From the NCBI GenBank assembly GCA_036785375.1, contig JAWMAR010000650.1, positions 372,001-436,000 of the forward strand: a stretch of 64,000 nucleotides of DNA. Reading direction: 5' to 3'. How positions within the stretch are numbered: position 1 is the first letter of the stretch; every line of letters starts with the position of its first letter. Under the pieces are notes generated by a model, which saw only the letters and a program-made list of their open reading frames with translations, was not told where the DNA came from and did no database searches. Made by a program: the position numbers and the translations under genes. The stretch comes from Leucoraja ocellata (taxonomy: Eukaryota). Shown here piece by piece: positions 1 to 64,000 of the stretch.

Positions 1-1312
1 CAGTTTGCGTACAGAGCAAATAGATCTACAGAGGACGCTGTAGCCACAGCTCTCCATGCTGCACTGTCTCACCTGGAGCAGCGGGGGAGCTACGTGCGGA
101 TGCTCTTTGTGGACTACAGCTCTGCTTTTAATACCATCCTTCCCCACAAACTGGTGGACAAACTGGGGGACTTGGGACTTCCACACTCCACCTGCATGTG
201 GATAAATAGCTTCCTGTCGGGTCGCAGCCAGAGAGTCAGAGTGGGCCATCATACATCCACGGCCCTCAGCCTCAGTACCGGCTCTCCACAGGGCTGCGTA
301 CTGAGCCCCCTGCTCTACACCATCTGCACACATGACTGCACCCCCGCCCACCACAGCAACACCATTGTCAAATTTGCGGATGACACTACGGTGGTGGGAC
401 TCATCTCCAGGGGGGACGAGTACGCCTACCGGGATGAGGCGGAGCAGCTGACAGTGTAGTGTGAAGAAAATAACCTGCTCCTCAACACCTTAAAGACAAA
501 GGAAATAATAATAGACTTTAGGAAGAATAAAACGGACATGGTACCATTGATTATCAGAGGGGACTGTGTGGAGAGGGTGGCGGATTTCTGCTTCCTGGGA
601 ATCCATATTGAAGAGGACCTGACGTGGAGCGTGAACACCTCTGCGCTGCTGAAAAAGGTCCAGCAGAGACTGCACTTCCTGAGGGTGCTCAGGAAGAATA
701 ACATCACTCAGAGACTGCTGCTGTCCTTTTATCGGTGCTCCATTGAGAGCATACTAACATACTGTGTATGCGTATGGTACACCAGCTGCACAGCGGCTCA
801 GAGAAAGCGCTCCAGAGGGCCATTGACAACGCCCAGAGGATTGTCGGCTGCCCTCTCCTTACCTTGGAGGAGTTACACAGTTCCCGCTGCATCAAAAATT
901 CCCAGAGTATCATAAAGGACATTTCCCACCCCGGGCACTCCCTGTTTGAACTGTTGCCGTCAGGCAGACGGTGCAGATCTACAAGGACAAGGACGAACAG
1001 ACTAAAAAACAGTTTTTACCCCACTGCTATAAAGGCACTAAATGTAGCCGCCAAGGAACGCAGGGGCGATACATACTAAGGGACTGTGGTACACTGTGAA
1101 ACCAACAGAAGGATGGAGGGTTGGGTGTTTATGCGTGCTATTTTCATGATATTTATTTTAGTTGTTTATCTTTTAATATTTTATCTTGTATGTATCGTTA
1201 GCTTTTAGAAATGTTTGAATGGTGCACTGACTGGCTGACATTTTTAAATTTTGTTGTACATGGTTCATGTTACAATGACAATAAAGAAACTATTCTATTC
1301 TATTCTATTCTT
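1..1312 (+). mobile_element. Rex1/Babar-type non-LTR retrotransposon, RT region and 3' end (cut by window edge, disrupted)
   Basis: RT motifs QFAYRANRSTEDA, MLFVDYSSAFNTI, GSPQGCVLSPLL, KFADDTTVVGLI, then HPGHSLFELLPSGRR and RLKNSFYP. In-frame TAG at 457-459 and a frameshift near 805. Ends in aataaa plus a (ctatt)n tail. Confidence 0.9.
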
Positions 1313-1460
1313 ATCCTTAAACTGTGACCCCTTGTTCTGGACTTCCCCAATATCGGGAACCATCTTCCAGCATCTAGCCTGTCCAACCCCTTAAGAATTT
1401 TGTACGTTTCTATAAGATCCCCCCTCAATCTTCTAAATTCTAGCGAGTACAAGCCAAATT
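1313..1460 (-). mobile_element. CR1 LINE 3' fragment
   Basis: Minus-strand translation LYSLEFRRLRGDLIETYKILKG...SRTRGHSL, the typical CR1 ORF2 C-terminus. Confidence 0.85.
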
Positions 1461-2394
1461 GGTCTCCCTTAGGTGTGCTCTGTGTCATTGTGTTGCACCC
1501 CATACTCTATTTGCCCTAATTGGTGTAAATCCTCACCAGATTACATTTGCAGTGTGACAGTGTTTTCCATCAACAGTATCAGGTTGAAATTGCTAGAGTG
1601 AGTCCCTTGACTCATTATCAAATTGTCTCTGATTATGTCAATATGTTAGTCAATGCACTGGTTGTCAACAAAAACTATGACAATCTGCTTGTTTGCTGCC
1701 ATTATTACTAGTGGCATAGGTTCTGCACATGTCTAATTTCTCATTGACAACATGAAGCATGATTGTACAAAGTCCTCTTTTCCGTTGTCATGTCAAATTG
1801 ATAGGGAAATTACTTAACTTGCTTCTGCAGGCTATTGATGTGGGATCTTTTGTTCTACAACTAAACATTTTTGTTATTCTGAACTAACAAAATTGTGGTA
1901 AATGATAGCAATAACAGGAGTTGATTGAATTAACCTTACCAGCATGTTGTCCTTGGACTTAGTGCTGTGTTTTGATGTTTTGTAATACAACTATATCAAC
2001 ACTTGTGGTGGATGTAATGATCAGGCATTCTTGGATGTTAATTCCTTCGCAAAACAACTAGACATAGAAATTTGTATGTTGATATTGTGTGCTCAGAAGT
2101 TTTTAGTGAATATGTTCACCTACCCATCCACAAATAAACTGAGGGTTAACCCATACTGTATAGTGAGGATGATCCTTTTAATAAAATAATGTGCTCATGA
2201 AAAAAGACATCCAACTTTTGATTCCTTGACCAAAACTTACAGCTTTTAGCCATGTCTACAGACTTTGGGTCAAAGTAATCATACAGTTTCTACACCAATT
2301 CTTGAAGTAAGGCGCCCTTCTATGGGACAGGAACTTTTATCAGTGTGTCATGTGCATTAACAGTATAGATTTTCATGTTCACATATTTAGAATC

Positions 2395-2900
2395 TAGAGT
2401 CAAGAGTATTTAATTGTCATTTCATTGTTAATGAAATTCTTACTTGCTGAGGCTTTAAAGGCACATTATTGGAGCAACACTTGAAATAAATAAACAATGA
2501 TACAATAAATTGTCAGTTATACTAGGTAACCAGACTACAGTAGTGCAAGCCAAAGTACATACTGCAACCTTACACAAAGTGCAAAGTGGTTCGCTGCTGA
2601 GATAGCGATGTGGTTAGGGTTGTGAAGTGTGGTTCAAGAGGCTGACAGTTGATGGGACAAGCTACTTTTGAACCTGGAGGTCATGGTTCTCAAGCTCCTG
2701 GATCTTTTTTCTAATAGTATTAGTGAGATGAGAGCAAGACCAGGAAAGTGTGAGTCTTTTATAACATTACCTATTGAGTCACCGAGTCAGGCCATGAAGC
2801 AACCTGCTTTCTGACATACACCTGTAGAAGCTTAATCGAGAATTTGGTCACTTGCTGAATATTTTCAAATATCTGAGGAAGTAGAGGCATTGATGAGCTA
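2395..2900 (-). mobile_element. Degraded Rex1-like LINE 3' region
   Basis: Resembles the other Rex1 3' ends in the window (e.g. 55900-56520: ctgtagaag, gtagaggcattgatgagc); heavily diverged. Confidence 0.55.
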
Positions 2901-3372
2901 TTCTTTAGGCTTTAGCCATTACTGAATTAATCCTACTAGGATACATGGCCTCTCTTTTGCAAGCTTCAGACTACAAGAAGGGAAGCATTGGGATCAGAAC
3001 CTAATCTATATCCAAAGGGGTACCGTGGAGAGAGGCCATACAATGTAGTAGAGAGTCAGAACTGGAATGAAGGGATCAGATGAAGAGATTGGCAATAATT
3101 GCTGACTATGGGGTCTATTATTATTTGTTGGGGACATGCATCACTAAGTCAAAGGCAGGTGCCTAGGGGAATGTAGGATTCTGGGTGGATTAACAATCGG
3201 ATGTGACATTCTCAGTGATTCTGGGGCTTATCAAGAGTGGTGCTGTCTCTGAATCTGCACCTTTTGCTGTCCAGCGATGAAAGGAGGATTCACTGAGTTG
3301 GGGACCAGTCAGAGCATAGCCGGTCACTAGTTTATTAACTGATCCATAGTTGGTGGGTAGTCACTGAGCCTT

Positions 3373-4715
3373 TACTTTAGAGATACAGCGTGGAACCAGG
3401 CCCTTCGACCCACGCAGACCAGCGATCACCCCATGTTAGTACACTATCCTACCCACTAGGGACAATTCTCTTACAATTTACTGAAGCCAATAATCTACAA
3501 AACCTGCACGTCTTTGGAGTGTGGGAGGAAACAGGAGCACTGTGAGAAAACCCACTGTTGCCATGTTGCAAGGACTACAGTACTTTGTTATATCACAAGG
3601 ATTACCTTGTTTGCTCGCGAAGCTACTAGTATATGTGGGAATTACATCATATGGGCAGGGCACTCTGGTTACAGATGGCCCTGAAATAAACAGAGCCTTG
3701 ATTTATGCTTAGCTTCAAACCTCTAAATGCGTGTACTTGTGGTCATTAACAACGGTATAACAGATACCGGACCACAAAGTACAACATGGTGGCAGCAGTT
3801 TGTGTGATTTAGCCCCAGAAAGAAACAGAAAAAAGAAAGCCCAGGAATGCATCTCGATAGGGCCACTACACATGGAAGTACCTGGTTGGACGTCAGCGCC
3901 GAGCTACCGACGGGACACTGCAAGTAACTGAGGGTGGTGAGTGAAGGCCCACATCACGCCCCAGCACTGTGCAGGCCCGAGTTCGGAAGGCGGAGCGACC
4001 AGACGCACACCAAGGCGCGGCGACCGGAGAGACCGAACGCTCACGGAGACGAAGCAAGACGGGAAAGGCTGCATTTTCTTCAAAACCTAAGAGCAGTGTT
4101 GAGAAAGCTGTGTATGGAAAATGGTCTTGAGATAAGCAGAAGGCTGTTTGAGATAAGCTGTACTGAAAATGGCTGTTACCAAGGAAGGCATAAGCAAGGA
4201 CCTTGGAAATCTCAAATTTAATGATGTTATGAATTCCAATTTGATAAAATGTACTGAAGTATGATTGTTTACCATAGAAACTTAAAGGACCCCCCTAAGA
4301 TTGCGCAAGCGTGTGTGGAACAGAAAAAAGAATAATTTGTGTGTGAGCCCAGACCAGCGGGAAGGGGAAGGTTGTGATATTGCAAGGACTACTTTGTTAT
4401 ATCACAAGGACTACTTTGATTGCCCACGTAGCAACATGTATATGTGTGAATGACATAATAATGGCAGGACACTCTGGTTCCAGGTGGCCGTGAAATAAAC
4501 AGAGCCTTGATTTCATTCTCAGCTATAAACCTCTAAATACGTGTACTTGTGGTCATTCCAGAGTCATAACAATGTTATAACAGATACCGGACCATGAAGT
4601 ACAACACCCACGTGGTCACAGGTGAATGTACAAACTCCGTACAGACAGCAGCTGTGGTTGGGATCGAACCTGGGTCCCTGGAGCTGTAAGGCAGCAACTC
4701 TCCCACTGCATCACT
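3373..4715 (-). mobile_element. HE1-like V-SINE, split by the LTR element at 3556-4606
   Basis: V-domain (ggagtgtgggaggaaac...cccac|gtggtcacagg...caaactccgtacagacagca), tRNA-like head near 4660-4715 and CR1-like tail near 3373-3420. Confidence 0.8.
3556..4606 (+). mobile_element. Non-coding miniature LTR retroelement (TRIM-like)
   Basis: Related LTRs 3556-3786 and 4373-4606, both TG...ACAACA. PBS TGGTGGCAGCAG at 3787 (tRNA-Leu-like). Polypurine tract gggaaggggaagg just before the 3' LTR. 5-bp TSD CCCAC at 3551-3555 and 4607-4611. Confidence 0.85.
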
Positions 4716-5273
4716 GGACTGACTGCCAGTGGTTAGATCATTCATTAGGCCCTTGGAAATGAGTGATCAATGGGTTAGAAGAGCAATGATTTGGTACCAT
4801 TGAAATGTAGGGGCAAATAGGACAGAGACAGAATTGGAAATTAACGAAAGGAAAACTAAGGATCATTCCTAATACCAAGATGAAACCTTTTAAAACATGT
4901 ATGACCTGGAGCATTAACTGTGTCTGTCTTTCCACAGTTGAAGCCTGACCTACTGAGTGTTTACCGCATTTTAAACCAAGTTGAGCTGAAAATATCCAAC
5001 TGTAGGTCTGGTTCAGAACCACACAAATGACTTTCTCTTGCTAATGCTCTAAATGTACTTAGCATGCATAATAACATCACAATATTATAACCCCATGCAA
5101 CAAACATGCTATTGATACAAGCACAAGTTGCTGAGGTACCCAATCTATTGCCATGATTTGTACCATCGTCACAATCCACCCCAGATCTGCAAACAGGTAA
5201 CGTTGACAATCAAAATTATGAGCAAATATATTTTAAAGCAATCAAATGTAGCTTTCCTGCACTAGAGGCAGAT

Positions 5274-5448
5274 TCTCCTTCTTATCGAGTCCACACACAA
5301 GATTAGAAGTTGTTCAGCCAGAGCTGAACACACTGCTCTGCATCTGTATACAATGGTGTCTGTCTTGCGTTTCTTGTGCTGCTTGTGCGTGGTGGTGGAA
5401 AGATTGGTGGAAACAGGGCCGTGACGTGAACGCTCTTTCCTTGACCCC
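5274..5448 (-). mobile_element. Short non-autonomous retroposon, family 1 (5' HDV-like fold, AAG-type tail)
   Basis: Homologous to 30323-30503 and 59010-59193 with the same 5' end (GGGGT). TSD agaggcagat / agaggtagat at 5264-5273 and 5449-5458. Confidence 0.8.
5397..5448 (-). ncRNA. Putative HDV-like ribozyme, family 1
   Basis: Minus strand GGGGTC AA GGAAAGA GCG TTCACGT CAC GGCCCT G TTTCCA CCAA TCTTTCC: 6-bp P1, perfect 7-bp P2, P3 with one mismatch, L3 TTCACGT, J4/2 CCAA. Confidence 0.6.
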
Positions 5449-5607
5449 AGAGGTAGATGATATGAGGGATGAAGCAAACTTGTCTATCATATTTCACCTA
5501 GGATTTTCAACAGAAAAGAAAAAAAAATAATTGTAATATGGCATGATAAAATGTTCATGTAATCAGTGTTCCCCAAGCCTGATGGAGTGTGCTGTTGGGA
5601 GCTTTAA

Positions 5608-6244
5608 AGGCCTGTTTCACTTAAGCAATTTTTTCTGTGACTGTCACAGTTATAGCAGGTCGCCAAAAAAGCCATGACTGGACCTCGCCCACTAAGACAA
5701 TGTCTACAACAAGCTACGACAACCTAGCATCTAGTCGACCTCAAGCTACGGCAATCTACTGACAACCGGCAACCCAATCATCGTGAATTAAGACGTCCAC
5801 CTACAACCACACCTACGACAACCTACGACCATACAGGTGACATCCTACGACAACAAAGTCAACCTACGTCCACCCGCGACAAGCTACAACAAGCAACGAC
5901 CCTGTCGGCAACAACTGAAGACAATTCAGTTGCCGGTACCTGCCGCCGGTTGACATAGGTTGACGTTGGTAGTCGCCAATGGAATTCACCAAAGTCAGCA
6001 CCTGGCGACAACCTGCATCATCCTGGCGACAACCTACGACAACGCCCACGACAGGAGAAGACAAGCTACATCAAGCCCACAGTTGCCAAAAAGTTTTGAA
6101 CATTTCAATATCCAGCAGCGACAAGTAAAAAGGTTACGACTCTTTAGGCAACTTGAGGAGACAACTCACGACCATACAGGCGTCACCAGGCAACCATGTG
6201 GCGACAGCCAGTTGCTGAAAAAATTGCCTAAGTGGGACAGGGGC
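5608..6244. mobile_element. PIF/Harbinger-like MITE
   Basis: Degenerate TIRs ggcctgtttcactt ... aagtgggacaggggc, shared with other MITEs here; internal ctacgacaac-rich repeats. Confidence 0.7.
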
Positions 6245-7162
6245 TTCACTCAGGATTTGGATATCTCACATATCGTTAGCATTTGAAATGTTAATTTAGA
6301 GGAACTAGTCACTTAAAGAAAAGTGGTTGCATTTGAGAACATCAACAGTTACTAGCATGCCCAAAATTACAAGTGTCGTAAACCAGTAGAAAGCAAAATC
6401 AGAAAGGTAGAGGATGGGGCAATAGAGAAAAGGATGAACACAAAGCTCATACACCCAGTCTCTGAATGTACTGGAGTTGCAGTGACATTCTATGTTTATG
6501 AGTTTTGCCCAATTTAAAGCACTTCAGAGCAATCGCTCTCCAGAGAACAATTGTGCAACACGGCTGGTTTGAAGTGACATTCGTCATCGGTCCTGTAAGC
6601 ATTGTTTACAGAAGTTGGAAATGTTAGAAAGCTACCAAAGGATGCAAAATATAGGATTCTTCAGTCATCAGTCATCAGACTGCAATCAGTATTCAAAAAG
6701 TTCCCCTTTCAAACCATTGCGCAGTTTCCACTGACCTATGTCAAGTCTGCACAACCTTTTACAGCTGTTTCACTGCTTAACCATACAAGCCAGCAGCCCA
6801 GTAGGACAGGTATTTAAGCTGCAATTTATGGCTGACAGCACTGGCATACTAACTTATACAACGAACCACATAAAATGCTGTCAAAGGGTATGTAGTCTGA
6901 GTGATGCATTGAACAGAATGCAAGAGGTGCACATCTCTATCTGCTTCCAATTGTGTGTGGTTATGACTTGTTTTCATTACACATGAATAAATTAGAGTTG
7001 GGCTGCAGAAAAGCGTCACTATTACAAGCTCTTGGAATGGCCCATTTGAAACAGCTTTGCACAGAACAGCTTGAAAGGAGCTGGGGCAACGTTTCCAATG
7101 GCTGAGACCTATAAATCTAATTGTGACCTTGTTCTTTTGTTCTAATCTTCTTCTCATGCATT

Positions 7163-7865
7163 TAGTTGTTTTGTTTTAGAGATACAATGCGGAAACAGGC
7201 TCTTCGGCCCACCAGGTCCGTGCCGACCAGTAATTACCCCTTCACTAACGCTATCCTATACACACTGCGGACGATTTACAATTTTCCGAAGCCAATTAAC
7301 CTACAAACCTACAGAGCTGTGGTTTGTAGAGCTACCAGTGCTGGGATCCCTTTGCCGAAGGCTGCCAGTGTGAATCTCCGCCCAGCGTGGCCTGTGGACT
7401 TCGGGTGCCGCAGACTCTGGTAGGAAGTGGCCGATTCTGAGGTCCATGCCACTGATGTTGTCCTCCCGTTCCGACGTCAGAATTCCATCATCTCGGCGAG
7501 TGGGCCTGAGCATCGGGCCGCCCTTAGCGGCGACTGCGGAGTGCTTGGGAGGCCCCGAACACAGGTGAACATCAAAGAACATCAGAGGAAGATGGCTGAA
7601 CTTTGGTGCCTTCCCTCACAGTGGGAAACTTTGATTCTGCTGTGTGGGAATGTTTTATGTTGGAGTCTATCGTGTGTTGTGTTCTTTTTTATTCTTTTTA
7701 ATTTATTTGTCACATGGTAGGAAACCGGAAACACCCGGGGAACACCCTTGCAGGTTACTGGGAGAAGGCGCAAACTCCATAGAGACAGCACCCATAGCCA
7801 GGATCGAACTTGGGTCTCTGGCGCTGTGAGGCTGCAACTCTAACGCTGCGCCACCGTGCCGCCCC
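7163..7865 (-). mobile_element. HE1-like V-SINE interrupted by a GC-rich insert (~7312-7715)
   Basis: Tail at 7163-7310 and head/V-domain at 7716-7865 (ggatcgaact..., gctgcgccaccgtgcc). Confidence 0.75.
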
Positions 7866-8594
7866 AACTTCTCCAAGTATGTAAACACACACACAAAATG
7901 CATGACCACTTATGTTTGATACTGTCACTTGGTGCCAACATTTCAGTGTTTTCCATCATGGAAGGGCAGGAACAACAACCACTCAGTGACATCGGTAAAG
8001 AAGATACAATGCATTTTCCTCCAACATTTGGAAAAATTGGTACAGATAAGCTTAGCGGAGAGCTTGGAACTAGTCACTTTAAGAAACTATCACTTAGTGA
8101 GTTTTAGTTTACTACTATAGAAATGAATAGGATTGACAAATAAAGACATAAGAGTGAGAGCCAAGTGTTTACCCAGGACCCATTATGATCCTTTGTACTT
8201 CAGAAAATATATCAGTCCAGTAAAACTGGATGACCAAAGCATGTTCCTGGTGTTTTTCTGTGAAAATACTAAGTCCAATGATCATTAGATCATGGGAACA
8301 AAGGGATAGCAGGGGGTATTTATCTGCTCCAACCTTTCAAGAGCAAAATATCCTAAGATATAGAAAATATCCTAAGATATAGAAACCAAAAGTAGGGCCC
8401 GCAGGGCAGTGGAATCAAAAACCAGTGGACATTGGCTTAAGGTGCGAGGGGAAAGATTGAATAGGGAGCTAGGGGGCAACATTCAGGTGATGATGGGTAC
8501 ATGGAATGAGCTGCCAGAGGAGGTAGTTGCGGCAGGTAATATAACAGCATTTAGTAGAGATTTTGACAAGTACATGGATAGAAAAGGTTTAGAG

Positions 8595-9086
8595 CAGGAG
8601 TCGGCAACCCTTTTCTGCATAGGGGCCAGGACCCATGTCTGCGAGCAGATGGCGGGCCACATCTATCGCCATAGTGTGACACTTCGCATTAGTTTTCACG
8701 TGTTTTTCAATTAGTTTTCTGCAGTTCCCAGGTGCCTCGCTTGCCTCACTGGCTGCAGTTCCCAGTTCAGTTTGCATTCCCAGGTTACAAGAACTGGCTG
8801 CAGTTCCCAGTTCAGTTTACATCCCCAGGATACAAGAACTGGCTGCAGTTCCCAGTTCAGTTTGCATCCCCAGGATACAAGGACTGGCTACAGTTCCCAG
8901 TTCAGTTTACATCCCCAGGATACAAGAACTGGCTGCAGTTCCCAGTTCAGTTTACATCCCCAGGATACAAGAACTGGCTGCAGTTCCCAGGTCGTAAAAT
9001 GAATTGAAAACAAATACGCCTGCGGGCCGGATGATTTCGGGTTACGGACTGCATCCGGCCCCTGAGCCTTAGGTCGCCGACCCCTG
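8595..9086. mobile_element. Non-autonomous hAT (Charlie-like) DNA transposon
   Basis: TIRs caggagtcggcaacc / ggtcgccgacccctg; exact 8-bp TSD gtttagag at 8587-8594 and 9087-9094. Confidence 0.88.
8748..8992. repeat. 45-bp minisatellite, about 5.5 copies, inside the hAT MITE
   Basis: Unit caagaactggctgcagttcccagttcagtttacatccccaggata, head-to-tail with few substitutions. Confidence 0.92.
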
Positions 9087-9099
9087 GTTTAGAGGGATA

Positions 9100-9274
9100 G
9101 ACACAAAATGCTGGAGTAACTCAGCGGGTCAGACACCATCTCTGGAGAAAGTCCAGACCCATAATGTCACCTATGCACTTTCTCCAGAGACGCTGCCTGA
9201 TGCTCTGTGTTACTCCAACATTTTGTGTCTACCGTTGCTATAAACCTTGATCTGCAGTTCCTTTTATTATATAG
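9100..9274. mobile_element. Penelope-LTR-derived fold-back mini-element
   Basis: Inverted arms acacaaaatgctggagtaactcagc...tctccagag and gcagttcc tail; flanking duplication ggtttagagggata / ggtttcgagggata. Confidence 0.75.
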
Positions 9275-10461
9275 GGTTTCGAGGGATATGGGCCAAATGC
9301 GGGTACATGAGACTAGCTTAGATGGGGCATCTTGGTCGGCACTAATGAGTTGAGCAACAGGGCTTGTTTCCATGCTGTATCACTCTATGACCATGACTCT
9401 ATGACATATGGTCCATCCAGCTTATTCTGTCATTCACTGAGATCACAGCTGATCTGTCAATTCATTCCTCAAACTTGTTTTTGTCCATTTAAAATATCCT
9501 TTAACTTAAAAAAAACTAATAATTGAGCTGCCAAAGATGCAAAATGCTTTTCTTTATCAGCTTGACATCTGAAGTCAAGCGTTGCCTTTCAAATCATTAT
9601 AGTTACTTCTGATCTGCGTGAAGCTCTCATGTAATTTTAAGGCTGTTTCGCAGCTTAACTACACAACCCACAGTTACAGCAAGACGGGGATTAAGATGCA
9701 ATTCATTACGGATAGATCCCAAATTCTACCACAACTTGCAAGCAGGTTAAATGGTAAACTTCACTCCAAAAAGGCATAATTCTATATTTTTGGACTGAAA
9801 TCTTTATCCGTGACTCAATGGAAAGCAATCGATTCTCTTTAATTTTCCAATCAGTTCGTCCAAATATCTTTAAGCTTCTGATCAAATCTCCCTTTAACAT
9901 TCAAAATTATCAGGAATACGACCCAAAGACTCTGGAATGCTTCTGCATAATTTAACCCTTGGAGCCACGTGTCATTCTAGTAAATCTATACTTCACTTCC
10001 TTCAGGGCTAAGACATCTATTAAAAATTCACTTTGTGATTTGGCTTCGGCAAGCTTGGATAAGTGGGTTTCTAAACAATTCTAAGTACGTATAATGATCG
10101 CATCCCCCTTTACAGAACCTGATTGCACATCACTAATCACATTCCGTTGTGCACCTACCTACTGCTTGCACACACTCAACCATTTCCAAATCTGATTAAT
10201 TCAGGCAAAGGGTTGAGTTGATCCCTCATCTAATCTAATTTACAAGATCTACAAATTTAGCTAAGAATTTATCGAAAACCTTGGAAATTTGCTTAAATAA
10301 CCAACTTTGATTAGTTCAACCCAGCACCACGATCCCCTCTTGATCTGTCCCAACAAACCAACTCTGACCTCTCCAACTTCTCCCTCCATGTTCCAGTGCC
10401 TTGCCCGTGGTCGTGTTCTTCCTTCTCCACTGCAAACATTCTCCATGATCTCCAATCCTTA

Positions 10462-10671
10462 AGGGCCTGTCCCACTTTCACGACCTAATTCACAACCTTG
10501 ACATACTCGCAGCACGGCCATCACGAGGTCGTAGGAGGCCGTAGGTAGGTCGTAGCAGGTCGTGATGCTAGTCGTAGGTACCCGTGGCATCAAGTAGGTC
10601 AGGGCAATTTTTCAACATGATGAAAAATGTCCATGAGTAAAAAATTAGGTTGTGAAAGTGGGATAGGCCAT
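10462..10671. mobile_element. PIF/Harbinger-like MITE
   Basis: TIR agggcctgtcccactttca / tgaaagtgggataggccat; TTA on both sides; homologous to 42667-42883. Confidence 0.8.
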
Positions 10672-11551
10672 TTAAAGCGTCAGGAGATTGTGAATGAAAG
10701 GCCTTTGGAAGCTGGAAAGTTGCTTTAAATAGATTCTACACCTCCGCTTAGGGGGTTCTTTGCATGGTTACACATTGTGCAAATTGGGCAAGACTTTCGA
10801 AGGAAGTGGTCTTCCTGACTGTTTTCTGGCCATCTTGTATGCTGGCAGAATCAATCATGTTAGATGGATAATTTCCTCCTCATAATATAACTTCCTCCCT
10901 TTATAACTTCAAGGCAAAAAATTTATATCTCTGCCTTCCAGTAGATTTCAATTAACTGCATGAGATTCTCCATAGTTATAACATTTTGCTAAACCTTAAG
11001 TTATGCCATTACATGTTTTGCAAGTCAGCGTCTTTTGCCTCAAACCCATCTGGACTTGAAGACTGAATCATATTACCACCTTCACTGACAAGATGTAATC
11101 ATGGCAAACGAAGATGGATTTCACAGGTTACAAAACAAGATCTAGGCCAGCGAATAATCATTTTCTCATGATTAATTGGCTAGCTTAATATCTTCAGTAT
11201 TAATTTTGCTGTACTTGTGTTTCTCTTGTACACTTACAGTTGACCGCTCGGATAACTCATAAATACATGTTAACAAACTTCCCATGGAACTGCAATAAAT
11301 CAATGTTAATTTAGAAAAGTTTGGCTTGGAAATTTACTGATCTATAGCTTTCTGCTATTTTCTGTAGCTACCCACATCATATTTTGCATACACTTCCTTT
11401 AATTAGAAACATAGAATCATACAGCATGGAAACAGGCCGTTCGGACCAACTTGCCAACACAGACCAAAATGCCCCATCTATACTAGCCTCACCTGCCTGC
11501 ATTAGGCCCACATCTTTCTGAACCCTTCCTATCCATGTACCTGTCCACATT

Positions 11552-11774
11552 AGACACAAAAATGTGGGGTAACTCAGCGGTTCAGACAGCATCTCTGGAG
11601 AAAAGGAATAGTGGACGTTCCGGGTCGAAACCCTTCTTCAGACCCAAAGGGTCTTCTCGACCCAAAATGTCACCTATTACTTTTCTCCAGAGATGCTATC
11701 TGACCCGCTGAGTTACTCCAGCTTTTTATGTCTATCTTTGGTTTAAACCAGCATCTGCAGTTCCTTCCTACACA
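11552..11774. mobile_element. Penelope-LTR-derived fold-back mini-element inserted in a CR1 3' end
   Basis: Inverted arms. Hammerhead-like core on minus strand ctgaagaagggtttcgacccggaacgtc (GAAA mutated to GGAA). 14-bp TSD tacctgtccacatt / tacctgtccaaatt. Confidence 0.8.
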
Positions 11775-13749
11775 TACCTGTCCAAATTCATTGATTTCAT
11801 TGAATATTCACCCTGACTCTACCCATAATTAAACTGCATCCAGCTGCTAATGGATACAACAAATAATTTATTATTTTAACTACTATATTGAAAACTACTT
11901 TAAACAATTATGGCAGAAACGTCAGATTTCATGATCTTCCATAACTCAGGGAGCACAAGCAGTAAAGGGCCTGTCCCACTTACATGACATTTACAGGCGA
12001 CTGCCGGCACCCATGGTAGGTCATGAGAGGTCTAAAAAGAGTTGTGGTGTTTTTCTGGTCACCGCTGAATTTTTAACGTTGAAATTTTCGGCAACCTATC
12101 ACGGGGGCGGGGGGGCAACCCCTACAAACCAATCATAAATAAAGATCATACAACACATTAATTGACAGTTCCCTAACCCAATCACAAAACACACCATTAC
12201 ATTGTTTCTACATAACGTTTCTAATGGAAGACATTTCCCCTAACTAAAGAAACATTTATCCAGGTAACATAAACAATTCGAGCAAGGCTCCATGCCTTGA
12301 CCAATCACAAGATAACAGTGCAAAGACCCTGCGATATAGTTAACAGTGGTATTATAACATACCTTTCCCCAGCCAATCCCATTCATGCATTTGCAGCAAG
12401 GCTCAGCTCTTTCTGCAAAACCCTCATACATATTAACAAAAGAGAGGACATTGGTCTTCACCCTGTGTTTAGTTTCCTCCCAGGACCTAGGCATTCTAGA
12501 GCCATGAGCCTCATGGCTTTGCAGTGTTTGCAGAAAGATGACAAGCACGTTCTGCAAAGGCAGAAATCCTCCATTTTGTCACATACTAAATTGGCCAATA
12601 TTATCAAATGTTCAGCCATTAAGTTCATTCAAAAATACATATTGTAAATCTGATCATAAGTAAATCAATAGAGATGTGGAATTGTACAGGAAAATGGTAT
12701 TCACGTCGAAGTTCAGCCATGATTGTGATGAATGGCAAAGCAGTCTCAAAGGGAGTAATGGGACACATATCCTGCTTTCTGATATGCTTAAGTTTTTTAT
12801 TCAACAAACTCTGAAAGAGAGCACCTGTAGCAACTCAGCAGGTCAGGCAGCATCTATGGATGGAAATGGACAATCGACATTTCAGTTGAGACCTCTCATC
12901 TGGACTGAAAGAGTAGAGGGGAGATAACCAGAATAAAATGGTTAAGGGAGAGATAGGGCATGAGCTGGTGGATGAGCAAGTGATAGGTGGATTGCACAAG
13001 AGCAAGTGATAAGTGGATATAGGTGAGGGGGTGGGGGTTGGTTGGCAGATGGAGTCAGGTGGAGGAATGAAGGGTGGAGATGATGATATTGGGGTATTCA
13101 GTAGAGATAACATCATATACATTCCTTTCTAATCAGATGAACAGGACTATTGAGCAGTTTTGAAAGAAAGCAATTAGTTCAGGTAGTGGTTTAGTTAGTT
13201 CAGACATATCTGAACATAAATAGACAACTAATAATTCACCATGTTGCTCTACATGTGTGTCCCATGGACTTAAAGGGGTGCGATGGAGGTCTATACCAAG
13301 GTGATCAGTTTGAAGAAGAGTTATGGTTTTGATGGAAAATTTGGATAATAGAAATGAGCAAATGTATAAACTGGTGGAATAAATTGGCTGAATAATTATA
13401 GAAATTGAAAGCCCAGGCCTGACATTTAGGGTTTTGAAACCGCAATTGTTAATAAATTATGGAAAATATTTTCCAAGGCATGGACATGGAAGGAAGTCAT
13501 GCTGGACAGAGAAAGAGAGACAGTAATACAAGGAACTGATCACAGAAGTTGTATTGTTGTAAGGCTAAGTGTGAATGGAATGGTGAAGGAGGTACATATA
13601 TGGATAGCGGAATTTAGATCCAATGACTGTAGAGAGGGGAGTTTTTATTGTTGTAAGGCCTCGCTACAAGACTTTTTTCAACGAACAAGAAAAAATGAAA
13701 GTTATTTCTGTTAGATGGGAATGTAAAACTATCTCAGGCCAACGTAAAA

Positions 13750-14450
13750 TGTCAGAAATACGCAGCAAATACCTCGTCTGTGAATAAAGAAAATGTGTGT
13801 TATAACTTCAGATCAACAATCTGAAGCAGTGAATCTGTTCATTATTGCCCAGATATTGCCAGCATTTTACAAATATACTCCAGATTTCCAACATCTGCAA
13901 TAATTTGTTTTTACTTTAATGGTGGAATTTCTATATTTTTCCTAATAAATTATGACTTCTATTATACATACAAAAAAGCAACATACATTCGGTAAATTAT
14001 CTTACCTATACCTTCTGAAACCTTTTTGTCTCCTTTTTAATTTAATATTTCACCCCAGTGTTTTAAATGTCTGCACATCACTCCGGGTGGAAATTATGAA
14101 AGACTATTCCGTCTTCTGTTTGTTCTATTCAACTTAAAGCTTTGTTACCGAGTCAGTTTCCCTAGTTTCCAACAGGCAAGAACGTAATATTTTCCTTGAA
14201 GACAGAAACAGCTGGAGTAACTCAGCAGGTCAGGCGCCACCTCTGGAGAAAAGGAAGAGGTGCCATTTCGGGTCGAGACCCTTCTTCAAACTGAGTCAGG
14301 ATCTGAAGTATATTTGTAAATTGCTGGCAATATCTGGGGAATAAGAAACAGATTTGTTGCTTCAGATTATTGATCTGAAGTTATAACACACATTTTCTTT
14401 ATTTGCAGATGCAGGCCAATTTGCTGAGTATTTCTGCCATTTTCTGTTGG
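13750..14450. repeat. Local inverted duplication (~13750-13885 vs ~14301-14450) beside a Penelope-LTR fragment (14200-14300)
   Basis: The reverse complement of 14301-14400 matches 13786-13885 with only scattered mismatches. Confidence 0.85.
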
Positions 14451-15524
14451 TGTGATATATTTTCTTTTCTCTTTCCCGGACACAAATATTAATTGGAAAA
14501 GAACATTTGCTTTTACCGGTGGGGAATCAAGTGCACATTTTGCACACTATCTTACTTCTGCTTCAATTAATCATGACTAAAGCAAAATGGAAGAGAGATG
14601 TGGAATAGCTGACTAATCCATCACTAATGTTCATCTTTGTGTTGGTTTTTTCCAATCCCATGGGATGTGAGAAGTAACCTTCCTTTCCATCAGTGTAGCA
14701 AAAAAATTACTTTAATTACAGAAAATGTATAACCTTGTAACCTATATTACATCGACCATATTAAAAGAAATATTGCTTATTTGGAGAGAAACACAATTGC
14801 CCAGAAATTGCCAGCATTTCACAAATGTTCTCTAATTCCCAACATTAAAAGTGTGCATGATTTTAGATTCCATGGTAGAAGCCAACCTAAAATAGATATG
14901 CTGATTACCGATAGTCTTGCAACATTCAGATCTCCAAGGTGGCATTGATTTTTCCAAGCAGCGTTTTCTTCCTCCAAATATTTTGACATAGAGAGCAAAT
15001 AACGGGAAAATTCAAACCAGGGCAACAAGCTTGTCTGAAGCATAAAGAAGGAACTCCTTTTTTTGCACTGTTGAAGCAATTTGCAACATAAGTTTATATT
15101 TAATCTCATCACTGTGAAGGTTGGAGATGTATATCAATTGCATATTGCATGAGCTGTACCTTCTGGGTATAGATTTCCTATCTAATTTATTTGAGCATGA
15201 GAATATACAGACGGACATACGAATTAGAAGCAGGAATAGACAATTTTCAATAAGAACATAGAACATAGAATAGCAGTGGAACAAACCCTTTGGCTGACAA
15301 TATCTAAGGCCAACATGATGCAAAGTTAAACTTGACTGCACATAATTCATATCCCTCCATTCACTGTACCTAAACTGATTGTAACCTCAACTCCACATTT
15401 TCATGTATTCCCAATGACCTTTTACTTTCTTGCTTATCATGAATATATTTAAATTTACCTTTAAAATATTCAAACCCTCAGTTTCCAACACCCTTTGAAG
15501 GAGAGTATTGCAGAGATAACAGGA

Positions 15525-15885
15525 TGTTATGTTTTAATCGTTGCCTCTCTCTCTTTATATTTTGGGAGCTCCGGGCCATGAGGTGTGCTCGACCTGTCCC
15601 AACGTCGGCGTTCTGACCATCCCGACCAGGGGGCTTGGACATCGGGCCGTCCGTAGTGGCGACTACTGAGGGTCAGGGCCCTGACCACGGGTGAACAAGG
15701 GAGGAGGAGGAGGAGGACTGTCTGAACTGTATTGCCTTCCACCACAGTGAAGAATGCTGTGGTGAATGTCTGTGTTGAATTATGTTGCGTATTGTGTCCT
15801 TTTTTTATTGTAATGCTGCATGGTCAATTACATTTCACTGCACCTTTTGGTGCATGTGATAAATAAATTTGAACTTGAACTTCCA
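15525..15885 (+). mobile_element. GC-rich short retroposon with conserved hairpin core and Rex1-like 3' tail
   Basis: Core tgccttccaccacagtg...ctgtggtg shared with 7605-7650 and 43510-43556; ends aataaa plus (gaactt)n. Confidence 0.55.
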
Positions 15886-17164
15886 AATTTCAACAGATAG
15901 AAACTTAATCCATCTAATCGCTCCTCAAAATAATTCCTGCACTATTTTATTTTCCCATCCTCACCAATGCACTGTTGATGTAGTGTATACTCTCCACAAA
16001 ATGCACGGCCATTACTGACCAGGACTACTGTCCAGACCTGAAACCTGTACTACAAAGTACAAAGACAACAAGCAAAAGGCAGCAAATAACACAAACACCA
16101 CCTTTGAAGGGAGCAACAGGAAACACTGTCTTGAGAAGACAGCTAATATCATCCACGACACATGCCATACCTTCGTCTTGCTGCCACCATCAGGAAGAAG
16201 GTACAAGACCCCGTTATCTCTGGGTTCAAGAACATCTTCTCCCATCAATCATCAGGCTCTTGAACTCCACTCCACAACCCTAGATCCTTCTTCACTGTGG
16301 CTATCAACGTTTACAACTCCTCCCCCTTCTGTCGTGGGGTGGACTGAGACTGAGACTGACTCCTCTCCCCATCTCAATCTTTGCGCATTCCCCAAGCCTT
16401 TCCACTCGTCAATTTAATTTCATCTTTTATGTATTTTGTGTTTTTTATGACTGTTGGCATAAATCTCCCTTCTGGGATAAATAAAGTTCTATCGTATCGA
16501 ATCGTATTGTATTGTATAAACCAGCAGGATGTAAGAATTCAAGGTTCTGTTCCTGGTGCATATGGGCTGTGGGCCGAGGAGCTTTATTCCAGTGTTTTGT
16601 GACCCAAGTCACCAAACTACATGAAATTGTCACATATTGTGTAAAAAAATTATATAAATTACCCCTGAAACTCGTCATGAACAAGACTTGCACATTTTTA
16701 TTAAATTAGAGAAAAACCTGAAATATTTTGGGTATTTTTAGTCCAATCAAAGCACATTTAACATTGAGTTGTCTGCCAGTTGGCCAATCACGTGCTTTGT
16801 TTCAGGCTAGGACACCACATGGCTGAGAGGGCTTCACTGATGCCTGTTTTACTGGAGATTCCGATGAAGGTTCTCTGTTGTTCTGTGGAATACATGTCGT
16901 GGAAACTTGCAGCAGGGTAATTGAATTTAGTGAGAGAAGCATTACATGGCGGTACTGGTTGAAGAATGTGCTGCTAAGTGGATAGAAGAGGAAGAAAGTC
17001 TTGAAAGCAAAGTCCCTGCTGCAACACAAAGTTGTGAAACTTTGTGAATCAACTCAAACTGAAAGGTAAGATCCAAAGTCTGAATTAATGAAAATTAATC
17101 TGTATGGACTAATTAATTTAATTGCACCCTTTATAATGTGAAAAAATGAGATTTGGAGGCTGTA

Positions 17165-17332
17165 CATTCACTCATTCATTCACACATTCATTCGTCCACT
17201 CATTCATTAATTCACTCATGCACTCACTCATTCATTCACTCATTTCTCACTCATTCATTCATTCACTCACTCACTTACTCATCATTCATTCATTCATTAA
17301 TTCAATCAATCACTCATTCATTCATTCATTCA
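17165..17332. repeat. Degenerate (CATT)n microsatellite
   Basis: Direct inspection. Confidence 0.92.
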
Positions 17333-17899
17333 TGAAGTTGAAGGCCTAAACTATGTGTATCCATAACACAGTCAATTAAACATTTTCACTAATGCCAGCT
17401 TGTTGTAGTCTAATAAGTCTTTAACATCTAATCTCGGAGCTGCCTGCGATAACTTACCAGGAAAAAGTGCTCCGATCGCGGGGCCTAGGTACTTAATATA
17501 GTGAAGCCGCGGTCTCAATTAAGAAGCGGCTGATTCGCGAATGCGGAGCCGTGGATCATCTCCGCGGGCGGGGCGGGGGGGCTGTGCATAGTGCTGTCCA
17601 TAGCGGCTGTTTTTCGGAGACCTGCTACAACAATGACAGTCGCCGGCAGTCGCCAAAAATATTGCCCAAGTTGGACAGGCCCATTATTGATCCATGTATT
17701 GAGCCACATAATGCAGGAAAAGGCCCTTCAGCCCACCCTGTCAATAGTGAGCATCATATACTCATTTACGCTACATCAAACTAACCAGAAAAAAAAAACA
17801 GTGATTCAGTGAGTTATTGATCCTTTTATTGAGACATACATTGTAGAAAAATGCCCTACACCCCACTTGATGTCAATCGGGAGCATCAAGTACTCGTTT

Positions 17900-18710
17900 A
17901 TGATAATCCCATTCACTAGCTCCTAGTTCATGGCCTTCTATACCTTGGTGGTTGTCTAGGTACCTTTTAATTGGTGTGAGAGTCTCTGCTTTCACAACGC
18001 TCACAGGCAATGCATTGCAAATTATATCCACACTCAAGGTGAATTATTCTTCCTGATCTCCCCTCCAAATGTTTTACCCCCTAACCTTACACTGGTGCCC
18101 TCTGTTTATAAACAGCTGGGCTGTGAAGAAATGTTTACCATTGTCAACCCTAACTACGCAGCTCATAATTTTGTACATTTCTATCAGGTCCCCTCCTGAA
18201 TCTACTCTATTTCACAAAGGATGGTGGGTGTATGGAACAAGCTGCCAGGGCAGGTAGTTGAGGCTGGGACTATCCCAACGCTTAAGTAACAGTTAGACAA
18301 GTACATGGTTAGCACAGGTTTGGAGGGATATGGACTAAACGCAGGCAGGTGGGACTAGTGTAACTGGGACATGTCGGCCAGTGTGGACAAGTTGGGCCGA
18401 AGGGCCTGCTTCCACAATTTATCACTCTAAGACTCTATTTCAAGATAACCACACCCATCCTATCTAGTCTCTCCTTTTCACTGGGCACTTTATCTCTGGA
18501 GTAACATCCCAATGAATCTCCTCTGCACTGTCTTCAGAATAATTACGTCTTTGCTAAACTGTGGCTAACAAAACTGCACATAATATACCAGCTGTGGTAT
18601 CGTCAACGTTTTATAAAGCTGTGCCATAACTTCCCTGTTCTCATATCCAATGCCCCAGCTAATGAGTGCTGGGGTCCTGCATGTCTTCTTCACCATCCTG
18701 TCTAAGTATA
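17900..18710 (-). mobile_element. Old CR1 fragment with a younger plus-strand CR1 3' end (~18212-18435) nested in it
   Basis: CR1-like sequence on both strands; actctattt flanks the inner copy on both sides. Confidence 0.65.
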
Positions 18711-20402
18711 TCTGCTCTCTGCTAGCCTTTCTTCTATCCAGGCTATTATGTTGCCTCCTGCACTCTGAGCTTTTTTTTCCATAATAGGATTTGATTGCAT
18801 CACTTTATTAATGCATTGTATTCAGCCCTACAGACAGAAATCAGTACATCCACCAAGTTCTCTTTTATCCACAATTCATCGTTGAGATGCTCATTTAATT
18901 TGGCAATGAATTATTGATTTTATTGACCGGGATCTTGTATAATGTTGTCAATGGTTCTCAGTGCCAGTGTAGGTAAGTGAAGAATATTCACATGAATATG
19001 CAAGTCTTGAACTAGCTGACTGAACTACGCATGTGAGATGAGGCTTTGTTTTCCTGCAACAGAATAGGAGCTGTTGGGAATTCTCAGGACATACCCAGGA
19101 ATCTGCCATTGGATCTTGTGTCAGGCGAGTCCGTTTATTTGGATAGATGTTTTATGGCTGCAAAGAAGAATGGTAAAAATAAGGTGACTTTTTTTTTTTA
19201 AATTATTTGCGTTTTCTGTAATACTTTTAATTATTCAAGTGTTTTATGTGTTTTGGAACAAACCTTTAGCCTTCTTAAATTTTTAATGATTGTAATTGTT
19301 GTGTCTGAAGTCAAGAAATGTCAGTCGCATTGGAAAAACTGTCACAGCTTTGACCAGCGACAATTCTCCTTGCAGCATTACTTTGCACAAACACTGCACC
19401 GTTCTTGCGAACAAGTGTGTAATATCGATCCATTGATTCATTCAGGTGTCTATTGCTCCAATCAGTAAAATCTGGATCATTTATTATTTTAAACTGGAAA
19501 TCCTTCAGGATCTACAAGTCAGAGGAATGGATTGCCATATATCCTGACCAGGAGTGGGCTAGCATTACAAATCAATGGGAAGGTATATTAGGATGTCCCG
19601 ATTCATTGATTGCCCCAAGCATGTTGGTAGTTGATGAGAAAGTGGAAATAACAAAGAACCAGTGTGAACAGTTGATCGATGATCAACATGGCCAAAGGGC
19701 TTGTTTCCCTGCTCTGTCTCTAAGCAACATCACAAATCAGAAAATTAGATGGGGGTTAATTCTTCCAGAGAACTAGCATGGAATGGTGCCAATGTCGGAT
19801 CACTGGTCAAAACTCCACTACAGAGCCCAGATGTAGTTCCCTGAAAGTGGCATCATAGTTAGACAGAGTGGAAAGAAGGCTTTTAGCATGCTGGCCTTTA
19901 TCGGTCAGCACATTGAGCATAGAAATCGGGATATCATGTTGCAGTTGTACAAGAAGTAGGTGAGGCTGAATTTGGAGTATAGTGTTCAGTTTAGATTATA
20001 GTATTTAGATTACAGCCAGTTGTTTCCCATGAGTTGAGTGATACTGCCAGAGAGCAGGAAGTCCTTTCGCATGAGCAGCAAGATGGAATGTGCAATCTGA
20101 TCACTCTCCTTCAAGAGCAAGAGATATGGCGCTTGAGAACTAGTCCATCTCCTGCAGGAGCAGAGACATTCCCCCAACACTCACATATCTCTTCACTGTG
20201 AGCAGAGACCTGCTTAATGACCCCAAGAAGGCATGTCTGAAGAAAAGATTGAAGGCAGCAGAGATGAGACTCCTGTGATTCAGTGTTCATCGATCAGTTC
20301 AGCTATGATTCTGAAGATTTCAACAATGGTAATGCAGTTTGAGTGCCAGCACACGTTCACACCATCTTTTACACAGCCTGTGAGAGGTCACTTGGTATGG
20401 CA

Positions 20403-21000
20403 ATAGACAATAGACAATATATACAGGAGTAGGCCATTTGGTCCTTTGAGCCAGCACCACCATTCAATGTGATCAGGGCTGATCATCCACAATCAGTACC
20501 CCATTCCTGCCTTCTCCCCATATCCCCTGACTGCTATCTTTAAGAGCCCTATCTAGCTCTCTCTTGAAAGTATCCAGAGAACCGGCCTCCACCGACCTCT
20601 GAGGCAGAGAATTCGACAGACTCACAACTCTCTGTGTGAAAAAGTGTTCCCCCATCTCTGTTCTAAATAGCTTACCCCTTATTCTTAAACTGTGGCCCCT
20701 GGTTCTGGACTCTCCCAACATCGGGATCATGTTTCCTGCCTCTAGCATGTCCAAACCCTTAATAATCTTATATGTTTCAATAAGATATCCTCTCATCCTT
20801 CTAAATTCCAGAGTATACAAGCCCAGCTGCTCCATTCTCTCAGCCTACGACAGTCCCTCCATCCCAGGAATTAACCTTGTGAACCTACGCTGCACTCCCT
20901 CAATAGCAAGAATGTCCTTCCTCAAATTTAGAGACCAAAACTGCACACAATACTCCAGGGCCCTGTACAACTGGAGAAGGACCTCTTTGCTCCTATACTT
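20403..21000 (-). mobile_element. CR1 LINE 3' region
   Basis: ORF-track peptides LEYCVQFWS...VQRRFTRLIPG and LGLYTLEFRRMRG...SRTRGHSL; tail seen as (caataga)n on plus. Confidence 0.9.
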
Positions 21001-21344
21001 AAAGCCTATGTTCAGGATATTGATGACCCACCTCATGCAGCCAGCAATTCACTTCTCACCAACCTCTCAGATAGCAACATAGTCACCCATTCCCCACAGC
21101 TGGTGGTGCCAGGCTTCTACTTTAATTGATCAAGCAACCAGACTGAGGCTAAAACTGCTCCGACAGGAGCTACTCGTAGTCAAAGAGTTTGATGTGAAAG
21201 GGAGCAGCATTATAGATGGACAATAGCAATAAAGGAGACACTGCCAAGCAGCACCATGACATCAAAACCTACCCACATGGTTGTCAACAGGAAGGCAGAA
21301 GAGATTGCACCTTTGACCTCCAGAGAGAGGTCATGCCATGGACT

Positions 21345-21860
21345 CATAGACATAGAAACATAGAAAATAGGTGCAGGAGGAGGCCATTTGGCCCTTCGTG
21401 CCAGCACTGCCATTCATTGTGATCATGGCTGATTGTCCCCTATCAATAACCCATGCCTGCCTTCTCCCCATATCCCTTGACTCCACTAGCCCCTAGAGCT
21501 CTAGCTAATGCTCCTGTCCCAGTTAGGAAACCTGAACGGAAACCTCTGGAGACTTTGCGCCCCACCCAAGGTTTCCTTGAGGTTCCCAAAGGTTTCCAGA
21601 GGTTTTTGTCTGTCTCCCTACCTGCTTCCACTACCTGCAACCTCCGGCAACCACCTGCAACCTCCGGGAACCGCACGGAAACCTTGGGTGGGGCGCAAAG
21701 TCTCCAAAGGTTTCCGTTCAGTTTTCCTAAGTGGGACAGGGGCATTAACTCTCTCTTAAAACCATCCAGTGACTTGGCCTCCACTGCCCTCTGTGGCAGG
21801 GAATTCCATAAATTCACAACTCTCTGGGAGAAAAAGTTTTTTCCCACCTCAGTCTTAAGT
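21345..21860 (-). mobile_element. CR1 3' end containing a MITE at 21509-21744
   Basis: FFSQRVVNLWNSLPQRAVEA; inserted fold-back MITE tgctcctgtcccag...agtgggacaggggca, homologous to 37088-37315. Confidence 0.85.
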
Positions 21861-22224
21861 GACATATGGGATTGTACAGCATGGAAACTTGGCCCTTTGG
21901 CCCACCCAGTCCATGTTCACCTTCTATATTAATCCCAATTGCACACGTTAGGATCATGTCCTTCCATGCCTTGCCGATCCAAATGTCAGTGTAGCAGCTG
22001 CTGGCATTGCTTGTCTCGAAAAGGTGCTAATGTGATACACGTTATCTGAAAGCGAGGTAAACCTTGGTTATGACGAGTGAGTGGTGGTTTCTCATTGAAA
22101 CTGCAACAGGGTACATGATGGTGAAATAATTTGTCAAATGCCAGATCTGTCATCTGATTCTGACCGTGATGGGCCTCCAAGGAAAGTTGATCACTATCTT
22201 ATGATTACGCTCCTCTGCCTGGAA

Positions 22225-22600
22225 CATAGAACAGTACAGCACAATAATTAGCCACAAAGCAATTGGCCTGTGCAGAACATAACGCTGACATATCACTCAC
22301 CAATACTCCTCCATTGCCTGCATAGCCATCTAAAAACTCAAATGCCACTATCATATCTGTCTTCACCACCCCCACCCCCTCTCCCCCCATCCCCCAGTAC
22401 CATGTTCCAGGCACCATCACTCTCTGTGTAAAACAAAACTTGCCCCACATATCTCTGTTAAACTTTTCCCCTTTCACCTTAAACCTATGCCCTCTCGTCT
22501 TTGACATTCCACCCTGGAAAAAGTTTCTGACTGTCGACCTTATCCATGCCACTGCTCTTAGAACTTCTGAGAGAGAAGTCCAAGAATAGGCTGTGGAATG
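22225..22600 (-). mobile_element. CR1 3' fragment
   Basis: SKTRGHRFKVKGEKF...FTQRV in the ORF track. Confidence 0.75.
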
Positions 22601-25044
22601 TGGATGAGTTGCACTGTGAGATGAAAAATGTGCACACTCTATTTTTGTGAAGGTCTGTAGAACCGTATCCCATTTGCACACAGCATGATTTCTGCTGGTC
22701 CAGTTCTTCATTGCCCTGCCCAGTTCCTTTTAATTCTCTGGAGCCTCTCCTACCGCCTACTGTGATTTATGCCATGCATTTATTCAATAGCAACCCTACT
22801 CTACTGCTGTAAAGGCTTTGCTTTTATTCTGACCAACTTCTTTATAACATGGCTGCAACGATTACAGCTGCTGGGCTTCACACTGTCAGTTGCAAGAACT
22901 TGCAGTGCATTGAAACTGACACTACACAGTGAAATGTAATAAAGCTTTTCTATCAACCTCACAATTTAACTTTCTGGTCTTTATACAACTTTCACCATTA
23001 GCATTAAGGTAACCCATACTTTTGATTTAACACTGATAAACAATATGGAGCAATTTCCAAATATATTTCGAAATGTAAGAGTGAAATATTTGCATGGACA
23101 TTATTGTATATGTGTTATAATTTGATTTGCTAGTGCATCATTTTGAACACATACTGAAAAAAAAGAAAACATTAGTCTTTTTAATGTGAAAGTGTTTCCC
23201 AGTGATACCTCATTGGGCTAATTTTATAACTGCCAGAAAGACCTTGTTAACTCCCCACACAGGAATGCCAAGTTCATCCAAACCCCACTTGAAACAGAAA
23301 GAGTTTGACAGATTCCCAATTAAGTTTGCCAGCCTCTGCTCATCAGTGTACAACAGCAGCATACAGGATGGATTCTGAGCATTTTAAATAACCTTTGACA
23401 AGGCTTTTAAAAAAAAAAACAAATCTCCTGCGGGAACTACGTATGTCTGTGCAAAAATGAATTATACAAATCAAGAGCTAAATCAATCCAATTAGCATGA
23501 CTAAGCCATGCGATACGGTACCTTGTAGTTTTCCTTAAGGCTGAAATTAAACTGTAGAAGTTACTCGTGGTCCCAGAAATGTAAAAGCACAACAAAACAG
23601 AATAGCATCTTTGCCTCCCACGAACTAGTATTGTATATTTCAAAGCACTGAAAGCTGTCTATCAGATTAATATTCAGATGACAATGTTTCAGTATGAGCT
23701 CATAAGCTTATTCCAAATCTATATATTTTGCCACTTGACTGGTTCAGATTCCAGAGTTCAGATTTCAGAGTAGCTCGCTATACTCACCTGCTTATCTTTT
23801 TTGCATAGGATTTTCAGCCCTTGGCTAATTTCTGAAATAGATTACTTTGCAAAATTGAGTTGCTCTTTCAACAGGAGATGAAAAACTGACATGAAAGCAT
23901 AAGTGATTTCTGCACCCCTCATGGGTCATTTCTGAATCATTCTGCCATGGAGGAAGAGTCAAGCAACTCATATTGAATGCATCTAAAACAACAGCACATT
24001 TAACAACATGAGCAGGAGTCAATTACAATCTTATCCGTTTTCCATCAATCAAGATGAAATGCACATCATTTAATACTATTAGAATAAAACATACTTGTTA
24101 ACTGTTGACACCATCCTCCATTGGATTCAACCATTTGGCGCTAATAATAACTATTCTTTTGGAATGCAATAGTGTAACATGAATCAAAATGGGCCTGGGA
24201 TAGTGGTTACCCAAAATAATATCGGCGTTCACTGTCATTACATTGTGCAACTTTCAGCATTCTGTAGGAACTGTATGCAGCCATTAAATGCAGAAGTCCA
24301 GCTGTGTCTATCAGTGATATTCTTTCACCAGTAACAATGAGGCAATCAAGTTAGAATCAGTGATCTGCTATGAACTTCAATGTTTTCTGCACTATTCATA
24401 CTCCAAAACTATTCACAATCTTAACCCTTAGTTCGATCAAGTATTACTGAGTTTGCTCAATCTCAAAATTGCTGCTGATACACAGACACCCAATAAAACT
24501 CATTTTTGGAGTCTCAGAAAACCATTAAACATTGAACATTTTTACAGTTTTTGCCTTATGCGTGCTCATATCTTCATTTCACTTTCTACATGATGCTTCA
24601 AGATGCGTCATGGCACACATTAGCCTCCCAGATGGCCTACATTCACTGTGCTTTGTCTACTGCCACAGCAGATCGACAGCAAATACCATTTCCCCGGTTT
24701 CATGTTTCATCTCTGGGAAATCTAGACAACAATCACACTTACACTGGACTTTCATTTATTGACTATAGCTCCATCTTGAACATCATAATCCCATCCAAAC
24801 TCATCTGCAAACTCCTGGTCCTCAGAATCACCATCTCCTCTGTCACTGGATCCTTGACCTTCTGACAGGTAGATCTCAATTGGTGAGGATAGTCAATAAA
24901 GCACCCTCCACAATAACTCAACTCGAGTGCCCCACAAGGATGTATTCTCAGCCCCTTGACATACTCCCTATGCACTCACGTGGACTCCCTATGTACTCCC
25001 TATGATTGTGCAGCCAAATCTTCCTCCAACTCTATCTACAAGTT

Positions 25045-25203
25045 AGACATAAAATGCTGGAGTAACTCAGCAGGACAGGCTGCATCTCTGGATAGGATGG
25101 GTGATGTTTCAGGTTTAGACCCTTGGGGCTGTCCCGCTAAGTTACTCCAGAATGTTATGTCTATCTTTGGTTTAAAGCAGCATCTGCAGTTCCTACGTAC
25201 ACA
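25045..25203. mobile_element. Penelope-LTR-derived fold-back mini-element
   Basis: Inverted arms; exact 14-bp TSD tctatctacaagtt at 25031-25044 and 25204-25217. Confidence 0.8.
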
Positions 25204-25324
25204 TCTATCTACAAGTTTGGAGATAATACCACTGTGGTGGGCTAGATCTTGAAAAATAACGAGACAAGACAGAGTACAGAAAGGAGATAGAAACATGGTG
25301 TCAAGACAACAACCTCTCCTTCAA

Positions 25325-26155
25325 CTCCGACTGCTTTGGTGCCACCTCCTGCACCTGCACACAACTGACTGACTTCATCCACTTCACCACTAACCCATCC
25401 GGCACTGAAATACACCTGGACCATTTCCGACACCCCTACCATTCCTTGACCTCACTATCTCCATTGCAGGTAATAGACTTCTGACCGACATCCACTATAA
25501 ACCTACTGACTCCCATGGCTATCTGGACTACACTTCTTCCCACCCTGCTTCCTGTAAGGACTCCATCCCCTACTCCCAATTCCTCCGTCTACGCCGCATC
25601 TGCTCCCAGGATGAGGCGTTCCACACCAGGGCATCTGAAATGTCCTCATTCTTCAGGGAACGGGGGTTCCCCTCCTCCACCATAGATGAGGCTCGCACCA
25701 GGGTCTCTTCCATACCCCGCAACACTGCTCTCTCTCCCCATCCCCCCACTCGCAACAAGGGCAGAGTCCCCCTAGTCCTCACCTTTCACCCCACCAGCCG
25801 TCACATACAAATAATCCTCCATCAGTTTCGTCACCTCCAACGTGACCTCACCACTCGCCACATCTTCCCATCTCCCCCCATGTCTGCCTTCTGCAAAGAC
25901 CGCTCCCTCCATAACTCCCTTGTCAATTCTTCCCTTCCCTCCCGTACCACCCCCTCCCCGGGCACTTTCCCTTGCAACCGCAAGAAATGCAACACCTGTC
26001 CCTTCACCTCCCCCCTCGACTCCATTCAAGGACCCTTTCTTCTCCCCCCCCCCCACTCACCAGTCTGAAGAAGGGTTTTGGCCCAAAACGTTGCCCATTT
26101 CCTTCGCTCCATAGATGCTGCTGCACCCGCTGAGTTTCCCCAGCTTTTTTGTGAA
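25325..26155 (+). mobile_element. Penelope-like element fragment (RT C-terminus, Cys-rich linker, pLTR)
   Basis: PFLDLTIS...YKPTDSHGYLDYTSSHP..CKDSIPYSQFLRLRRICS and GTFPCNRKKCNTCP. The GIY-YIG region is deleted and the sequence joins directly to a pLTR with ctgaagaaggg...cccaaaacg. Confidence 0.88.
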
Positions 26156-27515
26156 CCTCCCCTTCAATATCAGCAAGACAAAGGAACTAGTGTTGGACTT
26201 CAGGAAACATAATGATGTATATGCCCTAATCAGAATCAATGGTGCCCAAGTGGAAATTGTCAAGAGCTTCGTTTCTAGATGTAAATATCACCAACAATTT
26301 GTCTTGGACCAACCCCGTGAAGCTGCAGCCAAAAAAGCACACCAATACCTCTACATCCTCAGGAGAGTAAGGTAATATGACATGTCTCCAACAACTCTTA
26401 ACAACTTCTACAGAAGTACCAGAGAAAACATATGATTAGAGTGCATCACAGCTTGGGTTTGGAACAGCTCTATCTGAGACTGCAGAAAATTGCAGAGGGC
26501 TGAATGTAACCCAGTCCATCAAACAGGCCAGATTCCTCACCATCGACTCACAGTGGCACTGCCCTACAGTTGCTGCCTTACAGCGCTAAAGACCCAGGTC
26601 TTGTCTATGGGTGCTGTCTGTATGGAGTTTGCATGTTCTACTGAGTAGGTTTCCTGCGGGCGCCCCGCTTTCTGCCCAAATCCCAAAGTTGAACGTGATT
26701 GTAGGTTAATTGGCCTCTGTAAATCGTCCTAGTGTGCAGGATAGAACAGGGCAGCCTGAATACAGTGCCTGTTTACACGCTGTATCTCTAAAATAAATTA
26801 AACTAACCTATATGTCACACTGAGTCAGGAATGCAGCCAATATTAGCAATAATATTTTCATGCCAATCATTTCCTCTTTTCCATCGGACAGAAGATACAA
26901 AAGCTTGAGAGCACACACCACCAGGAACAGCTTTTCCCCCAGTGGTATCAGACTACTGAATGGCTCTTCCATAATTTAGGGCATAGTCCTGATCTTGCAA
27001 ACTACCTTCATTATAGAAACTGGATAATTTCCTCTGTAACTGGAACACTGCAATGCCGTGAAACTGTATTCAGCGCTGGTATTTTTCTCTTTGAAGTCTC
27101 TATTGTACTTGTGTATGGATCAATTGTACGCCTAGTATGGCTAGTCTGATTTCATTCAATGGTACACAAACAAAAGCTTTTCACTGTATCTCAGTGCATG
27201 TGACAATAAAAATCCAATGTTAATACAATGGTAATTTGTGGGTGCCAGCGCGCATGCACGGCTGGTAACCATTCGGGACGGTACATACACATCATTTAAA
27301 TCTTGGTGTGTCCCCGTTTTGAGTGAGAAGCAATTGAGAATTGTACATCCTGGTGACTGCAACACCAGGCTACCAGTTCCTGGAGCCATCCTTCTGAGGT
27401 TCCACACACGAGGGAAGCTTAGGATTGCCTCATGAAGACTTAAAAGTATGTTGATCAATCCCATAAGAAAAATAATGATCTTTCTTAGCATTATTTGAAA
27501 AAAAAGTGATAGACA

Positions 27516-27717
27516 NNNNNNNNNNNNNNNNNNNNNNNNNNNNNNNNNNNNNNNNNNNNNNNNNNNNNNNNNNNNNNNNNNNNNNNNNNNNNNNNNNNNN
27601 NNNNNNNNNNNNNNNNNNNNNNNNNNNNNNNNNNNNNNNNNNNNNNNNNNNNNNNNNNNNNNNNNNNNNNNNNNNNNNNNNNNNNNNNNNNNNNNNNNNN
27701 NNNNNNNNNNNNNNNNN
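27516..27717. other. Assembly gap (run of N)
   Basis: Direct inspection. Confidence 0.99.
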
Positions 27718-27874
27718 AGTATGTGCACATACAAGGAATTTGCCTTTGTGCTCCTCTCGCAAGTAACTACATGACATACAGTAAACCATTAAGAATAAAA
27801 CATAAAACTGTTTGGCCTTTACAAGCATTAGCTTCATGGGAGAAGTGAGTCTAAAACTCTTGCTCATCTTGCTT

Positions 27875-28185
27875 GTTTAGTTTAGGTTAGAGAGACAGTG
27901 CAGAAACAGGCCTGAGTCTGCGCCAACTAGTGATCCCCGCCACACTAACACTATCCTTCACACACTAGGGACAATTTACAATTTTACCAAGCCAATTAAC
28001 CTACAAACCTGTATGTCTTTGGAATGTTGGAGGAATGTTGGAGGAATCCGGAGCTTCTGGTGAAAACCCCCACAGGTCATGGGTAGAACATACAAACTCA
28101 ATACAGACAGCACCGTAGTCAGGATCTAACCCGGGTTCCTGGTGCTGTAAGGCAGCAACTCTGCCGCTGTGCCATCATGCTGCTC
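27875..28185 (-). mobile_element. HE1-like V-SINE
   Basis: Full head, V-domain and tail matching the other copies. Confidence 0.85.
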
Positions 28186-29584
28186 CATGGCGCCTCTTTG
28201 CCACCTGCTTTTAACTAATTTGCCCTGGATTTTCGTTCTTCATCTGTCTCACTGCTATTCAAAATCAGAATGAAAAATCACCCTAATTGTCTAAATATAT
28301 CAAGTACTGAATGGGGAAGTGAAACATTTACCCCAAAAGATACAAAAGTTTGCCAAACCAGGATATTACCTTTATTGGGCTTGAGATATATTTTGTTTCC
28401 TTAACATTATTCAGCTGTGCCACAAGGCCAGTTTTAACACAGGTTATGAATTATTCATAGATCCTTCAGAATGAATACATGTTAATTTCAACACTGGAAC
28501 AAACCTACCTTGAGATTTGGGGAAAAAATGCACTCTGATTGTTGTTAACTGTAGACTTGAATAGCAAATTATTGCCCACAAGTTGTACTGGTTGAAATGA
28601 ACCAGAGTCATAAATAACTGTGCACATGTGCAACGTTGCTTGCTAAAGAAATTTGGTGATCCAATTTATAATAGCAAATGCAATAATCCTTTTCTGGGAA
28701 TCTGCACAATAGTAATGCACATTAATGTAAAGTAAACATTTAAAATGAATTAGAATTCAAACAATCTGAGCCAACTGTTCATTAATTACTCACCAATTTC
28801 TTTCCATCATCCTGTTTTTCTCTCGCTACAAAAAAATCGATTATTCTTCCGTTTATTTTCTTTCCTCTGTACTTTCTTTATCACCTATCCTTTGCTAGGA
28901 TTAATTCCAGAGAGTTTAACATTTTTCATTCTTCAGCACAAATAAAATATATTTTCTGCCAAAACGTTGCTTCCTCAGACAAATGGATTATGAGCATTCT
29001 GCATTTTTTACTAGAAAAACTCCACAGTCGTATTTTTTAATCCTATTCATTACTCATTATATCCAGAGGAACTGCTTCAATATATAATATTGATGAGAAG
29101 AAAAAATCATACATTTTCAGATAGTATAATAATCAGTTTCACTAGCTTAGCTATTAACTAAACCTTGAGAGGTCTTTCCTGACCTGTAAGGAGGAGGTTG
29201 GCATGAGTTGTAGTGTGAAAAACTACATTGGGAAAACAGATCTAATAAGTTTAACTTTCCATAAAACATGATTTTCCGTCATCCATGAGAATCTTTCCTG
29301 AGCATTTCCGCACTGTTTGAAGCAGGAAGGGAAGATCAATAAGAAACGCAGGACTGCAAGTGATAAAGGGCAGTTCACTTCAGACTTACCTGCACTTCCT
29401 CAAACATTGACCATGTACCTCGGTGCTTGAGTAAAACCAGCCTTAAAAGATAAAATCTGTCTTCCCTTCAAATCTCCAATCATCCAAAAGCTGAAAGCGT
29501 ATACATAAATAACTTGCAACTTTACACGGTTTGCTTTAAACAATATTCTTTGGAAAGTGACACCAAAATCTGTCTTCTACTGTT

Positions 29585-29760
29585 ATAGAAACATAGAAAA
29601 CATAGAAATATAGAAAAACAGGTGCTGGTGTAGGCCATTTGGCCCTTCGAGCCAGCACCGCCATTCAATATGATCATGGCTGATCAACTAAAATCAGTAC
29701 CCCGTTCCTGCTTTTTCCCCATACCTCTTGATTCCATTAGCCCTAAGAGCCAAATCAAAC
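29585..29760 (-). mobile_element. CR1 3' UTR fragment
   Basis: (agaaacat)n tail plus ggccatttggcccttcgagccagcaccgccattcaat; same family at 21345 and 49160. Confidence 0.8.
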
Positions 29761-30322
29761 TACCAGCAGTATATCTATCCTTTGTGGTAATATACTTCAG
29801 TTCCTAATCTCCTTCCTAGTCCTTCATAGGGCTCCCTCAATCTGTAAGGATGGATTATATTTTTTTACAAACTGCAGATGTTTGAAATCTAAACCAAAAA
29901 CAGAAAATATTGGAAAAAAACTAAAGCAGGTCAGTCCACGTCTATGGGAAGAGAAGCAGTCAATGCTCTGGGTTAGAGACCCTTCGTCAGGATGTATTGT
30001 AGCTGTGTTAATTAGACTTGGAGACCTAGGCGATTTGTAAGGATGATGTCCCGAGTGGAAGGCAGTTTGCAGCAATGTGATGGACCCATTATTAAAAACG
30101 TTAAGTTCAAGTAATAAACTAACACATGTGAAGCCATTAGGTTTATTATTTGTCCCCAAGAAGGCATAGGCATCTGCACCCACTCCTTACAGATCAATAT
30201 TCAACTACCAACTTGCCCAATTAAATCTGTGCGATGTTCAGTCTGGCCTTCGGCATCTATGGGGCTTTGTGAAAGGGCATTTTCAAAACCAACAGCCACC
30301 ATTAGAAACATTTATTGATGCA

Positions 30323-30503
30323 CTTCTTCCTCTTGTCGAGTCCACACACAAGATTAAAAGTTGTTCAGCCAGAGCTGAACACACTTCCCGGCATCTGCAT
30401 TTAATGGTGTCTGTCTTGCGCTTCTTGTGCTTCTTGTGCGTGGTGGTGGTGGAAAGATTGGTGGAATGGTGGGCCATGACGTGAACGTTCTTTCCTTCAC
30501 CCC
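30323..30503 (-). mobile_element. Short retroposon, family 1 (HDV-like 5' end, partly altered)
   Basis: Homologous to 5274-5448. P2 GGAAAGA/TCTTTCC retained. Possible decayed TSD tattgatgcac / tgttgatgtgc. Confidence 0.75.
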
Positions 30504-31810
30504 TGTTGATGTGCTGATCCTCATTGGTTGCAGTATGGTGGGCCATGTGAGAAATTCACGTCGCCTTTCTTCACCTTGGTTTCTGACGTCAGCCAGTGGC
30601 ACGGTTGAATTCTGGTTCTGCCGCGTAAGGGTGAATTGAGGATCATGTTGGTGAAGACGAACAGGTTTTTGCGCAACAAAATGTGACTTCATTGACAGCT
30701 CTATGGAAATGCATCAGAGCAGTGTCGAGGAGTATAGGAAAGTGCATCTCCAATTTCACACAGTGCCTGAGCAGAGCTTGGAGTGCTTGCTTTCCAACAT
30801 AGACCTGATGGTCCATTTTATGTCAACACATAGTCACCTGTCAATTCTCACAGCACAAGCAAAAGCCCCCCAATCTGTGTAACCTGCAGTGATAACTCAG
30901 TCTGCTACCATGCAAACACAGATTTCTCTCTTCATGTCTCGAAAGGGGTTTCCAGGACATTGCAAGTTCTCCAGTAGATTGTTAGGAGTGTGAACCTGTT
31001 GCTCCATCTCAGAATGAGGGAGGACAACAACTTCATTGATCTCACCATTGCTACTCCACCACTATCCATCAGCCAGCTCACCAGCCCAAATTGTTGCCAC
31101 ATGGAGTGACATGGTGCAGTCTGAACCTAGACTTTCTTGTCCCAGAGCTGTTCAACATCAAGGCTGTCTGCAACCTTCACTGAAGGTTAGAGGCTTTCCA
31201 CCAGCCACGTCTCCCCTCACTGACAAAGCATTCATTCAGGCACTAGTGCGGACACTAAGGAAAATACAGAGAGGTGATTCTGTAGCCTTCATGATGGCTG
31301 GATGCATATATCTAATGGTACAATGGTGTCTTTATTGTCACGTGTAACAGGTAGAATGAAATACATTTTTTGCATACAACCCAGCAAGACTATCTCCATA
31401 CATAAGTACAAACACCCTGGTCAGTACAGTGCAGCTCACTGTCCATAAGCAAGAGGCGCCTTTGGGATATTCATTTCACGCTGGCCATTATTTTGTCATT
31501 CTGGTCTACGGATGATGAGATGGTCTCTGTAATAGCAAAGGTAAGATGGTGAATTGAGATGGTAGTGCGATTTGGAGAGTTGACTCTGAATGCCTGGCCA
31601 GGAGGTGGCTCTCTATGATGCCTCCTCTGGAACATTAGACCAGAACAATATGGAGTATGAGTAGGTCACCTGGCCTAGTGAGCCTACTGTGCCATTCATC
31701 GTTCATTTCATTTATCCCCATTTCCCGTGTTCCTTGCACATGTCTTAATGCCGATGAGTTGCTGCCAACTTAAGAACGACCCTCTTATTCCCATTCCTTG
31801 CTTTCGTTAC

Positions 31811-31864
31811 GGGGTGGAAGATTGCAACCTTCACGTGTTCCGCCCTGTTTCGACGAATGCAATC
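31811..31864 (+). ncRNA. Putative HDV-like self-cleaving ribozyme, family 2
   Basis: P1 GGGGTGG/CCGCCCT (7 bp, G1-U wobble); P2 GATTGCA/TGCAATC (perfect); P3 ACC/GTT (GGT in the sister copy); L3 TTCACGT; minimal P4 with TTCG; J4/2 CGAA (candidate catalytic C at 31854). Confidence 0.75.
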
Positions 31865-31948
31865 AACCCGGTGTGCACAATGAAATAAGATCAAATAGAA
31901 CAAGTTGTCCTACAACTTTAGGCTGTGCACGCCATATGCAAGAAGAAG
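31811..31948 (+). mobile_element. Short non-autonomous retroposon, family 2 (5' HDV-like ribozyme, AAG tail)
   Basis: Ends ...cacgccatatgcaagaagaag. Approximate TSD gctttcgttac / gctatctttac. Second copy at 42413-42531. Confidence 0.82.
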
Positions 31949-32919
31949 CTATCTTTACGATAACCACATATCAATCCAGGCCATTATATTTCTTACCCAC
32001 GCCATTCCAAGTGCTTTCACCTCATTCAGCAACCTCCTGCTTGAAACATTATTGGATGCCTTCCAAAAATCGAATTATGCCACATCCACCGGTTTAACTT
32101 ATCTACAGTATTTGACAAAACACCCAAAGATCTCTAATAGGTTAATCACGCATGATTTCCCTTTTATATCATGGATACTGACTCTGCTCCATCACATTTC
32201 TTTGCAAATCTGTTATTAAATCCTTCAGCGCAGGTGCCAACATTTTCTGAACTATTGATTTTAGGGAAGAAGCCAGTTTCTCTCCTTTCTTAATTGCTAA
32301 GGTTAATTTTGCTACCTGCCAATCTGTTGGAAAAATTCCACTTCTATAGATTTTTAAAACACGATAACCAATATATCCACTATCATTGTAGCACCTCTTT
32401 CAAGTCTCTGAGATATAGATCATCACATCCTTGAGATTTATTGGTTTTCATCTCACTAACATTTCAAGAATATTTCTATCTGACACTAATTTCCTTTGGC
32501 CTTTCTTTCTTGCTTGACTTTTACTTTTCTAATAGTTCTGCCCTGTATTTTGTCTTCCTCTGTACTCATCAGCAGAAAGAATTTGTTTAATTTTCTGCTG
32601 CCTCTCTCTTTCATTTTCCATCATAAGTTTTCTTTTAAGAATCTTGTAGAACCCCTGGCAGTCTCCTTTTGTGCCTTTCTTCCTCCTTCTTCCCTTCTTT
32701 CTCCAGCCTGTGCCTGTATGGTTGCAAAGCTGAACCAATACAGCACATCCCAGTAAACATGAAGACAAGCACTTTGAATTGATTCAGGGTTTCTCCAGGC
32801 AGCAGATTTGCTGCTGAGAGTGTCCATGATCAGGTTGAACAAGTTGAAGAGGCTGGAGGGTCGTTCTTAAGTTTGCAGTGTACAATCAAATGAAAGCCCC
32901 CACTGGACTTAAGGAAAGA

Positions 32920-33600
32920 CACAAAGTCATAGAGTCACAGTCATACAATGATACAGTGTGGAAACAGGTCGTTCAGCCCAACTTTCCCATACCTGCCAAC
33001 ATGTCCCAGCCACTCTGGTCCCACCTGCTTTTGGTCCATATCCTTCCAAACCTGTCCTATCCATATACCTGTCAAACTGTTTCTTAAATGTTGGGATAGC
33101 CTCTGTCCCAACTACCTCCTCTGGTAGCGTGTTCCATACACCCACCACCCAATGTGTGAAAAAGTTACCCCTCAGATTCCTATTAAATCTTTTCCCCTTC
33201 ACCTTAATCCTACGTACTCAGGTCATCGATTAACCTATTCTGGGCAAGAGATTCTGTGTATCTACCTGATCTATCCCTCTCATGATTTTATACACCTCTA
33301 ATAAGATCACTTCTCATCCTCCTGCACTCCAAGGAAAAGAGTCCCACCCTATTCAACATCTCCCTATAGCTCAGACCCGCTAGTCCTGGCAACATCCTTG
33401 TAAATCTTCTCTGTACCCTTTCCAGCTTGACAACATCTTTCCGATAACATGGTGCCCAGAACTGAACACAATGCTCTAAAACCAGCCTCACCAACGTCTT
33501 ATCCAACTGCAACATGACCTCCAAACTTCTATACTCAATACCATGACTGCGGAAGGCCAATGTTGCAAAAGTTGACCACCCGATCTACCTGCGACTCCAA
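32920..33600 (-). mobile_element. CR1 LINE 3' region
   Basis: LEHCVQFWAPCYRKDVVKLERVQRRFTRMLPG and FFTHWVVGVWNTLPEEVV. Confidence 0.9.
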
Positions 33601-33822
33601 GTGTTGGAGTAACTCAGCGGGTCAGGCAACATTTCCGGAGAACATGGATACAATTTTGCATTGGGACCCTTCCTCTGACTCATATCTGACTCAAGTCTGA
33701 AGGGTCCCGACCCAAAATGTCACCTATCCATGTTCTCCTGGAATGCTGCCTGGCCCGCTGAGTTAGTCCAGCACTTTGTGCCCTTTTGTGTGAATCAGCT
33801 TCTGCAGTTCCCTGTTTCTATG
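33600..33822. mobile_element. Penelope-LTR-derived fold-back mini-element (diverged)
   Basis: Inverted arms ggagtaactcagcgggtcagg / cctggcccgctgagttagtcc. Confidence 0.7.
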
Positions 33823-34330
33823 TTAGATTCAAGGACCTGAGTATCATCTGTAGTCAAAGCCCATGTGGTGAGATCATATTATCCAATAGGCATCCTTTGG
33901 TTCATCATTGTGGCTCAGATATGGATGACAACGGTTCAGTGTATGTTGCATGTCTCTTATAGAACCCACAATGAAACACAAGTACAATCAATGATAGCCT
34001 GCAACCACGGCAGTCGAGAACAATAACAGCCTGCAACAATGGAAAGCCTACAGGAATGGGGAAGACTGCAACCATCGTGAACCTATGTCTGTGCTATGCT
34101 GGCTGTTTCATGCCAACGAGCAATGCAATTAATTCTGCTCTCCTAGATCGGAGAACATCTGTAACTTTCCAAATTTACAATAAGTTGAACAGTTGGTGGT
34201 TGAACTGATTGATAGAAATTAAAAGCCAAACACACCCAGGAAAAATCAGAAGCATAAACATTCTTGACAACTTTCATTTTTCTGCCATGTCTTTAGCACA
34301 GTAAATAAAGATTACATTTTGAAACAGTGC

Positions 34331-34388
34331 GACACACACGCACACACACGCACGCACGCACACACGCACACACGCACACACACACACA
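34331..34388. repeat. (CA)n/(CACG)n microsatellite
   Basis: Direct inspection. Confidence 0.92.
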
Positions 34389-35825
34389 ACTTAACTGTGT
34401 TTGGCTCATGTTTTAGATTCAATTCCTTCTTGTAGTTCGTAAAGGTGTTGCACTAAGTGAAGGATCTGTTCATCGCAATATACATCTGAGCAATCACTTT
34501 CTTTAGTAATTGTGAGGTTTACAGGCATTGTCTGCATTAGTATACTGTCGGCTGTCCTACATCTCCACTGGTATGCAAAATGAAAAAATAAAATTTGCAG
34601 TAACATTAAAAGTAACCCACACTGTTTTCACAATGAAGAATGTCATATAGTAACATCAATCAATTGCAATTCATCCAATGGCCTGTGTGAAGTACTATGC
34701 AGTGCAAAGAAGTACCGGTCCAAATTAAACAGTGAGCCGTCTTTCTGTAAGGCAGATCAATGTCAGTTTGTAACAGAAATAGAATTATTCCTCTCATTAT
34801 GCCAAAACTAAGAAACTAAATGCAGAAGTAACACGGAGCTGGAAGAACTAATCACCAGAAATTATCGACAAAACTAATCCACAGAACTTCAGTAATTGGA
34901 GGGAGATGGTGGGATCTGGGGAAGAATAAGTATAGAGTTGGACTGTAATCAGCAGAATAACTAGTCTCTAGGAACTACTCCACAGAAATCGTTAACAGAA
35001 AAAGGAATTTTAAGAACAATCTGAATACAACTCATCAGACCAGGACAGCAGAACTACAAAAGCAGAGAACAAGATGAAAGTATTTAGCAGAATAGTGGAA
35101 GTGAAACATTTAACAATGATAACCGGTGACAAAATAAAATGACAAGTTAAGGAAAATATACATGCACAACTTAATAGAAACAGAATGAAGGAAAAACGTG
35201 ACAGGGCTATACAATGGAAATAAGTGATGAAAGAGCCTGGAGCAGTTAGTGAAAGAAGTAGATTTATTTTCAACTGCACAAACCCATCGAATAAGGTAAT
35301 GATGAGGCATGTTGTGAAATTTATACGATCTCTGTTTTGGTTTTCCAATGTGTGCTACAATATTAGTACAATGTAATTTCTTACCTTTTTTAGCCCTATA
35401 GTCCTATACTTTGAAGTTTAAAGAGCACAAATATTCAACATAGATTACAGCTAAATTATTTGGTGCCTTGACACGAAGCAGGGGAATTGTCTTAATTGAT
35501 ACATATAGCTCTAATGTAATTGTGCTCGAGCTTTGCTTAGTTAGTATTCCCAATGAAATGATAAACATTCATGGTTTTGACAGGAACAATTAACTGGAGG
35601 AAAGCTTTGGGAATGAATTCATGTTGTTTCATTTAATGGCCAGAACCATACCCTCAATGCTTATGAATGCTTTCAATCAAAGAAACTTTTGTTTTGTGGT
35701 TACAATTCAGGTTATTAGCTTCATGCCAAATACCAGTACACAAATTATACATTCAAGCTGTTTTTGTGTGAGGGTGTTCCACGAAGCAATGTTTGGCCTC
35801 TTCCATCCAAAATCGCCCAGATTCA

Positions 35826-36112
35826 CACAAAATGCTGGAGTAACTCAGTGGGACAGGCAGCACCTCTGGAGAGAAAGAATGGGTGATGTTTCGGGTCCAG
35901 ACCCTTCTTCAGACGAGCGTCAGGGGAAAGGGAAACGTTTCCCCTCCCTTGACTCATTTACCTTTTCCCTGACTCTAGTCTGAAGAAGGGTCCCTACGCA
36001 AAATGTTACCCATTCCTTCTCGTCAGAGATGCTGCCTGTCCCGCTGAGTTATTCCAGCATTTTTTTTTGTCTATCTTCTTTTTAAACAAGCACCTGCAGT
36101 TCCTTCCTGCCC
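35826..36112. mobile_element. Penelope-LTR-derived fold-back mini-element with a hammerhead core on each arm
   Basis: Long inverted arms; 14-bp TSD atcgcccagattca / atcacccagattca at 35812-35825 and 36113-36126. Confidence 0.82.
35884..35913 (-). ncRNA. Minimal hammerhead ribozyme motif (Penelope type)
   Basis: Minus strand CTGAAGA-A-GGGTC-TG-GACCC-GAAA-CA-TC: CUGANGA and GAAA intact around a 5-bp stem II. Stem III CG has changed to CA. Confidence 0.6.
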
Positions 36113-37087
36113 ATCACCCAGATTCAGTTTGGAACAAGTTGGGTCCAATGCTAACAGAACATTGACAGTATGCCAGGATCTCTAATCACTGGAGATCAAA
36201 AGAAAAGTTTGATTGAACCAATGACATCTCAATTTACCACACCATCTGTTCATACAATGAGAATTAAATTGCTAGGTTAATACTAATAGCGGCAAAATTG
36301 AGGGCAATATTGTGCTACAAAAGCTTCAAATCAGCCCACTTAAACTAACACTAACAGCCAGCAGCGCAGCTGATTTCCATTCTCTCCCTAACGAGCTAGA
36401 AATCTATGCATAGGCCAACTGGTCAGCATTTGCTTCCAACTAAGATCAACAGGAACTCAAATACTGCCTGAAAAGCAACACATAATGTTGCTAACTTTTT
36501 CTTAGCAACTTCAGGAAAATTGATTGCAATGATCTTTTGTTTTGGTATGTGAAAAAACCTATTGCTTGATATCACAACAACTTAGTCTATAGCAACAACT
36601 GACCATGCCAGTGGAAAGGAGAATTGAGCACATTGTCAACATGGGTCCTGTTTCTTCATGACCCTGCAATATTATTTCTGATGTTAACTACCATTGATTG
36701 TCCAATTATTGTGCACATTTATTATTGTTGGATAACCAGGATTAACATTGCTGAATCCACCACCACCATCATCATCCTGGGGGTCACCTGAAAATTAAAA
36801 CGGCAGCACATAAATACTGCAATTTCAAGAGCAAAATTTAGGTCCTTTCAGCAAGTTTCTCCAAATCCTCAAGGCACAGGTCAGGATTGTACAGAAATAC
36901 CTTCCACTTGCCTTACACAGTGCAGCTCCAACAAAGCTCACTTTTCTGTGTGGCGGTTCGTGTCTCATGAATATAATTGAGTTTTTTTTAAGGAGGTTGA
37001 CAATAAGTGCAGTCATAGTCATGGTTTATTTGGACTTCAGTAAGGCCTTTGGTAAGGTTCCATATGGTAGACTGCTCTGGAAAGTTA

Positions 37088-37315
37088 TGCCCCTGACCCA
37101 CTTTGGAAACCTGAACGGAAACCTCTGGAGACTTTGTGCCCCACCCAAGGTTTCCGTGCGGTTCCCGGAGGTTGCAGGTGGTTCCCGGAGGTTGCACGTA
37201 GTGGAAGCAGGTAGGGAGACTTACAAAAAAACCTTCGGGAACTGCACGGAAACCTTGGGTGGGGTGCAAAGTCTCCAGAGGTTTCCGTTCAGGTTTCCGA
37301 AGTGGGACAGGGGCA
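37088..37315. mobile_element. PIF/Harbinger-like fold-back MITE
   Basis: TIR tgcccctgacccact / agtgggacaggggca; TTA duplicated on both sides. Confidence 0.82.
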
Positions 37316-37379
37316 TTAGATTGCATGGATTCCAAATAGAGCCAGCTAACTGTTACATTTACCTTGGTACAGATTGTCT

Positions 37380-40300
37380 TCATGTCTGAACCAGAGAGTG
37401 CTGGGTTAAAAGCTTGATTTTCAGATTGAAAGCCTGTGAGTAGTAATATGCCCATTGTAGTGCGTGGGTCTCAGAATGAGGCAAGTAGTCCGCAGTTTGA
37501 GAAGCACTATACTTTATTTCCTCCCGGTTCAGGGGAAGACGAAACCAGGGGAAGATGGCACCCAAACCCTGCCTTTTATACCCTCCGGCTAAGGACCGCC
37601 TCCGGACTGCACCACTCCTGTGCCGAGGGGTTCGGCAGTATAATGGGACGACCCTTAGGAGCCGCCACAGGACCCCCCCCCCCAGAACCAGAGGCACAAA
37701 ACGCACCGGCGGGCGCACGACCCGGCCGGCCCGCGTGCGGAAGTCAGCAGATCCCGGGGCTTGCGGGGGCGTAGGTGGAGGGACAGGTCGAGGGACCGGC
37801 GGGAGGACAGGTGGAGTGACAGGTGGAGGGAGTCGTGAGGGGGGACGCCCTCGGGGCCGAGGTTGAGCAACCAGCACCGGCTGGTCAATGTCCAGGTGCG
37901 CCGGCTTCAAACGGTCAATCGACACGGCCTCCGGCCGGCCCCCCATGTCCAGGACAAAAGTCGACTGCCCGTGTTCCAGCACCCGGAACGGGCCCTCGTA
38001 CGGCCTCTGAAGTGGCGTCCGGTGGGCATCACGGCGCAGGAAGACGTATGGGCAGACCGTGAGGGCCATTGGCACGTGTGGTCGAAATGTCCCATGGCGG
38101 GATGTCGGGACGGGTGCGAGCCTGCCAACTCGCTCGCGAAGGCGTTGAAGGGCGGAGGAGGGCGTTTCCTGATGCTCCGGCGCCGACGGCACGAACTCCC
38201 CGGGCACTGTGAGTGTTGACCCGTACACCAGCTCCGCCGATGATGAGGCCAAGTCCTCTTTGGGAGCGGTCCGGATGCCCAGCATGACCCACGGCAACTC
38301 GTCCATCCAGTCCGGGCCGGTGAGCCGTGCCTTCAATGCCGCCTTCAGCTGCCGGTGGAACCTCTCCACCAGACCGTTAGCCTGCGGGTGGTAAGCCGTG
38401 GTGTGGTGCAGCTGCACCCCCAGCAAGCGAGCCATGGCTGACCACAGCTCGGAGGTGAAATGTGGCCCCCGGTCGGAGGAGATGTGCGCCGGCACCCCGA
38501 AGCGAGCAATCCAGTGCGCGGACAACGCACGAGCACACGTAGCCGATGAGGTGTCAGCCAACGGAATGGCCTCCGGCCACCGCGTGAAGCGGTCCACCAT
38601 GGTCAAAAGGTGGGTGATGCCCCGGGACGGTGGAAGGGGCCCCACAATGTCCACGTGGAGATGGTCGAACCGCCGGTGAGGTAGACCGAACTCCTGGAGA
38701 GGTGCGCGGACATGGCGCTGGATCTTTGCTGTCTGGCACGGGATGCAGGTGCGAGCCCAATGGGCAACTTGCTTGCGCAGACCGTGCCACATGAAGCGAG
38801 CTGCCACCAGTGCCGTTGTCGCCCGGATTGATGGGTGAGCCAGTCCGTGGATGACCTCGAACACTCTCCGGCGCCAGGTGGCAGGGACGATGGGGCGCGG
38901 CTGACCGGACGACACATCGCACAGGATTGTCATACCCCCAGGACCGAGAGGGACATCCTCAAGACGGAGTCCGGAGATGGCAGTCCGGTAGGTGGGCACC
39001 TCGTCGTCCGTGAGCTGTGCCGCCGCCAGAGCAGAATAGTCCAATCCGGGCGCCACCTCGAACACGGCATTTATAGCAGGGCGGGACAATGCGTCGGCCA
39101 CCCGGTTCTCTTTCCCCTTGACGTAGCGGATGGCTGTGGTGTACTCGGAGATGTAAGCCAACTGCCGCTGCTGACGTGCGGACCAGGGGTCGGAAACCTT
39201 CTGCAGGGCGAAAGTGAGCGGCTTATGGTCGGTGTAGGCGGTGAACGGGCGGCCCTCCAGGTAGTAACGAAAATGGCGCACAGCCAGGTACAGAGCCAGG
39301 AGCTCACGATCGAACGCACTGTACTTGGTCTGCGCGCGGTTGAGGTGCCGACTGAAGAAGGCCAGAGGCCGCCAAACTCCGCCCGTCAGCTGCTCCAGCA
39401 CAGCACCAACTGCCGACTCCGAGGCATCCACAGTGAGAGCAGTCGGGGCATCTTCCCGCGGGTGCACCAGCAGCACGGCCCGAGCAAGGGCCTCCTTCGC
39501 GCCGTCGAAAGCTGCCTCCGCCTCGTGGGTCCACTCAACGCTCTTCTGCTGCCCACCCGCCAGAAGTTGATACAGGGGCCGCATGATGTGGGCCGCGGAT
39601 GGCACGAAACGATGGTAGAATGCCACCATGCCGACAAATTCCTGCAGGCCGCGCACCGTGCGTGGGCGGGGAAACCGACGGACTGCGTCAACCCTGTCAG
39701 GTAGGGGAACTGCGCCTAGCGCAGTCACGCGGTGGCCGAGAAAGTCAATTTCGTTGACCCCAAAACGGCACTTGTCCAGGTTGATGGCCAAACCATGCTC
39801 GCTGAGCCGCTGACAGAGCTGTCGAAGGTGAGCGCAGTGTTCCTGCTGCGAGCGGCTGGCCACCAGGATGTCGTCCAGGTACACGAACACGAATTCGAGG
39901 TCCCGACAAACCCCGTCCATGAGGCGCTGAAAGGCCTGTGCAGCGTTCTTGAGGCCGAACGGCATCCGAGTAAACTCGTAAAGCCCGAATGGCGTGATGA
40001 TAGCCGTCTTGGGTACGTCATCCGGGTGAACCGGGATCTGGTTATAACCCCGCACCAGATCCACTTTAGAAAAAAATGTGGCCCCAGCCAAATGGGCCGT
40101 GAAGTCCTGGATGTGGGGTACGGGGTATCGATCCGCTGTTGTTGCAGCGTTCAGCCGTCGGTAATCCCCACAAGGTCGCCAGCCCCCGCTTGACTTAGGG
40201 ACCATGTGGAGTGGGGACGCCCAAGGGCTGCTCGAAGGGCGGACGATCCCCAAGGCCTCCATCGTGCGGAATTCCCGCCGTGCCAGACGCAGTTTATCTG

Positions 40301-40862
40301 GTGGCAGTCGTCGTGCTCGTGCATGGAGGGGTGGGCCGGTAGTCGGGATATAATGTACAACTCCGTGGCTGGGGGTTGCTGAATGAAACTGCGGAGTGAG
40401 AATGTCCGGGAACGCAGCCAAGATTCGTGCGTATCGGGAGTCCACGGACGCCAGTGGCCGCCCCACCGATTGACCCAAGCGCAATGTGATCGGCTCCATT
40501 GTAGTGGCGTTGACCAAACGCTGACGCCCGACGTCCACCATGAGGGAATGCGTCCGGAGAAAATCGGCCCCGAGCAATGGTTGGGAGACGTCGGCAACGG
40601 TAAAATTCCATGAAAAATGGCAGGAGCCGAGCACGATGGGAACCATGCGCAGTCCATATGTGCGGATGGGGCTGCCGTTCGCCGCGGTGAGGACGGGCCC
40701 CCGCTTACCGGAACGAATGTCGGCCAGCGAAGGGGGCAGGACGCTGAGCTCCGCACCTGTATCCACGAGGAAGCGAGTCCCGGAGCGCCGATCCCAAGCG
40801 AAAAGGCGGTGAATTTGGCCGGCCACCGCGGGGACTATTGGCAGCCGGCCCAGGCGTTTCCC
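37380..40862 (-). CDS. pol: Pol polyprotein (protease, RT, RNase H, integrase), reached by -1 frameshift
   Basis: Protease FLVDTGA; [11 protein letters not shown]; RNase [14 protein letters not shown]; integrase HHCC, DDE (VDIVG, SDRG, LVERF) and GPF motif. No internal stop; the first stop lies beyond the element. Confidence 0.93.
37456..37669 (-). repeat. 3' LTR of the Gypsy element
   Basis: Identical to 41818-42031. Minus strand carries TATAAAA (~37574-37580) and AATAAA (~37513-37518). Confidence 0.95.
40817..40862 (-). promoter_or_regulatory. Programmed -1 ribosomal frameshift signal
   Basis: Slippery heptamer G GGA AAC (40856-40862) in the gag frame, 5-nt spacer, then an 11-bp stem GGCCGGCTGCC/GGTGGCCGGCC. 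Confidence 0.8.
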
Positions 40863-41788
40863 GGGAACGTGCATGGCTGGCGGCATTGTCGTGCTGCAGC
40901 ACCCCAGCGCTGATGGAAATAGCACCAGCTCCTTGTGTTCGTGCTATTTTGAGCTTGCCTGCCCCTGCTGGTGGTGCCTGCAGCTTGCTGGCGCTGGACT
41001 GCAGGTGCAGTACCCCTCACTGCCGCTGGGGGTAATCGAACGGGCCGTCGGGCTGGAGCTGTCACTCCTTCCACAGCTCCCCCGCCCCACCGGAGGAAAT
41101 CGGGAGCTGCTGGGCTGACGTCATCGGTGTGCCTGCCGACGGCCAGCGCGTTGACGTCACCGGCGTGCCTGCCGACGGCCAGCGCGTTGACGTCATCCCG
41201 GCGCGTCGACCTCAGCGCGACCTCGTCTCTGCTGACGCCCAGCGCGCTGACGTAATCAGGGCGCGCCATCCACATGGCGTCGGCGCGCCTCCCGAGGGCC
41301 CGAAGATCAGCAAACGAGGCGTCGGTGAGTTGCAATCGAATGTAGGCCGGCAGCAGATGCAGGTAAGTATATTCAAACAACAGGCATGGCGTGTGCCCGT
41401 CTAATAACGCCACCATTTCCTTTAGGAGGGTAGATGGCCGCCGGTCGCCCAGGCCCCCCATATGCAGGATCCTACCTGCCCGCTCCATCCTACTTAGTCC
41501 ATAAATTTGGAGCAGGAGCTGTTTCAGGCCGAGGTATTTGTCATTGTCCGGGGGGGCTGCGAGGAAGTCCGATACTTCTTCCACCGCATCCTGGTCGAGG
41601 GCTCCCACCAGGTAATAGAAGCGGGTGGCATCGACCGTGATGCCCCGCAGGTTGAACTGGGCCTCCGCCTGCTGGAACCAGATGAGCGGCCGTGTGGTCC
41701 AGAAGCTGGGCAGTTTTACGGAGACCGCGTCTAGAGACAGGGTCGGGCTGGCGTGTGAGGAGGTAGGGCTTTGTTCTGTCTCCATCAT
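40835..41788 (-). CDS. gag: Gag protein (317 aa from the first ATG after the PBS)
   Basis: [25 protein letters not shown]-terminal motif; C-terminal CYFH-x9-C-x3-C (CHCC) motif typical of the CsRn1 lineage. Confidence 0.88.
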
Positions 41789-41817
41789 GATGCCAATGGA
41801 GCATCGGGGGTCACCAA

Positions 41818-42031
41818 TGTAGTGCGTGGGTCTCAGAATGAGGCAAGTAGTCCGCAGTTTGAGAAGCACTATACTTTATTTCCTCCCGGTTCAGGGGAAG
41901 ACGAAACCAGGGGAAGATGGCACCCAAACCCTGCCTTTTATACCCTCCGGCTAAGGACCGCCTCCGGACTGCACCACTCCTGTGCCGAGGGGTTCGGCAG
42001 TATAATGGGACGACCCTTAGGAGCCGCCACA
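41818..42031 (-). repeat. 5' LTR of the Gypsy element (promoter)
   Basis: Identical to the 3' LTR; followed on the minus strand by the PBS at ~41807-41816. Confidence 0.95.
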
Positions 42032-42412
42032 CCATCGCAGTTTGTGGTTAATATCAATGATTTTGATGAAAATGTGTAAAGTATGATTAGTAAGTTTGCT
42101 GATAAAACCAAAATAGATGGTATTGTAGGTAGTGAAGAAGGCTATCAAGAATTGCAGTGGAATCCTGATCAGCTGGGCAAGTGAGTCAAGGAAATGCAAA
42201 TGAAGTTTAATTCTCTTAGTGTGAGGTGCTGCATTTTGGAGAGTCAAACTGGGGCATGACCTTCACAGTGAACAGTGGAGCCCTGTGAGTGTTGTAGAGC
42301 AAAGGGATCAATGAGTTCAAGTACATAGTTCCCTGGAAGTGGTGTCATAGGTAGATAGGATGATGAAGTCTTTTGCTATGTTATTCTTCATCAGTGAGGG
42401 ACTATAGAAGTT

Positions 42413-42531
42413 CTTCTTCTTCTTCTTGCATGTGGCGTGCACAGCCTAAAGTTGTAGGACAACTTGTTCTATTTGATTGTGCACGCCACGCTGAAATGGC
42501 AGACCACGTGAAGGTTGCAATCTCCCACCCC
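42413..42531 (-). mobile_element. Short retroposon, family 2 (internally deleted copy)
   Basis: Starts GGGGTGGGAGATTGCAACCTTCACGTGGT; (AAG)n tail; 12-bp TSD actatagaagtt at 42401-42412 and 42532-42543. Confidence 0.82.
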
Positions 42532-42666
42532 ACTATAGAAGTTGGGACATTATCTTGCAGCTGTACAAAATCCGTGTGAGGTTACATTCAGAATATTTTG
42601 TTTAGCTTTGGTCACCCTGCATTAGAAAAGGTGCCATGAAGCTGGAAAAGGTGCAGAGTAGATCTA

Positions 42667-42883
42667 AGGGCCTGTCCCACTTTCATGACCTAATTCACAA
42701 CCTCTGCCGAGTTTGCCCTTGACTCGTACTCACAGCATGGTTGTCAGGAGGTTGTAGGTAGGTCATGATGCTAGTTGTAGGTACTCGTGGCATCAAGTAG
42801 GTCGGGCCGTTTTTCTAGCCTGATGAAAAATGTCCCCAAGTAAAAAATGTTGTGAATTAGGTCGTGAAAGTGGGACAGGCCCG
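42667..42883. mobile_element. PIF/Harbinger-like MITE
   Basis: TIR agggcctgtcccactttca / tgaaagtgggacaggccc. Confidence 0.8.
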
Positions 42884-42889
42884 TTACAA

Positions 42890-43727
42890 ACATCCCGTGA
42901 GGACAAGGTCCTGAGCAAAAAGGCTGAGGTTGACCTTTTCTTTGTCGGGTCTCCGTTGTCGTTGGGGCTGCAACGTGGAGCGGCCTCCAACAGGAAGACC
43001 GGGGGCTCTGGTGCCGACTCACCTCACCGTCGCGGAGCTGGCCGAGTCCAGAGCGGGTGGAGCGGTGGTGGAGCGCTGCTGCTGCTGCAGCCCGACCTCC
43101 GGAGATTCGGAGGCTGCAACTGCGGGTCTGGCGGACGGCGGCACCGGGAGCCCGCGGGTCCCTGGAGGGAGACCGCTTTTCAGGGCTCCCGCAACGGCGA
43201 CTTCTCCCGCCCGAGTTGCGGGGTTGAAGAGCTCCTGGAGCGGGGCCTTACAGCACCGCCCCGCGCGGCTTGGAATGGCCGCGGGACTCTGCGAGCGCAC
43301 GCTGGGGGCTCTAACATCAAGACCCGGTGTGCGACCTTGCATCACCCGGCATGGCTTTAATGGCCGCGGGACTTTGACGTTGACTCTGATATGGGGGGGG
43401 TGGTGGGGGGGAGTGCAGTGGAGAGATAAGTTTTTTTTGGCCTACAATCACAGCAACGTGATGGATGTTTATGTAAATTATGTTGTGTCTCGGGTCTATT
43501 TAACTTTCTGGTGCCTTTCCCCACAGTGGAAAGCTTTGATTCTGCTGTGGGGGGACGTTTGTGTTGAACTCTAAAATGTGGTGTGTCCATTTTATTCATT
43601 TTTATTTTTTAACCTACTTCTATGGCTTGTAATGGAACTTATTATTTAATTTATGTAAAGAACTTTAGGGTCAATGCAAATTGACTAAAAATGTGCTATA
43701 TAAATAAACCTACTTTACTTTACTTTA
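42890..43727 (+). mobile_element. CpG-rich non-coding retroposon with hairpin core and L2-like 3' tail
   Basis: Interrupts the CR1; ends tgtaaagaacttt...gtgctatataaataaa plus (tactt)n. Confidence 0.6.
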
Positions 43728-44264
43728 GAGAGCAGGAGGCTGAGGGGTGATCTGATAGAGATATATAAAATCATGAGGGGAACAGATTGTACAGAACCTT
43801 TTTTCTCGCTAAGGCCGAGAATCAAGACGTAGGTTTCATGTGAGAAGGGAAAAAATTAATATAAACCTGTAGGGCTACCTTGTCTTTCGAGGTAAGTGCT
43901 GCAACAACTAGTTGACCTAAGGGCTATTACAGCATTTAAAACACATTTGGACAGGTGCATGGATAGGAAAGGTTTAGCAGGATATGAACCAAATGTGGCA
44001 AATGGTACTAGATTACATGGGGCATCTTAGTCAGCATGGAATAGTGGGATCAAAGGCCTTGTTTCCATGCTATGTGACTGTATTACTCTAAACTCATCAC
44101 CACCCAGGACAAAGCAATCCAATTAATGTTCATTAAATGTATCATTACCTCGACCACTGTGGTTGAAATGTGTACCTCTACAAAAGGTACAGTAGGAACT
44201 TGCCCAGGCTGCTCACAGAGCATCTCCAAAACCTACAAACTCCACCAATATGCGGGATAAGAGA

Positions 44265-45663
44265 AGTCAAGCCTGACTTATTGAAGGTGCTGGGGATTTG
44301 GTTCGAGGGGGTGGAGTCGTGTGACAAGAATTGGCTGGAGAGGATAGCCAAGGTGAGGAAGAAACGGGAGCTGTGGAAGCAGCACTCCCTCTCTAAAACG
44401 GGGTCGTCGGGTGTGAGGTGCTCTCGGGGCTGCTGTACTTGGCGCATGTGTGACCTGTCCCTCCTTCCTACGCCACAGGGATCACCGGGCCATCTTCCAG
44501 TTCATCTGGGGGTCAAGGATGGACCAGGTGCGACGGGCCACAATGTACAAGTCAGCAGACAACGGGGGTAAAAGTGTGCCCAACGTCGCCCTCACCCTGA
44601 TGGCCACCTTCATGTGTGACTGCATCAGGCGGAGTGTAGAGCCAAGGCACGTGGGCACCAAGTGTCACTACCTGCTGAGGTTCTACCTGTCCCAGGTGTT
44701 GCAAAGGATGGGCCTGGCACAGATGCAACGCAATCTGCCAGTCAGCTGGACATTGCACACCATCTGTCATTTGTGGAAAGGTTCTTCCGGACCAACACCT
44801 TTGACCACAAGTCCATCGTGCAGTGGTCAGCACGGAACGTCCTGCAAGGCACTGCAGGGAAAGGACTCGATGGATCCTGTGGTGTGGTTCACAGAGCGGA
44901 CTGCCCAGCTTGTCTGGCAAAATGCCTCATCACCAGAACTCACCAACAAGCACCAATTCCTGGCTTGGCTGGCGGTGAGGAGAGTCCTCCCAGTCAGATA
45001 CTTCCTGCACCGTCGGAACCTCACTGCCAGCGCACACTGCCTTCAGGACGGCTGCTATGGAGAGGAGACGGTTGCCCACCTCTTTGCAGAGTGTGGATTT
45101 GCAAATAAAGTCTGGAGAGGTTTCCAAAGGTCCCTGTCACGATTTAGTCTGACCAGCTCTGTCCCAGAGGACTCTGTGATTTATGGACTGTTCCCAGGGA
45201 CACATTCCGAGACTGACTTTGAGTGCTGCTGGAAGGTCATCAACTCGGTGAAAGAAGCTCTTTGGTCTGCCTGAGCTTTATTGACCGCCCAACGGAGCGA
45301 GATGTCCATCAGGGAATTTTGCCAACTGGACCGCTGCAGACTGCAGGAGTACGTGCTGAGGGAAGCACTGAAGCTTGGTGCAGCCAACGGCAAGGCTCGG
45401 TGGGGGAGGACCACATTCTAGGGTCAGGGTATGGGGGGCAGAGTGTGGTGGAGACATCCCTCAAAATAAGGGAAGAGATTTCACGCCAGTGGGCGACATG
45501 AGTGGCAAGGGTGGAGGATAAAATTATGAAATTTGAGCAATGTGCATAAACAGTATTGAATGTTTGTATAGCCTCTGAAAATGTCGGATGAATTTTTTGC
45601 ACAGTTCATGTATTGAACATATTTAGTACTTGAATAAAGACTACTTTGAAAATTAAAAAAAAG
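44265..45663 (+). mobile_element. 5'-truncated Tx1/L1-group LINE (ORF2 C-terminus, frameshifted)
   Basis: LKVLGIWF, IFQFIWG and zinc knuckle CLQDGC...ETVAHLFAEC; 3' aataaa and A-rich tail. Confidence 0.85.
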
Positions 45664-47314
45664 ATGAGAGAAGTGGATACAAGGGAAAACCCCTCCTGAT
45701 CCCATTCTGGCTTGGAAAAATATTGCCTTCCCTGCAATATTGCATTGGTGACCTAATTCTGAAAAATACTAGCTAAATGAACTTAGCACTACATTCACCA
45801 GAAGGAGAAGAGCCATTCCCAAACACAGATCATTGGCAACTTCTCATGAGCAATTGGGAAAAGTCAATAAATTCTGGTCTTACTCTAAATACCAACATTC
45901 TGAAACATTAATTAAACTCTGTGAATTCAAAACTTGTTCTAAATCTAAGGCACACTAAAATCGGATTGATTGATGAACGCTGATGTTAGATGCCAATCTT
46001 CGATCACAATTTACCTTTATTCAATTTAAATATTTAGAGAGCACCAATTTTCCTTTTCATTCCAATTTTATTTGTAGTCGCTTCCCTCTCATGGGTGTTG
46101 CCGACAGCATTAAATGTCTATCCCAAATTGCTTTAAGGAAAGAGCCAGTGAATCAGATTTCTGACGGTGTAACCTTAGTGTGGAATATAAAATTTGAGAA
46201 ATGTGATAAGGCAAAAACCTGAACTGCCTCTCCTATTCTCAAATCAAGTGTGGAACTGTAAATTCACCCTAGTAGTGGTCTTACATCTAGGATTGTATTG
46301 TATTCTGTTCTCTCAGTATTGATGTCAAGGCATAATTTTCTGTTAGAATCTCTTATTAGCACCATTTGTCCTAATAATCCCCTGAAGTGCAGTTGATTAG
46401 TTTAGGGATATTCACAGATTTTCTTTTACAGAAATCATTCAGGGGAGAGTGGAAGATAATACTGCCCATATAGATTGTCTGTTGTGCCCAATGCAGCGAC
46501 ATTGAACTGATTTTGAGCCTGATTGTGAAAACTGCATTACTAAGAGCAAATTGTTAATCTATTGAAATAGAGACCTTATGTTATATTCAAATGAGTTTAT
46601 AGCCTGTCCGGTGCTGTTTCTCATAACAATTGCCTTTTACATTTTAACCAAGATGAGACTGGCTATCAGAGATGTAACCCTCCAGATTTCATCTCAGTGG
46701 AATTATAAATGTTGAGTTGCTTTAGGCAATAACAGAACTGACTAAATAACTTCTAATGATGTGCAAAACTAATTAAATGTCAGGCTGCAGTCTGAGTAGT
46801 AGCTAACTGTCAGGTAGCTGTTATGACAAAGTGCAGATAATCATGGCTCTCTGAATTCTGATTATTTAGCTCTGAAAGACTAAACTAATTTGAGAATATG
46901 TGATCCATTTAAGTGGATTGCCAGGAGAAAAAAAATTAAGCCTAGGGCATTTTGATCCAAATTTTTTGACAGATTGTTCAGCCCTATGAGGACGGAAATC
47001 TATTTAGATGATTCCGCTGGGATTGAAGTCTGCCACAGGGGAATTGTGCCTTTTTCGCATTGATAAAAAGAGATTAGCAGAAAAAAAAAAAAAAAAAACT
47101 GAGAAAGAATGAAGACACTGGAAATATTCAGCAGGTCAGTTAGCATCTGTGGAGAGAAAAATGGATAACGTTTTAGCCTGATGACCTACGATAAAAAACA
47201 AGGAAAATATAAAAACTAAACAAATATCGTTGAGAGAAGGGGGTTGGGTTGGGTAGTGTGGTGCGGACATAGGGATTGCCTGTGATCTGGTGATGCTGAG
47301 TGAAGTTGGTGAGT

Positions 47315-47662
47315 TTAGTTTAATTTAATTTAAAAATACGGTATGGAAACAGGCTCTTCGGCCCACTGTCCATTGATCACCCTTTCACACTAGTTCCATT
47401 GATCACCCTTTCACACTAGTTCTATGCTATTTTGCTTTCACATGCCCACCCTACACACTGGGGGCAATTTACAGAAGCCAATTAACCTCCAAACCCACAC
47501 GTCTTTGGGATGTGGGAGGAAACCGGAGCACCCGGAGGAAACCCATGCGGTCACAAGGAGAACATACAAACTCCACACAGACAGCATCCGAGGTCAGGAT
47601 GGAACCTGGGCCTCTGGCGCTGTGAGGCAGCAGCTCTGCCAACTGCACTACTGTGCCACCCA
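47315..47662 (-). mobile_element. HE1-like V-SINE
   Basis: Head, V-domain and tail; internal 26-bp tandem duplication near 47369-47422. Confidence 0.85.
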
Positions 47663-48024
47663 GCTCCACCGCTTCATCGCAAATGATTATCTGGTGAAAA
47701 TAAATCTTCCAATCGATTGTAATGCAGGACCATGTGACCACTTAGACTGTCAGCCCGCAACTTACGTTGATCCTCCCACTTCTACCTTGATCTCTCCATC
47801 TTTGGTCCATTGCATTATTTCAGCAAAATCCAAAGTATGCTCGATTAATAACAACTTATCTTCTGACTAGGCATATTATAGCCCTCAAGACACCACTAAA
47901 TTCAATCATTTCAGATACTCAGCTTTTCCATATGGTGTTGGAACGGGACAATTAATTTGTAAGATTATGCGTATCGCCAGCATGCATTTTACATTCAGAT
48001 TTCCAGTAAATGCAGTGTTTTTTC

Positions 48025-48330
48025 TTAGTTTTAGCTTTAGAGACACAGCACAGAAACAAGTTCTTCGTCCTATCGAGTCCAAGCCAACCATCAATTTCCT
48101 ATTCACAGTAGTTCGATGTTATCTCACTTTCACATCCACTCCTACACACATAGAGGTCAATTAACCTACATACCTGCACATCTTTGGAGCGCGAGAGGAA
48201 ACTGGAGTGCCCGGAGGAAATTCACACGGTCGCAGAGAGAATGTGCAAACTCCACACACAGACAGCAACAGAGGTCGGAATTGAACCCGGTTCCCGGCGC
48301 TGTGAGGCAGTACTCCAGCTATTGCACCAA
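48025..48330 (-). mobile_element. HE1-like V-SINE (older copy)
   Basis: Similarity to the other copies. Confidence 0.75.
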
Positions 48331-48562
48331 TGTGTTTTGGAGTCAAGTACATGATTCCAGTGCTATTTTGCTTCTCTCTTGTCCTACCTTACTTTTCTTC
48401 TCTTATTTTAATCCACATGCAGATGAATCAATCACAGTTAACAAGGCATTGGCGTCCTCTCTCAGCAGGCACCAACAGCATTTTTGTCTCCACCTCATCA
48501 CAGATTCTATCTTCTCTCTCTACTATCTACACTAACTTGTTTTCTCACTTTCCCCATTTTAG

Positions 48563-48905
48563 TGAATGAATGAATGTATGAATGAATGAATGAATGGATG
48601 AATGTATGAATGCATGCATGAATTAATGAATGAATGAATTAATTAATGCATGAATGGATATGTTTATTGGCCAAGTATTCACATACAAGGAATTTGCCTT
48701 GGTGCTCAGCCCACAAGTGACAACATGACATACAGTGACAAGTTAGAATGATACATAAAACATTAAACAATTAATTATTAAAACATTAATAATAAAACAT
48801 TATTGATTAAACATGTGAATTAAATAAAATACCAGAGCAAAAGGAGGCTACAGATTTTTGGTTATTGAGTAGAGCTACTACTCGTGGAAAAAAGCTGTTT
48901 TTTAA
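48563..48905 (-). mobile_element. Rex1-like 3' end with expanded (TGAA)n tail
   Basis: Microsatellite at 48563-48660 joined to tttattggccaagtattcacatacaaggaatttgcc; same end at 27718-27810. Confidence 0.7.
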
Positions 48906-49506
48906 TTGTTCAAGACGTGAAACATTAATCGTGTCTCTTTCTGCAGACGCTGCCTGACCTGCTGAGTGTTCCCACCATTTTCTGTTTTTATTTCAGATAT
49001 CCAACATTTGTACTTTTTTATCTTCATTTCAGACTATATAAACACTGCTGGATTTACAAGTTCAACGTTTCCATAATTTGGTCAGCATCTGCTGCTCTCT
49101 TAACCTTGCGCCTTCTCCTTCTTCTACCCGCACAAGAGTCATTGCTTCTTATGGAATTTAGAAACATAGAAACATAGAAAAAAGGTGCAGGAGTAGGCCA
49201 TTCGGCCCTTCGAGCCAACACTTCCATTCAATATGATCATGGCTGATCATCCAAAATCAGTACCGCGTTCCTGCTTTACCCCCATATCCCTTGATTCCGT
49301 TAGCCCCAAGAGCTATATCTAACTATTTGTAAAACAAATTAACAATCAACACGATATGTGTATATTTCCGGTTGTGTTTTATAACTTGATCTCTGGAATG
49401 ATTTCATGATTGACTCATTAAAGAGAATAACTGAATTAGTATCAGCATACATGTAATTGTTAACCTAATGCATGCTTTCTTCACGTATGTTAACATTGCA
49501 CACTAA

Positions 49507-49824
49507 AAGCCCTGTCCCACTGTACGCGTTCATTCAAAGAGTTCTCCCGAGTTTGCCCTGATTCGAACTCTGAGATTTACGGCAATGGCCGCTCGTCGGT
49601 ACTCGGGGCTCTCGTGGACATTTTTCAACATGTTGAAAAATCTTCACAAGTCTTCTTGAATTTACTGTGTTTCCCGAGTACCTGCCGGTAGCGTTACCAG
49701 CCGCTAAGAGATGTCCCCGAGCTCCGACGTACCCGCGACGTTCATTCAACGTGCTTACCACGAGTTTGATTTTTTTTTTAACTCGGGAGAGCTCTTGAAT
49801 GAACTCGTACAGTGGGACAGAGTT
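49507..49824. mobile_element. PIF/Harbinger-like MITE
   Basis: TIR gccctgtcccactgtacg / cgtacagtgggacag. Confidence 0.8.
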
Positions 49825-50719
49825 TTATGTTGGTAAGCACAGTAACTGCCTAGTCAGAACTTTGATATCAGCATTCACTTCTTAAAATGTTTTTGAAAAT
49901 AATTAATGGATTTTATATAAATGTATTTTGCAATGTCCAAGAATCTCCAAAATGGTTTAAAAGGGTGTTGATTGTAATCTCATGGTTTCAAAAATCAGGA
50001 AGGAAGTTTAATCCAGTCTGAAGAAGGGTCTCTATTCCTTTCCTCCAGAGATGCTGCCTGACTTGCTGAGTTACTCCAGTATGTTGTGCCTATCTTCGTG
50101 GTAAACCAGCATCTGCAGTTCCCTCCTACACAAAAAAGTGTACACAGCACTTTTAACCAACCAATTGTTACTGTTTCAGTAATTTATCATTGTTTTGTAC
50201 ATCCATCACTGCTTTAACTTTTATACATTGCAAAAAAAAAATCTAAAGCTGTGAAATACTGTAATTACAGCATTCTATTGCAATCATTTTATGGAAATTA
50301 CAAAGCAATTTGAATATAAACTGCGCCAGCCTTGCACAATGTCCTGGGCACGTGAAATAATCTATCATCTGAGATTGGTTTTTAAGTGGAAACTGCTGTC
50401 TTCACGTACTTGCCTTGATGTACTGAAATGAGAAATGAGAGAGGGAATCAACTCAAACGATTTTCATTCAAGTCTATTTCCAGACAGGGTTTATTTTCCT
50501 TATTGAAAGTGGAGATGAAAAAAAATAAAGAGTCCTCTGGCAATGAATGAGCTGCAAAGTTATAGCTGTTGATCTGCAGTTGGAATATCTGCAACTTGGA
50601 TTATGCATTGCAGGATCTCAGACTGTAACATCATTTGGCAGCATGTTAGAAAGCTGAGCATCCCATATTGTGAGGAAGATGGAAAAGCTGCCCGTACACT
50701 GTCCATCACTTCACAACTA

Positions 50720-51160
50720 CAGTATCTTCTGTCTTAGGCAGTCCCTTAGGGTTGGGGGTGCCTTGCCTCTGCCCCATTCGGAGCATTCGGATGGTGGCTG
50801 CAGAGTTCTGAGATGGAACTGCAGACTCTGCCAGAGATGGGGCAGGATATTAATTGATAGAGGTTCTCTGTTTGAGAGGATCTCCGCTCCATCCATCATT
50901 GTACCCTGTGCGTTCATCAAAGATGTTTCCTGGACGCTTCTTTTCCATTTTGCACGGCCACAGGCCAGGGCTTCCTATGAATTGTGAGAATGATACCTTG
51001 TTTCCGGGCTGCTTTGACAGTATCTTTGCAATATTTTCTCTACCTTGCTGGCATTCCCTTGCCATGATGGAGCTCAAAGTAGATCATCCGTTTTGGGAGT
51101 CGAGTGTCAGGTGTACACATCAGATCACCAACGTGCTTCCACATTTCATGTTGCGATGAG
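50720..51160 (-). mobile_element. RTE-clade LINE 3' fragment
   Basis: Minus-strand PKRMIYFELHHGK (RTE PKxxxYGEL motif) and 3' end gggactgcctaag. Confidence 0.65.
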
Positions 51161-51214
51161 CAGGTGCACCCAAACAGCAGGTACCCCAGTGCACACTGTA
51201 GCTAGCCAGTGACT

Positions 51215-51835
51215 CATGTTCATTAGTGATAGGAGCAGCATTAGACCATTCGGCCCATCAAGTCTACTCAATCATGGCTGATCTATCTTTCCCTCTCAAC
51301 CCCATTCTCCTGCCTTCTCCCCATAATCCCCGACACCCATACTAATCAAGAATCTATCTATCTCTGTCTTAAAAATATCCATGAACTTGGCCTCCACAGC
51401 CTTCTGTGGCAATGAATTCCACAGTTTCACCACCCTCTGACTAAAGAAATCCTGCCTCATCTCCTTCCTAAAGGAACGTTCTTTTAATTCTGTGGCTATG
51501 ACCTCTGGTCCAAGACTCTCCCACTTGTGGAAACATCCTCTCCAAATCCACTATTCGTTAAGTTTCAATGAAGCCCCCCTTAACTTTCTAAACTCCAGCG
51601 AGTAGAGGCCTAGTGCTGTCAAACGCTCATCATATGTTAACCCACTCATTCAAGTCAAGTCAAGTTTATTTGTCACATACACGTACAAGATGTGCAGTGA
51701 AATGAAAAGTGGCAATGCTTGTGGATTGTGCAAAAAAAACTACAAAACAGAAACATTCCTGGGATCATTCACGTAAACCTCCTCTGGACCCTATCCAACG
51801 TCAGCACATCATTCCTCAGATTTGGGGTCTAAAGT
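51215..51835 (-). mobile_element. CR1 3' region with a small Rex1-like tail insertion (~51650-51750)
   Basis: Homologous to 62305-62730. Confidence 0.8.
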
Positions 51836-52539
51836 TGCACACTGTGATTCTCTGTGGACCAATTGCCGTGTTCCCACTCAATGCCTTGGTGAAGACATTA
51901 CACATTACCATCTAACGTGCAACATGAAAGCATCTTCTCAAAAGAAACAAATACCTTATCATGTTACTATACAATTTATTGCACACTGCCATTAACTTCA
52001 TAAGATACCACATTTAATTATCTACTAAAGTTAATGAGATTGTAGAATTTGCACAGTAATACACAATAAACTCACCATGCAATGTTATGACAAGTCATTA
52101 GTAGAATCAGTTCACCATTGTTATTATTATTAATACTGTCAATCAACCATCTCCCTCTGGCCCTGAAAGTGACATTAAGACATGAAGCCTTTTTTCATTA
52201 ACAAAGGATCAGTGAGTTCCCACCATTAACTTCCTGAATATTACTATTGACATAAATGCAACGGGACTAAACTGGTAAATACCATTACTACACAAGCAGG
52301 TCAGGGTTTGGGTATCCTACAGCGAGTGGCTCATCGACTGACACCACAAAGTGTTTCCATCATCCACAAGACATAATTCAGGAATGAGATGGAATATTCA
52401 CTGTAGGCTTGGATGGGTGCCATAGTAAAATTGCCCAGGAAGGTCAATACCAACCAGGACAATGCAGCCCACTCGGACGGCAATCTATCCACCAATCTAA
52501 ACACCTATTACACTAAAATGAACCACAATTCCTTGGTCA

Positions 52540-53110
52540 GGCCACTCAAACAGCAGCGGCCAAACTCCACAACTTCTATAATCAAGGAAACAAGGTTCCA
52601 GATTCACAGAGTTTCTTCTCCGCTGTTACCAGGCAACTGAACATCCTCTTGCCATCTACAGTATCTCTTTGGAGACCTTTAAACTACCTTTAATCGGACT
52701 TAATCAGACTTTACATTGCACTAAATGTTATGCCCTTTATCCTGCATCTGCACACGGTGGACAGCTCGAATCAGATATAGTTTTTTCCTTGACTGGATAA
52801 CACACAAGAAAATGTTCTTACTGTACCTTGGAACACGTGGCAATAATAAACTAAACTAAACTAAACCTGTCCCTTCTTCCCAATGGCAGGAGTGAAATGA
52901 GAGCGTGGCCTGGGTGGTGTGGGTCACTGATGATGCCAGCTGCCTTTTTGAGGCAGTGACTCCTGTGGGGCCCTTCGACAGTAGGGAGGCCAGTACCCTT
53001 GTTGGACTGGACAGTGTTCACCACCTTTTGCAATCTTCATCATTCCTGGGGGTTTGAACCAGGATGTGATGCAACCAGTCAATGCTCTCTACTGTACATC
53101 ACTAGATTTT
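52540..53110. mobile_element. Two Rex1-like 3' fragments in opposite orientation
   Basis: Plus fragment ends in (ctaaa)n at ~52865; minus fragment encodes HPGHALISLLPLGRR. Confidence 0.65.
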
Positions 53111-53384
53111 CCAGAGAGTTGTCCCAAGATGCCCTGGAAACTGAATAAATAAAGGAAAGTTAATCATTTTAGGTCATTGCATTGAGCTATTACTTTTCAT
53201 TTTTTCCTCTTTCTTCTCTCACTCTTTCTTAATCCTCTTTTCTTTCTGTTTCTAATTTGGTTCTATTTCTGTATCTCCAATCTGCCCCCCTTGGCCCTCC
53301 CATATTTATTTCTCAGTCAATTAGTGCCAAATATCCATTCAGATTCTTTAACTATGGAAACTAAGCCTAACACTGCGGGAATAA

Positions 53385-53663
53385 GTTTAGTTTAGTTTAT
53401 TTTAGATTAGAGATACAGCGCGGAAACAGGCCCCTCAGCCCACCGAGTCCACACCAATCAGCGATCACCACACATTAACACTATCCTATCCTATCCTATC
53501 CTATACACGATCCTAAAGACAATTTACATTTATTCCAAGCCAATTACATACCTGTACATCTTTGGAGTGTGGGAGGAAACCAAAGATCTTGGAGAAATCC
53601 CATGTGGTCACGGGGAGAATGTACAAACTTTGCACAACTCTACCGCTGCACCACCATGCCGTC
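53385..53663 (-). mobile_element. HE1-like V-SINE
   Basis: Similarity to the other copies. Confidence 0.8.
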
Positions 53664-53809
53664 CAGAATAATTATTTAATAAATTTAATTCTATCATCAA
53701 AGAGGTGAGGAAATTGGCAATAGCTGCAGGTTCTTCTATTCACATTGCTCTGAAAACTGTAGTCATAGTGAACAAGGTAGCAAGGAGCGAATGAGCTGGT
53801 AGGCTGAAT

Positions 53810-54563
53810 GAGCTGGACTTCAGGAGGAGACCGAAGACCTTCGTCCATCAGCCCATCACCATTAACGGTGAGACAGTGGAGGCTGTGCAGAACATCAGGT
53901 ACCTCGGGGTCAACATCAGCCACGACCTGACCTGGACCGTCAACATCACGGCGACGGCCAAGAAAGGACTTCAAAGGCTTCACTTCCTGAGGTGCTTGAA
54001 GAGGGCACGTCTCCCACAACAGCTGCTGGTGAGCTTCTACAGGTCAGCCATCGAGTCAGTTCTCACATACTGCATCACAGTATGGTACTCTGGCTGCACC
54101 GCAGAGAACAGGAAAGCTCTCCAACGCGTCATTAAGACTGCTGAGAGGATCACTGGCACCCAGCTCCCCATAGTGGAGGACATCTACCGGACCCGCTGCA
54201 TCTGGAGGGTCAAGGGCATCGTTAGAGACAGCACACACCCTGGACACTGTCTCTTCACCCCCCCCTGCCCTCAGGAAGACGATACAGGACACTGAGCGCC
54301 CGCACGACAAGATTAAAAAACAGCTTCTACCATAGAGCTGTGACACTACTGAACTCTATCCCCCTCCCACACTGATTCCCCCCCCCCCTCTCTCACACAC
54401 CCGCCCATACTCCTATATGTTTATAGTCTAATTTTTTAATAGTTCTTTTTTAAACGTATTTTTATACTCATATTCCTGTGCAGCTGGAGGACTGCTCCAA
54501 CAAAATTTCGTTGTCTTGTACAATGACAATAAAGATTATTATATTATTATTATTATTATTATT
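53810..54563 (+). mobile_element. 5'-truncated Rex1/Babar LINE
   Basis: RYLGVNISHDLTW...QRLHFLR...FYRSAIESVLTYCITVWY; caatgacaataaa plus (att)n tail. Confidence 0.9.
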
Positions 54564-54859
54564 AGGCTGGTACATGAATGATAAATTGTTCAAATGCTGC
54601 ACATAAAATGTACAAACAAGGTTAATTATTTAAACCTGACCACACAAAGACAACCAGATGACAAGATACTTAAAACATGGTAGTGATTTACTCTGATCCT
54701 AGGTCATCCTCCAGGATACCAAAATAACATGTTTTGGAAATTAGTGGTGGTACATTTGTCAGTAGGTAATCGAGTCAAGCTTTATAATAGCCAGATTGAA
54801 ACAAAGTACATTCATCAGGAAGCAAGTACAATCTTAACTCTAGTCTGGATTCACACAAA

Positions 54860-55150
54860 CGGCATGGTGGCGCAGCGGCAGAGGTGCTACCTTACAGTGC
54901 CAGAGACCCAGGTTCAATCCTGACTATGGGTGCTGTCTGTATGAAGTTTGTACGTTCTCCCCATGACTGTGTGGGTTTTCCCTAGGTGGTCTCGTTTCCT
55001 CCCACATTCCAAAGTTGTACAGGTTTGTAGGTTAATTGGCTTTGGTAAAGATTGTAAATGACCCCTAGTGTAGGATAGTGCTAGTGTACAGGGATTGCTG
55101 GTCAACACAGACTCGGTGGGCCAAAGAGCCTGATTCCGCACTGTACACAC
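54860..55150 (+). mobile_element. HE1-like V-SINE
   Basis: A-box-like tggcgcagcgg, B-box-like ggttcaatcc, V-domain, CR1-like tail. Confidence 0.85.
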
Positions 55151-55699
55151 TGAGGAATTCAAAGTTTTTGACTCTCCACCACCGTACCGTCGTTGAAGAC
55201 AGTTTTGTGGATCCTCGACCTTCCTTTTCCAAAGTCAATAATCAATTCCTTGGTTTCAAACGAATGTGGACCTCCTGGTTCCTCCAAGGCTTCTGATTTG
55301 GGGAACTCAGATGGTCTTCGTGTGAATACACTCCTCCACAGAAGTCAGTGGCGTATTCACTCAGGTCCATTGCCGAGTTCTTCAACATTACACAGACTAC
55401 TGACTCCAAGCAGTCCTGGAGTAATTGCTGTGCCTCTCCTGATGTTGGGTGTGCACTCTTCAGACGCTGTCTATTTGCAGGAAGTGAGGGATGTAGAGAT
55501 AGTATAGCAGTGGGAGACGGTGCTTGCTCCTCTGTTGCTGCAGTAGTGGTAGTAGTTTGGGAGTGATTTCTTCAGGCTGGCTTTGTTCAACTCCCCGGTT
55601 ATGATGGGAAAGGCATTTGTTGGCCACGGTGTGCAGCTCTTCCAGTGCTAGACGAACATCTGTCTGGGATGGGATATAGGTCGTAGTCAGGTAGACATT

Positions 55700-56550
55700 A
55701 CTTTAGAGACACAGTGTGAAAACTGGCCCTTTGGCCTACTGAGTTTGCGCTGACCAGTGATCACCTCTATCCTACACACCAGGGAGGAAACCAGAACACC
55801 CAGAGAAAACCCACGCAGTCACAGGAAGAACGTCCAAACTCCGTACAGACAGCACCCATTGCCAGGATTGAACCCCGTGCTATAAGGCAACAGTCGGTTC
55901 AGTTTAGTTTATTGTCACGTGTACCAAGGTACAATGAAAAGCTTTTGTTGCATGCTAACTAGTCAGCAGAAAAACTATACATGATTACAATTGATCCATT
56001 TACAGTGTATAGATACAGGATAAGGGAATAACGTTTGGTGCAAGGTAAAGCCTGCAAAGTCCTATCAAGGGTAGTCCTAGGGCCACCAAAGAGATAGATA
56101 GTAGTTCAGCACTGCTCTCTGGTTGTGGTCGGATGATTCAGTTGGCTGATAACAGCTGGGAACAACTACTGTCCCTGAATCAGGTGGTGTGTGTTTTCAC
56201 ACTTCTATACCTTTTGCCTGATGGGAGAGGGGAGAAGAGGGAGTGGCCAGGGTGTGACACATGCTTGATTATACTACTGGCCTTGCTGAGGCAGCGTGAT
56301 GTATAAATGGAATCAATAGGATGTTGGTTTGTGTGATGGTCTGGGCTGCGTCCACAATTCACTGCAATTTCTTGCGGTCTTGGATGGAGCTGTTCCCAAA
56401 CCAAGCTGTGATGCATCCTGATAAAATGCTTTCTATGGCGCATCTGTAGAAGTTGGTGAGAGTTGTAGGGGACATGCCAAACTTCCTAAGCATTCTAAGG
56501 AAGTTGAGGCGTTGATGTGCTTCCTCTATCACTGTACCACTGTGCTGCCG
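55700..56550 (-). mobile_element. V-SINE interrupted by a Rex1-like 3' fragment (~55900-56520)
   Basis: HPGHSLFSPLPSGKRYRS in the ORF track; SINE halves on either side. Confidence 0.75.
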
Positions 56551-57899
56551 AACCTTCCCCCTCTGACTATCCTCTGCTGCTCACACAATGACTTCTCACA
56601 GCTCCTAATAATTTCACCCAAAGACCCAGAGCTTCGAACAATTCAGTGAAATAACGAAATGCTAACTAATCAGACACTGATTACCCATAAATTTAAAATA
56701 AACACCTTACGATGAAAAAAAAAAACAGAAGAAATATTCTGCTGTTGTGAAAGTTATGTTGAAAATAGTGAATATTGGAATAAAATGTATTTACATTTCA
56801 AATACTTAATTAATGGAAAGCACCCTTTGTATAAATATTCTTAATTTGAAGAAAACAGAATGCAGAGTTGTCCAACTGGATTTTATCTGCTGGGATTATT
56901 ATGCAAATTGAGATTCATAGAGTAGAGATGAGCTACTGTCCTCCAACATCAGGGAGTAGGGATCAGCCAAGCACAGTATTTGATGAGCAGAGCAATTGAG
57001 TGTACTTGTATTTTGTGCTATTAAAACTCAATGGTCATTACTCAACATGTCTGATTCTGATTAAAAGCACCAACACCGCAAGCCATAATCCTATACTGTG
57101 TGTTCATTTTCAATTAAATCTTTGATGTTCATTAAAGATGAATGTATCTTTACTGAACTAATTAAATCTCTTGTGTTTTACATCCATCTCCGATGAGATT
57201 CTATATTAAAGATACCATTCGCAGGAGTTTAAAAACAGTTAATTCTTTTCTTTAAATGGACATTCATTATAAATATTCCATTTGTTGTGGGAATATCTAT
57301 ATTCTCCATTTTAAAGGCATCAGCAGATATTTTTGACTAAGCAAGATCTGATAGATCATTAACAAGTATTTCACGTTGAATATCTACAGGAAGCAAAATT
57401 GCAGTGTGAAGAAAGGTCGCAACCCGAAAAATAAAATCTTTCTGTTTCCCTCCACAGATTCTGCATGACCCGCTGAGTATCCCCAATGGTTTGATTTCTG
57501 CTCAAGATTCCAGCAACTGAAGTCTCTTGTGTCTCCAAATTTAATTATCCATTCCATTATTTCACCTTTAACTAAATTTACATTAATGGTGCTCTCTTCT
57601 CAGCTCCCTCCAGGAACGATGCCACATACCAGAGTGCAGCTAAGATCATGAGCATGAAACTTACAACACAACTCTCATTCTCCCAGTCACGTCCATGTTA
57701 ATCGTTTGAGAAATAATGTTCCATGTGTTTGCATCACTGGAAAAGTAGAATCATGTCACTGATTTATTTGAACAGTATCCATCGTGTCACTGATCGTTAG
57801 AATAATATCCACATCCATCTTGATTCTTCCAAAATTGGCATTAACACTGGTGTTTTGTTGGTAATTTAGCCTTCCTTGTGAGGTCTTTACAAAGTAACC

Positions 57900-58585
57900 A
57901 TTCAGTACATTGCCAAAACAAGTACTTCACCCAATTCTGCACATCCTTCACTTTCCTTCACCAATGCCTCAGCTTCCACAAGACTCTAAGCAACTTTTCC
58001 GACTTCTACAGATATACCCTAGAAAACATGCCATTGGGTTGCATTGCAGCTTGGTTGGGAACAGCTCTGTCTAAGACTTCGAGAAATTGCAAAGAATTGT
58101 GGAAGGAGCCCAGTTCATCACACAGACCAGCCACCCCACCATCAAATTAATTTACATTTCATAGTGCCTCAGGAACATGGCCAACATATTCAAGGACCTT
58201 TCCCACCCTGGTCATTTTCCCTTTCCTCCTCTGCTGTTGAGCAGAAGATAAAAAAAGCTTGAAGGTACGTACTACTGGATCCAGGGACAGCCTCTTCACT
58301 GCTGTTATCAGATGGCTAAATGGTCTTCCATTAACATGGGTGTGGATCCCATCTTCCAACCTACCTTCATTGTTGACAATGGACTTTTTTGTAACTCTAA
58401 CACTGCAATGCAGTAACACTATATTCTGCACTCTGATATTTGTTTTCACTCTGCACTGGCTACTGTATTTGTGTATGGCTTGCTTGTACAATCCTAGTAT
58501 AATTTGATTTGACTGGGTAGCCCACAGAAAGTAACTTTTTACTATATATTAGTACATGCTAATAATAAACCAATATCAATATCAA
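57900..58585 (+). mobile_element. Degraded Rex1-like LINE 3' region
   Basis: NFSDFYRYTLEN...GCIAAW; tcccaccctggtcatt; aataaa end. Confidence 0.7.
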
Positions 58586-58839
58586 TACTTTGGGAAAATT
58601 CCAGTAGGGAATTAGATGGTGTAAGTAATGCATTGATCATCTGCTTATAACATCTATGGGAAGCAAGCTGGCTGATACTGCAATCCAGTGTGCTAGCTGG
58701 TAACATGACTATTGGTGCAGAAGGGGAATGAGATACTACCTAAAACCTACTATATGTGATGGTTGTGTAAGCTTCTGTTTGCACATCTATCTTGCTTCCT
58801 ACACCAGAGGGCGGCACAGCTTTCCTACAAATAGGTGAG

Positions 58840-59290
58840 GTACAGTGGCGCAGCGGTAGATTTGCTGCCCAACCACACTTTCAGCGCCTGAGACGTGGGT
58901 TCAATCCCGACCACAGGTGTTGCCTGTACCGAGTTTGTATGTTCTTCCCGTGACTGCGTCGGTTTCTTCCCACAATGGTGTAATGGCACCTAGTGTGTTT
59001 TGGATAGTGCTTCTTCTTCTTATCGTGTCCACACACAAAATTAGAATTAGAAGTTGTTCAGCCAGAGCTAAACACACTTCTCTGCATCTGCACACAATGG
59101 TGTCTGTCTTGTCGCTTCTTATGCTTCTTGTGCGTGGTGGGGGAAAGATTGGTGGAAACAGGGCCGTGACGTGAACGCTCTTTCCTTGACCCCAGGATAA
59201 ATGTGCAGGGATTGCTGGACGGTGCGTTCTCAATGGGCTGAAGGGCCAGATTCTGCGCTGTATGTCTAAACTAAACTAAAACTAAACTAC
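58840..59290 (+). mobile_element. V-SINE with a nested family-1 HDV-like retroposon (59010-59193, minus)
   Basis: SINE head at 58840-58975 and (ctaaa)n tail; the insert has the same 52-nt 5' fold (59142-59193) as 5397-5448. Confidence 0.8.
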
Positions 59291-59949
59291 ATATGAGTGT
59301 GTTTTACTTTCAGCAAACTTAAAGCGGATATTGCTAATATAAACAAATTAATTTTTAGTGTATGAACTAATTAGCTGAAACAAACTGTGTAATATATGAA
59401 ACTTGATTAACTGAATGTGTAAAGTAAAATTTGATAGGAAAGACAGTGAAGGTAATGTACTGAAGCTGCAACATATGAAAGTAGTGGAAAGTAATAAAGA
59501 ATGGCAGTGGGGGATAAAGAGAATGGCTGCAAATTTAAATGAAAATGTCAAGACCGTAGAGAACGGCAACATTCTGAGTAAGGGATAGAGTTTTGTGTGG
59601 AATTGCTTTATTAAACAAAGTTCTCAAAGAAAAATATTAAAGAGTAAAATCTAGAGAAATTTTACTTGAAAGCAAAAAGCATTCATAATATAGCTGAAGT
59701 AATGGTATGAATAGAGGCAAATATATTCAAGTAATATGTATGGTGGTAACATGGATGTATGGTGACCAGGGTTGAGATTTAATCATTCCACAGCTATTGC
59801 TTGAGATTTAGGAAGTGCAGAAAAATATGAGAAGAAAAGGCTAAGATTGGCCTCATTATATATTATACGCCGATGGACCATTTCCTCATTCGCTACTGTG
59901 GACTGCTTTTGAAATCTTTCAGGTGCCTGCAATAATAACAAATCTGGTA

Positions 59950-61915
59950 AAAAAAACGACTTCCAGGATCTGCAATTTTGTCTCACAACATCAGACTTTA
60001 CCACAGCGTGACAACCACTGGAAGTAGGTATCATGGCGGGGTGGACATTCACCTTCACTATGGCAATGGAGCTCATTATCAGAGCATCAAAATGGGTTGT
60101 GGGAGGAAAATGGCTACAGTGTGGTCAACGATTGCCACCGATGCAAGCCTATATGGACGATATAACAACACTAACAACTATTCCCTGGACCAAGAGACTT
60201 CTGGAAAAACTTCATCAAAACATCACATGGGCAAGGATGAAGATTAAACCCAGCAAGTGCAGAATCATCTCCATTGGCAAAGGTCAAGTCAAGGATCAAA
60301 TATTTCATATTGACGGAATACCTGTTCCAACTGTTTCAGAAATGCCAGTGAAGAGTTTGGGCTGATGGCATGATGCAAAGCTCAAGAACACCAAGCAGTT
60401 TGAACAACTGAAAAAGGATACCATCATGCACATAGCTCACATCAACAAGACCTTGCTACCAGGAAAACTCAAGCTGTGGTGCTTCCAATTTGGCATACTA
60501 CCAAGAATCATGTGGCCTTTAACTATGTATGAAATCAACAAAGTGGAAAAGCTGGAAAGAATGATCAGCACACATGTGAAACAGTGGCTTCCACGATGCT
60601 TAAGTTCTGTTGGACTGTACGGGAGTGGCAAATTGGAATTACCCATTGCAGGACTTGTGGAAGAATTCAAACGCACTAAAGCAAGGTTGGTCATGACCTT
60701 CACTGAATCTGAAGATACTGTTATTCGAACAGCGGCCCCCAGTGTGTCAACGGGGAGGAAGTGGACCTCATCTGAAGCCATTCAGAGTGCTAAGTCTGCT
60801 CTTCATTTCCGGGATGTGGTTGGCCAAGTCCAACACTGGAGAGCCGGGCTCAGGCTCGTCCCAAAAGCACATCAATGGCACAAGGCAACATCAGTGCAGA
60901 AAAGACGGCTCGTGGTGGAGGAGGTGAGAAGACGGGAGGAGGCAGAGCGACACGCCAAGGCCGTCTCAATGGCCAAGCAGGGCCAATGGACTAACTGGGA
61001 GAGCCTGGAAAAGAGGGAACTCAGCTGTCGTGACATCTGGCAAATGGAAGGATCTCGGCTAAGTTTTGTCATCAGAGTCACTTATGATGTTCTACCATCT
61101 CCCCAGAACCTGAGGCAGTGGTTCGGAGAAGACCCCGCTTGCTCCCTTTGCCAAGCACCTGCATCACTAAGGCACATTTTGACAGGATGCACTATGAGCC
61201 TCTGCTAAGGGCGTTACACTTGGCGGCATAACCAAGTTCTCAGACAGCTGTCATCAATCCTTGAACAGAGGCGAACGATCACAAATGCTTCCCCGCCAAC
61301 ATCGGCAGGAAATGTCCACTTCACAACATTTGTACCAGCAGGCCAACCTCCAGAGCACCAGATAACATCAAAGGATGCAAGCATTCTGCAGCCTGCTTGG
61401 GATTGGAAAATGGAAGTGGACTTAGAAAAAAGGCTTGTGTTTCCCCCAGACATTGTGGCTACAACACTCCGGCCAGACATGGTTCTGTGGTCCACAACAG
61501 CCAAGTTGGCATACGTTGTGGAATTGATAGTTCCATGGGAAGATGGTGTTGAAGAAGCTTATGAGAGGAAAAAGACCAAGTCTGAACTGGCTACTGAAGC
61601 TTCCCAGAATGGCTGGAAGACCAAGATTTTCCCTGTCGAAGTGGGATGCAGGGGATGTGTTGCTACATTTATGACCAGGCTATTAAAGAAAATGGGGGTG
61701 AGGGGTCGCTCCCTCCAACAAGCAATCAAATCATTATCAAATTCTGCAGAAAAAAGCAGCAATTGGATTTGGATCAAAAGGAGAGACAACAATTGGGCTG
61801 CAAGATGAATACAGGAGGATATGGAATTGAGGGGGTGTAACTGGGACGCCAGGTATCACCATTGAGCCCTCTGGAGATGTTGTGGGCTTATCAATGAAAC
61901 GTCAAAGGAGGAGAG
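59950..61915 (+). mobile_element. 5'-truncated HERO-like non-LTR retrotransposon with restriction-like endonuclease (disrupted)
   Basis: RT AYMDD; LPGKLKLWCFQFGILPR; CCHC CSLCQ...RHILTGC; RHNQVL; RPDMVLWS...VELIVPWED. Several stops and frameshifts. Confidence 0.88.
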
Positions 61916-62304
61916 TATACACTCTAATAGTAGCAACACAATTTGAAAGTGAATTAATCGTGAAACATAAAAAGCATGCGGTAAAGTTAATATAATAATC
62001 AGGGTCACTTTAATCTGCTAATGGATAGAATGCATCTAGTTTTCAAAAGTAGTTTGAAAGCTGAGAAGACAAAATGCACTCAGATGCGTTTTCTAGAATA
62101 CATTGGGAAATAATTAAGGAACAGATTATTTTAGATCTCACCTAACATAAAGAGACTATGTTAATTAGTTATTCACAGTAAATAACCTTCTCAGGAAAAG
62201 TGACCATAATATGCTAGAAATTTGAAAGGGAGTTGATTGGATTCATGGATTTTAGAGAAGCTAGATATGTAGATACATAGAAAGATATTGCAAGAAAGTC
62301 TTAA

Positions 62305-62730
62305 GGTCATAAGTGATGAGCAGAATTAGGCCATCCGGCCCATCAAGTCTCCTCCGCCATTCAATCCGACTAATCTATCTCTCCCTGCTAACCCCATTCT
62401 CCTGACTTCTCCCCATAATCCCTGACACCCGTACTAATAAAGAATCTATCTATCTCTGCCTTAATAAATATCCATTGATCGCCTCCACAGCCTTCTGTGG
62501 CAAAGAATTCCACAGATTCACCACCTTCTGACTAAAGAAATTCCTCCTCATCTCCTTCCTAGAGGAACGTTCTTTAATTCCTTGGCTATTATCTCTTGTC
62601 CTAGACTCTCCCACTCGTGGAAACCTCCTCTCCACATCGACTCTACACAAGCCTTTCATTATCCAGTGAAAGTTTCAATGAGGTCCTCATCCTTCTTATC
62701 TCCAGTGAATACAGGCCCAGTGCCGTCAAA
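62305..62730 (-). mobile_element. CR1 3' region
   Basis: RRNFFSQKVVNLWNSLPQKAVEA. Confidence 0.85.
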
Positions 62731-63899
62731 CGATAAATAATGGAAGCCATTTAAAGATTTTTTTCAAAAGTCTCAAGTAAGTTATCTTCCATTGAGAAAT
62801 AAGAATTCCATGAGAAAAATAAATTATCCCCAGTTAACTAAGAAGGGTAGGGTTTGTATTAAATTAAAAGAGATTGATAGCATTGTCAAACGTGTTATCC
62901 ATAACTTTTAGTTTTTTTCCAAATATTTGCAACTGGTCAATAAATAATAGAAGGGGAGATATGTTATGAGTACATTATCAATATATTAAATACTGTACAA
63001 AAGATTGTATTGAGACCATGGCAAGATATGGGAATAAAATGACTGAACCATTAAACAAATATTATATCTATCTTCACTGCAGACTAAATTCCCAGGGCAG
63101 ATGAGATCTAGATTACTAATGGAAGCAAGAGAGAAGATAGCTGGGGCCGTTAGGGAGATATTACATTGTGTTAGTCACGGGTGAGGTACCAGAAGACTGG
63201 AGGATAGAGAACTAAAGAGCTTTAAACGTTCTGCCAATGATGGGAAACACTGCCTCTGTCACTGACATGGAAAAAGCATGTACTTACCTTTCACTGATGC
63301 TCCCATTGAAAGTGAATGGTGAAGTCTGATCCAACCCTGAGTGATGAGTTTCTGCATGGTAGCAGGGTGGACACCTCACGGTTGTACCAAAGCAAGTCTA
63401 ACCCTTGACATGGCTGAGAAAGCTCTGGTAGCTGCAAAAACACAAATACACTAAATGCTTCTGAATGTCTCAAAGTTATTCTAAAATCATTAAAAAAGCA
63501 AATTAATAATTTTAAAGGCATTAAAAATTATTTTAAAAATGTATATATAAATCTCATAATTAGAATTTTAAACAGTTTAAAACATAAAAATAGGCTAACT
63601 TTATTTAAAATAATAGTTAGTTCCTGTTCCCCTGATATTCAATTCCAATAAGCCTGGAGTTCTTTCGCCAGGTCTATTCTAGCTGAGCTTTCTACAGCAT
63701 AATTGGAGCATACTTTGTGCTCCGATTTGAAGTCAACTGTTGGATTACAATTGGGAAATAGCTTTTTGATTTTTGCATTCAATGTCCCATACTTCCTGAA
63801 GCTGACATGATGAATATGCAGGCTGGTGTGCACAGATTTGCCAGCATTTCCCAGTACATGCCTGATATATCTCAAGTCAAGTTGAATTTATTGTCTAGT

Positions 63900-64000
63900 A
63901 ACAAGGAACCACAGATGCTGGTTTATACCAAAGAAAGACACAAAATGCTGGAGTAACTCAACGGGTCAGGCAGCATCTCTGGAGAACATGGATAGGTGAC
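63900..64000 (-). mobile_element. Penelope-LTR-derived element, cut by window edge
   Basis: agacacaaaatgctggagtaactcaacgggtcaggcagcatctctggaga arm. Confidence 0.75.

Follow-up and report, generated by a model that had tools for sequence, protein, structure and literature searches.

Element A, a short non-coding retroposon in DNA of Leucoraja ocellata, very probably carries, exactly at the 5' end, an HDV-like ribozyme, as judged from the sequences of its copies and relatives. We consider it likely that this predicted self-cleaving fold, located at the first base of the element, frees its RNA from read-through transcripts for use by the enzyme of a Vingi/Ingi-type LINE. The element was studied in a stretch of 64,000 nt, hereafter the window, and its parts are listed in Table 1 along with related and neighboring features.

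Table 1. Element A, its predicted ribozyme, and related or neighboring features (window positions unless a locus is named)
Feature	Position	Strand	Remarks
Element A	31811..31948	+	Non-coding short retroposon copy, 138 nt with AAG tail
Predicted HDV-like ribozyme fold of A, without P4	31811..31864	+	First 54 nt of the element
P1 of A	31811-17/31840-46	+
J1/2 of A	31818-19	+
P2 of A	31820-26/31858-64	+
P3 of A	31827-29/31837-39	+	Mismatch at 31838 in the window copy
L3 of A	31830-36	+
J1/4 of A	31847-48	+	GU
Linker of A	31849-53	+	5 nt
J4/2 of A	31854-57	+	CGAA
Predicted catalytic cytosine of A	31854	+	First base of J4/2
3' body of A	31870..31933	+	Enclosed by a predicted 10-bp helix, 31870-79/31924-33
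(AAG)n tail of A	31940..31948	+
Left target-site duplication of A	31800..31810	+	11 nt, 2 mismatches relative to the right copy
Right target-site duplication of A	31948..31958	+
Second copy of A	42413..42531	-	Perfect 12-nt target-site duplication at 42401-12 and 42532-43
Family B copy	59011..59193	-	P4-less core, other helices than A; 3' part from V8; Rfam CPEB3 22.5 bits (cut-off 35)
Family B copy	5273..5448	-	
Family B copy, degraded core	30324..30503	-
V2 LINEs	L262, L263, L267, L275, L448, L467		Full-length, ribozyme fold at start
V5 LINE	L477		Full-length, ribozyme fold at start
Young Gypsy-type LTR element	37452..42031		Two identical 218-nt repeats; minus-strand ORF of 1,187 aa in which protease, RT, RNase H and integrase were matched
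Tandem repeat	8703..9038		45-nt unit
LINE fragment	44417..45274		With zf-RVT

Copies of A are abundant. The exact 5' 21-mer occurs at 9,156 places in the genome and the exact 3' 20-mer at 6,860, while the reversed-pattern control gave 0 for each. The exact 5' motif was present in 20 of 50 A copies picked by the 3' motif among the matches listed, which suggests that the family occupies very roughly 2 x 10^4 places in the assembly. This assembly comprises 3.44 Gb with duplicated haplotypes, and the window itself is present again on another contig. At least eight organism labels contain half or more of A's sampled words. When the window copy was compared over its whole length, 38 other places were 95-98% identical to it (40 were scored; the remaining two were the window and its duplicate). 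Its insertion is common to three other organisms, in whose contigs the flanks continue into the element, and no empty allele was seen in contigs of public sequencing runs. Across 152 independent full-length copies the mean difference from the majority base of each column was 5.2%, and a target-site duplication (TSD) was detectable in 114 of them, with a length of 11-12 nt in 75. A is dispersed, ends in a microsatellite tail, has variable TSDs, lacks terminal repeats and is sometimes 5' truncated, as expected of a non-LTR retroposon formed as a TPRT product. The claim of a sequence-only reading of the window that this is a mobile element is thus upheld by its dispersed copies, AAG tail and 11-12 bp target duplications. 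The letters and coordinates which that reading gave for 31811-31948 proved correct when the window was re-read, as did the AAG repeats at the end and the approximate TSD, an 11-nt duplication with two mismatches.

The sharp 5' end that had been claimed was recovered as well. Among the matches listed, 28 of 39 independent 3'-anchored loci begin at G1, and the remaining 11 have 11 different start positions. This set comes from the 3'-motif matches, of which the first 100 were listed and 50 of these were read: a script gave 38 loci, L392 was restored, and L326 was merged by hand with its full-length twin L328. Unrelated flanks also depart from 31811 in 159, 245, 184 and 38 contigs of four public runs. 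All runs compared consist of contigs, and the only one labeled as RNA is probably DNA. A defined start should be read with the caveat that short elements are mostly full-length whatever the mechanism. At the junction between TSD and G1, 88 of the 114 copies with a TSD have no extra base, 11 have a single T and 4 a single G; in 30 copies the junction is ambiguous, as the TSD may reach into the starting G run. Work on L1 leads one to expect an extra G before the 5' end when a cap is copied. On that expectation, the scarcity of extra Gs before G1 fits an uncapped template. A T immediately precedes G1 in 83 of 152 copies of A and in 19 of 27 copies of a second family, B, mostly as the last TSD base; this is an insertion-site or second-strand preference.

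The mapping of the HDV fold onto the first 54 nt held in most of its parts. In the window copy all seven claimed pairs of P1, including G1-U, and all seven of P2 can form, and the 7-nt L3 and J4/2 CGAA with C31854 are both present. P3 does surround the 7-nt loop, as the reading had it, but in the window copy it is interrupted by a C-U mismatch at 31838, where 118 of 127 ungapped copies of A have C-G at the equivalent position. This mismatch likely results in a misfold, since it lets P1 lengthen by two A-U pairs. The TTCG-capped P4 could not be sustained: the candidate amounts to one U-A pair at most, and P4 is therefore effectively absent in A. The sister copy was said to have a perfect P3, which it has, but through a 15-nt deletion it has lost its catalytic C together with J4/2 and the greater part of the P2 3' strand; among 30 loci fetched with this copy as query, the deletion was common only to its duplicate L082. 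Due to the P3 mismatch in one and the loss of the catalytic C in the other, both copies would be poor cleavage substrates.

A structural HDV descriptor, the kind of search that had been suggested, matched the window three times, at element A and at two family B copies. The mean over 100 dinucleotide shuffles was 0.06 matches per window, and a tighter descriptor gave 0 matches in 200 shuffles of the window; since the descriptor was written after the element had been seen, this null favors A. In the Rfam scan of the window A was unmatched at E<=5, as were two other A copies, and the pseudoknot-blind folding energy of the 54-nt head was ordinary (z -0.88), a measure that is uninformative for a pseudoknot. 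The descriptor also matched a separate repeat, presumably DIRS-like, at 145-265 (oriented) of L072, which has the same 7-nt loop together with a long J1/2 and P4 and may be a chance match; similar letters occur in L257 and L278.

In intact A copies all 17 pairs plus C22-G37 (P1.1) can form. Each individual pair is kept in 117-127 of the 127 ungapped copies, G1-U36 in 119 of them, and the predicted catalytic position (C44, equivalent to 31854) is C in 115, T in 11 (it is a CpG site) and A in one. Fully intact heads were found in only 58 of the 127, and the window copy is not among them. Compared with one another, A copies show neutral decay, mostly at CpG, and no covariation. Recurrent non-CpG changes in the head are confined to J1/2 and the N of J4/2, while the body has nine; in subfamily A', J4/2 is CTAA. 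Head deletions occur in 24 of 155 copies and have 23 different breakpoints, so ribozyme-dead forms make no subfamilies in the sample. Because part of the sample was picked by head patterns, these counts of head conservation are biased.

Two-sided changes in the pairs are seen between families. Relative to A, family B keeps 16 of 16 pairs, with 8 changed on both sides; the LINE family V2 keeps 17 of 17, again with 8 changed on both sides; and family C keeps 16 of 17, with 10 changed on both sides, its one broken pair being the only one across B, V2 and C. In A, A', B, C and V2 the helices differ, L3 is fixed, and J4/2 is always C-N-A-A; the catalytic C is thus also present in the A', B, C and V2 heads. 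For this comparison the segments were set by hand in four lineages, and a MAFFT cross-family alignment, which misaligned at P4, was left out. The preservation of P1, P2 and P3 across copies that had been anticipated is therefore seen at two levels, within A as the maintenance of each pair in at least 117 of 127 copies and between related families as two-sided change. Where P4 would stand, A, A' and B each have a linker of 5 nt, and the corresponding lengths are 15 nt for C and 25 nt for V2; with only 5 nt available, A and B are P4-less minimal forms.

Family B indicates where such elements may come from. It is ~176 nt long, with a 6-bp P1 and no P4. A TSD of 10-14 bp accompanies 18 of 27 copies, and a first look at the genome gave 2,895 candidates. 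Its last 76 nt are 85.5% identical to the Vingi-type family V8 (E 7e-19), and this 3' end supports the view that B is an internally deleted derivative of a Vingi-type LINE. An RT motif (250 places) and a C-terminal motif (1,293 places), which we take to be Vingi signatures, together led to about ten Vingi/Ingi-type families among the matches listed, most with AAG tails. Full-length V2 LINEs, ~3.1 kb long, have as their first base the G1 of an HDV-like fold, whose P4 takes up 25 nt and whose L3, J1/4 and J4/2 are the same as in A; these LINEs have 10-11 bp TSDs and AAG tails. In V2 copy L263, APE and RT were matched across three frames, and the RNase H domain was not matched. By the published definition, Vingi LINEs have one compact ORF that contains APE and RT but lacks RNase H (PMC13708176). 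Most of the best database relatives of V2 are ~1,000-1,050 aa long and lack PF00075, RNase-H forms appearing only at 33-35% identity; the name Vingi is attached to none of V2's closest database relatives. A partner of Vingi/Ingi type, as had been proposed for A, accordingly has candidates in this genome: it contains LINEs with the same ribozyme core and AAG tails, and B appears to derive from one. A further Vingi-type family, V1 (L240, oriented ~1265-1365, one copy), apparently starts at an HDV-like fold in which P3 is ACC/GGT and L3 differs.

The head of A has the same core as those of V2 and V5 and different helices, and A probably arose, as B did, by internal deletion of a Vingi-type LINE. 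No autonomous LINE sharing both ends with A was found in five pattern or family searches, whose filters would sometimes let a parent slip through and three of which covered their first 100 matches. The two Vingi motifs (~60 and 46 loci read of the 250 and 1,293) yielded no family with A's ends among the matches listed. A general core pattern gave 90 matches against 17 in the control, and the 43 different places read contained no LINE with A's own head. The 3' 50 nt of A showed no significant likeness to ten sampled Vingi/Ingi-type families, RTE or family B; the best 3'-end comparison reached z 2.3 (10 of 300 shuffles) in 26 comparisons made for A and A'. Several candidates were rejected. RTE loci found via DUF6451 (39 different places of 150) belonged to a single family whose 3' end is unlike that of A, and PF14529 loci (two read of 30 fetched) were I-group LINEs with ORF1. 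A pattern combining A's head with a different body gave 143 matches, and all 48 read among the matches listed were deletions, insertions or truncations of A; combining the head with a different P4 gave 25, and all 17 read were variants of A. An 11-nt match between the V1 3' UTR and the head of A was judged possibly due to chance. The I-group LINEs at L142 and L153 form a young family that has ORF1 and in which the ORF2 frames, 1,133-1,268 aa long, are open.

Could the partner instead be an RTE LINE? In this case the ribozyme would work as proposed, and the mobilizing enzyme, perhaps also the head, would come from RTE rather than from a Vingi/Ingi-type LINE, which we regard as unlikely. An AAG tail and TSDs (9 and 11 bp) are also features of the RTE LINE that was sampled; it begins at P1 of its own HDV-like fold, whose P2-P3-L3-P3' strand agrees with that of A in 17 of 20 nt (hand count). 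The P2 5' strand and P3 of a second RTE-type 5' UTR (L434) are exactly those of A, and bipartite RTE derivatives are common (PMC5786205). The AAG tails and the RTE fold with A's P2 and P3 letters make such a partner possible. However, in the RTE folds the P1 5' strand is C-rich, the P1.1 pair is swapped and P4 takes up ~100 nt, whereas the G-rich P1, L3, J1/4 and J4/2 of A are as in Vingi-type heads. The RTE 3' stem-loop is absent from A, whose last bases before the tail resemble Vingi/Ingi-type ends by eye, a likeness that is not significant. By hand reading, Vingi-type V1 also appears to have the ACC/GGT P3. Hand-mapping of the RTE LINE (L197, L191; oriented ~830 and ~1232) places C at +1 and pairs a G of L3 with a C of J1/4, and L434, also mapped by hand, contains a short RTE derivative of bipartite build that carries the same 5' motif.

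With a Vingi/Ingi-type partner, the process would begin when a host or neighboring transcript reads through a copy of A. The 54-nt fold would cleave 5' of G1 by means of C31854. The LINE protein, with its APE endonuclease and RT, would then take the 3' end, nick the DNA and prime on the AAG tail. Reverse transcription would reach G1, whereupon second-strand synthesis would leave the TSD of 11-12 bp. In vitro self-cleavage is documented for R2 SIDEs (PMC3414825) and NARTc (PMC3185411), and P4-less HDV-like ribozymes do cleave (PMC10879173). An internal promoter firing at +1 would yield the same 5' end, and L1Tc has both a promoter and a ribozyme (PMC3185411).

This last point leads to a second alternative, which we hold to be quite unlikely: the head, inherited from the 5' end of a LINE, would have ceased to cut, or would do so too slowly to count, and would serve as an internal Pol II promoter or an RNA-stabilizing cap, so that the 5' end of A would be a transcription start. 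In L1Tc the same first 77 nt act as promoter and ribozyme (PMC3185411), and the linker that replaces P4 in A has only 5 nt. Against this, the catalytic C and C-N-A-A have been kept in A, A', B, C and V2 despite two-sided changes in the helices, and a single extra G before G1 is rare (4 of 114 copies, in 30 of which the junction is ambiguous). It is very improbable that A is just an ordinary Pol III SINE whose head is tRNA-derived and degenerate, the pseudoknot being incidental. Its length and tail are SINE-like, and A- and B-box look-alikes with two mismatches each lie at positions 2 and 38; however, no B box with fewer than two mismatches exists in A and no such A box in its head, ARAGORN reports nothing in A, and the same core heads protein-coding LINEs. 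A chance match of the HDV mapping within a repeat, to which the missing Rfam match and unremarkable folding energy might point, has next to no probability left and is already largely refuted by covariation between families; the fold also begins at the first base of the element and is met in none of 200 shuffles, and relatives exceed the Rfam CPEB3 cut-off.

The Rfam CPEB3 model (RF00622, cut-off 35 bits) scored the V2 heads at 64.2 and 59.2 bits, V5 at 50.1 and family C at 53.6 and 46.9, all above the cut-off. Scores for L482 (32.7 bits) and B (22.5-25.3 bits) fell below it, and the A, V1 and RTE heads gave no score against this model. The V2 head equals the Rfam CPEB3 consensus at 41 of 49 positions outside P4, most helix letters included (hand count). 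A sea-urchin ribozyme is reportedly CPEB3-like in a similar way. Two further CPEB3-like heads without a LINE ORF behind them were seen, at L253 1815-1878 (+), L476 4135-4208 (-) and L482 4163-4241 (-); in L482, a ~190-nt element, the head is joined to a Vingi-type 3' end and has 22 consecutive bases in common with the Rfam consensus. A itself is identical to the CPEB3 ribozyme in L3, J1/4 and J4/2; the CPEB3 ribozyme, however, is single-copy, conserved, intronic and has a P4, whereas A has another P2 and P3.

The CPEB3 link calls for caution, since R2 and HDV have 21 of 27 core bases in common and CPEB3-related sequences are known from non-mammalian genomes (PMC8256844). It has been proposed, in a general way, that intronic HDV ribozymes were domesticated from transposons (PMC7761336). 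In the available part of a study of the ancestral CPEB3 ribozyme (PMC8233481), the terms 'origin' and 'retrotranspos' do not occur, and we found no paper in the published literature that ties the CPEB3 ribozyme to Vingi. We tentatively suggest a joint reading, plausible to us if somewhat on the doubtful side: Vingi-type LINEs would be a ribozyme-headed clade that repeatedly sheds very small retroposons able to cleave themselves (A, B and, in this genome, probably another two), two of them running on P4-less minimal ribozymes such as are mainly known in phages, and the mammalian CPEB3 ribozyme would be the domesticated 5' end of such an element. CPEB3-like heads on Vingi-type LINEs offer a concrete donor candidate for this conserved mammalian ribozyme.

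If A cleaves, it would be about the smallest design for a self-releasing retroposon, with a 54-nt ribozyme standing in for a promoter and ~75 nt for the LINE enzyme. With copies on the order of 10^4, it would place potential cut sites by the thousand in transcripts, and minimal HDV-like ribozymes would be shown to function in animal genomes. Vingi proteins are under development as RNA-templated gene writers (PMC13708176), and natural minimal templates would thus be directly useful. We found no report, in the published literature, of a P4-less ribozyme amplified in an animal genome or of a CPEB3-like head on Vingi-type LINEs; repeat catalogues may contain them.

Ribozyme-headed, internally deleted LINE derivatives have already been described as a kind, in the form of R2 SIDEs, NARTc and RIME; what is apparently new in A is the combination of a minimal ribozyme, an animal host and a high copy number. 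The R2 SIDEs and R2/R1 SIDEs of Drosophila are, like A, short non-coding LINE derivatives with an HDV-like ribozyme head. In R2 SIDEs the ribozyme frees the SIDE from its co-transcript, the 3' end is used by the LINE protein, and compensatory changes are found relative to the parent ribozyme; they occupy one site in 28S rDNA, are ~530 nt long (R2Dwi_SIDE), and have a large ribozyme with demonstrated cleavage (PMC3414825). A, in contrast, has 138 nt and no P4, is dispersed at about 10^4 sites, and its cleavage is predicted. NARTc, RIME and SIDER, derivatives of L1Tc/ingi, are, like A, dispersed and non-autonomous; they belong to the Ingi group, and their +1 base is the ribozyme cleavage site, as is predicted for A. 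They differ in their trypanosomatid hosts with polycistronic transcription, a 77-nt head with P4 and promoter activity, and known parents (PMC3185411, PMC4035085). Bipartite Vingi and RTE elements consist of a LINE 5' end and 3' end (PMC5786205), a description that B fits by its 3' part; A would work in a similar way. Derivatives of this sort are on record for RTE, Ingi, Vingi and R2, and Vingi is absent from the ribozyme-bearing clades that the accessible portion of that source lists (PMC5786205). In their lack of P4, length of ~54 nt and catalytic C in J4/2, drz-Mtgn-1 and the theta ribozymes are like A (PMC10879173). Nearly 99% of minimal P4-less ribozymes are found in tailed phages, often near tRNAs (PMC10879173), whereas here two families head animal retroposons.

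Follow-up and report, generated by a model that had tools for sequence, protein, structure and literature searches.

The short hairpin elements found in the window, by which we mean the whole stretch of 64,000 nucleotides analysed here, are probably de novo, heavily truncated insertions of a Penelope/Poseidon-type retroelement, each primed from both nicks of one staggered cut. Both outer ends of these elements are 3′ ends of the same retroelement, one lying at a position that we call site 1 and the other at site 2, about 40 nt beyond.

Architecture and target duplications of the two-armed copies

Four elements, at 9100-9274, 11552-11774, 25045-25203 and 35826-36112, had originally been described as pairs of inverted Penelope pLTR arms plus a tail, and we found this layout at exactly those coordinates, with a tail of about 40 nt on one side. 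Each reads as an antisense arm, a sense arm and a tail that ends just past GCAGTTCC, and the inverted arm pairs match over 107 nt at 83%, 78 nt at 85%, 58 nt at 84% and 39 nt at 87%. A fifth two-armed element was observed at 33599-33820, where the original prediction had listed only a fragment near 33600; also missing from that list of further fragments were single arms near 4900 and 47100 and the ORF-linked copy at 25325-26153. When the arms are numbered from site 1 (the last base of the TGTCTA motif), the tail-less arms begin at −1 to −4, while the tailed arms continue to about +40. The tail was present on one end only in all four complete two-armed copies, and none of the two-armed copies contains an ORF remnant.

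We searched the 42-nt flanks of each element for the best direct repeat, without bias as to length. The repeat of about 14 bp that had been predicted was found to be exactly 14 bp in 4/4 elements, with 0–1 mismatch, so that the lengths are tight rather than broadly distributed. The duplications are located at 9086-9099/9275-9288 (1 mismatch; total span 9086-9288), 11538-11551/11775-11788 (1 mismatch; 11538-11788), 25031-25044/25204-25217 (no mismatches; 25031-25217) and, on the plus strand, 35812-35825/36113-36126 (1 mismatch). Scores of this level were obtained for 0.12% of 5000 random flank pairs and for none of 20 mismatched element flanks. The fifth copy, 33599-33820, has a truncated left end and no duplication, and therefore a duplication of exactly 14 bp is present in four of the five two-armed copies. 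The tail-less ends overlap the duplication by 4, 1, 1 and 1 nt. The host sequence to the left of the 11552-11774 duplication (11520-11551) resembles the tail end of the element at ∼12/14 bases; this likeness is seen for one element only, at a target that is itself a repeat, and may be due to chance.

In 35826-36112, the tail-less arm (35826-35936, minus strand, antisense on the plus strand) has its outer end at site 1 (−4), and the sense arm (35937-36073, plus strand) is followed by a 39-nt tail (36074-36112, plus strand) that runs from site 1 to site 2 and is found on this end only. The inner ends of both arms lie beyond −113, a perfect 14-nt palindrome (35930-35943) occupies the junction between them, and the copy folds with a z of −18.4. 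We aligned contigs to window positions 35500-36400 at 80% likeness, using runs X1, X8 and X13 from three organisms. The right junction of the insertion was bridged by contigs of X8 and X13. In X1, the closest run, neither junction was bridged under the 31-letter rule. None of the listed contig pieces crosses the hairpin centre, and no orthologous empty site was seen among the 15 joints listed. An assembly artefact was rejected on the grounds that the arms differ by 13–17% and that contigs of two other organisms bridge the right junction. In one of these two organisms, 28 of 644 flank positions differ from the window. As two other organisms carry the insertion, with flanks differing by about 4% or less and arms by 13–17%, the insertion is probably older than those splits.

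The inner arm–arm junctions of the five two-armed copies are all different. The tail-less and tailed arms extend to −52 and −80 in 9100-9274, to −92 and −84 in 11552-11774, to −84 and only −34 in 25045-25203, and to −93 and −101 in 33599-33820, so that six of the ten inner arm ends are clustered at −80 to −101. Three of the five junctions have a hairpin or palindrome (6–7 bp), and the other two are without a clear palindrome. The tailed arm is the longer one in three copies; the tail-less arm is longer by 50 nt in 25045-25203 and by 8 nt in 11552-11774. Arms of the same element differ at 40/229 positions (17.5%), compared to 424/1832 (23.1%) between elements, and the true pairing ranked second among 120 permutations. 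Since partner arms are more alike than non-partner arms, each element derives from one source, and the elements come from several subfamilies. The duplications have diverged less than the arms (4/70 versus 41/318 differences at non-CpG sites, P = 0.04). This may mean that the arms were not identical at birth, although the comparison is biased by the selection of clean duplications and by decayed CpG sites.

A profile made from the arms gave 20 strong matches, all of them in its own training set, at 15 loci covering 2171/64000 bases (about 3.4% of the window), and a single weak match in the reversed window that served as control. Apart from the copies already mentioned, these include a minus-strand single arm without tail or detectable duplication (14195-14296), a plus-strand single tailed arm in which an internal deletion runs across the hammerhead, with no detectable duplication (50009-50132), and a minus-strand tailed arm cut by the window end (63896-64000). 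Older single arms are located at 4901-5005 (plus), 12802-12910 (minus) and 47101-47190 (minus), and older single tailed arms at 29865-29998 (minus), 48910-49020 (plus) and 57397-57535 (plus). Eight of the nine single-arm copies tested had no duplication around them, the arm near 4900 and the window-end arm at 63900 being outside this test.

Several further features were observed in the same window. The arm at 14195-14296 adjoins the right copy of a 109-nt inverted repeat (13777-13885/14301-14409, 90%) within 13740-14450, whose outer ends are faintly like an older pLTR end (E = 0.07 and 2.6) and which may represent an older fold-back family. Two related hairpin elements of ∼250 nt (21503-21750 and 37078-37325; arms of 102 and 96 nt) have similar translated content and share a CCTGTCCCACT-like end with shorter inverted repeats at 5611-6241, 10461-10672, 42668-42882 and 49506-49826, where the arms are displayed; these hairpins are like a MITE family. 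On the minus strand, 37452-42031 holds a Ty3/gypsy-type LTR retrotransposon with two 218-nt direct repeats that are 100% identical, an open gag-like frame (40835-41875) and an open pol frame of 1187 codons (37380-40943) encoding protease, RT, RNase H and integrase. This element is apparently young and has a G+C content of >60%, compared to about 42% around it. Decayed coding pieces of non-LTR retroelements lie at 60366-61808 and 44417-45274; in one, a PD-like nuclease region and a zinc-knuckle were recognised by eye (no Pfam hits), and the other has zf-RVT. An N run near 27200-27500 is an assembly gap, the window having 202 N altogether.

The parent element and its relatives

The copy at 25325-26153 provides the link between the arms and a coding element. 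It is a 5′-truncated Penelope copy on the plus strand, inserted within a LINE fragment and flanked by a 14-bp duplication (25311-25324/26154-26167; total span 25311-26167). It consists of a frameshifted RT/linker coding piece (25329-26035) and a pLTR that continues to 26153 without a tail. Homology starts at the RT catalytic motif at 25329 and ends at 26035, from where the copy crosses an internal deletion into the pLTR end; the nuclease domain and most of the 3′ UTR are absent, and there is no inverted arm. The pLTR end is the same as that of the arms, although it belongs to a different subfamily from the mini-elements.

The open frame at 25409-26068 matches proteins of whale shark, ray, bamboo shark and zebra shark at 61–66% and, over half its length, a thorny skate record at 81%, which points to an elasmobranch host, probably a skate. 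Homologues of the 25329-26035 piece carry RVT_1 followed by GIY-YIG, which is the Penelope domain order; the fragment itself gave no hits in a Pfam search, and the ORF piece had no matches in viral contigs. The Penelope pLTR origin proposed for the arms is borne out in that the arm sequence continues an RT/linker fragment whose homologues have both domains. The arms belong to an EN+ Penelope-like element encoding RT and then a C-terminal GIY-YIG, and the domain order together with the hammerhead suggests the label Penelope/Poseidon-type. Some elasmobranch proteins named as kinase-domain protein, chitinase-domain protein or nicotinamide riboside kinase 1 carry Penelope sequence, probably because the repeat was taken up into the gene models.

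The target of 25325-26153 occurs once only in a paralogous LINE at 459-530, which represents its empty site. A duplication score of this size is not rare by itself (9 of 150 random searches reached it), but the repeat is located at both edges of the Penelope sequence. As an ORF-bearing, non-inverted copy carries a 14-bp duplication, and the paralogous LINE has its target only once, the stagger is a property of the parent enzyme and not of the hairpin form. In total, five copies in the window have a 14-bp target duplication, a paralogous empty site being available for one of them; one of the five duplications ends in ATT, and no preference for ATT is evident.

Next, we considered distant relatives in metagenomes, using a scan with an alignment of 12 homologues and taking the best 80 of 468 related loci. 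A minimal hammerhead of the same kind was present in 23 of these best 80. Eight loci were checked for inverted arms: two end at a contig edge, one is not clearly a pLTR repeat and five were left. ORF-bearing elements with inverted arms occur among the relatives. Three of the five have perfect duplications of 16 bp (2 nt shared with an arm), 13 bp and 13 bp, and a tail on one end only; the other two (L010 and L056) have no duplication. A score of at least 13 was obtained for 8 of 1500 random pairs. In the three with a duplication (L023, L063 and L065), it is the short inverted arm that carries the tail, the long ORF arm having none; in L019, L035 and L066 the tail lies on the ORF arm. Among simple related loci, 1 of 17 had a duplication at the element edge (L071, 13 bp). 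In three of the four relatives that have a 5′ hammerhead, the long ORF starts around it.

Hammerhead core and origin of the stubs

The hammerhead ancestry of the mini-elements agrees with our data: the motif fits the minimal type I form, and the majority sequence of the family in the three genomic runs has an intact CUGAAGA-stem-GAAAC-GUC core, also restored in the loose-end consensus. In the window copies the core has decayed, as had been noticed from the sequence. CUGANGA is present in three of the ten arms, CUGANGA-stem-GAAA in one and the full minimal motif in none, and the losses are mostly at CpG sites. Rfam at its gathering threshold gave no matches in the 64-kb window. The sole arm with CUGAAGA, stem II and GAAA intact is the minus-strand arm of 35826-36112 (35885-35912), in which the cleavage triplet AUC breaks the ACGU palindrome of helix III; the sense arm has CUGAAGA at 35980-35986, with stem II and GAAA decayed. 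The proposal that each strand can bear one core was thus upheld for 35826-36112 and not for the other elements. When this hairpin is folded computationally, the whole core is base-paired on either strand; the cost of opening the core is 25 kcal/mol for the minus strand, which has the best core and is the strand computed. The cleavage position corresponds to −63. Eight of the ten arms continue past this point and none stops there, which indicates that the template RNA was uncut, and hammerhead cleavage was rejected as the cause of arm length.

We propose that each stub arose independently at its own site, as a dead-on-arrival insertion of a Penelope/Poseidon-type retroelement that bears an endonuclease and is present in high copy. 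The element's protein, probably a dimer, would nick both target strands 14 nt apart. Each 3′-OH would then prime its own cDNA, one from each RT start site, on the same uncleaved RNA; both cDNAs would stop after 35–135 nt and would be joined head-to-head, often at a short palindrome or hairpin, which would be the sole place where two same-sense ends can anneal. The arms might be short because the start sites used lie near the mRNA 5′ end, at the pLTR–ORF junction, leading to RT run-off. Penelope transcripts are reported to start inside the pLTR (PMC2377424). The cluster of arm ends at −80 to −101 could reflect such run-off at the RNA 5′ end or stalling at hammerhead hairpins, and the hammerhead itself would be a passenger. 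We entertain, more tentatively and with somewhat less than even confidence, a concerted integration in which one Penelope dimer, with a fixed stagger of 13–14 nt conserved to the distant relatives, would place each target end at one of the two RT start sites on a single RNA, yielding exactly one tail, the short form arising by run-off from a 5′-proximal pLTR–ORF junction. If this is true, self-priming would not be needed to account for the inverted pLTR or the one-sided tail, and the stubs would be a fossil record of the integration step.

Some observations weigh against two-ended priming. The two-armed copies number only five, and duplications are absent from 33599-33820, from most single arms and from L010 and L056. 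Two of the junctions are without a clear palindrome, and the duplications have diverged less than the arms. Tandem and tail-to-tail joins exist in the family. The anole Poseidon protein shows no strand difference in its start site and primes without homology (PMC11167929), so that this study, in the part compared, gives no direct support for a one-tail rule. Two-sided extension is also not obligatory, as the ORF-bearing copy is without an inverted arm.

That a cDNA (or an antisense template) was primed once and then folded back to prime itself, with a nuclease trimming the tail from one end, seems unlikely to us. It is the published reading of the inverted junctions (PMC3846280), as nuclease resolution is of the tail (PMC8557442), and it would account for the palindromes at three of the five junctions, for the private bases shared by the arms of one element and for the longer tailed arm in three of five copies. 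It predicts, however, that the tail is on the longer arm, and this fails for 25045-25203, L023, L063 and L065 unless there was a later deletion; the tail-less arm is also the longer one, by 8 nt, in 11552-11774, and the tail-less ends overlap the duplication in the way that primed ends do. A tail on the shorter arm means that neither of the two arms was copied from its partner, and these four cases are beyond what a simple fold-back can produce. Another possibility, which we consider about as unlikely, is that longer Penelope insertions with inverted arms lost their interior afterwards by hairpin- or microhomology-mediated deletion. Internal deletions do occur in the family within the window (25325-26153, and 50009-50132 with part of the hammerhead), and the relatives include ORF-bearing elements with inverted arms. 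Against this, no two-armed copy retains an ORF remnant, the clustering of six of ten arm ends at −80 to −101 is narrower than random deletion would give, and the outer ends would still require a two-ended origin.

The original prediction had offered two readings, a retrozyme-like population and a stereotyped abortive insertion product with a fixed cut stagger. The latter was supported. The former, a non-autonomous hairpin element that is transcribed, processed by its hammerhead and mobilised as a unit by Penelope proteins, we regard as very improbable. The family is very abundant (129,271, 81,512 and 102,123 contig pieces fitting the element in the three runs, which is not a copy number), its majority sequence has an intact minimal hammerhead, direct-tandem arm joins were seen in 40, 12 and 63 contigs of X1, X8 and X13 among the joints listed, and family sequence is present in poly(A) RNA. 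Elsewhere in these genomes, true retrozyme-like arrays could be present among the tandem joins. Nevertheless, the copies of the window are inverted and not tandem, unlike published non-LTR retrozymes, which are tandem arrays (10.64898/2026.07.22.740005); their junctions differ in 5/5 cases, they come from several subfamilies, their cores are decayed or sequestered by pairing on both strands, and the 14-bp duplication is shared with the ORF-bearing copy. No arm-to-arm joint exceeded 21 contigs per run among the 15 joints listed, with a further 780 joints unlisted, tail-to-tail joins being seen in 16, 5 and 21 contigs of X1, X8 and X13 among the same joints. These joint counts are weak evidence, since several joint ends are alignment ends; the recurrent ends 35914 and 36024 coincide with positions where 35826-36112 departs from the family. 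Of 7.3 million reads in a poly(A) RNA run from another organism, 17,112 fit the family, with the two strands represented about equally. Among these, 98% continue into unlike sequence, and the left flank and the far right flank are uncovered. As the reads run into unlike sequence and no pile-up of read starts or ends was seen in that run, the RNA data fit passive transcription inside host RNAs. No RNA dataset was listed as carrying the window stretch, and exact-pattern scans for the arm gave no match in the metagenome and prokaryote collections. Mobilisation as a SINE- or MITE-like unit was not supported: many copies would be expected to share one internal structure and junction, and 5/5 junctions differ, the contig joins pointing weakly in the same direction. 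A MITE of a DNA transposon was rejected, the arms being retroelement ends that are asymmetric (tail) and of varying length.

Comparison with known systems

As objects, the two-armed elements are ordinary, being truncated Penelope insertions in the published layout. An inverted pLTR, a one-sided tail and a target duplication are standard for endonuclease-bearing Penelope elements (PMC3846280, PMC8557442, PMC2377424, PMC8969392). The insertion units of EN+ Penelopes such as Pen2a_Av of Adineta vaga and the inverted-repeat Penelope of Drosophila virilis share with the skate copies the head-to-head inverted pLTR, the target duplication, a tail of 30–40 nt on one end, palindromes at the junction and strong 5′ truncation (PMC3846280, PMC2377424, PMC8557442). 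The skate copies differ in that both arms are only 35–135 nt, without an intervening ORF, and in a duplication of 14 bp compared to 8–10 bp in the Adineta examples.

The anole Poseidon protein cuts and extends both target strands in vitro and is predicted to act as a dimer; two RT start sites bound the tail, and unprocessed RNA is the main substrate (PMC11167929). The uncut template deduced for the skate agrees with the latter observation. Anolis Poseidon (PAc) and the skate family are thus alike in the start sites that bound the tail, in extension of both strands, in that hammerhead cleavage is not needed and in the absence of RNA ends at the cleavage site. They differ in that PAc has an AUG within its hammerhead core, where the skate core reads CUGAAGA; the main text on PAc is silent on inverted products and on duplication length (PMC11167929).

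The minimal type I hammerheads described from PLE pLTRs resemble the skate motif in CUGANGA, the G10.1–C11.1 pair, an additional base between positions 9 and 10.1, the palindromic 15.2–16.2 and the lack of helix III (PMC4209133). Those hammerheads are weak in vitro and require a tandem partner (PMC4209133), whereas the skate genomic copies have decayed, for the most part at CpG, and are sequestered within a long hairpin whose inverted partners are unable to form a tandem dimer. Animal non-LTR retrozymes, reported in one chondrichthyan, are likewise non-coding and derived from PLE pLTRs with a type I hammerhead, but form direct tandem arrays with at least two complete ribozymes (10.64898/2026.07.22.740005); in the skate elements the paired arms are inverted and have no more than one near-complete core.

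The value of the stubs is mechanistic, the origin of inverted pLTRs and one-sided tails being left open in the literature compared. In these abundant and very short copies, 300 bases are enough to show the two ends, the junction and the duplication, and the copies lead to three countable predictions: a fixed stagger, exactly one tail, and a tail on either arm. They also matter for annotation, as hairpins of this kind can readily be taken for MITEs, SINEs or retrozymes. Our literature search, with subscription reviews and repeat databases outside its scope, found neither a description of this elasmobranch family nor a two-ended model for Penelope. In LINE-1 twin priming, which is mentioned in 10.1101/2024.12.14.628481, both ends of the target prime cDNA synthesis, giving rise to an inversion inside the target duplication. 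This is the nearest analogue of the skate stubs, in that both target ends prime in each. The second primer of L1, however, acts internally and its pieces do not overlap, whereas the two skate pieces both start at the 3′ end and cover the same sequence.
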